Both the position numbers and the translations under genes were made by a program. Shown in pieces: positions 1 to 64,000 of a DNA stretch of 64,000 bases. Source of the DNA: Gammaproteobacteria bacterium (GTDB lineage: Bacteria; Pseudomonadota; Gammaproteobacteria; Pseudomonadales; Halieaceae); NCBI GenBank assembly GCA_030426545.1, contig JAUHYL010000012.1, positions 5,637 to 69,636 on the forward strand, read 5' to 3'. The notes beneath the pieces are model-generated. The model saw nothing but the letters and a program-made list of their open reading frames with translations. It ran no database searches and was not told the origin of the DNA. The stretch's first letter is position 1. The number at the start of each line of letters is the position of its first letter.

Positions 1-1
1 T

Positions 2-373
2 GCCAGCCGTTACGTTTACCGCACACCGCGCAGCTACATTCAGGAGACTGTAACGGAGTGGAATGACGGGGAAGGTTTTCTGATCCGCCTGCACAAAGGC
101 GACCAACCCGCACCGCCATTCAAGTCTGCCTGGTTTCGTTACCAGCTGAAAGACGGAGCAACGCCGGACACCACCGTGTTCACCGCCAGCATGGGCTACG
201 AGCTACCCTGGGGCGGTTTCGGCCGCTGGCTGGGTAAACGCATGTCCGGATTTGTGCAGAAGACTATCGCCGACGTGGCCACGAGTATGAAGCTCTACTA
301 TGAAACGGGCACTGCGACGACACCGCAGGCGCTGAAACACTACAAACAAACCGCACGCAGCGATTCGGCATAG
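2..373 (+). CDS. SRPBCC/START-fold (polyketide cyclase-like) protein, 5'-truncated by window edge
   Basis: The frame of ORF 176..373 is open back to base 2 (ASRYVYRTPRSYIQETVTEWNDGEGFLIRLH...). The pattern 'ETVTEW..GEGF', 'MGYELPWGGFGRWL' and a C-terminal helix 'SMKLYYETG' is typical of SRPBCC proteins. Confidence 0.6.
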   Translation, partial: ASRYVYRTPRSYIQETVTEWNDGEGFLIRLHKGDQPAPPFKSAWFRYQLKDGATPDTTVFTASMGYELPWGGFGRWLGKRMSGFVQKTIADVATSMKLYYETGTATTPQALKHYKQTARSDSA

Positions 374-507
374 CGCCTATGCCGCGGATACAGCGCCGCT
401 TTGTCCGCAGTGAGATACACCCGGATGGCCTGAATTCGCCATTGCTTGTTCAATACGTAAACCCCGGTTTGCATCGCTGAAAACCCCACCCGCGGTAAAC
501 CCGGCGC

Positions 508-535
508 AAAAAAAAATCCGGGCCAGGCCCGGATT
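508..535 (-). terminator. Rho-independent terminator of the TonB-dependent receptor gene
   Basis: Perfect inverted repeat AATCCGGGCC-A-GGCCCGGATT (515-535) abuts an A run (508-516) that reads as a U tract on the minus strand, about 25 nt after the stop at 559. Confidence 0.8.
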
Positions 536-558
536 CAAATTTGCGCCTAAGCGCCCGC

Positions 559-2862
559 TCAGAAATTGTACGTCGCGGTTATACCGATAGTTTGCGCAGG
601 TGTCAGGCTGATCTCGTTGTAGCCGCCCACCAGCGGTGTCTTGGCCAGCACACCGTCCTCGTCAAAGGCGTTCTTGACGAACAATTGTGCGCTCCAGGTC
701 TGGTTGCGCAGGCCTGCGTAGAGATCGACCACGGAGAAGCTGTTGGTATCCAGGCGCCCCGCGATATCGCCCGGTGCCTCGGTTTCACCCTTGTAGCTCC
801 ACAGGCCACTGACATAGAAGTCGCTGCCCAGCACGAGATCGTTCCAGGTGTATTCACTCTGCAACACGCCAGTCCATTCGGGCTGCGCACTGGCGACTTC
901 ACCGTCGGCGTCACAACTGTTGAAGCGGTTGTCCGGGCCGACTGGCGCCTGACTCGGATCCGTACAGGGGACTGTGCCATCAGTGAATTCGACGGTGGCG
1001 TAGGTTACACCGGCGTACAGCATCCACGCATCGGTCACCAGCATACGGAAGTCTGCTTCAAAGCCCTTCTGCACCGCTTCGTCTACGTTAACAAAGGGCG
1101 CATTGGTTGGGATTTCGACGGCACCGGTCACTGTATTGAACGCGGTGAGGCCAACAGCCTGGGTCTGGTAATCCTCATAGATGCTGTAGAAAACCGCGGC
1201 GGTGTAACGTGCACGGCCATCGAACAGATCGCCCTTGGCGCCGAATTCGATGCTGTCCACGGACTCACCTTCATAGAAATTCAGGTCTGGCTGAAAGACA
1301 CCTGTCGTATCGAAGTTGGGCGCACCCGGACGGAAGCCGTGGTCATAGGTTCCATAGACTTTCACCGCATCGCTGAAGTAGTGTGAGAGTTTTACCGTAC
1401 CGGTCCACTCGTCCCAGCCAAAATCACCTGCGCCTGAGTTACAGGGCGCGGGCATGCCGTCGATACAGGGGAACACATCCTCAAAAGGCGGAATCACCGG
1501 GTCAGTCACTTCGCCGCCGGGATTGATCGTGGAGCCAACATAGAAGTCACCCGTCAGTACCGTGCTGTCGGTCTGGTCGAATTCGTTGTAGCGCAGACCC
1601 ACTACCAGTTCGGTATCTTCCGTGAGGGCAAAGGTGTTGTGGGTGAATATCGCCTTGGTCTCAGTTTCCAGCGGAATATCGATAATGACGTTGAACACGC
1701 CACCGTCGCTCTGCCGGTTGGCGAAGGTGTTAACCGCGGTCACCGACTCGGCTTCCTGGTAATAGGCACCCACCGTCCAGTCCCAGAAATCGAATGCGGA
1801 ACCTGAAACACGCAGTTCGTGCTGCAGCGCACCCCAGTCATCACCGTACTTTGTTTCCTGCTCCAGCAATACCGACGGCAGATCGGTGCGGTCGGAATCC
1901 TGGGTAATTTCTAGATCAGAACTCAGGTTGCCGGTGAACCACTGAATATCCACATCGCCAATGCTCCAGTTAAGGTGCAAGGTGGTAAACAGCTCTTCAC
2001 GCTTGATCACCTCGCTGGGCGCGTCTGCGACGGCTGCACGATCGCTCGCATCCACATTGAATGCGGCACTGGGATCATGCCCGGGTCTGCCCGGTGCAAT
2101 GGTCTCAACCGCGCGATAGATGTCCGAATCCTCGGTCTCCATGTAGGCGACGCCCAACTTGGCGGAGAAGGTGTCGGTAGGTTCCCACAGCAGCTTGGCG
2201 CGCAGACCGTCCCGGTTGCGCTCTTCATCAAGCTTGTTGACGGGGTTTACATTTTCCAGGCCGGTTTCACGATCATCAGTCAGGCCCGCAAAGCGCACCG
2301 CGAGGTTGTCCATCAGCGGCACATTGACGCCGCCCTGCAGGTTGTAGCCCGCTGGGTCTGCCAGGTAGCTGCCCTGTACATACCCGTTGACGCCATCGAA
2401 ATTCGGATCCTGGGACTTCAACACCAGTGCGCCCGTGGGTGAGGGCTGACCGTACAGCGTACCCTGCGGGCCGCGCAGGATTTGCACGCTGCCCATGTCG
2501 AACATGCTGGACAGCGCAAATGCGGCCTGAGACGCCATGAAGTAGTCATCCATGTACACACCAACCCGGGAAGGCGCGCTCTGCTGCTGGAACGTGCCCA
2601 GGCCACGCAGGCCAACACCCACAGCACTGTCGCCCTGGAAGCGAATCTCGAGGCCGGTCACCAGGCGATTCAGTTCATCCGCCTGGAAGAAGGACAAATC
2701 CTGGATTTCCTGGCCACTGACCAGCGACACTGCTACCGGCGCGTCAGTCAGGGTTTCCTCTTTCTTCTGGGCGGTCACGATCACCTCTTCCAGCATCTGG
2801 GCGCTGGATACGGCGGGGGCTAGTGTGATGGCAACTGCGAGTGCGAGCGGTGTGCGCTTCAT
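559..2862 (-). CDS. TonB-dependent outer-membrane receptor
   Basis: 767 aa; signal peptide, TonB box 'LEEVIVTAQK', plug motif 'VQILRGPQGTLYGQ', C-terminal 'ATYNF'. Confidence 0.95.
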   Translation of the reverse strand: MKRTPLALAVAITLAPAVSSAQMLEEVIVTAQKKEETLTDAPVAVSLVSGQEIQDLSFFQADELNRLVTGLEIRFQGDSAVGVGLRGLGTFQQQSAPSRVGVYMDDYFMASQAAFALSSMFDMGSVQILRGPQGTLYGQPSPTGALVLKSQDPNFDGVNGYVQGSYLADPAGYNLQGGVNVPLMDNLAVRFAGLTDDRETGLENVNPVNKLDEERNRDGLRAKLLWEPTDTFSAKLGVAYMETEDSDIYRAVETIAPGRPGHDPSAAFNVDASDRAAVADAPSEVIKREELFTTLHLNWSIGDVDIQWFTGNLSSDLEITQDSDRTDLPSVLLEQETKYGDDWGALQHELRVSGSAFDFWDWTVGAYYQEAESVTAVNTFANRQSDGGVFNVIIDIPLETETKAIFTHNTFALTEDTELVVGLRYNEFDQTDSTVLTGDFYVGSTINPGGEVTDPVIPPFEDVFPCIDGMPAPCNSGAGDFGWDEWTGTVKLSHYFSDAVKVYGTYDHGFRPGAPNFDTTGVFQPDLNFYEGESVDSIEFGAKGDLFDGRARYTAAVFYSIYEDYQTQAVGLTAFNTVTGAVEIPTNAPFVNVDEAVQKGFEADFRMLVTDAWMLYAGVTYATVEFTDGTVPCTDPSQAPVGPDNRFNSCDADGEVASAQPEWTGVLQSEYTWNDLVLGSDFYVSGLWSYKGETEAPGDIAGRLDTNSFSVVDLYAGLRNQTWSAQLFVKNAFDEDGVLAKTPLVGGYNEISLTPAQTIGITATYNF

Positions 2863-3156
2863 ATCGTTTCTCCAATTGAATTGCGGGCGTTACTTAGAGT
2901 TTTATCCGTGCAGAATCATAGGAAATTGGCGGGCACAGCTGAACCGCATAATCTGCCAGTTTCATTAGCCTTATCGGTCATAAAATCACGCCAGATAGCG
3001 CGGGGGAATATCGGGTTGCGCCGACGCGCCAAATGCCTCAGCGAAACGCGAATACAGCGATCAAAGCCGCCATGACAGCGGTATCACGGGAAGGCGGGGA
3101 ATGGCCTGATCAGGGGCCTCCAGACGACCACTGGGCCTGCGGCGCTAACAGGGCAA

Positions 3157-4068
3157 TCAGGCCGCCACGGCGTGGCGCAGCACGGCCCCGTAACCGCGAA
3201 ACACCGGTACCTCACGCAGCGCCTGTTTGCTGCGCAGTGACTCCCGCAACGCTTTCAGACGATAACAGGGCACACTGGCCATGAAGTGGTGTTCCATGTG
3301 GTAGTTCACCCCGTTCGGCGCGAAGATCAGGCGCTGGTACCACGGCGCTTCCACCGTGCGGGTATTTTTGCGTGGATCAGGGTCGTACAGGTCGGGTACG
3401 GCGGCGTGCTCGGCCACCTGCCGCACCCGCACGATGAGCATGAAAACGGTCATGAAGGCGACCGCCCACAGCAGGTAGGTCCAGCCAATGCCGCAGGCCC
3501 AGAGAATGGTAAACAGCACGCACTGCACGAAGATCTGCTGCAGGAAGGGTTTGGCGCTGTCGCGCCTGGCATCGGTGACGATGCCGGAAGCGCCGCGGAA
3601 GATAAACGAAATCAGCTTGAAGCCCGTCTGTCCGCTGAGATCGCGCCAGACCTTGCGCCTGAAGCTCTCCTTGGACACCGGATAGCTCTGGTAGTTGGGC
3701 AGATCCGGGTCCTCGTGGCTACCGGCTTTGCGATGGTGCTCCAGGTGGCCGCGCGCGTAGGACGGCTGATCACTCATGACCGGCAGCGCACATAACCACT
3801 GGCCGATCACGTCGTTCAGCCGCTGACTCTTGAACAAGGTGCGGTGGCCGCAGTCGTGCATCAGCACCGACAGGCCCAACTGGCGACCCGCCAGCAATAT
3901 GATCGCGGCCACGATCGTGACCGGGTTCGGGTAGGCACCGACCACTGCGAAGATTGCCGCGATAAAGGCCCAGTTGCCCAGCACCAGGCGCCAGGCATGC
4001 CAATCGCTCTTCGAAGTGAAGTAGGCCACTTCATCGCGGGACAGATAGTCACTGACTTTCATAATCAC
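3157..4068 (-). CDS. Membrane fatty acid desaturase-family protein
   Basis: Three His boxes (HDCGH, HLEHH, HMEHH) plus hydrophobic segments. Confidence 0.9.
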   Translation of the reverse strand: MIMKVSDYLSRDEVAYFTSKSDWHAWRLVLGNWAFIAAIFAVVGAYPNPVTIVAAIILLAGRQLGLSVLMHDCGHRTLFKSQRLNDVIGQWLCALPVMSDQPSYARGHLEHHRKAGSHEDPDLPNYQSYPVSKESFRRKVWRDLSGQTGFKLISFIFRGASGIVTDARRDSAKPFLQQIFVQCVLFTILWACGIGWTYLLWAVAFMTVFMLIVRVRQVAEHAAVPDLYDPDPRKNTRTVEAPWYQRLIFAPNGVNYHMEHHFMASVPCYRLKALRESLRSKQALREVPVFRGYGAVLRHAVAA

Positions 4069-4254
4069 ACCACTACGGCGCCCGCGTCGAAGGCGCGCAC
4101 TATCACTGACAAGCCTAATTATAGGCCCAACAGCACCGCCTTGCGCATGCGCTAACGCGCCAGTGTTTTGCGATTGCGCGACACATTCTCTCCCGATAGC
4201 TGTGTCACCTCAGAAAGCGACACAAGTCGCACAGCAACCGCGCTGGGGCATGGC

Positions 4255-5007
4255 CTACCCCAGAAACGCCTGCCCGCCGTCCAGGGCGATGCTCTGGCCA
4301 TTCACATACCCTGAACCATCACTGCACAACAGGGCCACGAAACGACCGATATCAGCCTCACACTCGCCCACGCGGCGCTGCGGAATACTTGCCACAAACT
4401 CGGCGGCCTCTTCCGGGTAGTTCTCCATCCACCAGGCGAGGCCGGGAGACTTCGCGTGGGGCAGTATCACGTTGGTACGAATACCCTCCGGGCCCCACTC
4501 ACAGGCGGCCGCGCGCGTCAGGGAACGTATCGCTTCCTTGGTCGCGGCGTAGGCGCCGTAACCGGTCATATCCCAGCGCTTGGCCGCACTGCTGGCGAGA
4601 TTAACAATACACCCGCCCTCGCCCAGGTGCGGCCGGCACAGCTTCATCAGGCGCAGGGTTGCCACCGGCCCCGATTCCAGGCCCGCCATGAAGCTCTCGT
4701 CGGTGACCTCATCCAGCGTCCCCAGCGGCACTTCCTGGGCGTTGTTAACCAGGATATCCACGGTACCGAAGTGGGCGACGACTGCGTCCACGCAGGCGCG
4801 CAATGAGTCGGCTGACTTCACGTCACACTGAACCGGGTGAGCGTCGCCGCCGCGCTCTGCGATCAGGTCGCAGGTTGCCTGCAGCTTTTCCAGCGTGCGG
4901 CCGGTCACGGCAATGCGTGCACCTTCCGCCGCCAGCGCCAGGGCGATCCCCTGCCCCACACCCTGTCCAGCACCGGTTACCAATGCTACTCGATCTGCCA
5001 ACAACAT
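4255..5007 (-). CDS. SDR family oxidoreductase
   Basis: TGAGQGVG Rossmann motif, NNA, YAATK catalytic motif. Confidence 0.95.
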   Translation of the reverse strand: MLLADRVALVTGAGQGVGQGIALALAAEGARIAVTGRTLEKLQATCDLIAERGGDAHPVQCDVKSADSLRACVDAVVAHFGTVDILVNNAQEVPLGTLDEVTDESFMAGLESGPVATLRLMKLCRPHLGEGGCIVNLASSAAKRWDMTGYGAYAATKEAIRSLTRAAACEWGPEGIRTNVILPHAKSPGLAWWMENYPEEAAEFVASIPQRRVGECEADIGRFVALLCSDGSGYVNGQSIALDGGQAFLG

Positions 5008-5083
5008 AGATTTACCTCCTCAACCTGTTGCAATCACTGCCGTAAGTCACAGTATGTGCCATCCAGCGCTTGCTGCCTGTGAC

Positions 5084-5100
5084 GTCAACCGCCAGTTGAC
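5084..5100. promoter_or_regulatory. Possible operator: GTCAAC-N5-GTTGAC inverted repeat between divergent SDR genes
   Basis: 6-bp inverted repeat seen in the divergent intergenic region 5008-5296; no cognate regulator is adjacent. Confidence 0.3.
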
Positions 5101-5296
5101 TTGATGTTTGCGTCCAACTTGAAACGTCTCTGAATGCTGACAGTTTTTGCCCACCATCTTGGCGTTATCGGCACTGTCTCCGGGGCCATCAGGTAATACC
5201 ATAGGCGATAAATCCAAAGCCGGGTTGGCCACCGCCACCTCGGCGCATCGCCACTGACTATCACAGCGGCCTCACGCGCAGACCAGGGAGTGAATC

Positions 5297-6055
5297 ATGG
5301 GACTTCTCGACAACAAGGTGGGCATAGTGACCGGGGCAGGCCAGGGAATAGGCCGGGCCATTGCCATCGCCTGCGCACGCGAAGGCGCCGCGGTCGTCGT
5401 CTCGGACTTCAACGAAGAAACCGGTGAGGCAACGGCCGAGGCCATTCGCTCAGCGGGCGGAGAAGCCAGCTTTGTGTTCGGTGACGTCAGCAAGGAGGAG
5501 TCGGTCCAGGCCATGGTGGAACAAGCCATCAGCCGCCACGGGCGCCTGGATATCGCCTGCAACAGCGCCGCCCTGTCACGTGGCTCGGGCCCGATTCACG
5601 AGTACACCCGGGAGGTGTTCGACGAAACGCTGGCCATGTGCCTGACCAACACCTGGTTGTGCATGAAGTACGAAATACCGGCAATGCTGGCCAACGGCGG
5701 CGGCGCCATCGTCAACATCTCGTCGAACGCCTCGCTGCGCGGCCAGGCGTTCAACACGGCCTACGCCGCCGCCAAAAGTGGCGTCAATCTGCTGACCAAG
5801 AGCTCTGCTGCTGAATACGGCAGCCAGGGTATTCGCATCAACGCGGTGTCGCCGGGCGTCATTCGCACACCGGGCGTGGAAAAGTATTTTGAGGAGCAGC
5901 CGAAAATGGCCGAGGGACTGAAAAAAGCCGCCGCCATGAATCGCCTGGGAGAGCCCGAGGAAATTGCCGAGGCGGTGGTCTTCCTGTGCAGCGACAGGGC
6001 CTCGTTCGTCACCGGCCAGATACTGTCGGTGGACGGCGGCGGCGCGGTCAAGTAG
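5297..6055 (+). CDS. SDR family oxidoreductase (likely NAD-dependent)
   Basis: TGAGQGIG, acidic residue after beta2 (SDFN), YAAAK, RINAVSPG. Confidence 0.95.
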   Translation: MGLLDNKVGIVTGAGQGIGRAIAIACAREGAAVVVSDFNEETGEATAEAIRSAGGEASFVFGDVSKEESVQAMVEQAISRHGRLDIACNSAALSRGSGPIHEYTREVFDETLAMCLTNTWLCMKYEIPAMLANGGGAIVNISSNASLRGQAFNTAYAAAKSGVNLLTKSSAAEYGSQGIRINAVSPGVIRTPGVEKYFEEQPKMAEGLKKAAAMNRLGEPEEIAEAVVFLCSDRASFVTGQILSVDGGGAVK

Positions 6056-6107
6056 AACGCCGTCGCACCCTCGATGACGCCCGGGTGTTCGATCCGGGCC
6101 GCTCTGC

Positions 6108-7040
6108 TCAGCCGGCGGCCTTGAGCACATCCGGCGCCAGATTTTCCAGCATTGCGCGCACGCCTTCGCGCCAGTCAACGCGGGTCTCGCCGATCAGCTC
6201 GTGCATGCGTGTGGTATCTATACACAGGCTGCCGAAGGCCCTGGGATTCTCCGCGAAGACCGGCTCCAGCCCGGTCAGCTCTGTGATGTAAGCACACCAC
6301 TCTTCTATGCTGACTTTTTGCGAACCGCCGAAGTTCAGGGTCGTTACCTCGGCGGTTGCCGCGCCCAGCAGGTACGGTATTTTCTCAATGTAATCGCGCG
6401 CGTGCAGCGGGTTGTAGTAATTCGGCTTGTCCGGGTGCAGTTCAATGGGCACCCCGCCCTGCATCATCAGCATGTGGTAGTACATCCAGCCGCCGTTGTC
6501 GCCGTAGGGCACGCTGAGGCGCGCGATGGTGGTGGGCATACCCTGCTGGTGCGCGACAAATTTGCACACGGTTTCCGCGGCGATCTTGGAAATGCTGTAG
6601 GTTGGAAACATCACCCGGTGATTGTCCCCCAGCGGCGCATCCTCAGCTCGCGGTTCATGCCCGGCGTATTCGTACACCGCGGTCGAGGAAAAGTGCACAA
6701 ACGCCCTGGCATTCTTGCAGCGCAGCATGAGGTTACCCACGCCCTCGGCGTTGGCGGCCAGGTCGTAATCAAAGTCGCCGCTTTTCACCACGGCGAAGTT
6801 GAGCACGTAGTCAATATCCTCCGGCACGGCGTCGAGGCTCGCCGCGTCCGCGAGATCAGCCGCGATCACCGTTGCACCCAGCGCCTCTATCCTGTCGCGG
6901 TCTTCCTGCTTGCGGAAACGCGCCAGGGCGTACACATCGGCGATGCGGGCGAAGTGCTCCACTACCGGCAGGGCCACCTGGCCCGTGGGGCCGGTTATCA
7001 GCAACTTACTGTTTTTCAGGTCAACGGGGGATACGGGCAT
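6108..7040 (-). CDS. NAD-dependent epimerase/dehydratase (extended SDR)
   Basis: ITGPTGQVA, FSSTAVY, YSISK, 'RLSVPYG'. Confidence 0.85.
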   Translation of the reverse strand: MPVSPVDLKNSKLLITGPTGQVALPVVEHFARIADVYALARFRKQEDRDRIEALGATVIAADLADAASLDAVPEDIDYVLNFAVVKSGDFDYDLAANAEGVGNLMLRCKNARAFVHFSSTAVYEYAGHEPRAEDAPLGDNHRVMFPTYSISKIAAETVCKFVAHQQGMPTTIARLSVPYGDNGGWMYYHMLMMQGGVPIELHPDKPNYYNPLHARDYIEKIPYLLGAATAEVTTLNFGGSQKVSIEEWCAYITELTGLEPVFAENPRAFGSLCIDTTRMHELIGETRVDWREGVRAMLENLAPDVLKAAG

Positions 7041-7136
7041 GAGGGCCTCTCCGGTTCGGTCTGTGAATTGAATAGTGTTTCCAGTCGTCAGGTCGCAGCG
7101 CCATCGTGTGCAAATTTATGCAACGGCCAATCGAAT

Positions 7137-8207
7137 TCAGTCCGTCGCCGCGGGGTAATCGCTGTAGCCCGCCGCGCCGGGGGAATACAGCGTGCCGGGA
7201 TCGAAGTCTGCCAACGCCCTGCCGTGCTGCCAGCGCTGCACCAGGTCCGGGTTGGCGATAAAGGGTCGGCCAAAGGAAACCGCAGCGGCATCGCCGTCAG
7301 CCACTGCCGCCTGCCCTTCCTCAAAGGTAAAACTCTCATTCAGCACCAGCCGATCACTGCAATGGCGCTGGCCCAGTGCAATATTGTCGACCCGGCCTGA
7401 GGGAAAGCGAATAACGTGCAGATAAGCGGGGTTCATGCGGGCGACTTCCTGCAGCAGGTGGTCAAACGTCTCCTGCGGATTGTCGTCCTGTAGATCATTG
7501 AAGGGATTGTCCGGACAGATTCTAATGCCCACCCGCCCGGGGCCACTGACGCTGATCATTGCCTGCAGGACTTCCAGCGCGAAACGGCATCGGTTCTCGA
7601 CACTGCCACCGTATTCATCCGTGCGGTGGTTGCTGCCCGTGGATAAAAACTGGGCGGGGAGGTAGCCGCTGGTGCAGTGCAATTCCACTGCATCAAAGCC
7701 GGCATCAAACGCGTTGGTCGTTGCGCTGCGATAGTCTTCGACGACGCCGGCGATCTCATCGCCGCGCAGCGCACGCGGCGCGTCCAGCGGCTGCATGCCG
7801 GCCTCGTCGGTGTAGATTTCACCCCGTGCGGCAATGTCAGAGGGCGCAATTGTCTCCGCCCCCTGCGGTTTATTGTAGTGGCTGGACACCCTGCCCACGT
7901 GCATGATCTGCGCGGCGATCATACCGCCCTCTCCGTGCACGGCATCGGTAACCGCGCGCCATGCAGACACCTGCTCATCGCTGTAGATGCCGGGCGTACG
8001 GCAATAACCGAGGCCGGCAGCACTCGGTGCAATCCCCTCCGACACGATCAACCCTGCCCCGGCCCGCTGCCGGTAGTAATCCACCATGACATCGGTGGGC
8101 ACGGCGTTTTTGTCGGCGCGGCTGCGAGTCATGGGCGCCATGATCACGCGGTTTTTCAGTTCCAGCGCGCCAAGACGCAGGGGGGAAAACAAATCGCTCA
8201 TACTCAC
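7137..8207 (-). CDS. Old Yellow Enzyme family alkene reductase (NADH:flavin oxidoreductase)
   Basis: 'NRVIMAPMTRSRA', 'GFDAVELH..SGYL', 'RTDEYGGSVENRCRF', 'FGRPFIANPDL'. Confidence 0.92.
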   Translation of the reverse strand: MSMSDLFSPLRLGALELKNRVIMAPMTRSRADKNAVPTDVMVDYYRQRAGAGLIVSEGIAPSAAGLGYCRTPGIYSDEQVSAWRAVTDAVHGEGGMIAAQIMHVGRVSSHYNKPQGAETIAPSDIAARGEIYTDEAGMQPLDAPRALRGDEIAGVVEDYRSATTNAFDAGFDAVELHCTSGYLPAQFLSTGSNHRTDEYGGSVENRCRFALEVLQAMISVSGPGRVGIRICPDNPFNDLQDDNPQETFDHLLQEVARMNPAYLHVIRFPSGRVDNIALGQRHCSDRLVLNESFTFEEGQAAVADGDAAAVSFGRPFIANPDLVQRWQHGRALADFDPGTLYSPGAAGYSDYPAATD

Positions 8208-8845
8208 CTCACGCGAATCTTTGGCTCGGGCGCACCGCGCCGCATGGTATTCAGAAAATCGTCCAGGGACGCCGGCGGCGCGACCTCGGGCTCGTCACTA
8301 TCCGGCGGGGTAGCCCAGAACGCTTGCCAGCTTGGCCACAGCGCGTGATAGGCACCTTCGTAGGCCTCACGGTCCGGCCAACGCATCTTGTCGGGCCCAA
8401 CGGGCGGCTTGTTCAGGTCTGTGGCATACCAGTAGCAGGGCAGTCGACGCCGAAACAGCCAGCGGCCCTCGATGCGTTCGTAGTTGTCCCAATAGATCAT
8501 CTGCATGATGACCCACTCGGTATCGCCATTGTCGCAGGGCGTTTCGTGTTCGTTCTTGGAATAGACAACGCCGTGGGCATGGTCAGCATCGTCAAATTCG
8601 ATGATGTGATTGCCGATGTGGTGCGACGTTCCCGTGAACTGTTGCCGCAGGGTATCGTCCAGCCAGCGCTTCAGGTGCGCGCGCCCTGTTTTTTCGCGGC
8701 TGACGCGGATATCCGGGGCAAACAGGTTGACGTGGGCGTCCAGGTCACGCATGTCCAGCGACAGGGAATACCGCGCGGCCAGCTGACGAATTTCATCCAG
8801 GGATTCCAGGCGATCCAGGCGTGCGAGAAGGTCGGTGTCTGTCAT
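8204..8845 (-). CDS. NTF2/SnoaL-like protein (LinA/BaiE-like dehydratase fold)
   Basis: 'DEIRQLAARYSLSLDMRD', 'TSHHIGNHIIEF', 'YWDNYERIEGRWLF..R'; 4-nt overlap with the OYE gene. Confidence 0.8.
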   Translation of the reverse strand: MTDTDLLARLDRLESLDEIRQLAARYSLSLDMRDLDAHVNLFAPDIRVSREKTGRAHLKRWLDDTLRQQFTGTSHHIGNHIIEFDDADHAHGVVYSKNEHETPCDNGDTEWVIMQMIYWDNYERIEGRWLFRRRLPCYWYATDLNKPPVGPDKMRWPDREAYEGAYHALWPSWQAFWATPPDSDEPEVAPPASLDDFLNTMRRGAPEPKIRVR

Positions 8846-8895
8846 TGCGGACTCCTGTTTGCGTTAGGGCAACTGCAATTGCGACGCGCGGTTAA

Positions 8896-10068
8896 TCACG
8901 CCGCACCGAGTATCATTGCGCCGGTCGGCACACCCACGCCGCTGCTGACCAATACGTGCTCCACAGATTTCGGCGGCTGGTTGACCGATTCTCCGCGCAC
9001 CAGACGCACCGCCTCGGCGATGTTGTTCATGCCGTGGATGTAGCCCTCTGAGAGCAGGCCACCGTGTGTGTTGTTGGGCAGACGCCCGTCGATATCCAGC
9101 GCACCGTCGCGCACCAGCTCCTTGCCTTCTCCGGCACCACAGAAACCAAAACTCTCCAGTTGCATGATGATCTCGGAAGTAAACGCATCGTACAGGCAGG
9201 CGGCGTCGATAGCATCCGGACCGAGGCCCGACATCGCGTAGACACGCGAGGCCGCCAGCTCCATTTCCGGCAGCGTGTCCATCTGGTCGCGGTAGTAGCT
9301 GGTCATCTGTTCCTGTCCCCGGCTGCTCGCCTGGGTGACCGCACGAATAACTGCGGGCCTGGTGCGGAGATCCCGTGCGCGCTCACTGCTGGTGACCAGT
9401 ATCGCGCAACCGCCATCGGTTTCCTGGCAGAAGTCGTACAGGCACAGCGGGTAGGCGATGGGATCGCGCGCCAGGTAAGTTTGCATATCCAGCGGCTTAC
9501 CGTAGCCAGCCGCGCGCGGATTGTTCAACGCGTAGTTGCGTTGCGAGATTGCTACCCGGCCAAGATCTTCGCGGGTTACGCCGTAGCGGTGCATATACTT
9601 GTGCGCGATCATCGCGATCCATGAGCCCGGAATCAGCATGCCGTAGGTCATGTACCAGGACCAGTGCACCAGATCGGAGGTAACAATGTCTCCGGATACA
9701 CCCTGCCCCATGCGCTTGCCGGAGCGGCCGTTCATCGCCCGGTAGCAAACCACGTTCTTCGCCTGGCCCGTGGCGACCGCCATGGCCGCCTGGGCGATGG
9801 TGCCCACGGCAGCGCCGCCGCCGTAGTTAATCTTGGAGAAAAACGTCAAGTCGCCGGCGCCTACTGCGCGTGCCACCTCGATTTCATCCGAGGAATCGAG
9901 CGTATAACTGACGAAGCCATCCAGTTCGGACGGGGCAATGCCGGCGTCTTCGCAGGCTGCCGTCACACATTGCGCCGCCAGGTTCAGTTCCGATACGCCG
10001 GACGCTTTACTGAACTCGGTGACCCCGATGCCGGCAATTGCGGCTTCGTCCTTCAACGAAACAGGCAT
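8896..10068 (-). CDS. Ltp2-type thiolase-fold aldolase ('lipid-transfer protein'), paralog 2
   Basis: SCP-x/Ltp2 pattern; no thiolase nucleophile Cys ('NYGGGAA'); 'LYDAF' and 'HGGLLSEGYIHG' carry the two Tyr residues typical of Ltp2. Confidence 0.85.
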   Translation of the reverse strand: MPVSLKDEAAIAGIGVTEFSKASGVSELNLAAQCVTAACEDAGIAPSELDGFVSYTLDSSDEIEVARAVGAGDLTFFSKINYGGGAAVGTIAQAAMAVATGQAKNVVCYRAMNGRSGKRMGQGVSGDIVTSDLVHWSWYMTYGMLIPGSWIAMIAHKYMHRYGVTREDLGRVAISQRNYALNNPRAAGYGKPLDMQTYLARDPIAYPLCLYDFCQETDGGCAILVTSSERARDLRTRPAVIRAVTQASSRGQEQMTSYYRDQMDTLPEMELAASRVYAMSGLGPDAIDAACLYDAFTSEIIMQLESFGFCGAGEGKELVRDGALDIDGRLPNNTHGGLLSEGYIHGMNNIAEAVRLVRGESVNQPPKSVEHVLVSSGVGVPTGAMILGAA

Positions 10069-10070
10069 TA

Positions 10071-10493
10071 TCAGCGCCCCGCCAATCGAAAGACGGGTAG
10101 CTTGAAACCGTCCGGGTCTTGCTGAATCGACATCTGTACTGGCAGGTCAAAATCGACATCCGCCGGATCGCAGTCCACCAGTTGTGAAGTCAGGCGCGTA
10201 CCCTCCTCCAGGTCGACGAGCACAATGATCAGCGGGTATTGATACCCCGGGAATTGCGGGTAAGTGAGCACCGTGTAGCTGCATATCGTGCCGCGGCCGC
10301 TGGCTTCGACGGCCTCCCACTCCAGCGATCGGCATTCACCGCACATCGGCCGCGGCGGGTGGCGCAATGTCTGGCAGGCGCTGCAGCGCTGTATGCCCAG
10401 CTTGCCCGCGTCGGCCATTTCCCACCACCACGCGTTGTCCGGGTTCAGCGGTGGCTTGATGCGCGATGCGTCAGCCAAAGCGTTCGCTTCCAC
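10071..10493 (-). CDS. Stand-alone DUF35 Zn-ribbon/OB-fold protein
   Basis: CSAC-x10-CGEC zinc ribbon followed by an OB fold ('GRGTICSYT', 'VLVDLEEGTRL'). Confidence 0.9.
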   Translation of the reverse strand: MEANALADASRIKPPLNPDNAWWWEMADAGKLGIQRCSACQTLRHPPRPMCGECRSLEWEAVEASGRGTICSYTVLTYPQFPGYQYPLIIVLVDLEEGTRLTSQLVDCDPADVDFDLPVQMSIQQDPDGFKLPVFRLAGR

Positions 10494-11642
10494 CTACACT
10501 TCCAACGCGCGAAAGCCGAGCGAATCGTCCTCGGCCAGCAGACGGCCCAGTTGTTCCAGCTGCTGGCTGGCGTTGCCCAGCGAATAACTGATGTGCTTGG
10601 CCAGCAGAAAGAAGCGATGTATGGGGTATTCGATATCCGCACCCATGCCGCCGTGCAGATGCTGCGCGGTGGAAACGATACGGTGCGCCGCGTCACAGGC
10701 CCACCACTTCGCGGCGCGGGTTTCCGCGCGCGCATCCAGGTTTTCGCTCAGCCGCCACAATGCAAGCCAGTAAGTGGAGCGAATCGCTTCCACATCGATA
10801 TAGCTGTCTGCCATGCGCATGGCCAGCGCCTGGAAAGATCCCAGCGGGATACCGAACTGCTTGCGCTCACTGACGTATTCCGCCGTGCGTCGCATCGCCG
10901 CTTCAGTAACGCCAACCTGCAGTGCACACTGGCCGACATTCGCGCGCTGCAACAACCATTCACTGATCTGTGCGCCCTGGCCCACAGTACCCAACACCTC
11001 GCCGGCGCCCACGGTGACGCCGTCCAGTTCGAGGTGAGCCGCGCGCTCGCCCGACAGACTGAACTCAACCGGTGTCACCGATACACCGGGTGATTGCGCG
11101 GCGACGATAAACCAGGTTTCGCCCGCACTGGTCTGTGCAGGCACCAGAATGTAATCCGCCACCGCACCGTCGGGCACAACCGCTTTACTGCCTTTGAGCA
11201 CCCAGTCGTCGCCGGATTGCTCGGCATGCACCGCCGTTGCCACGGCCGCGTTCATCCCCACCTCGGCCAGCGCCGCGCTGAACTTCGCCTCGCCAGTGGC
11301 CAGCGCAGCCAGATAACGCTGCTGTTGATCGGCGCTACCAAACTCGGTCAGTGGCAGGCCGCCCAGCACCAGCGAAGCGAACAGCGGCACCGGCGCGACG
11401 CGCCTGCCCTGTTCTTCCAGCACCAGACAGAGCTCAATCAGGCCCAGGCCTGTGCCGCCGGCGCCTTCCGGTACGGCCACACCCAGCAGACCCTGTTCAG
11501 CCAGCGTCTGCCACAGGACCGCGTCGTAAGTCTCGTCGGTGCGCGAAAAGTCGAGCATGAACTCGTCTGTCGCGCGATCGCCAAAAATCTGCGCCGCAAG
11601 ATCGCGAATGGCGTTCTGGTCGTCGTTGAAACTAAATTCCAT
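10494..11642 (-). CDS. Acyl-CoA dehydrogenase, ChsE1/FadE28-like (probable non-catalytic subunit)
   Basis: ACAD fold ('RKQFGIPLGSFQAL', 'QHLHGGMG'). It lacks the Glu seen in the partner's 'NHERV' (here 'LQRAN') and the C-terminal EG motif. Confidence 0.85.
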   Translation of the reverse strand: MEFSFNDDQNAIRDLAAQIFGDRATDEFMLDFSRTDETYDAVLWQTLAEQGLLGVAVPEGAGGTGLGLIELCLVLEEQGRRVAPVPLFASLVLGGLPLTEFGSADQQQRYLAALATGEAKFSAALAEVGMNAAVATAVHAEQSGDDWVLKGSKAVVPDGAVADYILVPAQTSAGETWFIVAAQSPGVSVTPVEFSLSGERAAHLELDGVTVGAGEVLGTVGQGAQISEWLLQRANVGQCALQVGVTEAAMRRTAEYVSERKQFGIPLGSFQALAMRMADSYIDVEAIRSTYWLALWRLSENLDARAETRAAKWWACDAAHRIVSTAQHLHGGMGADIEYPIHRFFLLAKHISYSLGNASQQLEQLGRLLAEDDSLGFRALEV

Positions 11643-11704
11643 TGTCTACTGCCTCGTTTGTCATCGCGGTTTCGGACGTCGCAAGCCTCTTGCAGCGCCG
11701 TTTT

Positions 11705-12454
11705 CTAAAGCGTTCTCACCATCGCGGTCAGGTTACGCGTGTACTTCAATTGTTTTTCATTCGGGTTTTGCAAAAACAGCGCGCGGTAATACATGGTGCT
11801 GAGCAGCTCGGCAAATTGTTCCACCGACAGTTTCGCGGCGCGCAGTGTCTTGCTTTCGTTCACAAAATATTCGCGCAGCAGGCCTTCGCCAATGCCGGCA
11901 AGCGAGTACACCACCATTAACGCCTGGTGCTTTTTAAACTTCACATCCGGAAACAGCCTTGGCATCAGGTCCACCAGCCACATAAGCTGGTTGCGATAGT
12001 TCTCGCGCAGCAACGCAGAAAACGCCTCGTCTTCATCGGCCAGTTGCAGCATGCAGCGCATCACTCCCGGCCGCTTTGCATAGCTGCGCACGATCACCAG
12101 GTTGTGAGCGTAGATGCGCGCATACCAGTCGCCCCTGGGTACGTCTTTCTCTATTTCCTCGGGATCGTTGCTGGCGCTGGCAAAATCCGACAAAACCTCA
12201 ACAGTGAGCGACTTCAGGTCTTTGAAGTAGTGATAGAACAATCCCTGCGCCACGCCTGCCTCCTGCGTGACGTCGGCAATTCGCATGCGGTGATAGCCCT
12301 GACGCTCCAGCACGCGCAGCGCCGCCGCCTTCAGGCCTGCGCGTGCGCGCTCTCCCTTGGCGGTTTTGGCGCTGTCGGCGGAGGCGGTCGCCGCTACCCT
12401 GGCGGACTGCTCCTCGCTCACAGCCTTGGACGCTGTCGATCTGGACATGGCCAC
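11705..12454 (-). CDS. TetR/AcrR family transcriptional regulator
   Basis: N-terminal HTH 'IADVTQEAGVAQGLFYHYFKD'; start is GTG 12454 or ATG 12448. Confidence 0.92.
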   Translation of the reverse strand: MAMSRSTASKAVSEEQSARVAATASADSAKTAKGERARAGLKAAALRVLERQGYHRMRIADVTQEAGVAQGLFYHYFKDLKSLTVEVLSDFASASNDPEEIEKDVPRGDWYARIYAHNLVIVRSYAKRPGVMRCMLQLADEDEAFSALLRENYRNQLMWLVDLMPRLFPDVKFKKHQALMVVYSLAGIGEGLLREYFVNESKTLRAAKLSVEQFAELLSTMYYRALFLQNPNEKQLKYTRNLTAMVRTL

Positions 12455-12461
12455 AAAATAG

Positions 12462-12483
12462 TTGAATTTGAATTCAAAATCAA
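12462..12483. promoter_or_regulatory. 22-bp near-perfect palindrome, probable TetR operator
   Basis: TTGAATTTGAATTCAAAATCAA (perfect 12-bp core TTTGAATTCAAA, one mismatched pair) lies in the 63-bp AT-rich gap between the divergent TetR and ACAD genes. Confidence 0.75.
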
Positions 12484-12517
12484 TATTATGGTGCCATCAA
12501 TCGCCAGGAGTCACCCG

Positions 12518-13690
12518 ATGTTTGTCGATTACACTGAACACCAGCGCGAATTGCGCCGTGAGTTTCGCGCGTACTTCACCAGCCTCATCAAGCCTGAGCA
12601 TCGCGAAGAACTGCGCAACGCGGAAAGCGGCGGCCTCTACAAGGAACTTATTCGCCAACAGGGCAAAGACCAGATGCTGGCGGTGGGCTGGCCGGAACAG
12701 TACGGCGGTCGCGGCCTGACAGAGAGCGAGCAGCTAATCCGCTACGAAGAAGCACTGCTGGCGGGTGCGCCCACACCCTTCGTGACCCTGAATACCGTAG
12801 GCCCGGCCATCATGAGCAAGGGCACCGAGGAACAGAAGCAGCGCTTCTTGCCCGGGATCGCCGCAGGCGAACTGCACTTTGCGATCGGCTATACAGAGCC
12901 GGGGGCAGGCACAGACCTGGCATCGCTCACCACGTCAGCCGTCAAGAATGGCGATCACTACGTGGTCAACGGCAACAAGGTGTTTACCTCCGGTGCGGAA
13001 GGAGCTGACTACATTTTTCTCGCCGTGCGCACAGACCCCGACGTGAAAAAACACAAGGGCATTTCTATCCTGGTCGCCTCCACTGACGATCCGGGCTTTT
13101 CGCGTGGACCGATCCACACAGTGGGCGGTGTGCACACCAATGTCACCTACTACGACAATGTGAAGGTGCCGCTGGACATGATTGTTGGGCAGGAGAACGG
13201 CGGCTGGGGCCTGATCACCGAGCAGTTGAACCACGAGCGCGTGGGCCTGGCCGCCTGGGGCATCCAGGGCTGGAAACTGTTCCGCAGCGCCATGGACTGG
13301 GCGCGGGAAACCAAAGGCGCCGATGGCCGCAGAGTGATTGATGACCCTACGACGCAGCGCAATCTCGCCGAGTGCTACGCGCATCTCGAAGCGATGCGGG
13401 TGATGAATGCCCGTATGTCCTGGCAACTGGATCAGCACTCCATGGACCCCGTGTTCCCCTCCGCCATTAAGGTGTATTCAACTGAAATCATGCTGGAACT
13501 GTGCCGCCTGCTGATGGACGTGGTCGGCCCACACGCCCTGATCGCCGCGGGCAGCGAGGGCGCCGCCCTGCACGGCGATCTTGAGCACGAGTATCGCCGC
13601 GCCACCATCAACACCTTTGGCGGCGGTGTCGTGGAAGTGCTGCGCGGACTGGTGGCAACACACGGGCTGGGCATGCCCGTACACCGCTAG
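12518..13690 (+). CDS. Acyl-CoA dehydrogenase, ChsE2/FadE29-like (probable catalytic subunit)
   Basis: True start is ATG 12518 after the AGGAG RBS, not the ORF-track start at 11927. Motifs: 'GYTEPGAGTDLASL', 'GNKVFTSGA', 'QLNHERV', 'INTFGGGVVEV'. Confidence 0.9.
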   Translation: MFVDYTEHQRELRREFRAYFTSLIKPEHREELRNAESGGLYKELIRQQGKDQMLAVGWPEQYGGRGLTESEQLIRYEEALLAGAPTPFVTLNTVGPAIMSKGTEEQKQRFLPGIAAGELHFAIGYTEPGAGTDLASLTTSAVKNGDHYVVNGNKVFTSGAEGADYIFLAVRTDPDVKKHKGISILVASTDDPGFSRGPIHTVGGVHTNVTYYDNVKVPLDMIVGQENGGWGLITEQLNHERVGLAAWGIQGWKLFRSAMDWARETKGADGRRVIDDPTTQRNLAECYAHLEAMRVMNARMSWQLDQHSMDPVFPSAIKVYSTEIMLELCRLLMDVVGPHALIAAGSEGAALHGDLEHEYRRATINTFGGGVVEVLRGLVATHGLGMPVHR

Positions 13691-13768
13691 CAGTGCCTGC
13701 CTCGCCGCTACACACATTGTGCAACACGGCGCATTGATAATTACCGTTCGAGAAAGGACTACAACCCC

Positions 13769-14728
13769 ATGAATGCTGACGAACAGAAAGCCTTCGAAGA
13801 AGAGATCTATGCCTTTGTTGGCAGGGAGGTTTGCCCCCCTACCCCGGCGCCTGACGATGTCAACATGGCAATGATTCGCCAGTGGGCCGAGGTATTGGGC
13901 GAGACCAACCCGGCCTACCTGGACCCAGCGTGGGCACAACAAAGTGCGCGCGGCAAAACGATCGCGCCGCCCGCAATGATGTACGTCTGGGGGCAGGAAG
14001 GGTTTGCCGCCACCAGGGGGCGCGCACCCAACGCCCAGGTAGACCTGGTGGAAACCTTCAACCGGTACGGCTACACCGGCGTGCTGGGCACTAACGTCAA
14101 GCAGGAATACGTCAAAGAGGTAGGCCCGGGCGACAATGTGTCCATGCAGATGGTGATCGACAATATTTCCGAGCGAAAAACCACCTCGCGCGGTACCGGG
14201 TATTTCTTCGAAACCCTGGCCACTTTTACTGACCAGGCTGGCGAAGTGGTCGGAACACAGCGCTTCAAGGTATTGAAGTTCATTCCACAGGAGCAGCCAG
14301 CGGCTGCCAGCAGCGATGATGGCGGACTGGAAGTGCCTACACGCATCGCCTCACCACGCGGCCAGGATAACGGCTGGTGGTGGGACGCCGTCGATGAAGG
14401 CAAGGTATTGATACAGCGTTGCAAGAGTTGTCAGACGCTGCGCCATCCGCCGCGACCGATGTGTGGCGAGTGCCAGTCTATGGAGTGGGACTCCATCGAA
14501 TCATCCCTGGATGGCGAGGTGCTTTCCTACACCTGCCTGCGTCACCCGGCGATCCCGGGTTACCCGAAAGACCCCATCTGCGCCGTTATCAAACTGGGCG
14601 AAGGTACCAATATCGTCTCCAACCTGGTCGGCTGCGAGTACGAGGACGTGCAGATAGGCATGCGCGTCAAGGGCAAGATCGAACAGGTGGATGAGAAAAC
14701 CCTACTGCCGCAGTTTTACCCGGCATAA
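13769..14728 (+). CDS. chsH2: ChsH2-like hydratase subunit: N-terminal MaoC-like domain plus C-terminal DUF35
   Basis: 'MIRQWAEVLGETNPAYLD..IAPPAM' hotdog domain, then a CKSC-x10-CGEC zinc ribbon and OB fold; gene order matches the igr operon. Confidence 0.82.
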   Translation: MNADEQKAFEEEIYAFVGREVCPPTPAPDDVNMAMIRQWAEVLGETNPAYLDPAWAQQSARGKTIAPPAMMYVWGQEGFAATRGRAPNAQVDLVETFNRYGYTGVLGTNVKQEYVKEVGPGDNVSMQMVIDNISERKTTSRGTGYFFETLATFTDQAGEVVGTQRFKVLKFIPQEQPAAASSDDGGLEVPTRIASPRGQDNGWWWDAVDEGKVLIQRCKSCQTLRHPPRPMCGECQSMEWDSIESSLDGEVLSYTCLRHPAIPGYPKDPICAVIKLGEGTNIVSNLVGCEYEDVQIGMRVKGKIEQVDEKTLLPQFYPA

Positions 14729-14746
14729 GCGCACAGGAGTAGAAAG

Positions 14747-15178
14747 ATGAGCGACTACAAGACACTGAGCTGCGCCGAGGTTTCCGTCGGTGACAAGCTG
14801 GGCGCGGTGGATGTGGATATCACCACTGGCCTGGTCGTCTGCGGCGCGCTGGCGACGCGTGATTTTGAACCGGTGCACCATAACAAGGCCGAAGCCCAGG
14901 CCATCGGTATGCCCGACGTGTTTATGAATATCCTGACCAGCCAGGGCCTGATGACCCGCTATGCCACGGACTGGTCCGGCCCGGAGGCCGTGGTGAAATC
15001 CATTGACCTGCAGCTGGGCGCGCCCAATGTGCCCGGCATGGTAATGACCATGACCGGCGAAGTGACGGCGATTGATGCCGACACCGGCGTGGTCGACGTC
15101 GCTGTAGCCGGCGAAAACAACATCTGGGGCATGCATATGCAGGGCACCGTTCAACTGGCACTGCCGAGGGAGGCTTAA
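14747..15178 (+). CDS. chsH1: ChsH1-like MaoC enoyl-CoA hydratase subunit
   Basis: 'ALATRDFEPVHH' (D-x4-H dyad), 'DVFMNILT', 'DWSGP'. Confidence 0.85.
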   Translation: MSDYKTLSCAEVSVGDKLGAVDVDITTGLVVCGALATRDFEPVHHNKAEAQAIGMPDVFMNILTSQGLMTRYATDWSGPEAVVKSIDLQLGAPNVPGMVMTMTGEVTAIDADTGVVDVAVAGENNIWGMHMQGTVQLALPREA

Positions 15179-15181
15179 ACC

Positions 15182-16360
15182 GTGGTCGCAAATGTAAAGG
15201 ACAAGGCGGTTATCGTCGGTGTACACAATACCAGGTTCACTAAGAACTCCGGCGTATCCGAACTCAATCTCGCCGCCCAGGCCGTGAAGGGCGCAATCGA
15301 TGACGCGGGCCTGAAGCCCACCGACATCGACGGCTTTGCCACCTTCACCATGGATTCCAATGACGAGATCGAAGTGGCACGCGCCGTCGGCACCGGCGAC
15401 ATGACCTTCTGGGGCCGCTCCCACTACGGCGGCGGCGCCGCCACCGGCAGCCTGCACCAGGCGGTCATGGCCGTGTCCACGGGGATGGCTGAGTGCGTTG
15501 CGGTGTTCCGCGCATTGAATGGCCGCTCCGGCCACCGCTTCTCCGACGGCGTCTCGGGCGACATCATGACTGCCGACGCCATTCACTGGGGCTGGTACAT
15601 GCCCTATGGCTTGCTGACCCCGGCCTCCTGGGTAGCCATGTTCACCCAGCGCTGGATGCACCTGACCGGTATCACCAAGGATGCGCTGTTTGAAGTTGCC
15701 CACGCCACCCGTGAGTACGCGGTCAATAATCCCAACGCCTTTTTCCACGGGCGACACTTCGATCGCGAAGAGTATGACAACGCGCGCACCATCGCCGACC
15801 CGCTACAGCTGTTTGACTGCTGCCAGGAAAGCGACGGCGCATCCTGCGTCATCGTCACCACCCCGGAGCGTGCGCGCGACCTGAAACAACCCGGTGTCGC
15901 GGTGCGCGGCGTGGCGCAGGCCGCCGCGGCTGACCAGGAGCAGATGACCTCCTTCTACCGGGAGGAGTTTGCCGGCATTCCGGAGATGGAGATCGCGGCA
16001 AAGAATTGCTACGAGATGTCCGGTCTCACCCCGGACGACATCGACGCGGCCGTGATCTACGATGCGTTTTCACCCATCGTGCTGTGGCAGCTGGAAGCAT
16101 GGAATTTCTGCGGCTTCGGCGAGTCAGGCGACTTTGTGCTGGACGGCGCCATGCGCCCGGACGGCCGCCTGCCCACCAATACACACGGCGGACAACTCTC
16201 TGAGGCCTATATCCACGGTGTGAACGGTATCGTCGAGGCAGCAAGACTGGTGCGCGGCACCTCCCTCAACCAGCCGAACAAGCCGGTGAATCATGCGCTG
16301 GTCACATCTGGCGTGGGCATCCCCACCGGCGGTGCACTATTGGGTAAGCTCGACGGCTAG
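15182..16360 (+). CDS. ltp2: Ltp2 steroid side-chain aldolase (thiolase fold)
   Basis: No nucleophilic Cys ('HYGGGAA'); 'IYDAF' and 'HGGQLSEAYIHG'; directly follows chsH2-chsH1. Confidence 0.85.
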   Translation: MVANVKDKAVIVGVHNTRFTKNSGVSELNLAAQAVKGAIDDAGLKPTDIDGFATFTMDSNDEIEVARAVGTGDMTFWGRSHYGGGAATGSLHQAVMAVSTGMAECVAVFRALNGRSGHRFSDGVSGDIMTADAIHWGWYMPYGLLTPASWVAMFTQRWMHLTGITKDALFEVAHATREYAVNNPNAFFHGRHFDREEYDNARTIADPLQLFDCCQESDGASCVIVTTPERARDLKQPGVAVRGVAQAAAADQEQMTSFYREEFAGIPEMEIAAKNCYEMSGLTPDDIDAAVIYDAFSPIVLWQLEAWNFCGFGESGDFVLDGAMRPDGRLPTNTHGGQLSEAYIHGVNGIVEAARLVRGTSLNQPNKPVNHALVTSGVGIPTGGALLGKLDG

Positions 16361-16377
16361 GGGCCGGCGGCAAGTGC

Positions 16378-17949
16378 CTACTCGGCAATGCGCGCGCTCA
16401 GCACTGCAGCGCGCAACCCCCTGCCCTCCTGCAAACGGGTGACGACGCTGGCCTGCTTACCCGCAGGCAGCGTACCGCGCACGCGGTAGCGTTTTGCTTC
16501 ACTCAGCTGGCGCCCGTTAGGGTCAAAATACGCGGCGCCGACCTCGATATTCGTTACCGTGAGCGGAGACTCGTTGCGCACAACGATCACGATTCTTCCC
16601 TGTGCGTCCCGGGCCAGCGCGCTCTTCAGGTACTGTCCAGGTTTGTCTTCGAGTTGCAGTTGGGCCAGTGCCACCCTGGCTTCCTCGCCGTATGGCGATT
16701 GTGAACCTGCCGCTGACTGGTAGTAGCTCAACGCCGCGCTACGGTTCCCTTCCAGCAGCGCAAAATCACCCAGCAGTTTCTGCGCTATGGGGTTGGGCAA
16801 CAGCTCATTGCTTCGCCGCAGGGATGCGACCGCCGGCTCCACCCTGCCCAGTTCCCGCAGGGCCAATCCCTTCTGCAGGTGAAAAGCAAAGTACTCCGGG
16901 TACCGCGCGATGGCCTTGTCGTAGTGGCGCGTTGCGCTCTGATACTTGTCCGTCACCAGCGCCAGGTCACCCTTCAGGCCATGAAACTTGGCCTCCCGCG
17001 GCTGCAGACGGATCGCCTTGTCGGCCAGGCGATCCGCTTCCTGGTACTGCTTTTTCGCCGCGGCCTTCAGGGCAGCGTCATGGGCATCATAGGCGGCCTG
17101 ATCCTTGAGCAAGGGCGCCATGGCGCTGCGATAGCGCTGCCTGCCGTACTCCAGCTCACTGCCGCCAAGGCGGGAGGCGGTTTCGCGATTTCGCTCTACC
17201 CGCGCCTGCGATGGGGGATGCGAGGCAAACAGGCCGTCCAGCCAGTTGCTTTGCCTGCCCTCAGAAAGACTGACAAAGGTCTGCTGTAAATCTATCGCCG
17301 CCGCGGGGTTATAGCCCGCCTCGAACATGTACTGCATGCCGTAGAGATCGGCCTCCAATTCCGCATCGCGCCCGTACTTGGTGCTCACCAACTGCGCACC
17401 CAGCAGCGAACCGCCGGCGATCAGATCGCGGTAATCACTACCCGCCGCCGCCACCTGCGCCGCCAACAGGCCACCCTGCAGCAGCATCCCCCGCTCCTGC
17501 GCCTGGGCGCTGTGCCGCGCGGCGGAGTGCACGATCTCGTGCCCTAGCACCGCAGCGAGTTCCGCCTCGCTCTGCAACTTCACCAGCAAACCGCGATTAA
17601 TGGCCATCTTGCCCCCGGGCATGGCCCAGGCATTGGGTACGGAACTGTTGAGCACCACGATTTCGAACGGCAGATCGCGGTGCGCGACGGCAGTCAGTCG
17701 CTGGTTGACCGACCGCACATAGGCAGTCACGTCAGGGTGTACCACATAGTCTCCGCCCTGCACCTGGCGGGTGGGGAAATACGCCTGCTCGCCCATGCGT
17801 ATTTCCTGGGTGGTGGAAATGAACTGCAGCTCCGTTTCCCCGGTGACGGGATTGGTGCCACAGCCGCACAGCAGTGCCAGCATGCCCAAAAGCACAGCCG
17901 CCGGCGCAAGTCGTCTACTCAAATTCTGGTTCACTGGTGTGGACTCCAT
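16378..17949 (-). CDS. M48 family zinc metalloprotease with TPR repeats (BepA-like lipoprotein)
   Basis: Lipobox 'LLCGC', 'PNAWAMPGG', HEIVH (HExxH), 'ELEADLYG', 'FASHP', TPR-like C-terminal half. Confidence 0.9.
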   Translation of the reverse strand: MESTPVNQNLSRRLAPAAVLLGMLALLCGCGTNPVTGETELQFISTTQEIRMGEQAYFPTRQVQGGDYVVHPDVTAYVRSVNQRLTAVAHRDLPFEIVVLNSSVPNAWAMPGGKMAINRGLLVKLQSEAELAAVLGHEIVHSAARHSAQAQERGMLLQGGLLAAQVAAAGSDYRDLIAGGSLLGAQLVSTKYGRDAELEADLYGMQYMFEAGYNPAAAIDLQQTFVSLSEGRQSNWLDGLFASHPPSQARVERNRETASRLGGSELEYGRQRYRSAMAPLLKDQAAYDAHDAALKAAAKKQYQEADRLADKAIRLQPREAKFHGLKGDLALVTDKYQSATRHYDKAIARYPEYFAFHLQKGLALRELGRVEPAVASLRRSNELLPNPIAQKLLGDFALLEGNRSAALSYYQSAAGSQSPYGEEARVALAQLQLEDKPGQYLKSALARDAQGRIVIVVRNESPLTVTNIEVGAAYFDPNGRQLSEAKRYRVRGTLPAGKQASVVTRLQEGRGLRAAVLSARIAE

Positions 17950-18131
17950 CCCTGGGACGCCCGGCAGGAATGCCCGACTTCAGTCGACAGTGTAAGGCCT
18001 GGATACGGTTGAGCAACACCTGCCGCACACCTGCAGGGGCAACTCGTCAGCGTCCATTCCAGTAGCGGCAGCGATCCGGCCGCCAGGCGGGGTGAATGCA
18101 AGGCTCACTGTCGTCGCAGCAGATAAGGTGC

Positions 18132-19016
18132 CTAACCGAACATGCGCAGGGCTGCTGCGTACTCCTCGCTGTTTTCATCGAACTCGTCGACCTCGACCTC
18201 GGTCTGCACACCGAGTCGCTGAAACGCCCGCACCTCGTTCAGACTGTGCACATTGAGGCGGGAGAGGTCCGTCAGGTGGCTTTGCAAACTGGCCACCTGC
18301 ACCACGTCAATCAGATCAGGATCATTCGCCGCCTGCCGGTCAAACTCTCGGTAGTGCTCAACGACAGCAACGAGACTGGCAGGGAAGTCCCAGCTCTCCA
18401 GTACCGCCACTCCGATCTGCGCACTGACATCGGCGATCAACGCGTCCAGCGCGGCTTCATCTTCGATAAGCTCGGGATTCTCGTCGGCTTTCACCAGCAG
18501 CGGCAGGATACCGATGTTGTGGATCAGCCCCGCGAGCATGGCCTCGTCAACCGCCACTCCGGGTACGGACGCCGCCAGCAACTGGCTACGCGCCGACACG
18601 TCCACATTCAGTTCCCACATATTGCGCAGGTGCTGCTCGACACGCGGTGACGTCGCGGTGAACATCTGCTGCATCGCGAGGCTGGACACAAGGTTTCTGA
18701 CGGCCCTGAAGCCCAGCCGCGAAACGGCTATGGGCACAGTCTCAATCGGCTCCCTTCCGCGATACAGCGGGCTGTTGGAGACCTTGATCAGTTGCGATGC
18801 CAGTGTTGCATCGGTCACGATCAATGTGGCCAGATCCTGCAACGAGGCATTGGGATCGCTGGTCAGATCGCTCACCCGGAGAGTCACCTCGGGCAGCATT
18901 GGCAATACCAGCTTGCCGCTTTGCAACTCGCCCAGAACCTGCCCGCTAAACTCCATTACCGCTTTCGCATCAGCATCCAGGTGAGACTGTTCACGCATTA
19001 CTTCTACTCCGTTCAT
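18132..19016 (-). CDS. Stand-alone HDOD domain protein
   Basis: 'LPMLPEVTLRV', 'DATLASQLIKVSNSPLY', 'AVSRLGFRAVRNL', 'AGLIHNIG', 'SWDFP'. Confidence 0.9.
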   Translation of the reverse strand: MNGVEVMREQSHLDADAKAVMEFSGQVLGELQSGKLVLPMLPEVTLRVSDLTSDPNASLQDLATLIVTDATLASQLIKVSNSPLYRGREPIETVPIAVSRLGFRAVRNLVSSLAMQQMFTATSPRVEQHLRNMWELNVDVSARSQLLAASVPGVAVDEAMLAGLIHNIGILPLLVKADENPELIEDEAALDALIADVSAQIGVAVLESWDFPASLVAVVEHYREFDRQAANDPDLIDVVQVASLQSHLTDLSRLNVHSLNEVRAFQRLGVQTEVEVDEFDENSEEYAAALRMFG

Positions 19017-19059
19017 GTTTTCGCAATTTGCGCACGCAATGCGCGCGACAATCAGACAG

Positions 19060-21414
19060 TCAGACGGCTTCTTCCAGAGCCGCCCGTATGTCCATCAGGT
19101 AGTGCGGCGGCCTGGCTAGCCAGATAACCAGGTCCGCGGCCGCCATCGGCCTGGCCAGGAAGAAGCCCTGGATGGCATCGCATCCCATCTCGCGCAGCAG
19201 CGTGAGGCTGGCCTGGTTTTCGACACCCTCGGCAACAACTTTGAGCCCCATGGAGTGCGCCATTTCAATGGTGGAACGCACGATCAGTTGGTCGTCGTGG
19301 CTGGCGTCAAGCTCCTGCACAAGGCTCCTGTCTATCTTGAGTTCGTGCACGGGCAGCGACTTGAGCTGCGCGAGGGACGAATAGCCAGTGCCAAAATCGT
19401 CGATCGCCATCCTGATACCGGCTGCCTCAAACAAACTGAGGTTGGCCAGCGCCCGCTCCATATCCGTGACCATGGCAGTTTCAGTGATTTCCATTACCAG
19501 GGCGTGCGCGGGCAGACCGCTACGTGACAATCGATCTATTGCGGAGCCGACGAAATTCTCGTGCAACACATCTTCGCCTGACAAATTCACGCAGGTGGTT
19601 AAATCCATGCCGGCGGCGCGCCAACGCAGTTGCTGATCGATCACCAGGTCGAGCACCAGATCAGATATTCTGGAGATAAACCCCATCTGCTCTGCCAGGG
19701 GAATAAACTCTTCCGGACAAACCTCTCCCAACTCATCGTCCGTCCAGCGCAGTAGTGCCTCGACCTCTTCGACAGATTGCTGTTCCAGGCGGTACTTCGG
19801 CTGGTACAACAGTGTGAAGGCACGCTCCTCAACGGCGAGTTGCAAACGGCTGGCCATACGTATCTGGCGCAGATGGCTCTCGTCCTGGCCGATCCTGTAG
19901 ATTTCATAAAGGCTGTTGCTGAAGCGCGCCCGCGCCAGGGCGATTTGCGCGCGGCCCAATACGTCATCAAAGTCATGCCCATGCTGCGGACAAAGCACGA
20001 ATCCCAGGGTCAGCTCAACCTGCAGCGCCACGCCCTGCACTGCCACCGGATCGCTGAATTCCCGGTACAGCTTTTTGACTACCTGCTCTACCCCGGCGTG
20101 ATCCAGGCCCTCGTAAAACAGCAGTATCTGGTTGTCTGCGACGCGGGCACAAAGGTCGCCGCGGCGCAGTTTTTCACACAGGCGATCGGCTACCGCCTTC
20201 AATGCCGAGTCGCTGAACGAGGAGCCGTATAGCTCTGCAAGTTTGGACAGGTTTTTCACCTGCAGAAGGCACAATGCAAATTCACTGCCGGAATGACCAT
20301 CGCGCAGGTGGCTGTCAAACCTTGAACGGATGTAATCGCGGTTGGGCAGCTGGGTCACCATGTCGTGCAGGGCATGATGCCGAATGCGTAACTCGCGCTC
20401 CGCGATGGACTGGCGCATGGTATTCATTGCGCCGCCGAGCTTGCGTAGTTCCCGATCCACGCCGAGGCTCACCTCCTGCGTGTAATCACCGTCAGCGATT
20501 TTTTCCACCGCGTTGATCAGGCGCGCAACCGGCAGTGTTGCCCAGCGTGCGATTATCAGCGCGGCTATCATTGCCAACAGCATCGCCGCCAGGGCGGCGA
20601 GTACCATTTGTGATCGAATGGGCTGGTGCTGCGCCAACGCCGCGTCCAGCGATGTGGAAAGCACCACCTGCATCTGCGTATCACCGAGACCTTGCAGCGA
20701 TACGGCTTCACTCACCCAGTTGTACGACTCAAGCCACTGCAACAGCTGGCTTGTTGCCGCGCTCATTTCAGCGCCGCGTCGCTCTCCTCGCAGCCAATCC
20801 ACGTCAAGCGTTGAGGCAAAGTGCACATCGCTACCGTCGCCGTAAACCAGCGTAAGCTCGGCGCCCAGCGCACTGCGCAGGCGTTCAAAGAAGGCGTCGT
20901 CCAGCGCGGCACCCACGCCAATCCAGCCTTTGAAGTCCTGCACTGACAGGGGCACCAGGAGAAACTGGTAGGGACTACCATCGACGACGGCAGCGGTTCG
21001 CAGGCTTCCCGCGACAGGTGACGGCATGGCGTCTGCCGGTGAGAGCGACAACGATGTCGCTTCACGGGTACCCACCACTACCTCCAGGTTGTGATCCAGT
21101 AACAGCGCCACGTGCGCATCGCGCATTTCGCGGTACTCAAGCAACAGGCTGTCGAAGGCGTCTTGATCCGCGTGGGTAAGCGCGCGTCCGGATGCGACAT
21201 CAGCTACCAGCACCTCAGCCCACAGCTGCAGCCGATCAAAATCGCTATCCAGTTGCGCCGCGAAGCCGCGCTGTATGAACGCCAGCTTCTCCGTTACCAG
21301 ACGCTCTGATATTTCCGCGGTCGCGCGCGAGAGGGCGAGCATATTGCTGGCCAGCGTCACAAGCACCACGACGAGCACGCAAAGCAGCAGTTTCGAACGA
21401 TAGCTAACAGGCAT
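19060..21414 (-). CDS. Membrane c-di-GMP phosphodiesterase: TM-sensor-TM-HAMP-degenerate GGDEF-EAL
   Basis: Likely start is ATG 21414 (MPVSYRSK). Two TM helices and a HAMP domain; the GGDEF site reads ADNQI; EAL motifs EALLRW, EITET, DDFGTGYSSL, ELKID and AEGVE are intact. Confidence 0.88.
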   Translation of the reverse strand: MPVSYRSKLLLCVLVVVLVTLASNMLALSRATAEISERLVTEKLAFIQRGFAAQLDSDFDRLQLWAEVLVADVASGRALTHADQDAFDSLLLEYREMRDAHVALLLDHNLEVVVGTREATSLSLSPADAMPSPVAGSLRTAAVVDGSPYQFLLVPLSVQDFKGWIGVGAALDDAFFERLRSALGAELTLVYGDGSDVHFASTLDVDWLRGERRGAEMSAATSQLLQWLESYNWVSEAVSLQGLGDTQMQVVLSTSLDAALAQHQPIRSQMVLAALAAMLLAMIAALIIARWATLPVARLINAVEKIADGDYTQEVSLGVDRELRKLGGAMNTMRQSIAERELRIRHHALHDMVTQLPNRDYIRSRFDSHLRDGHSGSEFALCLLQVKNLSKLAELYGSSFSDSALKAVADRLCEKLRRGDLCARVADNQILLFYEGLDHAGVEQVVKKLYREFSDPVAVQGVALQVELTLGFVLCPQHGHDFDDVLGRAQIALARARFSNSLYEIYRIGQDESHLRQIRMASRLQLAVEERAFTLLYQPKYRLEQQSVEEVEALLRWTDDELGEVCPEEFIPLAEQMGFISRISDLVLDLVIDQQLRWRAAGMDLTTCVNLSGEDVLHENFVGSAIDRLSRSGLPAHALVMEITETAMVTDMERALANLSLFEAAGIRMAIDDFGTGYSSLAQLKSLPVHELKIDRSLVQELDASHDDQLIVRSTIEMAHSMGLKVVAEGVENQASLTLLREMGCDAIQGFFLARPMAAADLVIWLARPPHYLMDIRAALEEAV

Positions 21415-21806
21415 GTTCTGTATACCCGCAACGCCAGCTGACCTGGACGGTGACACAGCGTACGCCAGCGCGTTGCCGGGCACCCGGAAATGAGGCCAGG
21501 GCCAGGCACCCGCTGACGGGCACTGCGCAAATCGCTGGCGCTGCCGCGACTATTGTTATTGTTAAAGGCAAGCCTATCCCCCGAAGCATGTCCCCTCGGG
21601 GCATTCTGAAACACGAAAACAGGCGGTGTCCACGCCAACTGCGCGCAATGTGACGAAACTCTACGATCGCGCACTAAAGGATCATGACAGGCTGCCGCTA
21701 ACCGCTATAGGGAGACTGCAAACCGGGGAGACGTTTGGGCACTTCAGCCCGGATCAGTAAATTAGACCGGTTGGCCAGCTCCTGGCATTCACACCTGCCA
21801 GCGAAC

Positions 21807-21828
21807 TGCGGGTTTCAGCAAACCCGCA
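21807..21828. repeat. Perfect 9-bp hairpin downstream of the carotenoid-oxygenase gene
   Basis: TGCGGGTTT-CAGC-AAACCCGCA with no U tract; could be a 3' stabiliser or a weak terminator. Confidence 0.45.
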
Positions 21829-21856
21829 CGGTGCGATACCGCGAGGGGCGCACGGC

Positions 21857-23398
21857 CTAACGGTAGGTCTGTGTATAGAAATTACCGTGAAAACCGAAGG
21901 GAATGTGTGTGGGCAGCGCTATCACAGCCAGCTCATGCTGCATGTCCCGGGCATCGACCAATACGATCTCACTCTTGCGGCGCTCGCGGTTATACACGAT
22001 CGACACCAGGTAACCGTCGTCTTCCTCGGTGGCACCCACGCGGGGAATAAAGTTTATCTCGGATGTGAAGCGACCTTCGCCGTAATCATGCAGCCGCAGT
22101 TCGCCGCTGGCGTGGTCAATTTTCTGGCAGGCATTGAAGCCGTAGGGCGTACCGTTTTCCACGATGGTCGCCAGCCAGGTGAAGCGGTTGTCAGTGCCCG
22201 TGCGCGACAAATTCCAGGCGGGGAACTCGCCCGAGATAGCGCCGGCAACGGGCTCACTGCGCACACCGCCGTTTACCAGGTCGAGGTGGAAGCGAATAAA
22301 CTGTGCGCCATCGGCGAGGAAGTCGGCGTCATCGCTACTTTCCTGGTACACGTCCGCTAGCGCCCCCATCACCTCCATATCAGAAACGCACAAAACGTCC
22401 ACGCTCAACGTATCGCCGGCTTCACGGGCATTACCCAGGTGAAAACCGAAGAAACTGTCGAGTTCACAGGACGTGACGATATCGCCGCTTTGCAGGTCCA
22501 GGACGACGATTTTGGTCTTCTCGCTGGCGTCGAAATCAATGGATTCCATGATGCTGCTCAGGCCGAACAGGAAGCGGAAGGGCCGACGCATAAAGGCAGG
22601 ACACAGCACGAACACCGCGTAGCGCTCGGTGATCGCAAAGTCGTGCAACATGGAATATTCACCCACATAGTGGGAGCGATTCAGCACCATGCGCCCCGTC
22701 GGGTCGATGGCGTAGAAATGGAGCTTGGGTTTGGGCACGCCAAAGACGCCGAAGTTGTAGAGATTACCGCTACGCGGATCAAGCCGCGCATGGGCACTGA
22801 AGGGCTGCCCCATTTTCAGCGCACCCTCAAAATTGTATTCGCCGACGGTTTCCAGGGTGGCCGGATCCAGTTCGTAGGGCTTGCCACCTTCCCACAGTGC
22901 GAGCAGCTTGCCGCCGTGCAGAACCACGCTGGTGTTGGCGGCGTTGCCCGGCGTGCGAAACATATTGCGCAACATGCCGCCGGGTATCTGCGTGCCCACA
23001 CCGCGATAAAGAATGCGCTGGGCCTCACTCTCACGAACATACTTTTCGGTGCGCACGTAGCGGTTGCGAAAATGCACCTTGCCGGCCGTAAACGTGACCG
23101 CGTTAATCACCCCGTCACCGTCAAACCAGTGACCGAATTGCTGGCCCCCGACCTCGTTGCGACCGACGCAGGTCTGAAACAGCGTACCGTGCAGGTCAGC
23201 GGGAATCTCGCCGCGGATGGCGGCGTCGTCTACCCAGTAATCGTCCTCACGTTCCAGCGGCGAGTAACCGTGCAGTTCACACCCCCGATGCACGCGGGGG
23301 CGTTGCGGCAGGAAATCCGGAAGGCCTTCCTTGTTCCCGGCGGCAGGTTGCCGGGCGTGAGTTCCGGACGGGGTGGTCGATGCCAGCGCTTCTGCCAT
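21857..23398 (-). CDS. Carotenoid cleavage oxygenase / RPE65 family dioxygenase
   Basis: 'HWFDGDG', 'ANTSVV', four candidate Fe-binding His (SAHAR, MLHDF, GFHLG, GFHG), 'DDGYL'; likely start ATG 23398. Confidence 0.9.
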   Translation of the reverse strand: MAEALASTTPSGTHARQPAAGNKEGLPDFLPQRPRVHRGCELHGYSPLEREDDYWVDDAAIRGEIPADLHGTLFQTCVGRNEVGGQQFGHWFDGDGVINAVTFTAGKVHFRNRYVRTEKYVRESEAQRILYRGVGTQIPGGMLRNMFRTPGNAANTSVVLHGGKLLALWEGGKPYELDPATLETVGEYNFEGALKMGQPFSAHARLDPRSGNLYNFGVFGVPKPKLHFYAIDPTGRMVLNRSHYVGEYSMLHDFAITERYAVFVLCPAFMRRPFRFLFGLSSIMESIDFDASEKTKIVVLDLQSGDIVTSCELDSFFGFHLGNAREAGDTLSVDVLCVSDMEVMGALADVYQESSDDADFLADGAQFIRFHLDLVNGGVRSEPVAGAISGEFPAWNLSRTGTDNRFTWLATIVENGTPYGFNACQKIDHASGELRLHDYGEGRFTSEINFIPRVGATEEDDGYLVSIVYNRERRKSEIVLVDARDMQHELAVIALPTHIPFGFHGNFYTQTYR

Positions 23399-23480
23399 GG
23401 TGACGCTTCCAGTGGGATACCGAACGCTTATTATTACCACTCGCCGCCGCTATGTACCAGTGTCCCGCGTCTGCGGGTTG

Positions 23481-25499
23481 TCAGTCGACCGCCTGCAACC
23501 AGATCGGCGATGACCAGGCGCGCTCACGCAGGGTGGCCGGCACTTGCGGCGGCGGTTCGCGCCCCAACCGGATGGCATCGTAAGTTGACCAGCGGCAGGT
23601 GGGATTCTGTAACACACGGGTGTAATAAAAGGCGCTCTGCTGGGGATCGTAGTGCGGGTCCCGCCAGACAACGCTGAGTTCAGTCGCGCCCTGGGAACCC
23701 GTCAGGCTGCAATCGGCGATGTTGACGCCAGCGTCGCCCTCAGGGCAACGCGCTGTCGTCGTATCCACCGGCACACCGCCGGCGCAGGCGATATCGCGCA
23801 CCGCTTCATGGGTAACGCCTTGCTCATCGATCCAGCCCTTGACCATCTGGATACGCTGCAGCGGTGCGCTGAGCGGGTCGGCCGCTGCCCAGACAAAAAA
23901 TGCGGGGCTACCCCGCCCCGCGTCCAGCGGTTTGAGGATGCCCCCCATGGGCACGCCGGCACCGGTAGCGAGCGCGATCGCGCCCGGATCATTGACGATC
24001 TCCTCATCGAAACCCCACCCGGCAAAAAACCGTAACCCGATACGCGGCCCAGAGGTGGCGTAGGTTTCCTTGCGCTGCATCGCCGAGAACAGCGCGTCGC
24101 GGGTATTTTCCTCGGCCCACACCGCAGCCAAACCGCCGGACGTGTGATGTTGCAGGTTGGACTCGTAGGGCTTGCGATCGGGCCACTCGCGCATGCGCCG
24201 CACGGCCGGTGAGGTCACCGTGCCGACTTTGCCCACGTAGTCCCACTCCTCGGCATCACCGGGATTGGCGTTGTGCGTATCCGTAGCGGCAATGAATCCG
24301 AAAGCGAGTGGATTAAAACCCTTGTCCCGCTCCAGTTGCAGGCCGATTTTCAGGCCCTGGCGCGCAAAGCTCGAGGTAAAGGCACAGCCGCCCAGCTCGC
24401 CAGCCTCACACGGCGGCAGCACCTGCCCGAAGGCACACTCCTCATCCGTGGCACCGACACCCAGCGCACACTCTGAGGCACCCTTCACCTGGTAGATCTC
24501 GGCAATGGGCTCACGCGCGTCACGCAAACGCCAACCAGCCTCGTCGTACGCCTTGCCATCCCAGGTGTAGGGGCTGTAGAACAGGCCCCAGCCCTTGTTC
24601 ATATTGTGCGGTATGGTCAGGAAATCACAGTCACCGGTACAGGTAGTCTCCAATTCGCGCCACAGGTCAGTGGCATTGCCCACGTCCAGGGACGACACGG
24701 CGTGTGTCGGCAGATCGTCGCCATTAAAAATCACGTTGCGATGGTGTTTGCCCGACTGCGGCAGGGCGGGCGAGAATTCATAGCCGGCGAAAGTCGTAAG
24801 TACGCCGGGCTCATTGTACTGGTCGGCCAGAGCGCGGTAGCGCGCCCAGTCACTGTTGCTGTCGCGGTAGCAGCGATCCGGGTCGGACTCGTCGCGGCAG
24901 ATGGGCCAACTTTGATAGTCCAGCCTGGGGCGCGACCGGTTTTGGTAGACACCCGGCTCGCCTCTCGCGAGGGCTTCAGTCTCCTGGTCGGCAAGCGCTC
25001 TGATTAGCAGGAATACCGTGAGGCTCGGTGTTTCCAGAAAGTAGCAATTGATCTTCTCGTTCCATGACAAACCCGCATCGGCACAGCGCGTCCGCAGACC
25101 GAAGCTCTCCGAGTGATCGGTGATGGCGAGGAAATCCAGCGGGCGCGACAACTGCATCAATTCGCCACCGTCACTGCGCAACGGCTCTCCCCTGGCGAAC
25201 CGGTAGGCATCTTCCACACCCAGGGAGTTACCGAACAGCTTGGCGTCAAAGCTCTCCTGGGTGTGAATGTGTAGTTCACCCCAATAGACGTTCTTCAACG
25301 GATTGTAGGGGCGCTCCCGCAGTGGCTCCGTGGCCGGCACCGGGATACGCGAATCGTCCTGCAGGGCATAATCATCCAGTGCAGTTGTCGGCGATGCGGC
25401 GGCGGTAAGCTCGCGCACGGGAGCCAGCACAATAAACCAGAGCACCGCGACGCCTGCCACCAGGAGCAACGCGAATATCATCAGAACACGCTTGAACAT
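23481..25499 (-). CDS. DUF3604 domain protein (PHP-like metal-binding), paralog 1, N-terminal membrane anchor
   Basis: 'WGELHIHT..SFDA', 'LSRPLDFLAITDHSE', 'HRNVIF', 'IPHNMN', 'TDTHN', 'RKETYATSGPRI', 'QERAWSSPIW'. Confidence 0.85.
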   Translation of the reverse strand: MFKRVLMIFALLLVAGVAVLWFIVLAPVRELTAAASPTTALDDYALQDDSRIPVPATEPLRERPYNPLKNVYWGELHIHTQESFDAKLFGNSLGVEDAYRFARGEPLRSDGGELMQLSRPLDFLAITDHSESFGLRTRCADAGLSWNEKINCYFLETPSLTVFLLIRALADQETEALARGEPGVYQNRSRPRLDYQSWPICRDESDPDRCYRDSNSDWARYRALADQYNEPGVLTTFAGYEFSPALPQSGKHHRNVIFNGDDLPTHAVSSLDVGNATDLWRELETTCTGDCDFLTIPHNMNKGWGLFYSPYTWDGKAYDEAGWRLRDAREPIAEIYQVKGASECALGVGATDEECAFGQVLPPCEAGELGGCAFTSSFARQGLKIGLQLERDKGFNPLAFGFIAATDTHNANPGDAEEWDYVGKVGTVTSPAVRRMREWPDRKPYESNLQHHTSGGLAAVWAEENTRDALFSAMQRKETYATSGPRIGLRFFAGWGFDEEIVNDPGAIALATGAGVPMGGILKPLDAGRGSPAFFVWAAADPLSAPLQRIQMVKGWIDEQGVTHEAVRDIACAGGVPVDTTTARCPEGDAGVNIADCSLTGSQGATELSVVWRDPHYDPQQSAFYYTRVLQNPTCRWSTYDAIRLGREPPPQVPATLRERAWSSPIWLQAVD

Positions 25500-25571
25500 G
25501 GGCTTACCTTTATCGTTGTTGTCAGCCCGAGGCTGTTTGGGAGGTCGGCGGCCCGCTCATTCCCCGACTCA

Positions 25572-26432
25572 CTATTCCTCTACCATCGAATAGGGCGGGC
25601 TCAGGTCGCCCAGCCAGTCTTCCGCGACGACTTCAACTCTACGCATCGGCAGGGGGGCACCCGCGGGCAAACAATCACCGCTGGTCAAAAGCGTATACGC
25701 GTTAAAAGCACTCGCCTGCGCCACCAGTTGCACCACTGACCACACCTCTTCAAGTGAGGAAGTCACCATCCTGGCCACCCTGAGGTTCGTATCAAAGTAC
25801 GGACCCAGCGTCGGCTCGATTGGGCCGATGGTACTCATGATGGTCCAGACGTCATCGGGATCACAACTTGCATCGCCATGGCGAATGTCGAGTTGCTCTC
25901 CGAGTGTTCCGACAGGCAGCAGCGAATCTGGCGTTACCCGGAACAGGAAGTGGTGCAGCGAGCCTGCCGGGTCAGTAAAGGGGCGCACAACGCGGGCTTC
26001 GTTCACGGCCGTGATATCGATTACCTCGCCGACAAAGTCGCCGTCTGCATCCCTGACGATGCGTTTCGGCCCGGCCGCTGTGCTGACCGGGGTAAATATG
26101 GGGCGCAGATAAAACTCGGCATCGGAATTAATCGCCGCCATCGCATCGGGAATTCCCGCATATTCTACGTTGGAGGTGGGACAGACCGGATTTTGTCGAT
26201 CAGCGCAGACTGAATCGTGGGACCACTGCACGAACTTGTATCCCGACGCAGGAATCGCAATAAAAATGTCCTGGAAGTCTGCCGCGTTAACTTCGATGAC
26301 ACACGAGGCACTTTCGGCACAGTCTTCTTCGCCGCTACCCGAGGCCACACTGCCGCCTTCCGGCACGATGATAACGAGCTTGCAACCGGTCAGCACGACA
26401 ACGAGAAAGACCAGGAAAGTAATACTTCGCAT
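25572..26432 (-). CDS. Hypothetical lipoprotein with a Cys-rich N-terminal domain shared with 61633..62067
   Basis: Likely start ATG 26432; lipobox-like 'VLTGC'; the domain 'CKLVIIVPEGG...FIAIPASGYKFVQW...C...C...LRPIF' aligns by eye to the second copy. Confidence 0.65.
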   Translation of the reverse strand: MRSITFLVFLVVVLTGCKLVIIVPEGGSVASGSGEEDCAESASCVIEVNAADFQDIFIAIPASGYKFVQWSHDSVCADRQNPVCPTSNVEYAGIPDAMAAINSDAEFYLRPIFTPVSTAAGPKRIVRDADGDFVGEVIDITAVNEARVVRPFTDPAGSLHHFLFRVTPDSLLPVGTLGEQLDIRHGDASCDPDDVWTIMSTIGPIEPTLGPYFDTNLRVARMVTSSLEEVWSVVQLVAQASAFNAYTLLTSGDCLPAGAPLPMRRVEVVAEDWLGDLSPPYSMVEE

Positions 26433-26488
26433 GAGCAACTGTCTCTGTGGTGAGGTATGAGTGTAGCACCGCACCGCGACTACCGCGT

Positions 26489-26956
26489 TTACAGGTAGAT
26501 GATAATCAGCTCGTAGATCACCACCGGACGCTCATCCTGGCCCTCTATGTGTATGTGCTGCTCCTGGGTGACCATGGTGCCTTTGGGCGACTGGGTCACT
26601 TCCTTTACGCGGCTGCGCATGCGTATCGAGCTGCCGGCAGGTACCGGCCCGGTGAAGCGCAGTTTGTTGGAGCCATAATTGACGATCGCATTGTAGCCGG
26701 TGATCTCAAAAGTCGGCTTGCCGCGCAGACGTGGCATCATCACCAGTGTCATGAAGCCATGGGCGATGGTCGTGCCGAAGGGCCCCTCGTTCTTCGAGCG
26801 CTCCTCGTCAACGTGAATCCAGTTGTGGTCGCCGGTGAGGTCGGCGAACTGATTGATCAGTTCCTGGGTGATCTGAAACGGTTCACTCCACTGGCCAAAC
26901 TCCTCCGAGACAAGCGCCTGCAGGCCTTCGATATCGTCATATGCGTATTGCTTCAT
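26489..26956 (-). CDS. MaoC family dehydratase
   Basis: Start ATG 26956 with a GGAGG-like RBS; 'QFADLTGDHNWIHVD', 'TIAHGFMTL', 'NYGSNKLRF'. Confidence 0.9.
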   Translation of the reverse strand: MKQYAYDDIEGLQALVSEEFGQWSEPFQITQELINQFADLTGDHNWIHVDEERSKNEGPFGTTIAHGFMTLVMMPRLRGKPTFEITGYNAIVNYGSNKLRFTGPVPAGSSIRMRSRVKEVTQSPKGTMVTQEQHIHIEGQDERPVVIYELIIIYL

Positions 26957-27104
26957 AGGGGGTCCTCCGGGATGGGATCTGCGCCAGAACCTGCGCTGCG
27001 CGTCATGGTACACGCGGCCCGGTGGACCCACTACCGGAACCAATCCGCCGCTGGCTCAATCAGCTATACCATGGCTTGCTTCTCCCCCGGGGAAAACTGC
27101 CTAA

Positions 27105-28427
<1,323 letters not shown>

Positions 28428-28472
28428 TTTTTACGCCCCTTCGGGCGCACACCGTAACCAAGGAGATACTTC

Positions 28473-29387
28473 ATGGGAGACCTGACCGGTAAAGTCGCCG
28501 TCATCACTGGCGCCGGTCGCGGCCTCGGTCGCGAAGAAGCCATGCAGCTTGCCCGCCAGGGCGCGCGCGTGGTGATCAATGACATCAACCTGCCCGACGC
28601 CGAGGAAGCCGCACAGGCTACCGTGGAAGAAATCAAGGCATTCGGCGGCGAGGCCATCGCCGTGTTTGGCGATTGTGCGGATTCCACCGATGCCGAGAAC
28701 CTGATGAAAGCCACGCTGGATGCCTACGGCGATCTCAACATCATGGTGAACAACGCCGGCTTCTGCCGCGACAAGACCATTTTCGGCATGTCCGACGACG
28801 AATTTGATTCCGTGGTGCGCGTGCACCTGCGCGGGCATTTCGTGAATATGCGCAACGCAACCGCTTACTGGCGCGACAAGGCGAAGTCTGGCGAACAGGT
28901 GTATGGCCGCCTGATCAGCACCTCTTCGGAAGCCGCGATCTACGGTTCTGCAGGGCAGCCCAATTATGCCTCCGCCAAGGCGGGCATCATCGCCATGACC
29001 ATGGGCGCGGCGCAGCTACTGGCCAAGTATGGCATCACTGCCAACGTGATCATGCCTCGCGCGCTGACCGACATGACCGCTGGCGGCCAGACCGCAGAGA
29101 TGTTCGCGCCGCCGGAAGACGGCAGCTTCCACATGTTCGACCCGGCGAACGTTGCGCCACTGGTGGGCTACCTGGCATCCCCCGAAGCCGAAAAGATTTC
29201 CGGCGAGGTGATGGTGGTCTGGGGTAACGAGGTATCCATTCTGCAGCGGCCAAAAGCCCTGGATGCCATCGCCAACCCCAAGGGTGCACAGAAGTGGGAA
29301 GTGGACGACCTGCACAGTGCGCTGGCGTCGCACTACAACGACGACTACGTGTCTGTCTGGGGTGGCTACTCCGTTCCGCCCTACTGA
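28473..29387 (+). CDS. SDR, 3-hydroxyacyl-CoA dehydrogenase of MFE-2/Hsd4A type
   Basis: TGAGRGLGRE, 'VVINDI', 'NNAGFCRD', 'VHLRGHF', 'GQPNYASAK'. Confidence 0.88.
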   Translation: MGDLTGKVAVITGAGRGLGREEAMQLARQGARVVINDINLPDAEEAAQATVEEIKAFGGEAIAVFGDCADSTDAENLMKATLDAYGDLNIMVNNAGFCRDKTIFGMSDDEFDSVVRVHLRGHFVNMRNATAYWRDKAKSGEQVYGRLISTSSEAAIYGSAGQPNYASAKAGIIAMTMGAAQLLAKYGITANVIMPRALTDMTAGGQTAEMFAPPEDGSFHMFDPANVAPLVGYLASPEAEKISGEVMVVWGNEVSILQRPKALDAIANPKGAQKWEVDDLHSALASHYNDDYVSVWGGYSVPPY

Positions 29388-29450
29388 GTCATCCGTCGCG
29401 GCACGGAAAATTTGCAAGCCTCAGCTACGGCAGCGCACCCGGAGACGCTA

Positions 29451-32327
29451 TCAGCCGACGGCGATAGCGTTTTCCGTCGGGCACGACGCGTCATTCACTG
29501 CTTCCAGCGGTAGCGGCAGCGGCTGCTGCAACCTGAGGGCCAGCGCCATTTGCTCCGGGGCCAGCGGCTTACTGAAGTAGTAACCCTGGTACAAATCGCA
29601 ACCGCCACCCTTCAGCAAGGCCAGTTGCGCCTGCGTCTCCACTCCCTCGGCGACGATGTTTTTCCCCAGGTTTGTTCCCAGGGCGAGGATCGACTCGATA
29701 ATGGCCTGCGCGTCACGGTCCTCGCCCAACCTGTCAACAAAGCAACGGTCGATCTTCATCGTGTCGAATGACAGCCGGTGCAGGTGGCTGAGCGACGAGT
29801 AACCCGTGCCAAAGTCATCCAGCGCCAGGTGAACGCCCAGCGCATTCAATTCAGCCAGTACAGACTCCGATTTTGCATAATCCTCGACCAACAGGCTTTC
29901 GGTGATTTCCAGTTCCAGCGCAGCGGGCTCCATGCCCGCGCTTGCGACGGTACGCTGCACCGTTTCGATGATGTCCGAATACAGAATCTGGTGAGGCGAG
30001 AGATTCACCGCCACCTGCTGGATGCAAAGACCGTCATCACGCCATTGCGCAAACTGCCTGCAGGCTTCCTGCAGCGCGAATTCGCCCACCTGCGTGATCA
30101 GGCCGGTCTCTTCAGCGACAGGGATAAAAGCAGTCGGGCTGATCCAGCCACGCTCGGGGTGCTGCCAGCGCACCAGTGCTTCTGCGGAATGAATACAATG
30201 CGTGTCGGCGTCGACTTTGGGTTGGTAAACCAGACTCAACTGCTTCAGTGACAGGGCCTTCTTCAGTTCCTGACCGAGCGCGTAACGCTCGCTCATTTCG
30301 TCGTTCATGTTTGGCTCAAACAACTCATAGGCGCTACCGGGGTGCAGCTTCGCCCGGTACATCGCCAGGTCCGCATTCTTGAGCAGTTCCTCGGCTGAGG
30401 AACCGTCCTCCGGGTAGATGCTTATCCCCACGCTGACGTCGAGGTGAAACTCCTGGTTCAGTATATGGAAGGGCTCGCTCAGCGTATCGACCAGGCCAGC
30501 ACAGACCCGCGTGAGATCCGACAGCTCCTCGAGTCCGGAAATGGCAATAACAAATTCATCGCCCGAAATCCTGGCGACAGTGTCCGAATCACGAACCAGC
30601 CTCCGCAGCCGCCTGGCGGTTTCCTTCAGCACTCTGTCACCGACATGATGGCCCAGGGTATCGTTGACGAACTTGAACCGATCAAGATCGGCATAGATCA
30701 CACCGATCCGCTCACCGTCACGAGCTGCCTGGCGAATAGACTGTTCGAGGCGATCGATATAGAAAACGCGATTCGGCAGGCCGGTAATCTCATCGAAGTG
30801 TGCCTGAAAATGCAGTTTTTGCTGCCGATCCACCAGCGACATTGCCACCGTGAGTCGGCCGATCAGATCGCCCGTCTGTCCGACACGCCCCGCGTCGAAC
30901 GCATCGATCTCCTGTTCGTCCAGACACAGCGCGCCGAACAGGACGCCTTCCGATGCCAACGGGTAGATTCGCAGCATTTCCAGTCGTGCAGGAAAGTAGG
31001 CGCGCAGACTCTGGAAACGCGCACAATCGACAACGTGAATGCGATCCTGCTCACTCTCAATCATCGCGTACAGCGCAGCATCCAGTACCACCTGTTGCGC
31101 GCTTGTGTGCTGCCCGGCCGCTGTATCCCAGGCGGACAGGTGCCCGTTGGCGCCGTCACCGTCCAGCACCAGCACACCCAGGTAATCCACTTCCAGGAGG
31201 TCCGGAATCTTCTGCACGATCATCTCGGCAACGTTTTTCGCATCTGGCTGGGACAGCAGGATGCCGTCTATATCCGACATGGTGGTCAGCAACCCAAACT
31301 GACTGCCCAGCTTTGCCGCCATGCTGTTGAAAGACTGCCCGAGTTCCTCCAGTTCATCACCTGAACTGAGATCAATGCGCACATTGAAGTCGCCCTCGCC
31401 GAGCAGGTTGGCACTGGCCTGCAACTCGGACAAAGGCTCCAGCCGTTTCCGCGTATTGCGCACCACCAGCAGGACGACGCTGAGGGCAACAAAAAGCATA
31501 AGGCCTGGAAACAGCCAGCGGAAAAGCCGTATGGGCTCAAATACGGTGGCGCCCTCCTCCAGGGCGACAATCGTCCACGGCCGACTGGCATACTTCGAGG
31601 GGATGAAAATTTCCCGGGTAAACGCATACACCGCTGTTCCGTCCTGTGCCGTCCAGTGCAGGCGGCCATGACCGTCGGTGGTGTCCGCGTCAAGAATGTC
31701 CGCGGCATAGCGCCGCGCCTCGGAGTTGCAATAGAGCGCGCTGCCGCCATCCAGAACGCAAAATCGCCTGTACAGTATCTGTTCGTGCTCATTACCGTAC
31801 AGAAAGTCGGGCCTGAGCCGGGCGGCATACCCTGGTGATGGCTGTGCGTACCCTGCTTGCGGCAGGACGATAAGCCACAACGCGTCGGAGCCGGGGTCAC
31901 GCACGAGTAGGGGCCTGTCATCGACTACTCGGGCTGCATCCGCCAACAGGGAATAGTCGCTGGCATCCACTTCGCCCGCAATCTGCGAAAAACCGCCATC
32001 GCCGGTAATCGCCACCACACCGCTGGTTGCTGCCAACAGTTTCTGCAGGGTGCGCGGGGAGGCCGGGACACCAGGGTCGCGTATCCCCTGCTGTTCGCCC
32101 AGAATACCTGCCACCTCATCCAGGCGTTCGATAATGAGGCTGCCCTGAAAGCGTGTTGCATCCAGCAACCTTACGTAGGCCTGCTCCTCCAGCGAGTGTT
32201 CAATCTGCTTGTAGGACAGCCAGGCCACCCCGGCCAGCGGCACCAGGATGGAGACCACGAACAGCGCCTGCACACGGTGCATCAGTACTTGACTACCACC
32301 CGGGCGTTTGCCCCCTGTCGCGGCCAT
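29451..32327 (-). CDS. Membrane c-di-GMP enzyme: TM-periplasmic sensor-TM-HAMP-GAF-GGDEF-EAL
   Basis: Two TM segments, HAMP ('SSGDELEELGQSFNSMA'), GAF-like region, 'HFDEITGLPNR', RDSD I-site five residues before SGDEF, intact EAL motifs (EALVRW, EITES, DDFGTGYSSL, KID, EGVET). Confidence 0.92.
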   Translation of the reverse strand: MAATGGKRPGGSQVLMHRVQALFVVSILVPLAGVAWLSYKQIEHSLEEQAYVRLLDATRFQGSLIIERLDEVAGILGEQQGIRDPGVPASPRTLQKLLAATSGVVAITGDGGFSQIAGEVDASDYSLLADAARVVDDRPLLVRDPGSDALWLIVLPQAGYAQPSPGYAARLRPDFLYGNEHEQILYRRFCVLDGGSALYCNSEARRYAADILDADTTDGHGRLHWTAQDGTAVYAFTREIFIPSKYASRPWTIVALEEGATVFEPIRLFRWLFPGLMLFVALSVVLLVVRNTRKRLEPLSELQASANLLGEGDFNVRIDLSSGDELEELGQSFNSMAAKLGSQFGLLTTMSDIDGILLSQPDAKNVAEMIVQKIPDLLEVDYLGVLVLDGDGANGHLSAWDTAAGQHTSAQQVVLDAALYAMIESEQDRIHVVDCARFQSLRAYFPARLEMLRIYPLASEGVLFGALCLDEQEIDAFDAGRVGQTGDLIGRLTVAMSLVDRQQKLHFQAHFDEITGLPNRVFYIDRLEQSIRQAARDGERIGVIYADLDRFKFVNDTLGHHVGDRVLKETARRLRRLVRDSDTVARISGDEFVIAISGLEELSDLTRVCAGLVDTLSEPFHILNQEFHLDVSVGISIYPEDGSSAEELLKNADLAMYRAKLHPGSAYELFEPNMNDEMSERYALGQELKKALSLKQLSLVYQPKVDADTHCIHSAEALVRWQHPERGWISPTAFIPVAEETGLITQVGEFALQEACRQFAQWRDDGLCIQQVAVNLSPHQILYSDIIETVQRTVASAGMEPAALELEITESLLVEDYAKSESVLAELNALGVHLALDDFGTGYSSLSHLHRLSFDTMKIDRCFVDRLGEDRDAQAIIESILALGTNLGKNIVAEGVETQAQLALLKGGGCDLYQGYYFSKPLAPEQMALALRLQQPLPLPLEAVNDASCPTENAIAVG

Positions 32328-32980
32328 CAGAAGTTTTTCGCTATGCCGATAAAACTGCCGTTACCAGCGCGGATGATGTCATCCCTGCTGTGCTTCGCAG
32401 TCAGCGGCGATACGCTGCGGCCGTCCTGCCCCATGCTGTACAGGTCGTAATCGGTGTTGATTGGCACGAGGTTTTTATCTTTGCGCAATTTCCCCTTGCC
32501 TGGACTCCCACCACCGCCGCCTTTTTTTCCGGATTTACCGGGGCTGCTTTTCGAGGCACTGGTGGGCCCTGCGGCAATCCTCAGGTACTCGTAAGGGTTG
32601 CCCCAGGGGTCGCGCATGTCCTGCAGGCCTATGTCTTCGAGTGATTCCGGATAGCTGCTTCTGTCAAAGAAGAAGTCGGTGATCTCCTCCTCCATTTTCC
32701 TGATGTCCGCCTCGGCCAGTAACACGTCGGCTTTGTTCAGATATTCCTGGTAGGTGGGCACAGCGATCGACACCGATACCACGCCAATCGCCAGCGTTAT
32801 CATCAGCTCCAGCAGCGAAAAGCCGAGGCACGAATGCAGGGACGGGGGCTTTCGCGGAAAAAGCACGCCGGGAACCACTGATGCGGACAAGCTCCCGGTG
32901 GGACTTCCCTGTATGCCAGGCATCACTGGACCGCTCGCTGGAATGCGACCCGGAACGCCTGGTGGGTGACCCTGGTTCAA
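32327..32980 (-). CDS. Orphan prepilin, GspG-like major pseudopilin
   Basis: Class III signal peptide G|FSLLE (G codon 32822-32824) with E+5 and a hydrophobic helix; 'DPWGNPYEY', 'DYDLYSMGQDG', 'SRDDII'; the true start may lie nearer the cleavage site. Confidence 0.85.
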   Translation of the reverse strand: MNQGHPPGVPGRIPASGPVMPGIQGSPTGSLSASVVPGVLFPRKPPSLHSCLGFSLLELMITLAIGVVSVSIAVPTYQEYLNKADVLLAEADIRKMEEEITDFFFDRSSYPESLEDIGLQDMRDPWGNPYEYLRIAAGPTSASKSSPGKSGKKGGGGGSPGKGKLRKDKNLVPINTDYDLYSMGQDGRSVSPLTAKHSRDDIIRAGNGSFIGIAKNF

Positions 32981-33241
32981 AGGTTGGCCTATACAATGTT
33001 TAGCTTCTACCCATTAATAGCGTCAGCCGAGCAAGGCCTCTTTAGCGATAACTAGAAATCCGCACCGAATAGTGTCTCAGCGGGCCGCCTGGACGGTCTT
33101 TTTTTGAACTGGGTCACACAAAAACCGCCCTTCGGGTACGGCTAACGCCAGATTTTGTTCACCGCTTTGGCCGTTCCGGTGGTTTTCTCGGAGACAAAAA
33201 CCGCCTATTTTGATCGCTGTTCATACACTCAGAATCTCACT

Positions 33242-34258
33242 ATGACGGCGTCAACCAGCGATTCCGACCACCTGGACCTCGACACACTGACCGGCACCCG
33301 CAAGGGCCCTTACCGCAGTTTCAACGCGGTCAGTGCTGTGCAGATCTGGCAGTGGTGTTCTGCCATGGGGGATCACAATCCGCTGTACCTCGACAAGGCT
33401 TACCAGGAGCAACACGGCATCGACCGCGCCATCGCACCACCGGCCATGATGCAGGCCTGGACCATGCGCGACGTCAACATGCGCTACGCTCCGGGCTCCT
33501 CCAGTGCGGCACCCTACGAAGTATTCGACGTGCTCGCAGCCAATGGTTTTCCCGGCAATGTTGCGGTCAGCTACGACATCCACTTCCACCACCTGTTGCA
33601 AGAGGGCGATCGCGCACATCACTACAACACCATTACCTCGATCAGCCCGCTCAAGAAGACGGCCCTGGGTGAGGGTTATTTCGTCGTCGAGCATGCCGAG
33701 TTTATGGATCAACACGATACGGTCTATGCGGAAGCCTATATCACCTATTTCCAGTACAGGCCGGCCGCCGACAGCAACGCTGCAGCAGCTGAACCGTCGC
33801 CAGCCCATAAGGTGACAACAGCGTCCGAGCAGCCCACGTTCAGCGACCGCCGCGCGGCCGATCTGACCGTCGGTGACGCGCTGCCGGAACTCGTAATACC
33901 CATCACGCACAAGCTGATTGTCGCCGGCGCAATCGCCGGGCAGGATTTCATTGACGTGCACCACAACGCCCCCGCCGCGCAGGCTGCCGCGATGCCAGAC
34001 ATCTTCATGAACATCCTGACAACCTGCGGTCTGTGCGGGCGCTACCTCACAGACTGGGCAGGGCCCGGCAGCCGCATCAAACGCCTGCAGCTAAAACTGC
34101 TGGCACCGAATACACCCGGCGATACCATGCTCCTGCAGGGACAGCTCAAGACCCTGGACGTGGGCGATGACTCGCCCACGGCGAGCGTTGAATTCGCCGG
34201 CCGCAATGGGCGCGGCTACCACGTCACGGGCAGCGCGGTCGTCGCGCTGGCAGGCTAA
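33242..34258 (+). CDS. Fused double-MaoC hydratase (ChsH2-N-like domain plus ChsH1-like domain, no DUF35)
   Basis: Likely start ATG 33242. The N half matches the 13769 N-domain ('QIWQWCSAMGDHNPLYLD..IAPPAM'); the C half matches 14747 ('AIAGQDFIDVHH', 'DIFMNILT', 'DWAGP'). Confidence 0.8.
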   Translation: MTASTSDSDHLDLDTLTGTRKGPYRSFNAVSAVQIWQWCSAMGDHNPLYLDKAYQEQHGIDRAIAPPAMMQAWTMRDVNMRYAPGSSSAAPYEVFDVLAANGFPGNVAVSYDIHFHHLLQEGDRAHHYNTITSISPLKKTALGEGYFVVEHAEFMDQHDTVYAEAYITYFQYRPAADSNAAAAEPSPAHKVTTASEQPTFSDRRAADLTVGDALPELVIPITHKLIVAGAIAGQDFIDVHHNAPAAQAAAMPDIFMNILTTCGLCGRYLTDWAGPGSRIKRLQLKLLAPNTPGDTMLLQGQLKTLDVGDDSPTASVEFAGRNGRGYHVTGSAVVALAG

Positions 34259-34288
34259 ACCGACATCAAGACACAGGAGCAAGCGGGT

Positions 34289-35098
34289 ATGAGCACACAA
34301 CGTTACGCAGGCAAGGTTGCCATCGTCACCGGCGGCAGCATGGGTATTGGGCGCGCCACCGCGCTACAACTCGCCGCGGAGGGTGCGCATGTCATCGCCT
34401 GCGCCCGACGCCAGCCGCGCCTCGACGAACTCGCCAAAGAAATCGCCGACCTGGGCGGCAGTTTTCGCCCGGTAGCACTGGACGTGGCGGACCTCGACGC
34501 CTTTGCGAGGTTGATTGAAGAAACGGCTGAGGAACATGGCCGGCTTGACCTGCTGGTCAATAACGCCCCTTCAGTAATCGGCGGCATGATCCTGGACCAG
34601 ACCATAGAACAGTGGCGCGCCAACTTCGGCGTCTGCGTGGAAAGCGTTTTTATCGGCGTGCAGTCCGCCCTGAAAGTGATGCAAAAGCAGGGCTCGGGGG
34701 CGATCATCAATATTTCCTCGGTCAGCAGTCTGCGCGCAGGCATGGCAGCCGGCGCCTACTCCGCGGCCAAGGCGGCAGTGAACCAGTTTACCCTGTGTGC
34801 GGCCATGGAAGCGGCGCCCTACAACGTGAGGGTCAACGTCGTGGCACCGGGCGCGGTGATGACCCCGGGGCTCGAGGCCTCGACCATGAAGAACAAGGCG
34901 ATGCAGGATGCGATGGCCGGCGCCATACCCATGCAGCGTATCGGCACACCCGAGGAGATGTCCGAGGCCATCTGTTTCCTCGGCTCGGATGCCGCATCCT
35001 TTATCACCGGGGTGATCCTGCCCGTGGACGGGGGCAAAACGCCACAGATGCACATCCCCGATTTCGACCTCACCGCGCTGGATAACCAGAACCTGTAA
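34289..35098 (+). CDS. SDR family oxidoreductase
   Basis: TGGSMGIG, NNA, YSAAK, RVNVVAPG. Confidence 0.95.
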   Translation: MSTQRYAGKVAIVTGGSMGIGRATALQLAAEGAHVIACARRQPRLDELAKEIADLGGSFRPVALDVADLDAFARLIEETAEEHGRLDLLVNNAPSVIGGMILDQTIEQWRANFGVCVESVFIGVQSALKVMQKQGSGAIINISSVSSLRAGMAAGAYSAAKAAVNQFTLCAAMEAAPYNVRVNVVAPGAVMTPGLEASTMKNKAMQDAMAGAIPMQRIGTPEEMSEAICFLGSDAASFITGVILPVDGGKTPQMHIPDFDLTALDNQNL

Positions 35099-35287
35099 AG
35101 GCGTTTTCCAGCCAGCCGGGGGCACGGATTCAGTTCGACCAAAACTGGCCAGCCCCTTGAATTTCCTGCAATAACTTCTATTATTTCAACAACAATAAAC
35201 ATTCGGGGAAAGGGATTTTTCGGGGCCTGCCAGGTATAGACCCAGGGATACGCTCGGGTATAAACCAGAAACACCACGGAGTGCCCA

Positions 35288-35503
35288 ATGCCCGAGGATA
35301 TTGAACGTCAGCCGTCGCTGAACCAACGCGTGAGCAGCTATCTGCGCGAAACCCATGGCGGTGAAAACCCCTTTGCCACCAAAGTGCAGGCCGCGGAAAT
35401 CGATCGCCGCGAATTCGAACTGCAACGCGCCCTCAACGATCTGCGCGCCGCCCAGGCGAAAGTGGAGAAAATTCGAGGCGAGATTCGTAAATTGAAAGCC
35501 TAG
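35288..35503 (+). CDS. Small hypothetical protein with a C-terminal coiled coil
   Basis: 71 aa with a GGAG RBS, in an otherwise empty intergenic space, followed by a terminator-like hairpin. Confidence 0.6.
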   Translation: MPEDIERQPSLNQRVSSYLRETHGGENPFATKVQAAEIDRREFELQRALNDLRAAQAKVEKIRGEIRKLKA

Positions 35504-35558
35504 CGCCCTGGCGTCGTGAGCCACCCGGCGCCAAATCCGGCGGAAACCACGCGACAGC

Positions 35559-35578
35559 AACCGCACTCCGGTTTTTTT
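35559..35578 (+). terminator. Possible terminator after the small ORF
   Basis: AACCG-CACTC-CGGTT stem running into a T run (35572-35578). Confidence 0.45.
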
Positions 35579-35604
35579 GAGTACAGACCTACATAGTTCA
35601 GAAT

Positions 35605-35620
35605 ATTGAGCGACGTCAAT
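35605..35620. promoter_or_regulatory. FNR/ANR-like box upstream of the usp gene
   Basis: ATTGA-GCGACG-TCAAT has the TTGA-N6-TCAA spacing of FNR-family sites, about 95 bp upstream of the usp ATG; the inner T/A positions deviate from consensus. Confidence 0.4.
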
Positions 35621-35715
35621 AGGATCGTCGCTCCGCAACTGGCACACTGGCCACAGTCGCAAATAACCAAAGGCGCAGTGGTAGGACAACCGTCCGATGC
35701 TGTGAAGCAATCGCC

Positions 35716-36507
35716 ATGGCACTGAACAATATCCTGGTCGTGATTGACCCTACCGTGGACATTCAACCGGCCTTCGAGCGCGGGCTCGATTCCGCACGCG
35801 ACACCGGTGCGAAGCTGCATCTCTACGCCTGCATGAACCCGGAAGACGACAATCTGCAGCAGGGCATGTCGGCGCTGCAGGATTTGCTGGAAGGGCTTGA
35901 GCAGCGCGCCGTGACCGACGGTATCGAGGTCAGCACGGAAATTGAGCAGCACGGTGACTGGGCTGCCCGGGCGGTTGCCGCCGCGGCCCGACTGGGTGCC
36001 TCCATGGTGTTCAAGAACTCAACCGATCACGCCCTCGTCGACAGGGAGAAGCGACGTACTTCAGACTGGACGCTGCTGCGTACCTCGCCGTGCCCGGTTC
36101 TCATGGTCAAGAACTTTCATGACTGGGGTGGGCGCAAGGTGCTGGCCGCTATCAATCCGGCCTCACCGGAAGCGGCGCACATTAAACTCGACAACCAGAT
36201 TGTGAGCTTCACGCGGCAACTGGCCGCCAGCTATGGTTCTGATGCGCACTTCGTTATCGCCTTCCAGGATCTGAATAATCCGCCGGACACCGCGGCGATT
36301 GCACAGAAGTGCGGGGTTAGTGCGGAGCACGTGCACACCCGGAAAGGCAAGCCGGCAGAGGTTATTCGTGATATTGCCAGGGAGATCGACGCCGATTTAA
36401 TCGTGGTCGGCACCGTGGCAAGAGACGGCATCAAGGGCCGCGTGATCGGCAATACCTGTGAAAAACTGCTGGATCAGACGCACTCCGACGTGCTGGTGCT
36501 GAACTGA
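35716..36507 (+). CDS. Universal stress protein, tandem Usp domains (UspE-like)
   Basis: 'NILVVIDP', 'DWTLLRTSPCPVLMVK', 'VLAAINP', 'DLIVVGTVAR.GI.G.VIGNTCEKLL'. Confidence 0.9.
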   Translation: MALNNILVVIDPTVDIQPAFERGLDSARDTGAKLHLYACMNPEDDNLQQGMSALQDLLEGLEQRAVTDGIEVSTEIEQHGDWAARAVAAAARLGASMVFKNSTDHALVDREKRRTSDWTLLRTSPCPVLMVKNFHDWGGRKVLAAINPASPEAAHIKLDNQIVSFTRQLAASYGSDAHFVIAFQDLNNPPDTAAIAQKCGVSAEHVHTRKGKPAEVIRDIAREIDADLIVVGTVARDGIKGRVIGNTCEKLLDQTHSDVLVLN

Positions 36508-36564
36508 GCCTCCGTCCCCACCAACCCGCATACACCCAGTCCCGGTTCGTGGGCCGGCCCACGC

Positions 36565-37335
36565 TCAAAGATCGACCACGTTAGAGCGCACCAGCAGGCC
36601 ACCGTCCACCACCAGATCGTGGCCCGTCACAAACGAGGCGCGCTCGGAACACAGGTACGCCACTGCGTCGGCGATTTCCTCCGGTGCTGCCAGTCGGCCC
36701 ATAGCGTGGGCATTCAGCACCTTCTCGCGCATATCCTCCGGCAGCGTATCCAGGTAGAACTGCATACCACCGGATTCGATTCCCGCAGGACACACCGTGT
36801 TTACCCTCACACCACGCCGGGCATATTCCACCGCCGCCGACTTGCCCAGCGTGATGACGCCACCCTTGGCAGCGGCATACGCCGCCTGCAGCGCCTCGCC
36901 GCGCATGCCCGACACCGATGCCACATTGATAATGGCACCGCCACCGCTGGCCTCTATCGCCGGTAATTGATATTTCATACTCAGCCACACGCCGCGCAGT
37001 GTGACCGACATGCAGCGATCCCATTCTTCTTCGCTGATGGAGGCCAGCGGTTTCGTCTCGATGCCAAGCGCCGCGTTATTGCATGCCATGTGCAGCGCGC
37101 CAAATTCCTCGCGGGCCGTGTTCACCGCCTTCTGTACGTCGGCGGTAACGCTCATATCGGCCTGCACGTAGACGGCGTGGCCGCCCTGGCCACGAATCAA
37201 CTCTACTGTCTCCTGGCCGCCCTCCTCCCTGATATCGGCGACCACCACCTGCGCGCCGGCGCGATCAAACGCACGGGCGATGGCACGCCCGGTGCCGGCG
37301 CCACCGCCCATGACCAGCGCTACTCTATTTGCCAT
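36565..37335 (-). CDS. SDR family oxidoreductase (likely NAD-dependent)
   Basis: MGGGAGTG, ADI, CNNA, YAAAK. Confidence 0.92.
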   Translation of the reverse strand: MANRVALVMGGGAGTGRAIARAFDRAGAQVVVADIREEGGQETVELIRGQGGHAVYVQADMSVTADVQKAVNTAREEFGALHMACNNAALGIETKPLASISEEEWDRCMSVTLRGVWLSMKYQLPAIEASGGGAIINVASVSGMRGEALQAAYAAAKGGVITLGKSAAVEYARRGVRVNTVCPAGIESGGMQFYLDTLPEDMREKVLNAHAMGRLAAPEEIADAVAYLCSERASFVTGHDLVVDGGLLVRSNVVDL

Positions 37336-37377
37336 GTCTCACCCTCCTGCTAAAGGCCACCGCCAACAACCCCCGGC

Positions 37378-38775
37378 TCAGAACACACGGAAGCGTTTGC
37401 GCACATGCCGCTGGCGCAGGGCGATCTGCGCGCGGCGCTGCTCGGGCGTCACCGAAGACGTGTCCGCGGGCAGTTCCGAACGGATGGCATCAAATGCCAC
37501 CTTGCGCGCGGAGATTTCGGGCCAGTCGCCTTTCTCCGGCTTCTGGCTGTAAGCCCAGCGGGCCGTGAGAAAACCCTCGGCATGGCCCGTGGTATCCAGC
37601 CAGTTGGGCACGCCCGGATCGCGGTGTGCCAGCACGGTGCGATACACCCCGTCCGCATCCGCGACCATCTGGTGGCCGTTGAGACTGCCGATACTGTTGG
37701 CGTACTCGATGGATTCACCCCACAAATTGCCGATCTGGAAGCCGACATACTGCGGTGGCAGCTTCACCCGATTCTCGATGATCAGCGCTTCCTCCGGGCC
37801 CAGTTCAAACACGCCACCGGCGTACAGGTTGGTGCTCTGCCCTCCCCCGGTCGCGCCGGAGGCGGCGTTCACCGTGTTAAACCCGTTCCGGGGAAAAGCA
37901 ACGCCGGGAATACTGCCTTCGCGTTCACCGTACGTGCCCATGAGGATTGTCCAGAAGGCATTCCAGTAGTGCATCTGGTTGCGCACCAATTCACCGCACT
38001 GGCGTAACTGCGCGGCTGCGCCGGCGCTGTCATAGGGCGGTGCGGCAGTGCCTTCGGCGCCCAACTGCTCAATTTCGAGGTGAATCGCCTCTTCGTGCTC
38101 CCAGTCACAGAACAACTGCCGGCCGCTGATGGTGTTCGCGTAGCGCTGTGGCGGACTGTCGGGATTGAAGGGGTGCGGTTTGTCCGCCACCTTGAGCGTG
38201 GCGATATAGTTGCCGCTGTAATCGGCGGGCTTCTCGGGCGCGAGCAGGATTACGAACTGACCATCCGCGTCCACCTGCAGCGCAGAAGAATCCAGCCTGC
38301 CGGTCTGCGTTTTCACGCCCGGCGTCAGCTCCGCCAGGGTGCCCGAATCACCGGCCATCACGCCCTCCATGGCTTCGAAGATCAGGTAGAACGGGGCTTT
38401 AGGGCCGGCCTCAATCGCCGCCTCACCACGCCAGTGACGGTGATCGCCTACGCGACCGCGAATCCTGTAGCTTGCGCGCCCGTCTATAGGCGCATAGAAG
38501 TAGATGGCATCGGCATTGTCGATGGTGCTGCGATTGATAATGGACAGCGCATTGCGAAAGTGTGGCCGCACCGGGTCCTCGTGAAAGGCGCGCTCAATGC
38601 CGTAATGCATGAAGCCCATCAGGTAGCGATACCCTTCCGCCAGGTTGCGCTCACTGGCGGGCGGCGGCATCAGCTCAGGGTTATCGATGGCATCGCGCGC
38701 GCTCTCCATGGCACGGATAAGATCGTCCCAGGCCGCGCGCAGTTCACGCCGGGTTTGTTCAACGTCGTTGCTCAT
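37378..38775 (-). CDS. Uncharacterised DUF1214-like protein
   Basis: 'LAEGYRYL', 'IDNADAIYFYAPIDG..SYRIRG', 'VPNWLDTTGH.EG..TARW' match the pattern I associate with DUF1214-containing proteins found beside sulfotransferases. Confidence 0.6.
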   Translation of the reverse strand: MSNDVEQTRRELRAAWDDLIRAMESARDAIDNPELMPPPASERNLAEGYRYLMGFMHYGIERAFHEDPVRPHFRNALSIINRSTIDNADAIYFYAPIDGRASYRIRGRVGDHRHWRGEAAIEAGPKAPFYLIFEAMEGVMAGDSGTLAELTPGVKTQTGRLDSSALQVDADGQFVILLAPEKPADYSGNYIATLKVADKPHPFNPDSPPQRYANTISGRQLFCDWEHEEAIHLEIEQLGAEGTAAPPYDSAGAAAQLRQCGELVRNQMHYWNAFWTILMGTYGEREGSIPGVAFPRNGFNTVNAASGATGGGQSTNLYAGGVFELGPEEALIIENRVKLPPQYVGFQIGNLWGESIEYANSIGSLNGHQMVADADGVYRTVLAHRDPGVPNWLDTTGHAEGFLTARWAYSQKPEKGDWPEISARKVAFDAIRSELPADTSSVTPEQRRAQIALRQRHVRKRFRVF

Positions 38776-38786
38776 GGTGTTGCTCC

Positions 38787-39638
38787 TCAGGCCGTAGCAT
38801 CCAGGTCAGCGGGCAGGAAGGCATCGCCAAGGTCACTGTGACCATCCAGGCTCATGACACGCCTGCCCCGGGCATGCAGGAGCTGGCGACTGTAACAAAC
38901 CTGTCCCACACAGCGATCACTGCACAACAGCAGCGCCGCCTCGGCCATGACCTCCACCGGCTCCGCCATATCGGGGCTGCGCCTGGCGATATCACGCACG
39001 TAGTCCGCCCCTGAAGTCAGTACAATATTCTCGGGCGCAAGCGTATTCACATACACCCCGTCCGCAGCCACCTCGTGTCCCAGCCCCTGCGTGTAGCGAT
39101 CCAGCGCCGCCTTGGTGGCACCGTAGGCGGTGATGACGTGTGCGGCGATCTGCGAATCCCGGTACGGCACCACGGGCTGCTTCGCGCTGAAACTGCTGAT
39201 GTTCAGTATCCAGCCGCAGCCACGTTCGCGCATGCCCGGCAGTGCCTGCTGTGCGAGGTCCACCGGGGCATTGAGATTCACCTCGTACATCCTGTTGCGT
39301 TGCTCGCGCGTGACTTCGCTGGGCAGGCGCATGCTGGAAGCGGCGGCGTTGTTGACGATGATGTCGAGGGGGCCGAAATGCGCTTCGGCACGGGCGACGA
39401 GATCGGCGCGCGCGGAATCATCACTGAGGTCACACACCTCTGCCGCCGCACGACCACCTGCCGTCTGGATCGCCGCCACAGCACCCTCCAGCGTGCCGTG
39501 CAGATCACCATGCGCACCCAGCCGGGAAGCACACAACACCGTGTTAGCGCCCTCCGCGGCGAAGCGCTTCGCTATGGCCAGCCCGATGCCGCGACTGGCA
39601 CCGGTAATCAGTGCGTTCTTACCCTGTAGTAGCGCCAC
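38787..39638 (-). CDS. SDR family oxidoreductase
   Basis: TGASRGIG, VNNAA, YGATK; the start overlaps the sulfotransferase stop by 1 nt. Confidence 0.92.
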   Translation of the reverse strand: MALLQGKNALITGASRGIGLAIAKRFAAEGANTVLCASRLGAHGDLHGTLEGAVAAIQTAGGRAAAEVCDLSDDSARADLVARAEAHFGPLDIIVNNAAASSMRLPSEVTREQRNRMYEVNLNAPVDLAQQALPGMRERGCGWILNISSFSAKQPVVPYRDSQIAAHVITAYGATKAALDRYTQGLGHEVAADGVYVNTLAPENIVLTSGADYVRDIARRSPDMAEPVEVMAEAALLLCSDRCVGQVCYSRQLLHARGRRVMSLDGHSDLGDAFLPADLDATA

Positions 39639-40801
39639 TAGACACTCTCCTCGATGGCATTTGCCAGTTCACCGCCACGCGGCCACGCGTGCCGTATAAA
39701 AAAGTCACCCAGTTCGTCTTCGATACGTTCCGCCGTCACCTCAAACTCGTCGAGGCTATAGCGAAAGCGCGTCGTGTGCCCGCGTTCCCTCTGCTCCTGC
39801 TGTACCAGCCAGTTATCGAACGTCTCAGACAGGGGAAGCTGCAGGGCCGCATAGATTTCGTGTACGGTCTGCCGGGGCTCGCTGATCAGCGCGCGGTAGT
39901 CCACTACCACCTGCGGAGTTTGCGGATTCTTCGCCAGCACATTGTCCGGGTGCGTAAAGCTCTCAAAGGACACGTCGGTGAGCATGGCGAGGGAACCGGC
40001 GTACGCGCTGCGTTCCCAGCCCTTGCCCTTCCACGTCACCTCCACCAGCTTCAGCACGCTGGGAATGCACTCCAGCGGGTTGCGCATCATGACAACGATG
40101 CGCGCATCGGGAAAAGTATCAATCAGCGACTGCACCCAACCACTCATCAGCGGGTTTTTTGACAGGTGTGTCCTGTCGCCGCCATTGAAAGCAAGCTGGC
40201 GCTTCACGCACTCACGGTAGTGGTGCATCCAGCGACGGCGTTTACGCGCTGGCAGCTGATCGACATGGAAGATGTCGAGCACATCCATCATGGGAATATC
40301 CAGCGCCCACTGCTGGGTAACGAATGCTGCACGCATGACAAACTGGTCTTCCTCGGAATTCCACAGACTCATATTGTGCATATGCCGGTACGGGCCAAAG
40401 GTCTTGTCATCCCAGGCAACCAGTTTCTTATTGATTGCACTGCCCAACAGACGGCGATCCAGCCAGCCCAGGCCACGCAACACCTTCTTTTGTAGCAGTG
40501 ATGGAAAAAACATTTCCCAGTAAAGGAAGTAACTGAAGGTATCGCCGTCCGCTGCCAGCAGCCGATGACAGAGGGTGGTACCGGAGCGCGCGTGTCCGAC
40601 GATAAAGACCGGTCGTTCTACCTTCTGCCGCCACAGCGAGGGAAACAGCAGGTAGTCGAGCAGGAAGCAGCTCGCGTTGAAGGCATATTCCAACGGCACC
40701 ACGAGGAGTAAACGCAACAGGGTGGCGCGTCGCCCTTTCCAGCCTTTGAGTGACCAGACGTGGCGCAGCACACGCCAGTAGTTTTGCAGATCAAAGTACA
40801 T
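39638..40801 (-). CDS. PAPS-dependent sulfotransferase
   Basis: 5'-PSB loop 'VGHARSGTT', 'LSKNP', 3'-PB motif 'MRNPLECIPS'. Confidence 0.9.
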   Translation of the reverse strand: MYFDLQNYWRVLRHVWSLKGWKGRRATLLRLLLVVPLEYAFNASCFLLDYLLFPSLWRQKVERPVFIVGHARSGTTLCHRLLAADGDTFSYFLYWEMFFPSLLQKKVLRGLGWLDRRLLGSAINKKLVAWDDKTFGPYRHMHNMSLWNSEEDQFVMRAAFVTQQWALDIPMMDVLDIFHVDQLPARKRRRWMHHYRECVKRQLAFNGGDRTHLSKNPLMSGWVQSLIDTFPDARIVVMMRNPLECIPSVLKLVEVTWKGKGWERSAYAGSLAMLTDVSFESFTHPDNVLAKNPQTPQVVVDYRALISEPRQTVHEIYAALQLPLSETFDNWLVQQEQRERGHTTRFRYSLDEFEVTAERIEDELGDFFIRHAWPRGGELANAIEESV

Positions 40802-40824
40802 GCCGTACCGCTAACCCCGCAGCG

Positions 40825-41247
40825 TTATGCCGTTACCGGCTTCATCAGCAAGTCAAAGGCCTGCTTCGAATCCCAGAATTCCTCGAAGTACGCCACCTTG
40901 CCCCCTGACAGCCTGATCAGGAACAGGTAGTCGTTCAGGTAGTCGCCGCCCGTCCTGGTTTTGCAGCGCATGCTGAAGCGGTAGATCACGTGATTGTCTT
41001 CAGCCTCGAGCCAGAGCTCATCAAACTGCTCCACAGTTTCAGGGAGGTAGCCGGTGGATAATTCCACACCGCTGTCGGCAACGTGCTTCACGGCATCCCA
41101 GCCCACGTGTTCCAGGCCGTCTGCGCCCGGGATGGGCATGCTGCGCGTGGTCTTCCAGGTCACATCGTCGGTAGCGACACTGCGGGCCAGCGGCGGGTCG
41201 GCCCAGAGATTACCGAAAAAGGTTTGTGCCACTTCCTTGTTGGTCAT
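40825..41247 (-). CDS. SnoaL/ketosteroid-isomerase-like NTF2 protein
   Basis: True start ATG 41247 overlaps the nitroreductase TGA (ATGA); 'YLNDYLFLIRLSGGKVAYFEEFWDS'. Confidence 0.82.
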   Translation of the reverse strand: MTNKEVAQTFFGNLWADPPLARSVATDDVTWKTTRSMPIPGADGLEHVGWDAVKHVADSGVELSTGYLPETVEQFDELWLEAEDNHVIYRFSMRCKTRTGGDYLNDYLFLIRLSGGKVAYFEEFWDSKQAFDLLMKPVTA

Positions 41248-41915
41248 GGGCGTTTCTCCTGCCATGCATTCCAGTGCATCACCTCGCGCGCCGGGCGACG
41301 CTGCGCCGGGCGGAAATCCAGCCCCTTTGTGTAAGCCACCGGGAATAACCCGGCCTGCGTGTAATCTGCATACGGTATGCCCAGCACCTCTGCTGCCTGC
41401 TCTTCCTTCCACAGGTGCAACGTGGTCAGCGCGCTGCCCAAACCGCGGGAACGCAAGGCCAGCATAAAGCCCCAGGCGGCGGGCAGGATGGAGCCCCACT
41501 GACTGGCCTGGTAGAACACGTTCTGGCGCTCAACCTTGCCGCGCATCAGTGGGATCACCAGCACCGGCACCTGCGCCATGTGCTCGATCAGGAAATAAAC
41601 CGATTCAGAAATCTGGCCCATGCGCTCATTGCGGCCGATATCGCCGCCGCTGAGCAATTCGGGTTTTTCATCCAGCAGGCCCATGAAGTGGGCGAGCGCG
41701 TCGCGGTTGATCTCCGCCAACTGGCGACGCGTCTCCGGGTCGTCGATGACCATCCATTCCCAGGTCTGCTGATTCGAACCATTGGGTGCCTGCAGCGCCA
41801 GATCAAGGCACTCCTCCACCACCTCGCGCTCTACCGGGCGTTCAAGATCCAGGCGCTTGCGTACGTTGCGCGTGGTGGTGAGCAGTTCATCGATACTCAG
41901 GTCAATTGCCGGCAT
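41244..41915 (-). CDS. Nitroreductase family protein
   Basis: Start ATG 41915; 'TTTRNVRKRLD', 'QAPNGSNQQTW', 'LALRSRGLGSALT'. Confidence 0.9.
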   Translation of the reverse strand: MPAIDLSIDELLTTTRNVRKRLDLERPVEREVVEECLDLALQAPNGSNQQTWEWMVIDDPETRRQLAEINRDALAHFMGLLDEKPELLSGGDIGRNERMGQISESVYFLIEHMAQVPVLVIPLMRGKVERQNVFYQASQWGSILPAAWGFMLALRSRGLGSALTTLHLWKEEQAAEVLGIPYADYTQAGLFPVAYTKGLDFRPAQRRPAREVMHWNAWQEKRP

Positions 41916-41963
41916 TCGATCATCTCCCTTGCTGCCGTCATTACGCCTCGCGCCAGCGTGCAA

Positions 41964-43172
41964 TCAGGCAGGGGTCAGCCTGACCGGCATTTCCTTGAAG
42001 CCGTGAATACTGTTGGAGCGTATAAACACGGGATCACCGCTGGCTTCGATAGCCGCAAAATGGTTGAAGAACTCCTCGAAAAAAACGCGCGCTTCCAGCC
42101 GCGCCAGATTGGCGCCCAGGCAAAGGTGTATGCCATGGCCAAAGGCGAGGTGTGGGTTCGGGTCGCGCCGTATGTCGAACTCCATCGGCCGGTCGAACAC
42201 CGCAGGATCAAAATTGGCGGCGCTGTACATCATCACCACCCTGTCACCGGCGCTGATTTTCTGCCCGGCAATCTCGGTGTCTGTTGTCGCGGTGCGACGG
42301 AAGTAATGCAAAGGGCAGGTCCAGCGCAACATTTCCTCGATCGCCAGTGGCAACTCCTCCTGACGCTCGCGCAGCCGCTGCAGTAGCGCCGGGCGCTGCA
42401 GCAATTCGTGCATGCCGCTGCTGATCAAACCCCGGGTCGTCTCGTTGCCCGCCACGGTAAGCTGTACAAAAAGCGATGCGAATTCCGTTTCCGTTACCAG
42501 GTGCCCTTCCACCTCCTGGTTGATGAGCAGCGATATAAGGTCATCACCACCCGCGTCCTTGCGCTGCATCGCCAGTTCGAAACCGTAGGTTCCCATATCG
42601 ATGGTGGCCTGCGTGACTTCCTCTGATGTACCGCCCAGGTCTGGATCCGTGCTGGAGGTCTGCAGGTCAGACCAACGCCGTATCTGGCTCCATTTGTCGC
42701 GCGGTATCTCCAGCATGGAGCAGATCACTGCCGTGGGCAGGTCACCGGCCAGGCTTTCGACGAAGTTTACTTCAGTGGGCTCACTGATCTGCGCCATCAC
42801 CTCGCGGGCTATGCCGCGCACCTTGGGTTCCAGCTCGGCCAACATGCGCGACGTGAATCGCGTAATGACCGCGCGCCGCAACGGGCCGTGTTTGGGCGGA
42901 TCCATGCCCAGCAACTGATTGCGCGCCATATCGAGGATATCCGGCGGCAGGTCATCGACCATGACAAACCCCTGCTCTGCAGAAAAGGTTTTGAAATCAC
43001 GCGATACCTTCAACACATCCGCATGTCGGGTGAGTACCCAGTAGCCGTAACCCTGCGGGTGCTCGTGCCAGTGCACCGGGTCATTTTCACGCAGCCACGT
43101 AAACTGGTGGTGAGGAATTCCGGCTGTGTAGCTATCCGGACTATAAACGTCGATATCCACCGCTCTGCGCAC
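41964..43172 (-). CDS. Cytochrome P450 (CYP125/CYP124-like pattern)
   Basis: Start GTG 43172 or 43160; 'MDPPKHGPLR', I-helix 'AGNETT', ExxR 'EEMLR', heme motif 'FGHGIHLCLG'. Confidence 0.93.
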   Translation of the reverse strand: MRRAVDIDVYSPDSYTAGIPHHQFTWLRENDPVHWHEHPQGYGYWVLTRHADVLKVSRDFKTFSAEQGFVMVDDLPPDILDMARNQLLGMDPPKHGPLRRAVITRFTSRMLAELEPKVRGIAREVMAQISEPTEVNFVESLAGDLPTAVICSMLEIPRDKWSQIRRWSDLQTSSTDPDLGGTSEEVTQATIDMGTYGFELAMQRKDAGGDDLISLLINQEVEGHLVTETEFASLFVQLTVAGNETTRGLISSGMHELLQRPALLQRLRERQEELPLAIEEMLRWTCPLHYFRRTATTDTEIAGQKISAGDRVVMMYSAANFDPAVFDRPMEFDIRRDPNPHLAFGHGIHLCLGANLARLEARVFFEEFFNHFAAIEASGDPVFIRSNSIHGFKEMPVRLTPA

Positions 43173-43173
43173 G

Positions 43174-43623
43174 CTACTCAACGATAACCGGCGGGTTGGG
43201 CACACCCATCTCCGCGCACATGGCGAGATAAAACTCCAGCGTGAGCGTACCGTCCACCACCGACGTGATGTTGCCCTCTGCATCGAGGTTAATATTGGAG
43301 CCGTACATCTGGAACCATACCTGTGTGTCATCTTCGATGGCGGTCAGCGTGTGCTCCGATCCTGCCGGTTCGTAGAGGAACGAGCCGGCACGGTTAACGT
43401 AATCGTATTCCTTGTACTTCCAGGCGCCGGAGCGGGTATAACCAAATACCGGGCCGGTGTGCCGGTGGGTATCCACTTCATAACCGGCCTTGAAAATATT
43501 TTCGACGATCCACAAACCCTCCTTGGGGCGTACCTGGAGCACCTTTAGCAGACTACCGTCACCGATATCCACGAAGGGGAGTTCGTCGGCGCCGAGATGT
43601 ACCGCGTCGGGGTGAGTCATCAT
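43174..43623 (-). CDS. Cupin, 2,4'-dihydroxyacetophenone dioxygenase-like
   Basis: 'HRHTGPVFGYT.SGAWKY.EY', 'GSFLYEPAGSEHTL'. Confidence 0.8.
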   Translation of the reverse strand: MMTHPDAVHLGADELPFVDIGDGSLLKVLQVRPKEGLWIVENIFKAGYEVDTHRHTGPVFGYTRSGAWKYKEYDYVNRAGSFLYEPAGSEHTLTAIEDDTQVWFQMYGSNINLDAEGNITSVVDGTLTLEFYLAMCAEMGVPNPPVIVE

Positions 43624-43762
43624 TATTCTCCTGTCTGTCAGCGTGGGCGTTGTTTTTCAAAATGGTGTTGCAGTTCTACGCAATCACTCTGTATAGCATG
43701 TCGCAGCGCTGCTGTTCGCTGTTCACTCGCGCTCTCGCGATAGTTTTGCGGCGCGGCATAAA

Positions 43763-44794
43763 TTATTGCGCCGGTGCCTGCAGTTCAGACACCACCCGGG
43801 CAACCTGTTCATCATCGGCCGGGTCTGCCGGCATGGGGAACGTGATGCGGCGGGTCAGGTCACCATAACGTTGGCGATAGACGTTCGCGATCGTGTCGTA
43901 AGTGCCGCGCGGCACGAACGTTTGCAACATGTCGTCGGTGACAATGTCCGGCATCGACTCCCAGCGCCCTTCACGCGTCAAATCGAGCAGCTGCTGCCCC
44001 TTGTGCTGCCAGCCGAACAGTTCAAGACTGGGCCAGTAGGCAGGTGTGGAATAGAGAAAACCCAGCATCGCGCGCTGCTTTTCCCAGTTGGCCGCCACCG
44101 CCTGCTCATCCTTGCCGCTGGCCGCGAGCGGACCCAGCACCAGGTGAAACGAAGCCGGATCGCGGCCCGCCCGTTCAAAACCCTGCTGCAGGCGCGGTAG
44201 ACAGACCTGCCGGATATATTCCGGCGGTGTATTGGTGGGATGGGTGATCATGCCGTCCGCTATGCGCCCCACCATGCGGGTCATGGCCGGGCCTACTGCG
44301 CCGCACAGGATAGGGATGTGCGGATGCTCGATAGGCCCCGGGTTGAAAAAGGGCTGTAGTTTGGTCAACTGGTAATGCTCACCCTCAAAATTCAGCCGGT
44401 CACCCGTCTGGAAACTGTGGAACACGGCCTGCATCGCCTGCACATACTCGCGCAGTTGCGGCACGGGCGAGTCCCAGCGGGCGCTGTAGCGCTTTTCTAT
44501 GTTGGGTTTAATCTGCGTGCCCAGCCCAAGCTCGAAGCGCCCGCCAGACATGTCCTGCAAATCCCAGGCGGCAATCGCCGTAATCATCGGGCTGCGCGGA
44601 AACGCCAACAGTACCGCCGTACCGACAATAAGCTTCTCGGTCGCATTGAGCGCCATGGCGGCCAGCAGCAACCCGTCATGAATCGCATCGGGCACATGCA
44701 GACCATTAAAGCCCATCGCCTCCGCACGCGCCGCGTGGGCACCAATGTCGCCGGGACCCATATCCTCCGGCGTGGAGGCGAAAACCTCGAACAT
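43763..44794 (-). CDS. LLM-class oxidoreductase of the F420-associated TIGR03617 (MSMEG_2256) type
   Basis: 'AFPRSPM..A..AWDLQ..SGGRF.LGLG.QIK..IE.RY', 'PFFNPGP', 'LITHPTNT', 'YSTPAY' equivalents. Confidence 0.8.
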   Translation of the reverse strand: MFEVFASTPEDMGPGDIGAHAARAEAMGFNGLHVPDAIHDGLLLAAMALNATEKLIVGTAVLLAFPRSPMITAIAAWDLQDMSGGRFELGLGTQIKPNIEKRYSARWDSPVPQLREYVQAMQAVFHSFQTGDRLNFEGEHYQLTKLQPFFNPGPIEHPHIPILCGAVGPAMTRMVGRIADGMITHPTNTPPEYIRQVCLPRLQQGFERAGRDPASFHLVLGPLAASGKDEQAVAANWEKQRAMLGFLYSTPAYWPSLELFGWQHKGQQLLDLTREGRWESMPDIVTDDMLQTFVPRGTYDTIANVYRQRYGDLTRRITFPMPADPADDEQVARVVSELQAPAQ

Positions 44795-44813
44795 GCCTTG
44801 ACCCTTCCTTTTA

Positions 44814-44843
44814 ATAAGCTAAACTGACTATAAGCTAAACTGA
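44814..44843. promoter_or_regulatory. Tandem 14-bp direct repeat in the LLM/MarR divergent promoter
   Basis: ATAAGCTAAACTGA at 44814-44827 and 44830-44843 (16-bp period). Confidence 0.65.
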
Positions 44844-44859
44844 TCAAACAGCAATTGCA

Positions 44860-45312
44860 ATGGCTAAACGCTTCCCCGAACCAGGGCTGGTCACACCCAG
44901 CGACCTCGGCCAGACGCTGATGCTGGTGTCACGCGACTTCCACCACCGCCTCACGCTGGACCTGAAGTCCCGCGGCGTGGAAGGTGTCAGCGCCCGCCAC
45001 AATGCCGTATTTCTCTACCTGGGTCGCAACGGCCCCAGCCGCGCGGTTGACCTGGCACTGGCCGCGGGCATCCGCCCGCAGTCTATGATGAAGATAGTGC
45101 ACGAGCTGGAAGAAATGGGGCTGGTGACGCGACAGCCCGACCCGGACGACTCCCGCGCGAAACTTATCGACTTTACCGCGCGGGGCCGACGCTTTATCGC
45201 CGAGCTCAGGCAATCCACCGAGACAGTCTGGCAACAGTACGCCGATCTGCTGGGTGAAACCGCACTGCAGGACACAATGTCCCGGCTCAACCGGCTCGTA
45301 ACGACAGCATAA
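44860..45312 (+). CDS. MarR family transcriptional regulator
   Basis: wHTH 'LEEMGLVTRQPDPDDSRAKLIDFT.RG'. Confidence 0.92.
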   Translation: MAKRFPEPGLVTPSDLGQTLMLVSRDFHHRLTLDLKSRGVEGVSARHNAVFLYLGRNGPSRAVDLALAAGIRPQSMMKIVHELEEMGLVTRQPDPDDSRAKLIDFTARGRRFIAELRQSTETVWQQYADLLGETALQDTMSRLNRLVTTA

Positions 45313-45330
45313 CCCGCATGAGAAACACCC

Positions 45331-46203
45331 ATGAATAAAACAGACGCAGGCAACGACGACACGGTCGATACACCCGTGGCCTTCATCACCGGCGCCAGCC
45401 GCGGCATCGGCGCGGAATCTGCCATAGCACTGGCGCGGGCGGGCTACCGCGTGGCCATCACCGCGCGCACCCTGTCCGATGGCGAAGCGCATGAGCATGT
45501 TGGCAACAGCGCCCCTCTCCCGGGAAGTCTGCAGGCAACCGCGCGCGCGGTCGAACGTGTTGGCGGCGAAGCGCTGTGTCTGCGTGGCGACATCCTGGAG
45601 CCGACATCCATGGTAGACGCCGCACAGGCGGCACTGGCGCATTTCGGCCGCGTCGACCTGCTGTTTAACAACGCGGTCTACCAGGGCACCGGCAATCTCG
45701 AACCGCTGCTGGATGTGACGGATGAACAACTGCTGCAGATTTATCGCGGTAACGTCTTTACCCCGCTCGCGCTGGTAAAAACGCTGCTGCCCGGGATGTT
45801 GCAGCGCGGGGTCGGCAGCGTATTCAACATGGTCTCGGCGACGGCATTTACCAATCCGCCGGCACCCGCTGACAAGGGCGGCTGGAGCTTCGCCTATCCA
45901 TCGTCCAAGGCGGCACTGGCGCGCATGGCGGGTTCCATACGCGCTGAACACCCGGCCAGTGGCGTACGGGCTTACAATCTCGAGCCCGGGCTGGTCATTA
46001 CCGAAGTTATGCGCCTGGCGGGAATCGATGAAGCGGTCATGGCACGCTTCAAGCCCTGCACACCCGCCGCCATCGCTGCCGTTGTGGCGTGGTTGGCCGA
46101 CAACGACCCACGCGAGGCATGGCAGGCAGAAGAAGTCCTGCGCTGCCCGGCGATCGCCAAAGAACTCGACTTGCTCCACACCCCTTCCCTAATGGAGGCA
46201 TGA
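45331..46203 (+). CDS. SDR family oxidoreductase
   Basis: TGASRGIG, FNNAVY, YPSSK. Confidence 0.9.
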   Translation: MNKTDAGNDDTVDTPVAFITGASRGIGAESAIALARAGYRVAITARTLSDGEAHEHVGNSAPLPGSLQATARAVERVGGEALCLRGDILEPTSMVDAAQAALAHFGRVDLLFNNAVYQGTGNLEPLLDVTDEQLLQIYRGNVFTPLALVKTLLPGMLQRGVGSVFNMVSATAFTNPPAPADKGGWSFAYPSSKAALARMAGSIRAEHPASGVRAYNLEPGLVITEVMRLAGIDEAVMARFKPCTPAAIAAVVAWLADNDPREAWQAEEVLRCPAIAKELDLLHTPSLMEA

Positions 46204-46206
46204 ACA

Positions 46207-46980
46207 GTGACTACCGTGCTGAGTGAAAAACACGACGGCTACGCCATCATTACCCTGAACCGACCGGACGCAATGAACGCGCTGTCACGCGAGCTGCGTG
46301 CAGACTTCATCGCCGCCTTCCAGGACTGCACGGAGGATGCCAGCGTTCGCGTGATCATCCTGACCGGTGCGGGCCCGGCATTCTGTGCAGGTTTCGATCT
46401 GAAGGAACTGGGTTCAGGTGCCACTGACAACACCGCGGACGAGGTAAACAATGCGGTGGCGCGCGCCATGGAAGCCTTTGACGGGCCGATCATCGGCGCC
46501 ATCAACGGCCACTGCATCACCGGCGGCTTCGAGATGGCATTGGCCTGCGACATCCTGATCGCCTCGGAGAAGGCGCGCTTTGCGGATACCCACGCACGTG
46601 TCGGCATGCTGCCCGGCTGGGGTCTGAGTCAGAAGCTGCCGCGACTTATCGGACTTTCACGCGCGAGGGAGATCGCCTTCACGGGCGCGCCCATTGATGC
46701 GCAGCAAGCCTACCAGTGGGGCCTGGTGAATCATGTGACAGCCGAGGACGACCTGTTGCCCAGAGCACGAGAAATGGCCGAGAACATTTGTGGCTGCGTG
46801 CCGGAGGTCCTGTCCCGTTACCGCAAGTTGATTGACCAGGGTTACAACATGCCGCTGAATGAAGCCCTGCGCTGGGAAGAAGCGGAGGCAATAGAGTGGG
46901 CGAAGCTGGCCACCGGGGCCATGATCGAACAGCGGCGCGAGCAGGTGATCGAAAAGGGGCGCAGTGAGAAAAAGAAGTAG
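46207..46980 (+). CDS. Enoyl-CoA hydratase/isomerase (crotonase)
   Basis: 'LNRPDAMNAL', 'AFCAGFDL', 'GHCITGGFE', 'ARFADTH'. Confidence 0.92.
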   Translation: MTTVLSEKHDGYAIITLNRPDAMNALSRELRADFIAAFQDCTEDASVRVIILTGAGPAFCAGFDLKELGSGATDNTADEVNNAVARAMEAFDGPIIGAINGHCITGGFEMALACDILIASEKARFADTHARVGMLPGWGLSQKLPRLIGLSRAREIAFTGAPIDAQQAYQWGLVNHVTAEDDLLPRAREMAENICGCVPEVLSRYRKLIDQGYNMPLNEALRWEEAEAIEWAKLATGAMIEQRREQVIEKGRSEKKK

Positions 46981-46986
46981 CGACAC

Positions 46987-47211
46987 CTACTGTTTCCTCG
47001 TGCCCTCCGCCTCCAGCACCTCGCGGCGTTGACGCTCGTACTCATCATAGGGTTGCCCGTACTCGCGCATACACGCCTCGTACTGCCCCTGGGGGAGTTT
47101 GGCGCACTCCTCCTGTTGGCGGTTTTCCTGCACGGCGTTATACACCTGCTCATGCGTGCAGGCACCCAGCAGGCAGACAAGTAATGCCGGGAGCAATCGG
47201 TTCAATCGCAT
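46987..47211 (-). CDS. Small hypothetical lipoprotein
   Basis: Lipobox 'LLGAC'; 'VYNAVQEN...EC..LPQ..YEAC...Y..PYDEY.RQR'. Confidence 0.65.
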   Translation of the reverse strand: MRLNRLLPALLVCLLGACTHEQVYNAVQENRQQEECAKLPQGQYEACMREYGQPYDEYERQRREVLEAEGTRKQ

Positions 47212-47252
47212 TTTCTTCCGCTCCAACTTAACGGCCGACAGCGTATCGCCAC

Positions 47253-47678
47253 TCAGAAATAGCCTTCCATCAGGTCGTCGAACTCCCAGAACGCACGCAG
47301 CGACAAGACCTTGCCGTCATCGTTCACCCGGTACAACATCACCAGTTCACAGCGCGCCACCGCGCCATCCGCGCTGCGCGTGGTGATGGTGCCCACGTTG
47401 GCACATTCATCGCCGGCGGCGAAGGATTCGCGAATATGAAAGCGCACATCCCCCTGCGCGATCACGTTATCGTAGAAGGCAGTGATTGCCTCGATACCTC
47501 GGTGACCCTCGCCCTCCGGATCCAGCGGCGAAACACCGACAGGATCCTGCAACAGGCCATCCTCGTGCCACATGGCAAGCCAGCCCTCCCGGTCTTTTGT
47601 CTCGACAGCCACGATGGATTTCATGGCGGCTGAGCGGGCCGGGTGCTCGCGTTTGCTTTCCAGGTAACTGATGGACAC
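47253..47678 (-). CDS. SnoaL/ketosteroid-isomerase-like NTF2 protein
   Basis: GTG 47678 with a GGAG RBS; 'DPVG.SPLD', 'YRVNDDGKVLSLRAFWE'. Confidence 0.82.
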   Translation of the reverse strand: MSISYLESKREHPARSAAMKSIVAVETKDREGWLAMWHEDGLLQDPVGVSPLDPEGEGHRGIEAITAFYDNVIAQGDVRFHIRESFAAGDECANVGTITTRSADGAVARCELVMLYRVNDDGKVLSLRAFWEFDDLMEGYF

Positions 47679-47841
47679 GGTTATCTCTCCTTGTCGTACG
47701 CAGTGCTGGGAAAGATACCCTTGCCGGGACAAATATTCATCCCCCAGGCCACGGTGAAAACACTGAACCCGACAATGCGCCACGCTCGTCACAGCAGACT
47801 GAACCAGATCGGCTTTCGCCGCCCTCGCCCACCAACAAACT

Positions 47842-47866
47842 GCGGGGGCTCGCGTATAATCCCCGC
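47842..47866 (+). promoter_or_regulatory. Consensus -10 (TATAAT, 47855-47860) inside a GCGGGG-N13-CCCCGC inverted repeat
   Basis: Seen directly, 45 bp upstream of the ATG at 47906; no good -35. Confidence 0.4.
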
Positions 47867-47905
47867 CATGGCAATTCGATTCACACCCATCACAAGAGGT
47901 GCTTC

Positions 47906-48673
47906 ATGGCGCGACTATCAGGCAAGGTAGCAATTGTAACCGGCGGTTCCAGGGGCATGGGCGAGGCCACCGTGCGCGGGCTGGTCGCCGATGGCGCCAG
48001 CGTCGTTATCGGCGATGTTCTGGATGAGCCGGGCGAGGCACTGGCCGCCGAACTGGGCGATGCAGCGAGCTTCGTCCACATGGACGTCACCCGCAAGGCC
48101 GACTGGCAAAAGGCGGTGGAAGCCGCACAGGCAATGGGGCCACTGCACATACTGGTCAACAACGCCGCCATCGTCATGCAGAAAACCATCCTGGACACCA
48201 GCGAGGATGAGTTCATGAATATCGTGCGCATCAACCAGCTGGGCGTCTTCCTGGGCATGCAGTCGGTATTCGAAACCCTCAGGGACAATGGTGGCGGCTC
48301 AATCATCAACGTCTCCTCTATCGACGGCCTGCAATCGAAGAATTCACTGACCGCCTACTCGGGCACCAAGTGGGCCGTGCGCGGCATGACCAAAGCGGCA
48401 GCGCTGGAAATGGGCAAGTACAAAATCCGTGTGAACAGCGTGCACCCCGGTGGCATTTTCACATCCATGCACGGCAAGGAATTCATGTCGCAGGACGATG
48501 CGGACAAGTTCTACCAACACCATGCGCTACCCCGCGTGGGATTGCCGGAGGAAGTGGCGGCGGTTACCGTGTTTCTGGCCGGCGACGAAGCCAGCTACAG
48601 CACAGGGTCTGAGTTCATTGCCGACGGTGGCTGGAACGCGGGCATGGTTGAAGACGCGTTGCCGCAGCTCTAA
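47906..48673 (+). CDS. SDR, 3-alpha,20-beta-hydroxysteroid dehydrogenase-like
   Basis: 'TGGSRGMG', 'GDVL', 'INQLGVFLGM', 'YSGTKWAVRGMTK', 'RVNSVHPG'. Confidence 0.85.
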   Translation: MARLSGKVAIVTGGSRGMGEATVRGLVADGASVVIGDVLDEPGEALAAELGDAASFVHMDVTRKADWQKAVEAAQAMGPLHILVNNAAIVMQKTILDTSEDEFMNIVRINQLGVFLGMQSVFETLRDNGGGSIINVSSIDGLQSKNSLTAYSGTKWAVRGMTKAAALEMGKYKIRVNSVHPGGIFTSMHGKEFMSQDDADKFYQHHALPRVGLPEEVAAVTVFLAGDEASYSTGSEFIADGGWNAGMVEDALPQL

Positions 48674-48715
48674 GGCAGGCACTTACTCAACACGCAGGCA
48701 TCGGGAGGACGCATC

Positions 48716-49465
48716 ATGTTCAAGGGCGTGACATTCGACTACAGCGGCGCATCCGTGCTCATCACCGGCGGCACCAGCGGCATCGGTCTGGCCTGCGCCC
48801 AGGCGTACAAGGCCGCGGGTGCACACGTCTCGGTGACCGGGCGCGGCAGTGACCCGGCCGCCTATGACGCGGACCTGGCGCCGTTCGATTACTACTCGCT
48901 GGATGTAAACGACCGCGCGGCACTGATCGCGCTCGCCGAGTCGCTGGAATCGCTGGACATACTGGTCAACAACGCCGGTGGCTCGCAGGGTAACGAGTGG
49001 GAGCCAGACAGTTTTGACCGGTCGCTTGGCATCAACGTGGGTAGTGCCTTTCACCTCAGCAACGCCTGCAAGGATTTGCTCGCCGCGAGCGAGTTCCCCG
49101 GCGGTGCCAGCGTCATCGGGATTGCCTCGATGACGTCCTACTTTGGTTTCGAATGGACGCCGGGCTACGGCGTGGCCAAGGCCGGTCTGGTGCAACTGGT
49201 CAAGACGCTGGGCATGAGCTGGGGCAGGCTGGGCATTCGCGCCAACGCCGTTGCCGCCGGCCTCACCCGTTCCAATCTCACCGCGCCGGTCATCGACGAT
49301 ATGCCGGACATGGTGGACGAAACCCTCAGGCGTCAGGGGCTGAAGCGCACCGGGATTCCCGAAGATATCGCCGCCGCCGTGCTGTTCCTGACCTCCCCCG
49401 CCGCAGCCTGGATTACCGGGCAAACACTACCGGTGGATGGTGGCTTCACCACGGGGATGAACTAG
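48716..49465 (+). CDS. SDR family oxidoreductase
   Basis: TGGTSGIG, VNNAG, YGVAK. Confidence 0.92.
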   Translation: MFKGVTFDYSGASVLITGGTSGIGLACAQAYKAAGAHVSVTGRGSDPAAYDADLAPFDYYSLDVNDRAALIALAESLESLDILVNNAGGSQGNEWEPDSFDRSLGINVGSAFHLSNACKDLLAASEFPGGASVIGIASMTSYFGFEWTPGYGVAKAGLVQLVKTLGMSWGRLGIRANAVAAGLTRSNLTAPVIDDMPDMVDETLRRQGLKRTGIPEDIAAAVLFLTSPAAAWITGQTLPVDGGFTTGMN

Positions 49466-49481
49466 GACGCGCTGAGAGCAG

Positions 49482-51206
49482 CTAGAACGGAAAGATGCGC
49501 GGGATAAGAAAAATCACCACGCTGGAGTAAACCAGCGAAACCGGCAGCCCGGCGCGAAAGTAGTCGCGGAACTCGTAACCGCCAAGGTTCTGCACCATCA
49601 GGTTGGTGGTGTAGCCGTAAGGTGTCATGAAGCTGGCGCTGGCGCCGTAGGCCACCGCCATCACAAAGGGCATGTAGCTCACACCGAAACTTTCCGCCAG
49701 GCCAAAGGCGACAGGGAACGCCAGCGCCGCGGCAGCGTTGTTGGTCATGGTCTCGGTCAGCAACAGCGTGCCCAGGTAAATCCCCGCCATCGCCCCCCAG
49801 GGCCCCAGTACCGAGAGATTCTGGTGCAGCGTGTCTGCCAGCAATGCGACGGCACCGGAATTGGTCAGCGCCTGCGACAGGGTCAGCGCCGAGGCAATGA
49901 TCAACCACAGTTCAAACGGGAAGCGGCGCCGCAGTTCTGAGCCACCGACCACACCTAGCGCGAGCATCATGACCAATAGCCCCGCCACACCCTTGATCAG
50001 CGGAACAATATCCAGCGTCGCCAGTGCGATAACCAGGAACAGGCCGGCGGTAACGAGTGTGTTTTGCAGGGGCGTGACACGCGCCTCGCCCACCGCTTCA
50101 TCCACCACGACAAAATTTTTGTCGAGGTTCTTGCGCTCGTTAAAGTCCGGGCCTACCGCCAGCATCATGCTGTCCCCGGCCTGGATAGTGATATTCCCCA
50201 ACTTGCCGGAGAGGCGCTTACCACCGCGCCGCATACCGACCACGGCGGCATCAAACTGTGACCGGAAGGCACTCTCCTTGATCGTTCTGCCCTCGATGGT
50301 GGCGTTGGGCATGACGATCACTTCAATCATGTTTTCCCGCAGCAACCCTTCCTCTACCGCGAACAGGCGCAGGCCGTCGAACTGCTCCAGCGTTTGAACC
50401 TGTTTGATATCGCCGGAGAAAATCAGTTTGTCACCCGCGCGAATCCGCTGTTGCGGCGCGACCGGTGAAAGCAGGTAGTCGCCGCGCACGATCTCCACCA
50501 GGAACAGGTCTTCCAGGTCACGCAGCTTGTTCTCAAGAATGGTTTTGCCAATCAGGTTCGAGGCTTCGCTGACCTCCGCTTCGATCACGTACTCGTTGAC
50601 GTCTATGGTTTCCGTGCGACCGATGGGCAGCAGGCGTGAGCTGAGCAGGATCACGACAAGGCCGCAAACGGTGGCCGTTCCGCCGACCAGCAGAAAATCG
50701 AAAAAGGCCAGGCCCTCGCCCGTTGCATCCTCCAGGAAACTACTGACGATCAGGTTGGTGGAGGTACCGATCAAGGTCATGGTGCCACCCAGGATGGCGG
50801 CATAGGACAGCGGTATCAGCAGCTTGGAAACCGCGTGATGACGATTGGTACGCACCGTGTGCGCCAGTGTCGCGACCACGGCAGTGTTGTTCACCAGCGC
50901 CGAGAACAAAGCCGTTGCCGCGCCCAGGCGCAGCACGCTGCTGGTATAGCTGGGTGTTATCAGCGAATTCGACAGACGACTGAGCCAGGACAGCTTCTCC
51001 AGCCCGGTGGACACGAGCAACAGCAGCACCAGCGTAACCACGCCGGTGTTCGTCGCCTTCTCCAGTACCTGCGCGGTCTCAACCAGGCCGAAGAAGTAAG
51101 CCACCAACATGGTGCTAACAAAGACCCAGACTGCAGACCAGTGGGTGAAGATAAGACAGTACAGCAGGACGCCGAAAAGCACGGCGACCAGCACCTGATC
51201 AAACAT
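49482..51206 (-). CDS. SLC13 family permease with two TrkA-C domains
   Basis: Likely start ATG 51206; 'SALVNNTAVV', 'LIGTSTNLIV', two TrkA-C-like repeats, 'ETMTNNAAAAL', 'FMTPYGYTTNLMV'. Confidence 0.9.
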   Translation of the reverse strand: MFDQVLVAVLFGVLLYCLIFTHWSAVWVFVSTMLVAYFFGLVETAQVLEKATNTGVVTLVLLLLVSTGLEKLSWLSRLSNSLITPSYTSSVLRLGAATALFSALVNNTAVVATLAHTVRTNRHHAVSKLLIPLSYAAILGGTMTLIGTSTNLIVSSFLEDATGEGLAFFDFLLVGGTATVCGLVVILLSSRLLPIGRTETIDVNEYVIEAEVSEASNLIGKTILENKLRDLEDLFLVEIVRGDYLLSPVAPQQRIRAGDKLIFSGDIKQVQTLEQFDGLRLFAVEEGLLRENMIEVIVMPNATIEGRTIKESAFRSQFDAAVVGMRRGGKRLSGKLGNITIQAGDSMMLAVGPDFNERKNLDKNFVVVDEAVGEARVTPLQNTLVTAGLFLVIALATLDIVPLIKGVAGLLVMMLALGVVGGSELRRRFPFELWLIIASALTLSQALTNSGAVALLADTLHQNLSVLGPWGAMAGIYLGTLLLTETMTNNAAAALAFPVAFGLAESFGVSYMPFVMAVAYGASASFMTPYGYTTNLMVQNLGGYEFRDYFRAGLPVSLVYSSVVIFLIPRIFPF

Positions 51207-51345
51207 TGAGCAAATCCACGGCCCGGTGATAAGCGCAAAGGATACGCGCAGGAGGGGCCAGGCCACAATAGCCAGCGCACGGGACAAACTGCCACGTCAA
51301 TGGGCTACACTGTTACGCCGATACCGTCACAGTGCCCCTGCGCCC

Positions 51346-51987
51346 ATGAACAAACGTGTCTCCTCGCTGCTCCTGTTGCTGGCGCTGACCGCAGCCGTCG
51401 TCTACCTGTTCCGCGCCGAGCTGCTGGGTGGCTACCACATGCTGCAGGTGGGTGACATGTTCGTGGCCGCCGACAATGACAGCTTTGATCCCGGGCCGGC
51501 AACAGGCTCGCGTTTCCCCGGCCTACGGGCTGAATTCGGGGGACGTGAAATTACGCTGCTCAACGAGTTTGCCGGCCCCAACGGCACCGTGCTGATTGTG
51601 GAGCGAGACCCGGACCTTTCGCCGTTCGCCCGGCGCAATCTTTACGCGCTGCCGGAGATTGTGCCCGAGTTACGCAGCGCCGGCATTGGCATGGTCGCCC
51701 TGCTGCCCGCCCTGCGCAGTCCCAGCGATCGGCGCATCAGCGGCACGGTGCCCTATCCGGTACTGCACGACCACAGCGATGCACTGAGTGCACGAACCCT
51801 GGGCCTGCTGGACACCGACAGGAACGCCATCGATTTCGACTACCTGGCACCCTATCCGGGGGCGATACTGGTCGATGCGCAGGGCAACGTCGCGGGGCGG
51901 CTGTTCCTGCGCGACAGCAGCAAGCGTCTCGAACCGTGGGCGCTGCGCAGGCTGGCCATCGAGACACTCAACCCGGCGAGCCCGTGA
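51346..51987 (+). CDS. Membrane-anchored peroxiredoxin/redoxin-fold protein lacking cysteines
   Basis: Likely start ATG 51346; N-terminal TM; AhpC/TSA-like layout ('GPATGSRFP', 'GPNGTVLIV', 'PYPVLHD', 'PYPGAILVDAQGNV'); contains no Cys. Confidence 0.6.
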   Translation: MNKRVSSLLLLLALTAAVVYLFRAELLGGYHMLQVGDMFVAADNDSFDPGPATGSRFPGLRAEFGGREITLLNEFAGPNGTVLIVERDPDLSPFARRNLYALPEIVPELRSAGIGMVALLPALRSPSDRRISGTVPYPVLHDHSDALSARTLGLLDTDRNAIDFDYLAPYPGAILVDAQGNVAGRLFLRDSSKRLEPWALRRLAIETLNPASP

Positions 51988-52033
51988 ATATGCCGGAAAA
52001 AAGCCACCACCAGCGTCAGGTACCAGGCAGGCA

Positions 52034-52705
52034 GTGAGCGAATCAGCGCACAACAAACATGCAAGTCGCTCCGCGCGAACGCGAGAGCAATTCATGCGTG
52101 CTGCAGAGAAGCTGTTCGCCAGTCGCAGTATCGATTCCGTGTCACTGAATGAAATTACCGTGGCCGCCGGCCAGAAAAATCGCACGGCATTGCGCTACCA
52201 CTTTGGCTCAAGAGACGGGCTGTTGCAGGCGATCATCGACCGGCACGCGATCGTGGTGCACGCACTGCGCCGCGAGTACTTCGACACGCCGGGCAACGAT
52301 GCAGGCAGCGCCTGCCGCGTGGCAGCGCGGGCCCTGGTACTGCCACTGGGGCGTCATATCGAAACGGATGCGTGCGGGGCGCACTACGTGAAAATCCTGT
52401 CACAGCTGGCGGCGCTGAACAGCAAGATCGTCAATCCGGCCTCGCGCTCGGCACTTTCGTTTCACACGGATGAACAGCTGACCGCTGTTATGGAAGAGGC
52501 CGTCGCGCACCTGCCGCACGAGGAAGCGCAGCGCCGATTCTTTCTTTTACTCAGCATAACCTTCCACGGGCTGGCGGATATCTGCCGCGCCGCCGAAGCA
52601 GATAACGTGGCCAACACGCTGACTCAGCGCAGTGCCATGATCGAGCAAGTCGCACTGGCGGTAGAGAGCCTGCTGGCCGCACCGGCTGTGACGCGGGCGA
52701 CATAG
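52034..52705 (+). CDS. TetR/AcrR family transcriptional regulator
   Basis: Likely GTG 52034; HTH 'VSLNEITVAAGQKNRTALRYHFGSRDGL'. Confidence 0.88.
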   Translation: MSESAHNKHASRSARTREQFMRAAEKLFASRSIDSVSLNEITVAAGQKNRTALRYHFGSRDGLLQAIIDRHAIVVHALRREYFDTPGNDAGSACRVAARALVLPLGRHIETDACGAHYVKILSQLAALNSKIVNPASRSALSFHTDEQLTAVMEEAVAHLPHEEAQRRFFLLLSITFHGLADICRAAEADNVANTLTQRSAMIEQVALAVESLLAAPAVTRAT

Positions 52706-52743
52706 GCCCCGTCAAAAAATCCGTCAGCTACTGCCTCGAAGGG

Positions 52744-54720
52744 CTAGGGCCCGGCGTTTTTCAACGCCGCGGTCGGCGCGGCGCCGCCGGGAGGCGTATA
52801 CCAGATCGGTGACGTCCAGGCGCGCTCCTGCACCACAGGCTTGTGTTCAGCGGCACAGCAGGCTTCCAGCCCTTCACCGATCGTCCGGGTATCGGCGCAG
52901 TTCACGCCGCTGGCAGCACACAGTCGTTGACTCCAGCGGCAGCTCGGATTCTCCACAGTCCTGGCGTAGTAATAAGCCGACTCAGCAGGATCAAAACCCT
53001 CATCAGTCCACACGGCGCACAGTTGCTCGAAGCCCTTTCCACGGGTCTCGCAGGTCGCGGTGTCAACACTGGCGCCATTGTTGGCGTCCCCGGCGACGTC
53101 AATGACCTCCTCACGGTACTCACCCGACGCCAACAGGCGGCCCTTGATGACTTGCAGACGCTGCAGTGGCACACCCGTGCTGCCCGACGTACCCGCATCC
53201 TGTTGTGACAACAGCAGGAAGCGAGGTTTGTCCCCGGCATCCGACGCATCGGCAGCCAGTTCCGCACCCATCGGCACACCGCTTGCGTAGGCCCGTTCTA
53301 TGCGGTCTGTCTGCTGGCACAAGTCCTCGGCATAGTCCCACCCGGCAAAAAAGCGGCTGACGATACGCGGACCGCTGGTCGCATAGCTTTCCCTGCGCCG
53401 CATGGCATCAAACAACGCATCGCGACTATTTTCCTCTGCCCACAACACCGCAAGGCCACCGGGGTTGTACTCCAGCTTGTCGGGCAGGCCGGGCGGTATG
53501 CGCTTGCGAGCCGGCACACCGGCACCGCCGTGGCCCAGGAAGTCGTCCTCCTGCACCGCACCGGGCGTGCCCAGGTGCGTATCCGTGCTGGCAATGAAGC
53601 CAAACTGGTACGGGTTTACGCCAAGGCGGTGCTGCAAAGCCATGCCCTCGCCCAGCGCCTCACGCACAAAGCCGGTATCGGGCTGCGGTGGATTGGGATA
53701 CCCGGCGATATTGTCTTCAGGTAGTTGTTCAAAGGCGCACAGTTCGTCTTCTGTGACGCCGGGCTTGAAGTAACACTCGGAGGCGCCCTTGTGCTGCATG
53801 ATTTCTACCAGCGGCTCAAACCGCGCCCGGGTTGCTGCATACTCTGCCTGCATGGGCTCACCGTCAGCGCCCAGGCCGTCAAACATAGCGCCGGCACTGA
53901 GGTTTGAATTGTGCGGAATCACCAGCGCGTCACAGTGACCCGCGGCCTGCAGGCACTGCGCGTCCAGCGCATCCCACAATTTGTCCGGCGCCGGCCCGTC
54001 GATGTAACTGAAAGGCAGCTCAGGTACCTGCGCATTGCGGAACACGACGTTGCGGTGCAGGTTGCCGCCAGAAGCGGGCTGCACCCCGGTCCACTCATAG
54101 CCGACGAAAGCTGTGAAGTCACACTCGGAGCTGCGGTCATAATGCGTCTCAGCCGCCTCGCGCATTTCGCTCCAGGGCTGCCGCGCAGCATCCAGACACA
54201 GCTGTGCATCTTCGCCGCACAGGCCAAGGTGGCTCGCCTTGATGGATGACATAAAGTTAAACAGGTAATAGGCGCCGCGCGGAAAATTGCGATAGAGCAT
54301 GCACTGCCAGGCGTTGTAGCCTTCCACCTCCGGCGTGTTACACATATACACTTCACCGATCAGTTCGGCGTGATCAGACACCATGGCGAAGTCCAGCGGT
54401 CGCGCCAGTTGCAGCGAGCGCAGCGCTGTATCCTCGTCAGTCCATGGCTGGATACCCACTCGCTTGCCGCGCGCGAACGCGTAGGCCTGGGCGGGTGTGG
54501 TACGGGTACCCTGGGTGCTGGCATCCAGTGAATAGCGCGTATGCACGTGAAGATCGCCAAAAAATGGCTGGCGCAGCGGATCGCGCACGGCGCAGGGTTG
54601 GCGCTGTTCCGAGTAGTCCATCGCGCTTGTCACCTGACTAAACACGGCCAGACCCAGCGCAAACAGCACGACGCGGTATAGCATCAGCCGTGGCCTCGGC
54701 CAACGAGATTCGAGCGTCAC
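52744..54720 (-). CDS. DUF3604 domain protein, paralog 2, with signal peptide
   Basis: 'FGDLHVHTRYSLDA', 'LARPLDFAMVSDHAE', 'HRNVVF', 'IPHNSN', 'STDTH', 'RRESYATSGPRI', 'QERAWTSPIWY'. Confidence 0.85.
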   Translation of the reverse strand: MTLESRWPRPRLMLYRVVLFALGLAVFSQVTSAMDYSEQRQPCAVRDPLRQPFFGDLHVHTRYSLDASTQGTRTTPAQAYAFARGKRVGIQPWTDEDTALRSLQLARPLDFAMVSDHAELIGEVYMCNTPEVEGYNAWQCMLYRNFPRGAYYLFNFMSSIKASHLGLCGEDAQLCLDAARQPWSEMREAAETHYDRSSECDFTAFVGYEWTGVQPASGGNLHRNVVFRNAQVPELPFSYIDGPAPDKLWDALDAQCLQAAGHCDALVIPHNSNLSAGAMFDGLGADGEPMQAEYAATRARFEPLVEIMQHKGASECYFKPGVTEDELCAFEQLPEDNIAGYPNPPQPDTGFVREALGEGMALQHRLGVNPYQFGFIASTDTHLGTPGAVQEDDFLGHGGAGVPARKRIPPGLPDKLEYNPGGLAVLWAEENSRDALFDAMRRRESYATSGPRIVSRFFAGWDYAEDLCQQTDRIERAYASGVPMGAELAADASDAGDKPRFLLLSQQDAGTSGSTGVPLQRLQVIKGRLLASGEYREEVIDVAGDANNGASVDTATCETRGKGFEQLCAVWTDEGFDPAESAYYYARTVENPSCRWSQRLCAASGVNCADTRTIGEGLEACCAAEHKPVVQERAWTSPIWYTPPGGAAPTAALKNAGP

Positions 54721-55541
54721 AACTCCCTCCCCGAGGTGGAGCCGTAGCGACGTGTCTGTGCATCCAGTGCGTCGAGAATGCCCTGGTGGCGCATCGCAAT
54801 AATATCGCGGTAGTCATCGTGGGTGATGATGTAGAACTCTCCGTCGCGCACGGCATCGATCACACGTTCACCGACCGCCAGTGGCGCAAGCCCGCTGGCG
54901 GTGTCCGGGGCCGGTTGCTGATGATCAATGCCTGAATCCAGCGCATCCGGACGCACCTCAAACGATTTGGTGGTCAACTGTGTATCGACCAGCCCCGGGC
55001 ACAGCACCGACACCCCGATGCCCTTGTCTGCGACTTCCATCAGCAGTGCCTCGGACAGCCCCACCACGGCGAACTTGGTGGTGGTATAGAGCCCTTCGGG
55101 CGGGCCGGAAATCAAACCGCCCATGGACGCGGTGTTTACGATATAGCCTTCACCCTGCTCCATTAACAGCGGCAAAAATGCCTTCACGCCGTGAATAACG
55201 CCGTACAGGTTGACGTTAATGAGAAATTGCCAGTCCTTGATGTCGGCATCGGCCATCAACGCGCCCAGCCACACACCGGCGTTGTTGCACAGCAGGTGAA
55301 CCGCGCCAAAATGCGCCAGTGCGGCGTCGCGCATCGCTTCGACGGATTGCAGGTCCGACACATCAACCTGGCAGGCCATGGCCTGTGCGCCGATATCCGC
55401 TGCTACTGCCTCTGCGCCCGCCAGGTCTATGTCTGCAACCAGCACCCGCATACCCGCCGCTGCCGCTGCCCTGGCAATGCCCTCGCCAATGCCCGAACCT
55501 GCGCCGGTAACAACGGCGACCTTATTTTCCAGTGACTGCAT
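54717..55541 (-). CDS. SDR family oxidoreductase (likely NAD-dependent)
   Basis: TGAGSGIG, ADID, CNNAGV, NTASMGG, YTTTK. Confidence 0.93.
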   Translation of the reverse strand: MQSLENKVAVVTGAGSGIGEGIARAAAAAGMRVLVADIDLAGAEAVAADIGAQAMACQVDVSDLQSVEAMRDAALAHFGAVHLLCNNAGVWLGALMADADIKDWQFLINVNLYGVIHGVKAFLPLLMEQGEGYIVNTASMGGLISGPPEGLYTTTKFAVVGLSEALLMEVADKGIGVSVLCPGLVDTQLTTKSFEVRPDALDSGIDHQQPAPDTASGLAPLAVGERVIDAVRDGEFYIITHDDYRDIIAMRHQGILDALDAQTRRYGSTSGREL

Positions 55542-55568
55542 GATTTACCTCTGAGTATTGCACCGCGA

Positions 55569-56588
55569 TCAGGACTGACAGTCGATGATCACCTTGATGG
55601 CCTTATCGGTATCCTGCGCCGTGGCGAACGCCTGCGCAATTTCTGACAGGGGAAAGTGGTGGGTGACCATCATCGACGGATCGACACGGCCTGACTGCAG
55701 CAGATGCAGCACCTCGTCAAATTCCTGTTGGTAGCCCATCGCAGGAATGATGGAGACTTCCTTTGCCAGCAGCATGACAAGATCAACGGTCGCTGCTTCC
55801 TTATGCACGCCGGTCAGGCAGATCCTGCTGCCGGGGCCGGCCAAGTTAACCACGCGCTCGAACACGGCGCGCACGCCGGTTGCCTCAAAATAAACCTCGC
55901 TGGCGGGTACGGACATGCCGAAAAAATCCGCCGCGCCGTGTACTTCGACAAGTTGCTGCGACAGGTCGTCCGCATCACCGCGCAGGGCGACAACGCCCAA
56001 TTGACGCGCCGCGGCCAGGCGGGGCTCAGCGATATCGATGACCACGATATCGTTAACACCGCGTGCCTGCAGTACCTGCACAATAGACAGTCCGATCGGG
56101 CCTGCGCCAAATACCACGCAACGATCGCCTGGAGATGCCTGCACGCGATTCGCCCCGTGCTGGGCCACTGCCAGTGGTTCTATGAGCGCACCCCAGGTAT
56201 CGGGAATGTCAGCGGGCAGTTTCAGGGTACTGGCCGGATCCTGGGCGGCATTGCGCACCAGCAGGTACGGCGTGAAGCCGCCCTCGCCCCCGCCGTTGCC
56301 GATGTTCACGCCATTGCTCATGGGTTGTACAACGACCCGGTCTCCAACGGAGACATGGCTGACATTGCTGCCCGCCTCACTGACATGTCCCCACAATTCG
56401 TGACCAATCGGCATGGGGGTGTCCGGCGCGGTAATGCCTCCCATCGCCAGGTATCCGAGATCGGAGCCACAAATGCCGCACTCGCGCACCTGCACCACCA
56501 CATCGTCATCACCGCACTGCGGTGCCGCGATGCGATCAAGCCTCAAGTCATCTTTGCCGTGAATGCGCGCCTGTGGAATGCCGGTCAT
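55569..56588 (-). CDS. Zinc-dependent medium-chain dehydrogenase
   Basis: 'CGICGSD', 'GHE', 'FGAGPIG'; the four-Cys structural zinc lobe is absent. Confidence 0.88.
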   Translation of the reverse strand: MTGIPQARIHGKDDLRLDRIAAPQCGDDDVVVQVRECGICGSDLGYLAMGGITAPDTPMPIGHELWGHVSEAGSNVSHVSVGDRVVVQPMSNGVNIGNGGGEGGFTPYLLVRNAAQDPASTLKLPADIPDTWGALIEPLAVAQHGANRVQASPGDRCVVFGAGPIGLSIVQVLQARGVNDIVVIDIAEPRLAAARQLGVVALRGDADDLSQQLVEVHGAADFFGMSVPASEVYFEATGVRAVFERVVNLAGPGSRICLTGVHKEAATVDLVMLLAKEVSIIPAMGYQQEFDEVLHLLQSGRVDPSMMVTHHFPLSEIAQAFATAQDTDKAIKVIIDCQS

Positions 56589-56768
56589 GGGCTCTTTCAT
56601 TTTTTAGCGTGTGAGGTGAACACTAGGCGCGCGACTGGCAGGGGTCAACCACCCGGGCCGCATTGTTGAACCGAATTGCCCGATTTATTTTTACGCACTG
56701 GTTGCGCGCACCCTGCACTGCCACACTGGCGGCGTTCTCCCAGACACGTGCGGGTAATCGCTGACAGC

Positions 56769-58514
56769 ATGACACAGGAAAGTTGGGACATTGAAGTCGA
56801 CTGGCTGGTAGCCGGCGCAGGCGCGGCCGGCATGACCAGCGCAATCGTCGCAAACGCCCTGGGCGGCAGCGTGCTGCTGGTGGAGAAAGAGCCGGTATTC
56901 GGCGGCACCACGGCAAAGTCCGGCGGTGTTGCGTGGATACCCGGCAACCACCGCCAGGCGGAGGTTGGCATTGAGGACAGCGTTGAAGAGGGTTACGCCT
57001 ATCTGAAGGCGTTGATCGGCGACAGCGTACAGGACGCCAGGGTTCGCGCCTTCGCAGAACGCGCACGCGAAATGCTGCAGTTCATGATGCAGCACAGCCG
57101 CGTTGAGTTTTCTGCCCTGCCCGCCTACATGGACTACTACGATACCTTGCCCGGCTCCAAACCGGGCGGTCGCTCAATGGACAACGCACCCTTCGATCTT
57201 CGCCAACTGGGTGCAGACGCCGAGACGATCCGGCTGGGCCACTACGACGGCTTGCTGCTCCCATTCAACATTACCGTCGTCGAGGGTCGGCAACTGCAGG
57301 ACATGAACTGGCGCGCCTATCTGCTGGGCGCAAAACTGCTCTTGCGGTTTGTGCTCGATCTGCCGGCAAGACTGCGCGGCAAGCGCGACAATCGTCTCTG
57401 CCTCGGCCCTGCCCTGGTTGCACGACTGCGAAAATCCCTGCAGGACAGGGACATCCCGCTGTGGCTAAACGCACCCGTAAAGGAACTGCTGCACGATGGC
57501 AACCGGGTGAGCGGTGCCGTGGTTGAACGCTCAGGTACCAGGCAACGCGTTCGAGCCCGGCGCGGTGTATTGCTGGGCACCGGGGGCTTTGCGCACAACG
57601 CTGTCCTGCGCCAGAAATACCAACAGGCCCCGATTGGCGCAGACTGGACCGCTGCCGCGCCCGGCTCGACCGGAGACGCCATTGGCCTGGCACAACCGCT
57701 GCAGGCAGGTCTGGACTTCATGGACTGTGCCTGGTGGTCGCCCACCTACCGCATTCCCGATGGCAGAGTGCTGGCGCTCATCTCCGGCAAGTCCAATCCC
57801 GGCTCGATCATCGTCAACTGTGTGGGTCGGCGCTTCGCCAACGAGGCGCAGCCCTACGAGGATTTTGTCAAAGCGCAATACAGCGCGCACGCCGCGGGTG
57901 AAAGCGCCATCCCCTGCTACCTCATATTTGACGCCGATTATCGCGGGAAATACGCCGTGGGGCACCTCAAACCCGGGAAAGTCGAGGCAGACCAACGCCT
58001 CGCGCAGGAGAATTTCAGCAGCGGCCTGCTCACCCGGGCCGAGACACTCGAAGCGCTGGCTGACACATTGGGTATGTCGCCTGAGGTCTTGTGTGAAACC
58101 GTTGCCACCTTCAATCAACACGCCATCAATGGAGAAGACCCGGCGTTCGGGCGCGGCGAATCACTGCACGATCGCTACTACGCCGACCCCAAGGTGAGCC
58201 CCAATCCCTCGCTGGCACCGCTGAATACACCCCCTTTCTATGCGCTGCGTTGCGAACCCGGCGACCTGGATACCAAGGGAGGCCTGCGCTGCGATGAATT
58301 CGGCCGCGTACTGACACACGACGATGAGGTCATACCCGGGTTGTACGCCGCGGGCAACGCGAGTGCTGCGGTGATGGGAGATACGTATCCCGGCGCGGGG
58401 GCAACCATCGGCTCGGCCATGACGTTCGCCTACATCGCCGCTCGCCATGCCTTTGAGGCCGCACCCTCCCCAAGCAGTTCCCCCCACGACACCGCTGCGC
58501 GCGCAACAGACTGA
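56769..58514 (+). CDS. kstD: FAD-dependent 3-ketosteroid delta1-dehydrogenase-like protein
   Basis: Start ATG 56769; 'AGAGAAG', 'GGTTAKSGGVAWIPGN', 'LGTGGF', 'GDLDTKGGL', 'YAAGN', 'YPGAGATIG'. Confidence 0.78.
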   Translation: MTQESWDIEVDWLVAGAGAAGMTSAIVANALGGSVLLVEKEPVFGGTTAKSGGVAWIPGNHRQAEVGIEDSVEEGYAYLKALIGDSVQDARVRAFAERAREMLQFMMQHSRVEFSALPAYMDYYDTLPGSKPGGRSMDNAPFDLRQLGADAETIRLGHYDGLLLPFNITVVEGRQLQDMNWRAYLLGAKLLLRFVLDLPARLRGKRDNRLCLGPALVARLRKSLQDRDIPLWLNAPVKELLHDGNRVSGAVVERSGTRQRVRARRGVLLGTGGFAHNAVLRQKYQQAPIGADWTAAAPGSTGDAIGLAQPLQAGLDFMDCAWWSPTYRIPDGRVLALISGKSNPGSIIVNCVGRRFANEAQPYEDFVKAQYSAHAAGESAIPCYLIFDADYRGKYAVGHLKPGKVEADQRLAQENFSSGLLTRAETLEALADTLGMSPEVLCETVATFNQHAINGEDPAFGRGESLHDRYYADPKVSPNPSLAPLNTPPFYALRCEPGDLDTKGGLRCDEFGRVLTHDDEVIPGLYAAGNASAAVMGDTYPGAGATIGSAMTFAYIAARHAFEAAPSPSSSPHDTAARATD

Positions 58515-58524
58515 GCATTGCCGT

Positions 58525-59592
58525 ATGAGTGAACCCAAGTACGCTTTCCTGCAACCGGGCCATTATGCGCGAGGCTGGCACATCGCCCTGTTCTCGCAGG
58601 AGTTACAGGTCGGCGAGGTGAAGCGACTGCGCTATTTCGAAAGCGATCTGGTGGCGTACCGAGGTGCCTCGGGTACTGTCGGTATCGTCGACGCCCACTG
58701 CCCGCACCTGGGCGCGCACCTGGCAAGCGGTGAAGGGCGTGTGATTGGCGACAACATTGCCTGCCCTTTTCACGGCTGGACCTTTAACACGAGCGGGCAG
58801 TGTGTCGACATCCCCTATGCGAGCAGCATTCCTGACAAGGCAGTACAGGCACTGCAAGCCTGGCCAGTGCTGGAGAAGAACGGTTTCATTGCCCTGTGGC
58901 ACGACCCCGAGGGCAACCCTCCCGAGGACTACCTGCCGGACATCGGCGAGTGGGGTGATACCGGCTGGGGCGACTGGCAGTTCTATCGCTCGCGTATTCG
59001 CGCACAGGCGTGCGACGTGATCGAGAACATCGTGGACATCGCCCACTTCCCCCACGTACACGGCGGCAAGGTAAAAAAATTCGAAAATCGGTTTGCAGAC
59101 TACACAGTCACCCAGCTTTCCACCGTGGACAGGGACGCCAGCGCAAACATGATCATTCCGCCCGGCGCACCCGTGGAACTCGAGCAGTTGCGCAACGAGC
59201 AGGCAGGCAGTGACGCCGATGCCTGGGGTGATGCCACCTACCACGGCCCATCGATCATGTACTACTACACCGAATCGCGCAGTAGTGACATCAACTTCAG
59301 GGCGTGGTGGGTAAATTGCCACACGCCGGTCAACCAGGAAGAACTGGATCTTTGCTCAGCGGTGATCGTGTGCAGCCTGGACGATACGCCGCTGCCCGAG
59401 GAATTCGCCGCCACCTACCCACAAATGGCCCACCTGGCCTTCGGGCAGGATGTCGAGATCTGGCGAGACAAAATATACCGGGAGGACCCCATCCTGTGCG
59501 ACGGGGATGGACCGATTAATAAATTGCGGCGCTGGTACGAACGGTTTTACCTGCCCCGGGACATCACTGCACAGCGAGAAAAAACGCAGTAA
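58525..59592 (+). CDS. kshA: Rieske monooxygenase, 3-ketosteroid 9-alpha-hydroxylase oxygenase-like
   Basis: Start ATG 58525; Rieske CPH..CPFH; Fe site 'ENIVDIAHFPHVH'; KshA-type C-terminus 'QDVEIW..K..REDPILCDGDGP...LRRWY..FY'. Confidence 0.8.
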   Translation: MSEPKYAFLQPGHYARGWHIALFSQELQVGEVKRLRYFESDLVAYRGASGTVGIVDAHCPHLGAHLASGEGRVIGDNIACPFHGWTFNTSGQCVDIPYASSIPDKAVQALQAWPVLEKNGFIALWHDPEGNPPEDYLPDIGEWGDTGWGDWQFYRSRIRAQACDVIENIVDIAHFPHVHGGKVKKFENRFADYTVTQLSTVDRDASANMIIPPGAPVELEQLRNEQAGSDADAWGDATYHGPSIMYYYTESRSSDINFRAWWVNCHTPVNQEELDLCSAVIVCSLDDTPLPEEFAATYPQMAHLAFGQDVEIWRDKIYREDPILCDGDGPINKLRRWYERFYLPRDITAQREKTQ

Positions 59593-59619
59593 AGGGCGAA
59601 CGGCGACAGTTGGGCGTCT

Positions 59620-59808
59620 TCAGCGATTACCGAGACGAATGTGCTTGTTGGCCGCCAGGCTGGGCTGGCCACTGACGCCGGAATCGATCACGTCAATTTT
59701 TTTACCTTTCTTGAGAAACGCGGCGGTCTGCTCGGCGATAGTCTCAGAGGTTTCAACAGCAGCCGGCGCCTTTGCTTTGGCGGGGGCACGGGTTGGCTTA
59801 CGGGGCAT
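59620..59808 (-). CDS. Small basic protein resembling the SutA RNA-polymerase-binding domain
   Basis: Start ATG 59808; 'IAEQTAAFLKKGKKIDVIDSGVSG' resembles the SutA core (helix-FL-x-GG-K-V/I). Confidence 0.55.
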   Translation of the reverse strand: MPRKPTRAPAKAKAPAAVETSETIAEQTAAFLKKGKKIDVIDSGVSGQPSLAANKHIRLGNR

Positions 59809-59899
59809 ACAGATTCCACATATCTTGAGAGTGAGCCCACCATTATAGCGCAAAATTGCCGTAAATGCTGGGCTTTTCGCGTATTAGCGGCGCAGCGAG

Positions 59900-60700
59900 C
59901 TAGCGGTCCCGGTATACCGGGTCACGCTTTTCGAAGAACGCTATCCCCGCCTCGCGCATGTCCTCAGTCATCGACAGCAGTACCTGGTGCCTGTCTTCAA
60001 GCGTCATCGCAGCCTCCAGGCTGGGGGCATCCACGCTGATATTCAGGGCGTCCTTGGTCAGGCGCAGACCCATGGGCGAAGTCAGCAGCATGTCGGACAC
60101 ATACTCTGCAGCAGCGTCTTCCAGTTCAGATTCGGGCAATACCCTTGAGACGAGATTCATGGCCAGCGCCCTTTCCGCGTGGATAAACCTGCCTGTCATC
60201 AGGTATTCGGCGGCCATCGAAGTGCCCACCAGGCGCGGCAGGAAGTAGCTGCTGCCCATATCGCAGCCGGTGAGCCCTATCTTGATATATGCCGCATTCA
60301 TCCTCGCATTGTCTGCGGCGAGCCGTATATCCGAGGCCAACGCCAGGCTGAAACCCCCACCGCAGGCTGCACCCTGCACCAGGGCAATAATCGGCTGCGG
60401 ACACTTGCGCATGGCAAGATAAATCCGCGCAATGCGTCGCTGCAGGTTCCACGCGGCACGCACGGAGTTTTCCTGTTGGCCAAAGGCGTCCGGATTGAGA
60501 TCAAGACCGGCGCAGAAGTGTCGCCCCCCGGCGCGCAGTACCACGATCCGCACCTGCTCGCGCTCGCGCAGCGCTTCGAAGTAGTCCAACAGCGCATCGA
60601 CGAGCGCGCCGTTCAGGGCGTTCCCTGCATCGGGACGGTTGAGCGTCACCCACTCCACCTGCTCACGTTGCTCGATCAGTAGTAGCTGCTCCGTACTCAT
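59900..60700 (-). CDS. Enoyl-CoA hydratase/isomerase (crotonase)
   Basis: Start ATG 60700; 'LNRPDAGNAL', 'FCAGLDL', 'GAACGGGFSL', 'GLTGCDMGSSYFLPRLVG'. Confidence 0.92.
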   Translation of the reverse strand: MSTEQLLLIEQREQVEWVTLNRPDAGNALNGALVDALLDYFEALREREQVRIVVLRAGGRHFCAGLDLNPDAFGQQENSVRAAWNLQRRIARIYLAMRKCPQPIIALVQGAACGGGFSLALASDIRLAADNARMNAAYIKIGLTGCDMGSSYFLPRLVGTSMAAEYLMTGRFIHAERALAMNLVSRVLPESELEDAAAEYVSDMLLTSPMGLRLTKDALNISVDAPSLEAAMTLEDRHQVLLSMTEDMREAGIAFFEKRDPVYRDR

Positions 60701-60855
60701 GGCCCGGTTCTCCGTTTCTCTCTGGAAAAGTGACGCACATGGTAACCCCATCCGCCGTGCAGCGGCAGTCTGGCTGCGGTTCCTGATAACATGAACCGTT
60801 TGTGACAAGCCGCTATCATCAATCGACTACACCGCGAGACTCAGGAGAAACCACC

Positions 60856-61449
60856 ATGGCGCAAACTACAGACCACGAAGTCGTTTCCATCTACCCCTTC
60901 AGCGATGAGGAGGTCGATGCGATGATGAGCAATGCCGTGGAAGCCGTGCTGATGTGGAGCACGAAAGACGGTTGGCCGGTCGGCGTCACGCATGCATTCA
61001 TCTGGCGCGACGGAAAAATATGGCTCACCTTCGCTGCTCACCGACATCGCGCCAAGGCGATTCAGCGCGATCCGCGTGTGTCTGTCGCGGTCAGCTCTGC
61101 CTCCTACCCACCCGGTGCCTCAGCTGACCTGCCCCAGGGCGGCATCACGTTCAAAGGCACCGGTGAATTTCTCGATGACGCTGAGACCAAACACTGGTTT
61201 TACACCGCCCTGTCGCAAAAGGTCGGCGGCGGCAACGCCGAAGTCGCCGAGCATTTCTACGAGTTTCTGGATTCACCGCTGCGCACGGTGCTGGCCGTCA
61301 CCCCGGTGAAGAAAATCATGTACAACGGCGGCCTCGCCAATCGTCATATCGCGGGCCAGGTTGACGAGAGTGAGCTGGGTGAGCGCCTGAGCAGCGACGC
61401 GAAGCGCATGAACGCAGAGCGTGAAAAGCGCGGGCTGGAACCACGCTAG
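60856..61449 (+). CDS. Pyridoxamine 5'-phosphate oxidase-like split-barrel flavin/deazaflavin-binding protein
   Basis: Start ATG 60856 with an AGGAG RBS; 'TKDGWP...F.WRDG.IW', 'RAKAIQRDPRVSVAV'. Confidence 0.8.
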   Translation: MAQTTDHEVVSIYPFSDEEVDAMMSNAVEAVLMWSTKDGWPVGVTHAFIWRDGKIWLTFAAHRHRAKAIQRDPRVSVAVSSASYPPGASADLPQGGITFKGTGEFLDDAETKHWFYTALSQKVGGGNAEVAEHFYEFLDSPLRTVLAVTPVKKIMYNGGLANRHIAGQVDESELGERLSSDAKRMNAEREKRGLEPR

Positions 61450-61632
61450 GAAACCGCTTCCGGCGCGGTTGCTCCTCGAGGCCGGCAGCGTCGCTTGCAG
61501 ACCGCGTCCGGGGGCGACGCCGGCAAGGCCCCCAATCGCAAGGCCAGCGAGGCCGCCCCGGCACCGATGGACGAAACCACTACAAGCGATCATACTACCA
61601 GGGTCGAATTCCTCGTTGAGGGGGAAGCAGTT

Positions 61633-62067
61633 ATGAAAACAACGCGCTCTTTATCCACCACGGGCCTGCTCATCGCAGTCGCCCTGCTTGCCCTGCAGGG
61701 CTGCAAACTGGACGTAAAAGTGCCCCAGGGCGGAAAAGTGGTCAGCGCCGACGGTTCCTTTGTCTGCGAAGCCAATGAGACCTGCTCTATCGACGTCGTT
61801 GATTTGTTCTTCGACCAGACCTTTACCGCCGTACCCGAACACGGTTATGTCTTTTCAGGCTGGCGCACCAAGGATGGCTACCTCTGTGGCGGCGAATCGG
61901 GGCCCTGCGCTCTCTCTACGGAGGGCTTCGAAGGCAATCCCGAGCTGATCGCGATGCTGGAGTCAGAAGAAACCTTCATCCTGCAACCGCGCTTCAGCGT
62001 CAGCCTGGCGCCCTGCCCCGATCCCGGGCTGGTTGTTTCTCCCGGGCCACAGCCGCACACGCACTAG
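61633..62067 (+). CDS. Hypothetical lipoprotein, single copy of the Cys-rich domain shared with 25572..26432
   Basis: Start ATG 61633; lipobox 'ALQGC'; 'CKLDVKVPQGG...FTAVPEHGYVFSGW...C...C...LQPRF'. Confidence 0.7.
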   Translation: MKTTRSLSTTGLLIAVALLALQGCKLDVKVPQGGKVVSADGSFVCEANETCSIDVVDLFFDQTFTAVPEHGYVFSGWRTKDGYLCGGESGPCALSTEGFEGNPELIAMLESEETFILQPRFSVSLAPCPDPGLVVSPGPQPHTH

Positions 62068-62095
62068 GCGCTGCACAGCGCCACCAGCCACCTCT

Positions 62096-63268
62096 TCACC
62101 GGGGGGCGTTCGCCGCGTCAATCGCCGCCGCGACAATCGGCGTCAATTCCGGATTGATACGCGTGGGGCCACGTCTTGCCGCCAGCAAATCATCGTATTT
62201 CGCCAGCGCCACGAAGACGCCGTAGCCCCGGGCCGTGTCGATGTAACTGACCGAGCCATAGGCACCGCCATCCTGAAACAACGTTGGCTGTTGCCCGGCC
62301 TCCGCCGGGGGTACCCACCACCCCAGACCGTAACCGCGGCCAGCACTGCCTATCCACTCGCGACTGCCCAGCGCTGTGCCCACGTCCTCGCGCATGCGCT
62401 GCGCTGAACGCTCGGACATCACGCGGTTCACGCCACACAAGCCATCGTTCAGGTGCATTTGCAGCAGCGTCGCTACATCCCGCAGGCCGGAAATCGCACC
62501 ACCTTCTATATTGGGGTTGTCGCGCCCGACCAGGCTGTCCGGAAATCCCGTCCACCCCCCTGGGTTAGCGAACATATTGCCGTACTCGTAAACCTCGAGA
62601 CCGCAGGGCTCCCCCAGGTAACGCTCAAACAGGTTGGCCCAGGAGTCGCCGCCCACCGCCTCGGCAACGGCGCCGGCCAACTGCCACTGGCTGCCGCCGT
62701 AGTCAAAGAGCGTGCCCGGCGGCAAGGTGCCCGCCAGCGGCGCCTGATAAATCGCCTGGGCGCACTCCATCAAGGTGTCGGACTCGGGAAACTGCCCCGC
62801 CGCCGCATACTGGCAGGCGTGTACGCCGTAGTCTCCGGAGAGGCCAGCCAGCAGGCCCGGTATACCCGATACGTTCGAGAGCAGGTGCGCCGTGGTAATA
62901 CCGGGGTAGACGCCCGGCCAGGGCAGGTAATTCTCAATGGGTGTATCGAGATCAAACTCTACCGCCGGATCGTCCGCCAGCGCCATTAGCAGGCTGACAG
63001 AGGCAACTTTACTCACCGACGCCAGCATGTAGACCGTATCCACCGTATGTTCGCCCACCGCCGTTTCGTGCACGACGCCAAGGCGGGCATCGACGACAAT
63101 CATCGCCGCACCATCAAACGCCGGCTCCTCCTGCACAAACGCGTCCAGCCAGGCGTCGGCGGAGGAGAAGTCGTAGGCAGGTAAGGGACTTTGATCGCCG
63201 CCGTCGCTGCAGGCCACCAAAAAACCGGTAAGCACCCAGAAAGTAGAGAGACACAGTAGTTTTTGCAC
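62096..63268 (-). CDS. Lipoprotein serine hydrolase, beta-lactamase/family VIII esterase fold
   Basis: Likely GTG 63268; lipobox 'LVAC'; SxxK 'SVSK', 'HLLSNVSG', 'FDYG', 'YGLGWW', 'GAYGS'. Confidence 0.85.
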   Translation of the reverse strand: MQKLLCLSTFWVLTGFLVACSDGGDQSPLPAYDFSSADAWLDAFVQEEPAFDGAAMIVVDARLGVVHETAVGEHTVDTVYMLASVSKVASVSLLMALADDPAVEFDLDTPIENYLPWPGVYPGITTAHLLSNVSGIPGLLAGLSGDYGVHACQYAAAGQFPESDTLMECAQAIYQAPLAGTLPPGTLFDYGGSQWQLAGAVAEAVGGDSWANLFERYLGEPCGLEVYEYGNMFANPGGWTGFPDSLVGRDNPNIEGGAISGLRDVATLLQMHLNDGLCGVNRVMSERSAQRMREDVGTALGSREWIGSAGRGYGLGWWVPPAEAGQQPTLFQDGGAYGSVSYIDTARGYGVFVALAKYDDLLAARRGPTRINPELTPIVAAAIDAANAPR

Positions 63269-63422
63269 GATCTTCACCTTATTGTTTTGCTGCGATGGAA
63301 GGATATCAGACCGTCGTTCACATGGGTGCAACGGCTCCTAACTGTTTCGTTGCTGGCGGCAACGCCTGCCGCTGAAGATGCGCCGGGACGCAGTTCACGG
63401 AATGATAGGAGCATGAACCCGT

Positions 63423-64000
63423 TTACTGCCGGGCCTCATCGTTCCAGCATTGGGGAACCTGCGTTCCGAACGTATCAACCATATACGCAACAACAGGTTG
63501 CAGCGAATCGCGCACCTGTCGAATGACCTCGGGGCGGTAAGCAACTTGTTCGGTGGTATTGAGTCGCTCCGCCAGGCGCGCCGGCCTGTAGTCGATACCG
63601 AGAAACCCGCACAGTTTTTCCATCTCCTGTACATGGGTCTCAGGCTGAAACAGGTGCTCGTAGAAAGTGACATGCACGCTGGTTTCAGGCACCACGGCAA
63701 ACAGGTTGGTCAACGTGGCGCGATAATCAGAGCGCCGCGTGAAGTGTGGATTTTCCAGGCTCTCGAGCGCCATTTGATTTGCCTGTACATCACTGGCAGC
63801 ACCGCCATTCCGCTGCTTCCAGTTAAAGCGTGCCTGCGAAAGAAACCGTGCGACAGGATCGCGCGCGATGAAAATGAACTTTGCCTGCGGGAAGTGGCCA
63901 ACAATCTCCTGGAACCCCTCTCTGGGCAGCAGAGAATACGATGGCGTAATCTCGCCAAACGCCCGTGTGGATTTCTCGATCAAGGAGGCAAAGTACTGCG
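63423..64000 (-). CDS. Sulfotransferase family protein, 5'-truncated by window edge
   Basis: Frame is open to the window end; 'FGEITPSY', 3'-PB motif 'IARDPVARFLS', 'VTFYEHL'. Confidence 0.75.
   Translation of the reverse strand, partial: QYFASLIEKSTRAFGEITPSYSLLPREGFQEIVGHFPQAKFIFIARDPVARFLSQARFNWKQRNGGAASDVQANQMALESLENPHFTRRSDYRATLTNLFAVVPETSVHVTFYEHLFQPETHVQEMEKLCGFLGIDYRPARLAERLNTTEQVAYRPEVIRQVRDSLQPVVAYMVDTFGTQVPQCWNDEARQ

Follow-up and report, generated by a model that had tools for sequence, protein, structure and literature searches.

A GspG-like pilin gene recurrently encoded with a two-transmembrane sensor, here with domains for c-di-GMP turnover: a candidate signalling module

A gene for a GspG-like prepilin, immediately followed by a gene for a membrane sensor with GGDEF and EAL domains, forms a pair whose adjacency in sequenced bacterial genomes is beyond chance. 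The pair was found in the window, i.e. the whole 64,000-nucleotide stretch of gammaproteobacterial DNA that was analysed. We lean, with moderate confidence, towards an interpretation in which the two genes constitute one conserved signalling module, the pilin being the dedicated membrane-anchored partner of the sensor and gating c-di-GMP turnover. The contact between the proteins, its place, the direction of signalling and the nature of the signal are inferred, and no interaction was predicted or measured. A previous sequence-only reading of the window had already proposed that this pilin is a partner of the sensor and not a secretion subunit. The adjacency tests support this proposal, whereas the physical partnership remains an inference; conserved adjacency shows that function is shared and not that the proteins form a complex. 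What the pilin may report, for which the sequence-only reading named prepilin processing, pilus incorporation, surface contact and Ca2+, is likewise inferred.

The pilin gene (positions 32327..32923, minus strand) codes for 198 residues from an ATG at 32923. Its open frame extends to a TTG at 32980 (32327-32980(-), 217 residues), which the sequence-only reading had taken as the start. This TTG is probably too far upstream, and the ATG is on sequence grounds the better start: it is the choice of the gene caller, and a GTG occupies the same place in a relative (locus L003, 86% identical). The resulting 34-residue leader peptide (32822..32923) is basic and was delimited from alignments, its last residue being the Gly of the cleavage site (CLG|F). 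In the family, gene-called leaders are 22 residues long in the median and carry a net charge of +3, and the Gly preceding F/L/V-T/S-L-x-E is nearly invariant in both family alignments (A1 and A2). The prepilin site CLG|FSLLE, with E+5 and P22, fits the G|F(T/S)LxE motif for cleavage and methylation, and a hydrophobic helix comes next (CLG|FSLLELMITLAIGVV). The N-terminal hydrophobic helix of the mature protein, alpha1-N (FSLLELMITLAIGVVSVSIAVPTYQ, 32747..32821), carries F1, E5 and P22. In the family alignments E5 is invariant and P22 nearly so, and helix 14-69 is modelled by AlphaFold with pLDDT > 90. DPWGNPYEY, DLYSMGQDG and DDI motifs follow, and the mature part is devoid of Cys. These traits, already listed in the sequence-only reading, were confirmed, as was almost everything else that it stated at sequence level.

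The pilin nevertheless belongs to a subfamily distinct from canonical GspG, as judged by its own C-terminal motif and its profile scores. It passes the cut-offs of Pfam T2SSG (PF08334, 34.5 bits for a cut-off of 21), Pfam N_methyl (PF07963, 22 for 21.2) and TIGR02532 (20.5 for 16.3) but stays far under that of the GspG equivalog TIGR01710 (42 bits for 88.85). A PF08334 search of the whole genome recovered two canonical GspG genes and not the window pilin gene. The C-terminal motif GKGKLRKDKNLVPINTDYDLYSMGQDGRSVSPLTAKHSRDDIIRAGNGSFIGIAKNF (32330..32485) defines the subfamily and is the best conserved part of the protein, with 3.35 bits per column and many residues invariant across phyla. No solved structure covering it was found. 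It includes the Ca-loop region, in which the Asp/Gly residues of GspG are retained (DLYSMGQDG...SRDDI) while the loop itself is lengthened (RSVSPLTAKHS) and followed by a conserved extension of about 15 residues. The AlphaFold model has low confidence in this region and the pilin head as a whole is poorly modelled (pLDDT ~50). A variable low-complexity insert rich in Gly, Lys and Ser (32486..32569) was identified by alignment and AlphaFold between DPWGNPYEY and RKDK. WGNPYEY and RKDK are 33 residues apart in the window pilin versus 11-14 in most relatives, and the insert has a column information of only 0.76 bits and a pLDDT < 50.

The TGA of the pilin gene and the ATG of the sensor gene overlap as TGATG (32325..32329, minus strand) and have the A at 32327 in common, as previously noticed. 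The sensor gene (29451..32327, minus strand) codes for 958 residues that were assigned from Pfam, motifs and hydropathy to an N-terminal tail, TM1, a dCache-like periplasmic domain, TM2, HAMP, a GAF-like domain, GGDEF and EAL. Two hydrophobic segments are present (residues 19-39 and 269-292). The cytoplasmic tail and TM1 (residues 1-39, 32211..32327) contain the best conserved positions of the sensor apart from HAMP, namely R18 (95%), F23 (93%) and P30 (98%) among 61 family members. The positive-inside rule would equally place an Arg such as R18 where TM1 meets the cytoplasm. Other conserved positions outside HAMP lie in the stalk (L54, G62, R68, L69) and beside TM2.

The periplasmic domain (residues 40-268, 31524..32210) was defined by AlphaFold and Foldseek as a long stalk helix and two alpha/beta modules. 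For residues 1-345, the AlphaFold model (pLDDT 90.0, pTM 0.78) places the N-terminal stalk helix and two alpha/beta PDC modules between the transmembrane helices. Foldseek matched it to the dCache domains of TlpA, TlpC, Tlp3, PctA, PctB and KinD with a probability of 1.0 and E-values from 1e-9 to 1e-5. No Pfam family matched residues 30-295 at E-values up to 1, and the Pfam Cache models matched none of 54 family members. The structural models thus confidently predict a dCache fold that Pfam models do not detect. The alpha/beta modules are poorly conserved (1.28 bits per column).

TM2 (residues 269-292) and HAMP (293-345) span 31293..31523; the Pfam HAMP match covers residues 297-340 (45.1 bits) and R293, P298, D324 and E325 are nearly invariant. 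In 21 relatives, phmmer aligns the GAF-like linker (residues 346-500, 30828..31292) with the stretch that separates HAMP from the output domain. Pfam GAF is called in 28/54 family members and was not detected in the window sensor itself. The TM-periplasmic-TM-HAMP-GGDEF-EAL order given by the sequence-only reading is therefore supported by Pfam and hydropathy, whereas its GAF domain rests only on homology to the GAF region of relatives. The GGDEF domain (30342..30803; Pfam match to residues 509-662, 153.6 bits) bears an RDSD I-site and a variant A-site, SGDEF, arranged as RDSD-x5-SGDEF (30552-30593). The EAL domain (29565..30272; residues 686-921, 234.8 bits) contains EALVR, EITE, DDFGTGYSS, KID, EGVE and QGY. 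All expected motifs of c-di-GMP turnover (RxxD, SGDEF, EALxR, ExxE, DDFGTGYSS, KxD, EGVE, QGY), including the I-site, A-site and EAL motifs reported earlier, could be located. The sensor thus meets the description of a GGDEF-EAL c-di-GMP turnover protein by its domains and catalytic motifs, its enzymatic activity being inferred. Its matches to NCBIfam c-di-GMP phosphodiesterase models all fall under the equivalog cut-offs.

Searches with the pilin returned 2615 homologues, and at least 553 species genomes contain the subfamily with the near-invariant C-terminal motif. Carriers of the pilin/sensor module belong to Pseudomonadota, Thermodesulfobacteriota, Nitrospirota, Planctomycetota, Acidobacteriota and other phyla. 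Pairing was counted on 80 fetched pilin loci from many phyla. At 78 of these, the next gene on the same strand codes for a homologous N-terminal sensor module, and phmmer with the window sequence alone recovers 65 of the 78. The downstream open reading frame starts, at most of the 80 loci, between about 60 nt before and about 60 nt after the pilin stop. The paired sensors end in GGDEF-EAL (36 loci), HAMP-GAF-HD-GYP (30 loci) or a histidine kinase (2 loci); at the Nitrospira kinase locus L005, REC and HD genes come after the kinase. At the level of domain assignments, output domains are thus shown to be swapped on a constant pilin-plus-sensor chassis. About 20 loci, i.e. about a quarter, additionally contain accessory 2TM-HAMP and small lipoprotein genes.

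The reciprocal test, on 30 genomes that carry the pilin, gave 31 strong sensor matches, all of them located in a pilin locus: 30 directly adjoin the pilin and one stands in tandem behind a first sensor. Of the pilin copies, 30/34 stand beside a sensor. Another prepilin open reading frame is found nearby at only 2 of the 80 loci, and clustering of the neighbouring genes of these 80 loci revealed no recurring pilus-assembly or secretion gene. The sequence-only reading had proposed to score the gene adjacent to the pilin homologues and would have been refuted by homologues mostly residing in gsp/pil operons or beside unrelated genes. The proposed search yielded a sensor with a GGDEF-EAL, HD-GYP or histidine kinase output directly downstream, and the refuting outcome did not occur because of the pairing at 78/80 loci, the second prepilin at only 2/80 and the 31/31 of the reciprocal test.

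The pair is flanked in the window by thiolase, SDR and MaoC-type hydratase genes, where the sequence-only reading had named steroid genes. Synteny delimits a unit of 3.85 kb (29388..33241) between an SDR and a MaoC-type hydratase gene that comprises the sensor, the pilin and a 318-bp upstream region. About 20 congeneric genomes have the SDR and MaoC orthologues next to each other, without the pair between them, and the pair is located elsewhere in three relatives of the genus. The GC3 of the inserted unit is 0.70-0.72 versus 0.76-0.77 for the flanking genes, and no terminal repeats were found at its borders. Pilin and sensor were inserted and move as one unit. The absence of any other type II secretion or pilus gene, first stated for the window, holds for the whole 71-kb contig, on which no other match to the pilin profile and no homologue of the two T2SS operons of the genome were found. 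These operons (GspF/GspG) lie elsewhere and include two canonical GspG genes. A prepilin peptidase (Peptidase_A24) had no match in the 141-contig draft assembly and is present in 12/12 other genomes tested, 6 of them from the same genus.

The favored mechanism can be outlined as follows. The pilin would be synthesized as a prepilin and presumably cleaved by the prepilin peptidase of the cell, its N-terminal helix keeping it in the inner membrane. There it would serve as a dedicated co-receptor or gate for the sensor encoded right behind. The contact site on the sensor is inferred to be probably TM1 and the membrane-near stalk, facing the pilin helix. The state of the pilin, whether free, bound to something through its head or withdrawn into a fibre, would be relayed via HAMP and then the GAF-like domain to GGDEF-EAL, where it would set c-di-GMP synthesis or breakdown. 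Pilin E5 and sensor R18 lie in the same membrane leaflet. Together with F23 and P30, the conserved R18 and the invariant E5 provide the only support for a contact between helix and TM1, and this support is indirect in the absence of any multimer prediction or experiment. A conserved docking surface between the pilin head and the dCache domain is argued against by the discrepancy in their conservation (3.35 bits per column for the head versus 1.28 for the alpha/beta modules). Judging from these alignments, the head may bind something other than the dCache domain. The recurrence of the pair in hundreds of species suggests that a pilus-subunit fold was reused within a signal receptor. A bolder version, which we put forward only as a tentative possibility, is that the pilin fold was co-opted for a subunit that builds no fibre and without which a heteromeric receptor of the inner membrane does not work. 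An undescribed and widespread class of dCache-HAMP sensors would then work only in complex with their own GspG-like pilin, and the near-invariant head, rather than the dCache pocket, would receive the envelope signal.

The pilin could instead be a true fibre subunit polymerized by a T2SS or type IV pilus machine encoded elsewhere. Like PleC and PilS, the sensor would gauge how much of it sits unassembled in the inner membrane, and c-di-GMP would report fibre extension, retraction or surface contact. F1, E5 and P22 of alpha1-N are canonical and conserved, which is all that fibre assembly needs, and the pilin may therefore be a real fibre subunit. The two GspF/GspG operons of the genome and the prepilin peptidase of all 12 other genomes tested speak for this, and the known precedents PilA-PleC and PilA-PilS operate in such a way. 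In these precedents, however, PilA is the subunit of the pilus itself and no dedicated extra gene is involved. Major subunits are usually encoded in the operon of their own machine, whereas recurring assembly genes are lacking at the loci of this pilin family and other prepilin genes are rare there; a fibre subunit that packs tightly would moreover not usually have a variable low-complexity insert and a long C-terminal extension. We consider a fibre subunit unlikely, without discarding it.

That the two proteins never touch appears rather improbable. The sensor would in this case read a small ligand through its dCache domain, and its c-di-GMP output would govern how the co-transcribed pilin is produced, assembled or exported, e.g. 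via c-di-GMP-binding assembly ATPases. Small ligands are the usual partners of dCache domains such as the Foldseek targets, the poorly conserved alpha/beta modules would suit lineage-specific ligands, and co-transcription would couple the dosage of pilin and sensor. But with a diffusible messenger there is no reason why pilin and sensor should be so strictly paired one-to-one in many phyla, whichever of the two is taken as the starting point. Conservation in the sensor is concentrated in TM1 and the stalk, and a receptor complex in the membrane is indicated by the histidine kinase variants and by the 2TM-HAMP and lipoprotein genes at about 20 loci. An orphan pseudopilin gene lying by chance beside a c-di-GMP enzyme could be envisaged from the window alone, where there is a single instance and no other pilus gene nearby. 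This is scarcely credible once the comparative data are considered: the pairing of a homologous sensor module at nearly all loci in many phyla, the reciprocal test and the insertion of the pair as a single unit have already refuted it.

To our knowledge, the sensed signal remains unknown for most c-di-GMP enzymes. The pilin/sensor module offers a testable case in which the input of such an enzyme may be a dedicated pilin-fold protein. If this proves true, the idea of pilins as signals, known as a side function of structural pilins (PilA-PleC, PilA-PilS), would come to include a receptor subunit that is hard-wired and has been retained by hundreds of species from several phyla. The module also defines a dCache family missed by current domain models, and it can be cleanly traced by the conserved C-terminal motif of its pilin. 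Genes annotated as 'GspG' or 'type II secretion system protein' at such loci probably do not encode secretion components.

The sequence-only reading knew of no characterized system of this form. Literature searches agree and found no paper describing a module of a pilin and a dCache sensor, although signalling from pilin to sensor is known as a principle. Like GspG, PulG and EpsG, the window pilin has a prepilin leader, G|F...E5, alpha1, DPWGxPY, DLxSxGxDG...DDI, no disulfide and a Pfam T2SSG match, and Foldseek matches it weakly to PulG and EpsG. Contrary to GspG, it carries the low-complexity insert and the conserved C-terminal extension, and its Ca-loop region is longer by 11 inserted residues; its type was not found in a gsp operon and is sensor-adjacent. 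In LuxP-LuxQ and YfiR-YfiN (TpbB), two-TM sensors with PDC/Cache- or PAS-type periplasmic domains are under the control of small proteins that are extracytoplasmic or anchored in the membrane and have their genes next to those of the sensors; YfiN is a HAMP-GGDEF enzyme. YycH/YycI-WalK is likewise a partner-gated two-TM sensor, and an integrative WalK-YycH model is among the Foldseek matches of the window sensor domain. No sequence relationship was found between the window module and these three systems, whose partners LuxP, YfiR and YycH/YycI have neither a pilin fold nor a prepilin signal, unlike the window pilin. The nearest precedents come from Pseudomonas and Caulobacter. In Pseudomonas aeruginosa, PilS gauges inner-membrane PilA by touching its conserved N-terminus within the membrane (cited in PMC7196804, PMC6058289). 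PilS spans the membrane six times and lacks a periplasmic domain, whereas the window sensor has two TM segments and a predicted dCache domain; the output of PilS/PilR is pilA transcription and not c-di-GMP, and PilA is the major T4a subunit. The system of Caulobacter crescentus, PilA-PleC-PleD, is similar in its use of an inner-membrane pilin as input to a two-TM sensor with a dCache-like domain and a c-di-GMP output. PilA binds TM1 of PleC through its transmembrane helix, the periplasmic domain of PleC resembles the dCache domain of chemoreceptors, and the signal raises c-di-GMP via PleD (PMC7196804); the corresponding helix-TM1 contact is inferred for the window pair. Caulobacter PilA, the subunit from which the Cpa/Tad pilus is built, has its gene with those of the pilus machine, in contrast with the GspG-like window pilin, which has a large conserved head and is encoded only with its sensor. 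PleC, finally, is a histidine kinase acting via a separate cyclase, whereas the sensors of the window family themselves bear GGDEF-EAL or, in relatives, HD-GYP.

The pilin gene (32327-32923, minus strand) is followed by a conserved sensor gene at nearly all family loci that were compared. When one genome per species was scanned, the pilin turned up in at least 553 species. Eighty loci were fetched and, with the addition of L003-L005, the ORF downstream of the pilin was checked in 83. A scoreable same-strand ORF begins beside the pilin stop codon in 80 of them, mostly with a gap of no more than about 60 nt. A profile of the N-terminal 350 residues of the sensor matched 77 of these 80 ORFs and a whole-genome search identified the sensor at one more locus (L027). 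At the two exceptions, L065 and L071, either a small accessory gene intervenes or the contig is short. The window sequence used alone as the query, a search that is not circular with the profile, recovered 65. The sequence-only reading had proposed that an orphan pilin is coupled to a c-di-GMP enzyme as a signalling unit; inspection of the gene beside the pilin homologues bore this pairing out, since a homologous sensor module was found in 78 of 80 loci. The linkage also holds in the reverse direction. In a sample of 30 carrier genomes, each of the 31 strong sensor-module matches fell in a pilin locus, 30 of them directly adjoining the pilin and one being a tandem second sensor, while 30 of the 34 pilin copies adjoined a sensor.

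The output domains behind this common module differ. GGDEF-EAL is found at 36 loci (Pseudomonadota), HAMP-GAF-HD-GYP at 30 (Thermodesulfobacteriota, Planctomycetota, Acidobacteriota and others) and a histidine kinase at two; at L005, a kinase locus from Nitrospira, the kinase is followed by REC and HD genes. Output types cluster on the pilin tree (6 changes versus 18.8 in shuffles). This clustering is confounded with phylum and was therefore not used as evidence of co-evolution. Gene copy number can vary: one carrier genome (G174:C3:16079-20246) encodes one pilin followed by two sensor paralogues in tandem, and another (G175:C12:229986-241773) two tandem pilin-family genes followed by a sensor, with an extra pilin 10 kb away that has no detectable sensor. 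Methyloversatilis sp. XJ19, Teredinibacter waterburyi Bs02 and Mangrovimicrobium sediminis are among the cultured carriers. In two further cultured strains, recovered from a plasmid collection, the pair is carried by large secondary replicons, i.e. the 451-kb 'plasmid 9' of Legionella adelaidensis NCTC12735 and a 493-kb plasmid of Comamonadaceae OTU4NAUVB1. The pilin is annotated there as 'prepilin-type...' or, in the latter strain, GspG, and the next gene as 'EAL domain-containing protein'.

In the window, the pilin open frame extends from TTG 32980 to 32327 (minus strand) and encodes a prepilin with a CLG/FSLLE cleavage motif, Glu +5 and Pro +22. The protein further has a hydrophobic helix as well as three pseudopilin motifs (DPWGNPYEY, DLYSMGQDG and DDI), and it is devoid of cysteine in its mature part. 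The pilin stop and the sensor start overlap in TGATG (32325-32329, minus strand), whose A is common to the TGA and the ATG. Apart from Pro +22, these features had previously been read from the sequence, and they are indeed present. Judged from the sequence, ATG 32923 is the most likely start and would give a 34-aa basic leader; it is the choice of the gene caller, and a GTG occupies the same place in L003, a close relative (86% identical). A start at GTG 32866 (15-aa leader) was rejected because the codon is GCG in L003. Gene-called leaders across the family (P0001-P0120) have a median of 22 aa (interquartile range 14-30) and a net charge of about +3, which is long for a GspG-like protein, with uncertain start-codon calls.

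The pilin scores above the cut-offs of Pfam T2SSG (34.5 bits, cut-off 21), Pfam N_methyl (22 bits) and TIGR02532 (20.5 bits), and below that of the GspG equivalog TIGR01710 (42 bits, cut-off 88.85). The pilin query retrieved 2615 homologues. The top matches share a C-terminal motif, GKGKxRKDKNLVPINTDYDLYSMGPDGRSVSPLTAKHSRDDIIRANNGxFIGxAxxY, that is missing from canonical GspG and is near-invariant from Gammaproteobacteria to Nitrospira and Planctomycetota. Its invariant head motif reads RKDKNLVPIN...SPLTAKHSRDDI. This is the most conserved part of the protein (3.35 bits per column versus 2.79 for the N-terminal helix). A variable Gly/Lys-rich insert separates DPWGNPY from RKDK; the stretch between WGNPYEY and RKDK counts 33 aa in the window pilin and usually 11-14 aa in relatives. 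No solved structure covers the C-terminal motif, a PDB profile search having reached only the N-terminal helix. In the AlphaFold model the long helix alone is confident and the head is of low confidence; matches to PulG and EpsG by Foldseek are weak (E > 0.03). On these results, nothing beyond a 'GspG-like core' can be said of the head fold.

The sensor gene (29451-32327, minus strand) encodes 958 residues: a short N-terminal tail, TM1 (19-39), a periplasmic domain (40-268), TM2 (269-292), HAMP, a 155-aa GAF-like region, a GGDEF domain with RDSD-x5-SGDEF and an EAL domain with all the usual motifs. The architecture proposed earlier (TM-sensor-TM-HAMP-GAF-GGDEF-EAL) thus stands except for GAF, which Pfam does not call in the window protein; the region aligns with the part called GAF by Pfam in relatives. 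An AlphaFold model of residues 1-345 (pLDDT 90, pTM 0.78) predicts TM1 continuous with a long stalk helix, then two alpha/beta modules, TM2 and HAMP. Foldseek matched it with probability 1.0 to the dCache ligand-binding domains of TlpA, TlpC, Tlp3, PctA and KinD. The periplasmic domain has no match to Pfam Cache models, and Pfam scans of this domain, of the GAF-like region and of the accessory proteins described below gave nothing above cut-off. Outside HAMP, conservation is concentrated in the N-terminal tail and TM1 (R17/R18, F23, A27, P30), in the stalk (L46, L54, G62, R68, L69) and near the membrane before and in TM2 (F241, W251, F269, F273). The alpha/beta modules are weakly conserved (1.28 bits per column).

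Neighbour clustering of the related loci revealed no recurring secretion or pilus gene near the pair, and another prepilin ORF lies nearby in just two of 80 loci. About a quarter of the loci (approximately 20) encode an extra lipoprotein-like protein (~130 aa; GxWxT..P.Y.DRY.EI...FKNQ..I.W) and/or a 2TM-HAMP-like protein (~200 aa; HRIAGPLYRF...GDL...LRK.D.L..EA, with a weak HAMP match of 22 bits), for example at L005:6948-7993, L006:10590-10976, L010:6671-7267 and L071:5381-8260. Pfam has no family for either protein, and the window encodes neither. On the 71-kb contig, the pilin profile matches this copy alone. The two T2SS operons of the source genome are on contigs C31 and C114, and the window's contig holds no homologue of them, in agreement with the earlier statement that no other T2SS gene is nearby. 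Five more prepilin-type ORFs outside these operons (C114:1131-2561, C17:2784-3020 and C93:9856-16495) align with the profile over its N-terminal helix alone. The 141 contigs of the draft gave no match to Peptidase_A24 (prepilin peptidase) and only a sub-threshold A24_N hit, despite two T2SS operons and several prepilin genes in the genome. Prepilin peptidase is present in 12 of 12 other genomes tested, six of the same genus, and its absence here is probably an assembly gap.

The pair is flanked by genes for a thiolase, short-chain dehydrogenases (SDRs) and a MaoC-type hydratase. Orthologues of the SDR and the hydratase are direct neighbours in some 20 genomes from this genus (L100-L119), and three relatives within the genus have the pair elsewhere on the chromosome. 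The pair and its 318-bp upstream region (29388-33241) therefore constitute a 3.85-kb insertion in this lineage. The inserted unit has a slightly lower GC3, and no repeat of more than 8 nt, direct or inverted, marks its borders. The distribution is patchy: the pair occurs in four of 37 genomes of the genus and in one of 121 in a sample of the order. Scanning the unit for promoters and terminators gave nothing above shuffle expectation on the minus strand. A terminator-like hairpin with a T-run (33082-33099) lies on the plus strand of the 318-bp region 5' of the pilin, immediately ahead of the MaoC-hydratase gene.

Three observations together point to pilin and sensor forming one receptor unit, in which contact, direction and signal are inferred: linkage that is strict both ways, exchange of outputs on a constant pilin-sensor chassis, and the lack of assembly genes. 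The processed pilin would reside next to the sensor in the inner membrane, with its alpha1 helix presumably against TM1 and the stalk. Sensor R18 (95% conserved) and the invariant pilin E5 are in the same cytoplasmic leaflet. The state of the pilin would then reach the GGDEF-EAL pair by way of HAMP and the GAF-like domain. A pilin head that simply docks on the dCache domain is hard to reconcile with the conservation pattern, the head being near-invariant and the dCache modules not. The head may instead have another conserved partner, for instance Ca2+, as GspG does, a component of the envelope or the lipoprotein among the accessory proteins.

The comparative counts rule out adjacency by chance. 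The pilin may still be a real fibre subunit whose machine is encoded elsewhere, the sensor reading its unassembled pool: the canonical F1, E5 and P22 would allow assembly, but no minor pilins or assembly genes are linked to the pair. Alternatively, the two proteins may never touch and the c-di-GMP made or degraded by the sensor may control the fate of the pilin, yet a diffusible messenger leaves the one-to-one adjacency unexplained.

Full-text literature searches returned no account of such a pilin-sensor pair, consistent with the initial impression that no system of this form had been characterized. Such a pair is likewise absent from an HD-GYP architecture census and from a review of the sensory inputs to c-di-GMP signalling. 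Signalling from pilin to sensor is known, whereas no dedicated GspG-like pilin is known that is coupled in an operon to a dCache c-di-GMP sensor of its own. The mechanism proposed for the receptor unit mirrors the Pseudomonas PilA-PilS system (PMC7196804). It likewise resembles that of Caulobacter, where the transmembrane helix of PilA binds TM1 of PleC, the periplasmic domain of PleC resembles a dCache chemoreceptor domain and the signal raises c-di-GMP via PleD (PMC7196804): the likeness extends to the pilin helix on sensor TM1, the dCache-like periplasmic domain and the c-di-GMP output.

Follow-up and report, generated by a model that had tools for sequence, protein, structure and literature searches.

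The question posed by positions 36565-43623 (minus strand) of the window, i.e., the entire 64,000-nucleotide stretch of Halieaceae DNA analyzed here, is whether genes for a cupin, a cytochrome P450, a nitroreductase, a SnoaL-like protein, a sulfotransferase, two short-chain dehydrogenases (SDR1 and SDR2) and a DUF1214-like protein (DUF1214L) constitute a single oxidation and sulfation pathway and, if so, on which substrate it acts. All eight co-oriented open reading frames are verified, with spacers of 50 nt or less and two start/stop overlaps (41244-41247 and 39638), the layout described in an earlier note on this DNA. The P450 gene follows the cupin gene after 1 nt or, with a TTG start, overlaps it by 8 nt, and the nitroreductase gene follows after 48 nt (both read off the sequence). 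The nitroreductase and SnoaL-like genes share an ATGA overlap (41247-41244), 23 nt precede the sulfotransferase gene, which meets the SDR1 gene in a TAGTG overlap, and the last two spacers, SDR1/DUF1214L and DUF1214L/SDR2, are 11 and 42 nt long, respectively. Pfam identifies Cupin_7, p450, Nitroreductase, Sulfotransfer_3 and adh_short (twice) among the eight products, along with two weak calls, SnoaL_2 and DUF1214. The catalytic motifs that the note listed as intact are all present, namely the heme cysteine loop FGHGIHLCLG and AGNETT of the P450 (which also has ExxR), the RSGTT loop of the sulfotransferase, and YxxxK in both SDRs.

The small cupin (43174..43623, minus strand; Cupin_7, 48 bits) is of the 2,4'-dihydroxyacetophenone dioxygenase (DAD) type. 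A PDB search identifies 3ebr (5e-17) and DAD, 5bpx (3e-14); the three histidine metal ligands are retained, with HxH and a later H aligning with DAD, and in relatives the cupin is always accompanied by its P450 partner. The P450 (41964..43172, minus strand; GTG start at 43172, with an alternative TTG start at 43181 that overlaps the cupin stop codon) belongs to the CYP124/CYP125 group of terminal (omega) hydroxylases, with 48% identity to CYP125MRCA (394 bits), 38% to CYP124 and 29% to Cyp128. CYP125MRCA, the reconstructed CYP125 ancestor, hydroxylates cholesterol, phytosterols and vitamin D3. With CYP125, CYP124 and CYP142 (steroid C26 and methyl-branched-lipid omega-hydroxylases), the window P450 shares the AGNETT I-helix, the heme cysteine loop and a full-length alignment and it is situated among steroid side-chain genes; its DAD-type cupin partner sets it apart from CYP125 and CYP124, for neither of which such a coupling is described. 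The sterol/branched-lipid terminal-hydroxylase group is thus recovered, but no single CYP family is assignable because the identity is below 40% to every extant characterized member compared. The operon encodes no ferredoxin or reductase partner of the P450, which counts against the explanation favored below.

The sulfotransferase (39638..40801, minus strand; Sulfotransfer_3, 90 bits) is of the Stf type. A PDB search identifies Stf1 (2zq5, 5e-13) and Stf9, the fold neighbors of its structural model are Stf9, Stf1 and CurM-ST, and residues G69, R72, G74-T76, K215-N216-P217, R240 and S248 are invariant, Stf1 and Stf3 included. Its 1479 homologs come predominantly from Halieaceae. The predicted PAPS dependence is supported by the retained PAPS-binding motifs, and the genome encodes an APS kinase for PAPS supply.

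SDR1 (38787..39638, minus strand; a classical short-chain dehydrogenase, adh_short 138 bits) is encoded by the middle gene of a triad completed by DUF1214L (37378..38775, minus strand), a member of the Rv3531c/6ANS family that is a recurrent partner of Stf-type sulfotransferases. DUF1214L shows 27% identity to the Rv3531c ortholog of Mycobacterium kansasii (E 7e-40) and similarity to PDB entry 6ans (5e-22), which is also a Foldseek match (TM 0.86) of its AF2 model (pLDDT 87); Pfam DUF1214 scores 25.7 bits, with no individual domain passing. The last gene encodes SDR2 (36565..37335, minus strand; FabG/PRK06172-like, adh_short_C2 202 bits, PRK06172 277 bits, below its cut-off), comes after DUF1214L in about 22 relatives, and is convergent with a USP gene (35716-36507). 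Among 65 loci, 45 have a DUF1214L ortholog and 42 an SDR1 ortholog no more than 3 kb from the sulfotransferase. In this genome, 10 sulfotransferase and 8 DUF1214L genes form six pairs; the two genes are adjacent also in two other gammaproteobacterial families, and a natural sulfotransferase-DUF1214L fusion (P0361, 834 aa) shares 58% and 60% identity with its two window counterparts. The strongest functional link in the operon is between the sulfotransferase and DUF1214L, rather than between the P450 and the sulfotransferase. The other pairs of this genome are not beside obvious steroid genes, so the pair is generic, and the substrate of the window pair can be predicted from the neighboring genes only. 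The sulfotransferase tree and the DUF1214L tree do not agree with each other, which also counts against the favored explanation.

The triad has a mycobacterial counterpart. The Rv3531c-Rv3530c-Rv3529c (stf1) operon is part of the mycobacterial cholesterol (KstR) regulon, and in M. kansasii (locus L073) genes for an Rv3531c-like protein, an SDR and Stf1 lie between hsaEFG and kshA. Pairwise comparison of the window proteins with this triad yields E-values of 7e-40, 2e-15 and 1e-14, with 29% identity between SDR1 and the Rv3530c-like SDR. The two loci have in common three matching protein families, a single tightly coupled unit, and a steroid-catabolic cluster near kshA; at the level of the whole module, Rv3531c-Rv3530c-Rv3529c and the sulfotransferase-SDR-DUF1214L core are homologous. 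The gene order differs, with DUF1214L-SDR-sulfotransferase in mycobacteria and the reverse in the window, whereas a paralogous triad on another contig of this genome (C114) has the order seen in mycobacteria. Stf1 and the window sulfotransferase are not orthologs (25% identity); a paralog on contig C83 is closer to Stf1 (36%), another observation that counts against the favored explanation. Furthermore, DUF1214L is about 85 residues longer than its Rv3531c-family counterpart owing to an insertion, the window triad is joined to cupin-P450, a second SDR and an optional nitroreductase/NTF2 cassette, and the regulator is of the MarR rather than the KstR type (TetR family).

The cassette consists of a nitroreductase-fold flavoprotein (41244..41915, minus strand; PF00881, 63 bits; PDB matches 4dn2, 1.6e-15, and, distantly, albonoursin synthase) and a small NTF2/SnoaL-like protein (40825..41247, minus strand), the genes of which are translationally coupled via the ATGA overlap. 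The assignment of the small protein is weak (SnoaL_2, 18.5 bits where the cut-off is 27, E 0.003), and a PDB search gave no match for it. In the L035 operon, a nitroreductase homolog (49%) occupies a different position within the operon and is followed by a SnoaL-like homolog (28%). In the closest relative (L077), the nitroreductase gene is deleted, and only a scar with the last ~20 codons of the SnoaL-like gene is left. The earlier note considered both genes integral to an eight-gene pathway but they are missing from nearly all of the ~24 syntenic relatives.

What remains after removal of the cassette is a tightly packed unit, LLM-cupin-P450-sulfotransferase-SDR1-DUF1214L-SDR2, and the synteny search that the note proposed finds it conserved in about 24 species-level genomes. 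Given that the same order recurs in these genomes, the gene arrangement is beyond chance. Of 63 related species, 24 have the P450 directly next to the sulfotransferase, with less than 400 nt between the P450 stop and the sulfotransferase start and constant order and strand in all 24. This linkage is confined to the Halioglobus clade, which again counts against the favored explanation, and in other genera, Seongchinamella among them, the cupin and P450 genes are located about 9 kb away or missing. The operon is made of separable modules rather than being one indivisible eight-gene pathway, given that cupin-P450 and the sulfotransferase core are apart in more distant genomes and the nitroreductase-SnoaL pair is dispensable. 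The modules might even have two functions, such that cupin-P450 initiates sterol side-chain catabolism (as CYP125 does), the triad acts on an unrelated acceptor, and adjacency is a regulatory convenience. We consider this rather unlikely. It is compatible with the unlinked P450 and cupin of distant genomes (L033, L036, L070 and others), with the finding that just 21 of 47 loci have the P450 10 kb or less from the sulfotransferase, and with sulfotransferase/DUF1214L pairs that lack a P450 at five other places in this genome; it is at odds with the short, constant junction in the 24 species, with window spacing suggestive of translational coupling, with the location of the mycobacterial triad inside the cholesterol locus, and with the context of the fused gene (L082), which lies among genes for acyl-CoA dehydrogenase, MaoC, OYE, SnoaL and TonB receptors.

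Upstream of the cupin, as the note stated, there is an LLM gene and, beyond it, a divergent MarR-SDR-crotonase unit. The LLM-class oxidoreductase (43763..44794, minus strand) belongs to the F420-type TIGR03617 family (349 bits against a cut-off of 278), F420 biosynthesis genes are found in the genome, and its gene is possibly the first of the transcription unit. The MarR-family regulator (44860..45312, plus strand; weak MarR-type NCBIfam matches, annotated as PF12802/PF01047 in L077) is divergent from the LLM gene. Of 47 loci, 25 have an LLM ortholog and 17 a MarR ortholog at 8 kb or less from the sulfotransferase. The 65-bp intergenic region between the two genes contains a tandem direct repeat, TCAGTTTAGCTTAT x2 (44814..44843, minus strand), a putative MarR operator: its two copies are the sole matches in the window, where 0.09 would be expected, the element is retained in more than 20 related genomes, and it is overlapped by a promoter-like site resembling sigma-70 sites (44798-44825).

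The operon is located inside a steroid-catabolic island. The window encodes KshA (KshA_C, 3.5e-57), a KstD-like protein, a FadA5-like thiolase scoring above the threshold for "steroid 3-ketoacyl-CoA thiolase", acyl-CoA dehydrogenases, and two proteins each of the Ltp2 and ChsH2 types; cholesterol supports the growth of a Halieaceae isolate (PMC5790920). The suggestion in the note that the substrate is sulfated rather than simply degraded runs contrary to this context. Detoxification, i.e., phase-I/phase-II-like hydroxylation and sulfation of toxic hydrophobic compounds (for example, sterols of algae or sponges, terpenoids or xenobiotics) prior to export, is highly improbable given that the neighboring genes indicate full degradation and that neither the operon nor its flanks encode an efflux pump; a transporter close by (49482-51287) is of the CitMHS/Na-sulfate-symporter type. 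It would accommodate the MarR-type regulator, the ~10-13 Stf-like sulfotransferases and ~20 P450s of this genome, and the precedent of BT0416 from Bacteroides thetaiotaomicron, a PAPS-dependent cholesterol sulfotransferase that demonstrates sterol sulfation in bacteria (PMC9417993). The likeness to BT0416, a bacterial PAPS-dependent enzyme acting on sterols, comes from the literature rather than from sequence comparison, and its locus contains PAPS-synthesis genes and lacks a P450, a DUF1214-like partner and a catabolic context (PMC9417993).

A biosynthetic role, in which an endogenous isoprenoid (ubiquinone tail, carotenoid or hopanoid-like lipid) becomes a sulfated membrane or signal lipid, appears quite improbable. 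The model would be cyp128-stf3 (Rv2268c-Rv2267c), the sulfomenaquinone S881 operon of Mycobacterium tuberculosis, which has cyp124 next door. Both loci encode a P450 followed by an Stf-type sulfotransferase of ~388 aa with a hydrophobic N-terminus (hydrophobic/aromatic over ~60 residues in the window protein), and the logic, hydroxylation of a terminal isoprenoid carbon and then sulfation, is comparable. At the deepest split of the tree (support 100/99, with long-branch warnings), the window sulfotransferase clade falls together with Stf3, and some orthologs are named "omega-hydroxy-beta-dihydromenaquinone-9 sulfotransferase" by JGI. However, the window sulfotransferase shares only 22% identity with Stf3, and the P450, at 29% identity with Cyp128, is closer to CYP124/CYP125; the M. 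tuberculosis operon lacks DUF1214L, the two SDRs and the cupin; and this genome, at 98% completeness, has no menaquinone pathway, with neither a MenD above the cut-off nor the futalosine pathway found. The operon is therefore an analogue of the sulfomenaquinone operon, not its counterpart. The catabolic neighbors argue against biosynthesis as well, and the divergent MarR-type regulator and patchy distribution better suit an accessory catabolic or detoxification unit. With the Rv3531c-Rv3530c-Rv3529c module and this P450 and Stf operon both known, the claim of the note that the locus matches no described pathway was too strong.

Sulfation could also serve as activation, the ester of a P450/SDR-made steroid or isoprenoid alcohol being a leaving group and a transient catabolic intermediate that DUF1214L or the NTF2-like protein would take through elimination or substitution, the net outcome being dehydration, deoxygenation or inversion. 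Enzymes of the sulfotransferase fold that prepare a hydroxyl for elimination are already known (PMC11730487): the CurM/Ols ST domains (4gbm, 4gox) and retinol dehydratase (1x8k, 1fml), in which sulfate is the leaving group on a lipid alcohol, are among the structural neighbors of the model. This similarity is at the family level only (TM 0.3-0.5, 12-14% identity), these proteins are PKS domains or an insect enzyme, and the window operon has no thioesterase or equivalent partner. The obligate partner DUF1214L is rich in invariant polar residues (E61, D67, N87, D89, Y92, Y103, D143, R219, D386, R406 and H457), as expected of an enzyme, but its model matched no known lyase or hydrolase fold. The gene run of the L082 fusion includes an SdsA1-type alkylsulfatase, but none of the five alkylsulfatase-like genes of this genome adjoins a sulfotransferase/DUF1214L pair. 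Altogether, we regard activation as unlikely.

Most likely, the operon oxidizes a steroid-like lipid and sulfates it with PAPS as part of a catabolic route. We propose, with moderate confidence, that it is an accessory operon of a Halioglobus-type (Halieaceae) steroid-catabolic island in which modules have been joined. This proposal builds on the observed gene content, motifs, synteny, module homology, pairing and fusion, and steroid-island context; from there we infer the substrate class, the reaction order, and a sulfate ester as product or intermediate. The P450, apparently translationally coupled to the DAD-type, non-heme-iron cupin, would most likely act on a sterol-like or methyl-branched lipid, hydroxylating a terminal methyl group or a carbon of the side chain. 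In the triad, the predicted counterpart of the mycobacterial KstR-regulon operon, a membrane-peripheral sulfotransferase and DUF1214L, acting as a pair and probably in a complex, would O-sulfate a substrate hydroxyl, and the SDRs, the second of which ends the operon, would interconvert hydroxyl and keto groups; the optional cassette is inserted between P450 and sulfotransferase. The LLM oxidoreductase and the MarR regulator with its conserved tandem-repeat operator, just upstream, probably control the unit. Of the oxidize-then-sulfate scheme of the note, the P450 assignment and its adjacency to the sulfotransferase stand, whereas a sulfated product is only possible, as is the hydroxylation-then-sulfation sequence predicted from these genes. 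To our knowledge, there is no established rationale for PAPS expenditure in a catabolic route, which counts against the proposal. The sulfotransferase/DUF1214L partnership also sits in the mycobacterial cholesterol locus, and a harmless marine Halioglobus-type bacterium could help to work out its role.

ORF translation and Pfam searches find, each in its place, all eight minus-strand genes that the earlier note had described at 36565-43623. In gene order, these encode a cupin (43623-43174, Cupin_7), a P450 (from 43172 with a GTG start, or 43181 with a TTG start, to 41964, p450), a nitroreductase-fold protein (41915-41244, Nitroreductase), a SnoaL-like protein (41247-40825, with a weak match to SnoaL_2, 18.5 bits against a cut-off of 27, and no relative in the PDB), a sulfotransferase (ST, 40801-39638, Sulfotransfer_3, PF13469 at 90 bits), an SDR (SDR1, 39638-38787, adh_short), a DUF1214-like protein (DUF1214L, 38775-37378) and a second SDR (SDR2, 37335-36565, adh_short). 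The assignment of DUF1214L to DUF1214 (PF06742) is weak: taken as a whole, the protein reaches 25.7 bits (cut-off 25), no single stretch exceeds the cut-off, and the match is confined to residues 163-194. Read from the sequence in the same order, the cupin and P450 genes are 1 nt apart (or overlap by 8 nt), the next spacer is 48 nt, the nitroreductase and SnoaL-like genes share a 4-nt ATGA, 23 nt separate the latter from ST, ST and SDR1 overlap by 1 nt at TAGTG, and the last two spacers measure 11 and 42 nt; the GC content is uniform throughout the region. The heme Cys loop, AGNETT, the RSGTT loop and YxxxK are all present in the translations, as claimed before, and the upstream LLM oxidoreductase gene (43763-44794, minus strand; TIGR03617 above the cut-off) and the divergent MarR-SDR-crotonase unit (MarR at 44860..45312, plus strand) match the earlier description as well. 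In an alignment of ST with Stf1 and Stf3, no substitution occurs in the 5'-PSB motif GxxRxGTT or at the 3'-PB positions R240 and S248. A transmembrane helix at the N-terminus of ST is unconvincing (peak Kyte-Doolittle hydropathy 1.46); this part of the protein is treated here as a putative peripheral, amphipathic region.

The best homologs of ST come from Halioglobus and other Halieaceae, both MAGs and isolates. The synteny search that the earlier note had proposed was run by tblastn with all window proteins on 72 loci with an ST ortholog, one genome per species, and the denominators given here are loci having enough flanking sequence. The order of P450, ST and DUF1214L recurs in about 24 Halioglobus-type genomes, which share one arrangement, with crotonase, SDR and MarR on one strand and LLM, cupin, P450, ST, SDR1, DUF1214L and SDR2 on the other. 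The P450 gene is located within 400 nt upstream of ST in 24 of 63 loci and within 10 kb in 21 of 47, and the cupin gene within 2 kb in 26 of 63. DUF1214L and SDR1 are found within 3 kb of ST in 45 and 42 of 65 loci, respectively, and within 8 kb in 38 and 33 of 47, a distance at which LLM (25/47), MarR (17/47) and the nitroreductase (1/47) were also scored. Distant genomes, including Seongchinamella, Pseudohalioglobus, Endozoicomonas, a Myxococcota MAG and TMED88, retain only ST and DUF1214L, usually SDR1 and often LLM, and in some of these the cupin-P450 pair is encoded about 9 kb away on the opposite strand. Halioglobus japonicus, Seongchinamella and Pseudohalioglobus all possess the module; the P450 is joined to it in the Halioglobus-type genomes, H. 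japonicus included, and the other two genera have the core only. The operon is a conserved but modular unit.

The closest relative (locus L077, with an ST 94% identical and identical flanks) contains a 54-codon ORF between P450 and ST (L077:9765-10000), which DNA alignment resolves into the first approximately 33 codons of the nitroreductase gene and the last approximately 20 codons of the SnoaL-like gene. Because these gene ends are joined at a GGTGG microhomology, the ORF is a deletion scar, with roughly 920 bp lost; the nitroreductase/SnoaL cassette was therefore present in a recent ancestor and is dispensable. Homologs of the nitroreductase (49%) and the SnoaL-like protein (28%) occur in a different position, between DUF1214L and SDR1, in locus L035 of another genome, an arrangement that loosely links the cassette to the ST core.

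The partnership of ST and DUF1214L is the strongest signal in the data. The 98% complete, 4.35-Mb genome to which the window belongs (contig C122) encodes about 10-13 Stf-like sulfotransferases and 8 DUF1214L paralogs, a strong expansion of the ST/DUF1214L family in this organism, and six of each are encoded together, one pair per operon, on C122 (the window), C114 (twice), C76, C83 and C22. The five further pairs are C76:6849-9190, C83:66125-68406, C114:67395-70752, C114:71696-74177 and C22:162214-165449; one of the two on C114 has the order DUF1214L-SDR-ST, which is the mycobacterial order. An LLM-like gene lies upstream of one of these five pairs. The ST and DUF1214L trees are not congruent, so that a duplication of the paralogs as pairs is not supported. 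The DUF1214L family is rare in Gammaproteobacteria (5 of 151 evenly drawn genomes), and in two other gammaproteobacterial families (genomes G023 and G041) an Stf-type ST adjoins DUF1214L in all three testable loci. On contig C50 (9419-11112), a DUF1214L paralog encoded behind a small SnoaL-like gene carries a signal peptide of the twin-arginine type (MDRRELIKGAALSSLAGG...); this paralog, with no ST beside it, is a predicted periplasmic version.

An exhaustive, profile-free search for the DUF1214L family, which yields 2,542 cluster representatives, identifies as its best match a natural ST-DUF1214L fusion, P0361 (834 aa), whose first part (residues 1-374) shares 58% identity with the window ST and whose second part (residues 379-834) shares 60% with the window DUF1214L. 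A second such fusion is P0407; a third candidate, the 743-aa open frame at locus L080 of G041, turned out to be two overlapping genes in different frames. The neighbors at the fusion locus L082 include genes for acyl-CoA dehydrogenases, MaoC, OYE/FadH-type, SnoaL_4, TonB-receptor and SdsA1-type alkylsulfatase proteins. At L082:8001-16177, the fusion gene precedes co-oriented genes for an epimerase-type SDR, a SnoaL_4 protein, a TonB receptor and an SdsA1-type alkylsulfatase (Lactamase_B and Alkyl_sulf_dimr), which might possibly support a sulfation/desulfation cycle, e.g., for alcohol inversion. None of the five SdsA1-type genes in the genome of the window is located beside an ST/DUF1214L pair. 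The AF2 model of DUF1214L is confident (pLDDT 87) and matches the uncharacterized Burkholderia cenocepacia structure 6ANS with a TM score of 0.86; beyond this, only structural-genomics DUF1254/DUF1214 proteins such as VPA0106 and VPA0735 match, and weakly (0.37-0.47). Structure comparison of this model recognized no functional fold, and no functional literature on DUF1214 was found. Invariant positions in the family include many polar residues and a basic C-terminal helix. Judging by gene neighborhood and fusion, ST and DUF1214L, a member of the Rv3531c family, are predicted to be a functional pair.

The only solved relatives of the window ST identified by a PDB search are Stf1 (2zq5), the product of Rv3529c, and Stf9. 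In Mycobacterium kansasii (locus L073), genes for a 379-aa protein with no Pfam match, an SDR and Stf1 are coupled between hsaEFG and kshA; this unit is the Rv3531c-Rv3530c-Rv3529c operon. DUF1214L aligns with the 379-aa protein (L073:6077-7216) over nearly the full length, with 27% identity and an E-value of 7e-40. The similarity between SDR1 and the Rv3530c-like SDR (29% identity, E-value 2e-15) is at the generic level for SDRs, and that between the window ST and the Stf1-like protein (25% identity) is at the ordinary family level. The two operons share an Rv3531c-family protein adjoining the sulfotransferase, an Stf-type Sulfotransfer_3 enzyme (with intact PAPS-binding motifs in the window ST), an SDR inside the unit (SDR1 lies between ST and DUF1214L) and a setting in a steroid-catabolic cluster, represented in the window by KshA, KstD-like, FadA5-like, Ltp2 and ChsH2-type genes. 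The triad ST-SDR1-DUF1214L is homologous to the operon of the mycobacterial cholesterol locus. The window ST is not the Stf1 ortholog, given that Stf1 groups in the tree with the C83 paralog, to which it is 36% identical. M. tuberculosis requires Rv3531c to grow on cholesterol, and Rv3529c and Rv3530c are listed as involved, not essential.

A known mycobacterial operon that combines a P450 with a sulfotransferase is cyp128-stf3, for sulfomenaquinone; the cyp124/stf3/cyp128 locus of M. tuberculosis was located via CYP124, and stf3 and cyp128 are absent from the M. decipiens locus L075. In the maximum-likelihood tree, the deepest split (support 100/99) puts the clade of the window ST on the same side as Stf3, with very long branches and a software warning of long-branch effects. 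However, the window ST is not the Stf3 ortholog (22% identity, E-value 1e-14), and the P450 does not belong to the CYP128 family, being 29% identical to Cyp128 compared to 38% for CYP124. Furthermore, the substrate of the mycobacterial pathway is menaquinone, whereas the 98%-complete genome lacks a menaquinone pathway (MenD reaches 38 bits against a cut-off of 244) and contains no match to MqnA/D and no futalosine pathway. Given these low identities and the missing MenD and futalosine pathways, sulfomenaquinone biosynthesis is an analogue of the operon rather than its identity. The JGI name “omega-hydroxy-beta-dihydromenaquinone-9 sulfotransferase”, attached to some of the orthologs, is rejected as a statement of function, given the 22% identity to Stf3 and the lack of a menaquinone pathway.

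Among solved structures, the P450 is closest to the reconstructed CYP125 ancestor (CYP125MRCA; 394 bits, 48% identity). Extant CYP125 chains score 221-245 bits (about 221 for CYP125A1 of M. tuberculosis), CYP124 253 bits (38% identity), CYP268 and CYP126 are level with CYP124/CYP125 (240-253 bits), and CYP142 scores about 190 bits. The FGHGIHLCLG, AGNETT and EEMLR segments align with CYP125MRCA and CYP124 and correspond to the heme-thiolate Cys loop, the I-helix acid-alcohol pair and the ExxR motif, respectively. The protein is predicted to be of the sterol/branched-lipid terminal-hydroxylase type. For the CYP family assignment proposed in the earlier note, membership in the terminal-hydroxylase group stands, but no CYP family is assigned, as the P450 is less than 40% identical to every extant group member examined and the nomenclature rule sets family membership at 40% identity or more. 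The closest P450 paralog in the genome (40% identity) adjoins a KshA-like Rieske oxygenase gene (C11:15624-18007), which suggests a second steroid-type locus. The cupin, which always travels with the P450 in the loci of relatives, resembles 2,4'-dihydroxyacetophenone dioxygenase (DAD; 5bpx, E-value 3e-14) and is a single barrel with the three-His metal site retained (HRH and EH align with HYH and GH of 5bpx). It is an attractive idea that this enzyme might cleave an alpha-hydroxyketone made by the P450.

Profile searches place the operon in a steroid-type catabolic island that makes up the remainder of the window. This island encodes a Rieske oxygenase with the KshA C-terminal domain (58447-59592, E-value 3.5e-57), a KstD-like flavoprotein (56676-58514) with 3-ketosteroid delta-1-dehydrogenases as its best NCBIfam matches, a FadA5-like thiolase (27138-28427) above the cut-off for “steroid 3-ketoacyl-CoA thiolase”, two Ltp2-type “lipid-transfer” proteins, both above their cut-off, two ChsH2-type DUF35 proteins and MaoC-like hydratases, in addition to acyl-CoA dehydrogenases, an OYE-family reductase, several SDRs, a TonB-dependent receptor and TetR regulators. 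Steroid degradation by Halieaceae was predicted from metagenomes, and growth on cholesterol was later demonstrated for an isolate (PMC5790920). Two large DUF3604 proteins (23481-25499 and 52744-54720, minus strand; E-values 5e-199 and 5e-169) are encoded amid the lipid and steroid genes, one of them next to an RPE65-type carotenoid oxygenase (21857-23440). Another Sulfotransfer_3 gene (63423-63983, minus strand; C122:69221-69898) is cut by the end of the window and adjoins a gene for a serine beta-lactamase-fold protein (62096-63331).

The genome encodes APS kinase, so that PAPS can be made. A CitMHS/Na-sulfate-symporter-type transporter with two TrkA_C domains (49482-51287, minus strand), present in the same place in the closest relative (L077:526-2250), could conceivably supply sulfate or another anion for PAPS synthesis. 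A complete-looking F420 cluster (C128:34246-39148) consists of a fused FbiC (CofG and CofH, an 877-aa frame), CofD and CofE; the matches to CofH/FbiC and CofE are decisive, and the Pfam search for CofD is uninformative because E. coli matches as well. This gammaproteobacterium thus probably makes F420, and with these genes the TIGR03617 LLM can truly be F420-dependent. Such F420 synthesis would account for the presence of “actinobacterial-style” genes, LLM and nitroreductase-fold, in the window.

In the 65-bp gap between MarR and LLM, TCAGTTTAGCTTAT occurs twice in tandem, and it is found nowhere else in the window (0.09 matches expected); these repeats are retained in over 20 genomes, and a promoter-like site overlaps them. 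In the promoter and terminator scan, matches are at or below the shuffle expectation and mostly intragenic, and only this site is useful. The 139-bp gap between LLM and the cupin (43624-43762) shows little conservation; the exception, a -10-like GCTACACT/TATACA element located about 60-70 nt before the cupin start, may be an internal promoter.

Taken together, we infer that the substrate of the operon is a sterol-like lipid and that the product of the P450, or another hydroxyl on the same molecule, would be sulfated. A more specific scenario, which we put forward as doubtful, is that the Stf-type ST and the Rv3531c-family protein form a two-component sulfation machine, sometimes fused, that makes a sulfated steroid intermediate, with sulfate as a leaving or handling group, in actinobacterial and marine gammaproteobacterial steroid islands. 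This would be a missing PAPS-consuming step of aerobic sterol catabolism, fed directly in the window by a CYP124/125-type hydroxylase. The closest fold neighbors of ST are Stf9 and Stf1, followed by the CurM/Ols sulfotransferase domains and retinol dehydratase, all with low TM scores, so that they do not support the leaving-group idea; the sulfate ester may be either an end product or an activated intermediate.

To our knowledge, Rv3529c-Rv3531c of the M. tuberculosis cholesterol locus have lacked an assigned function for about two decades, and we know of no substrate of Stf1. The recurrent pairing and natural fusion of ST and DUF1214L define a concrete two-protein unit and offer a first functional handle on the DUF1214L family, with its approximately 2,500 clusters and one orphan crystal structure (6ANS). 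The window presents the module of the mycobacterial cholesterol locus in non-pathogenic, partly cultivable marine bacteria, and the P450 joined to it in Halioglobus-type genomes narrows the search for the substrate. If the two-component sulfation machine is real, it would explain why M. tuberculosis needs Rv3531c on cholesterol. Sterol sulfates are abundant in the sea; if sulfation belongs to sterol turnover, it would be a new type of reaction in bacterial steroid degradation and would bear on the cycling of these marine compounds.
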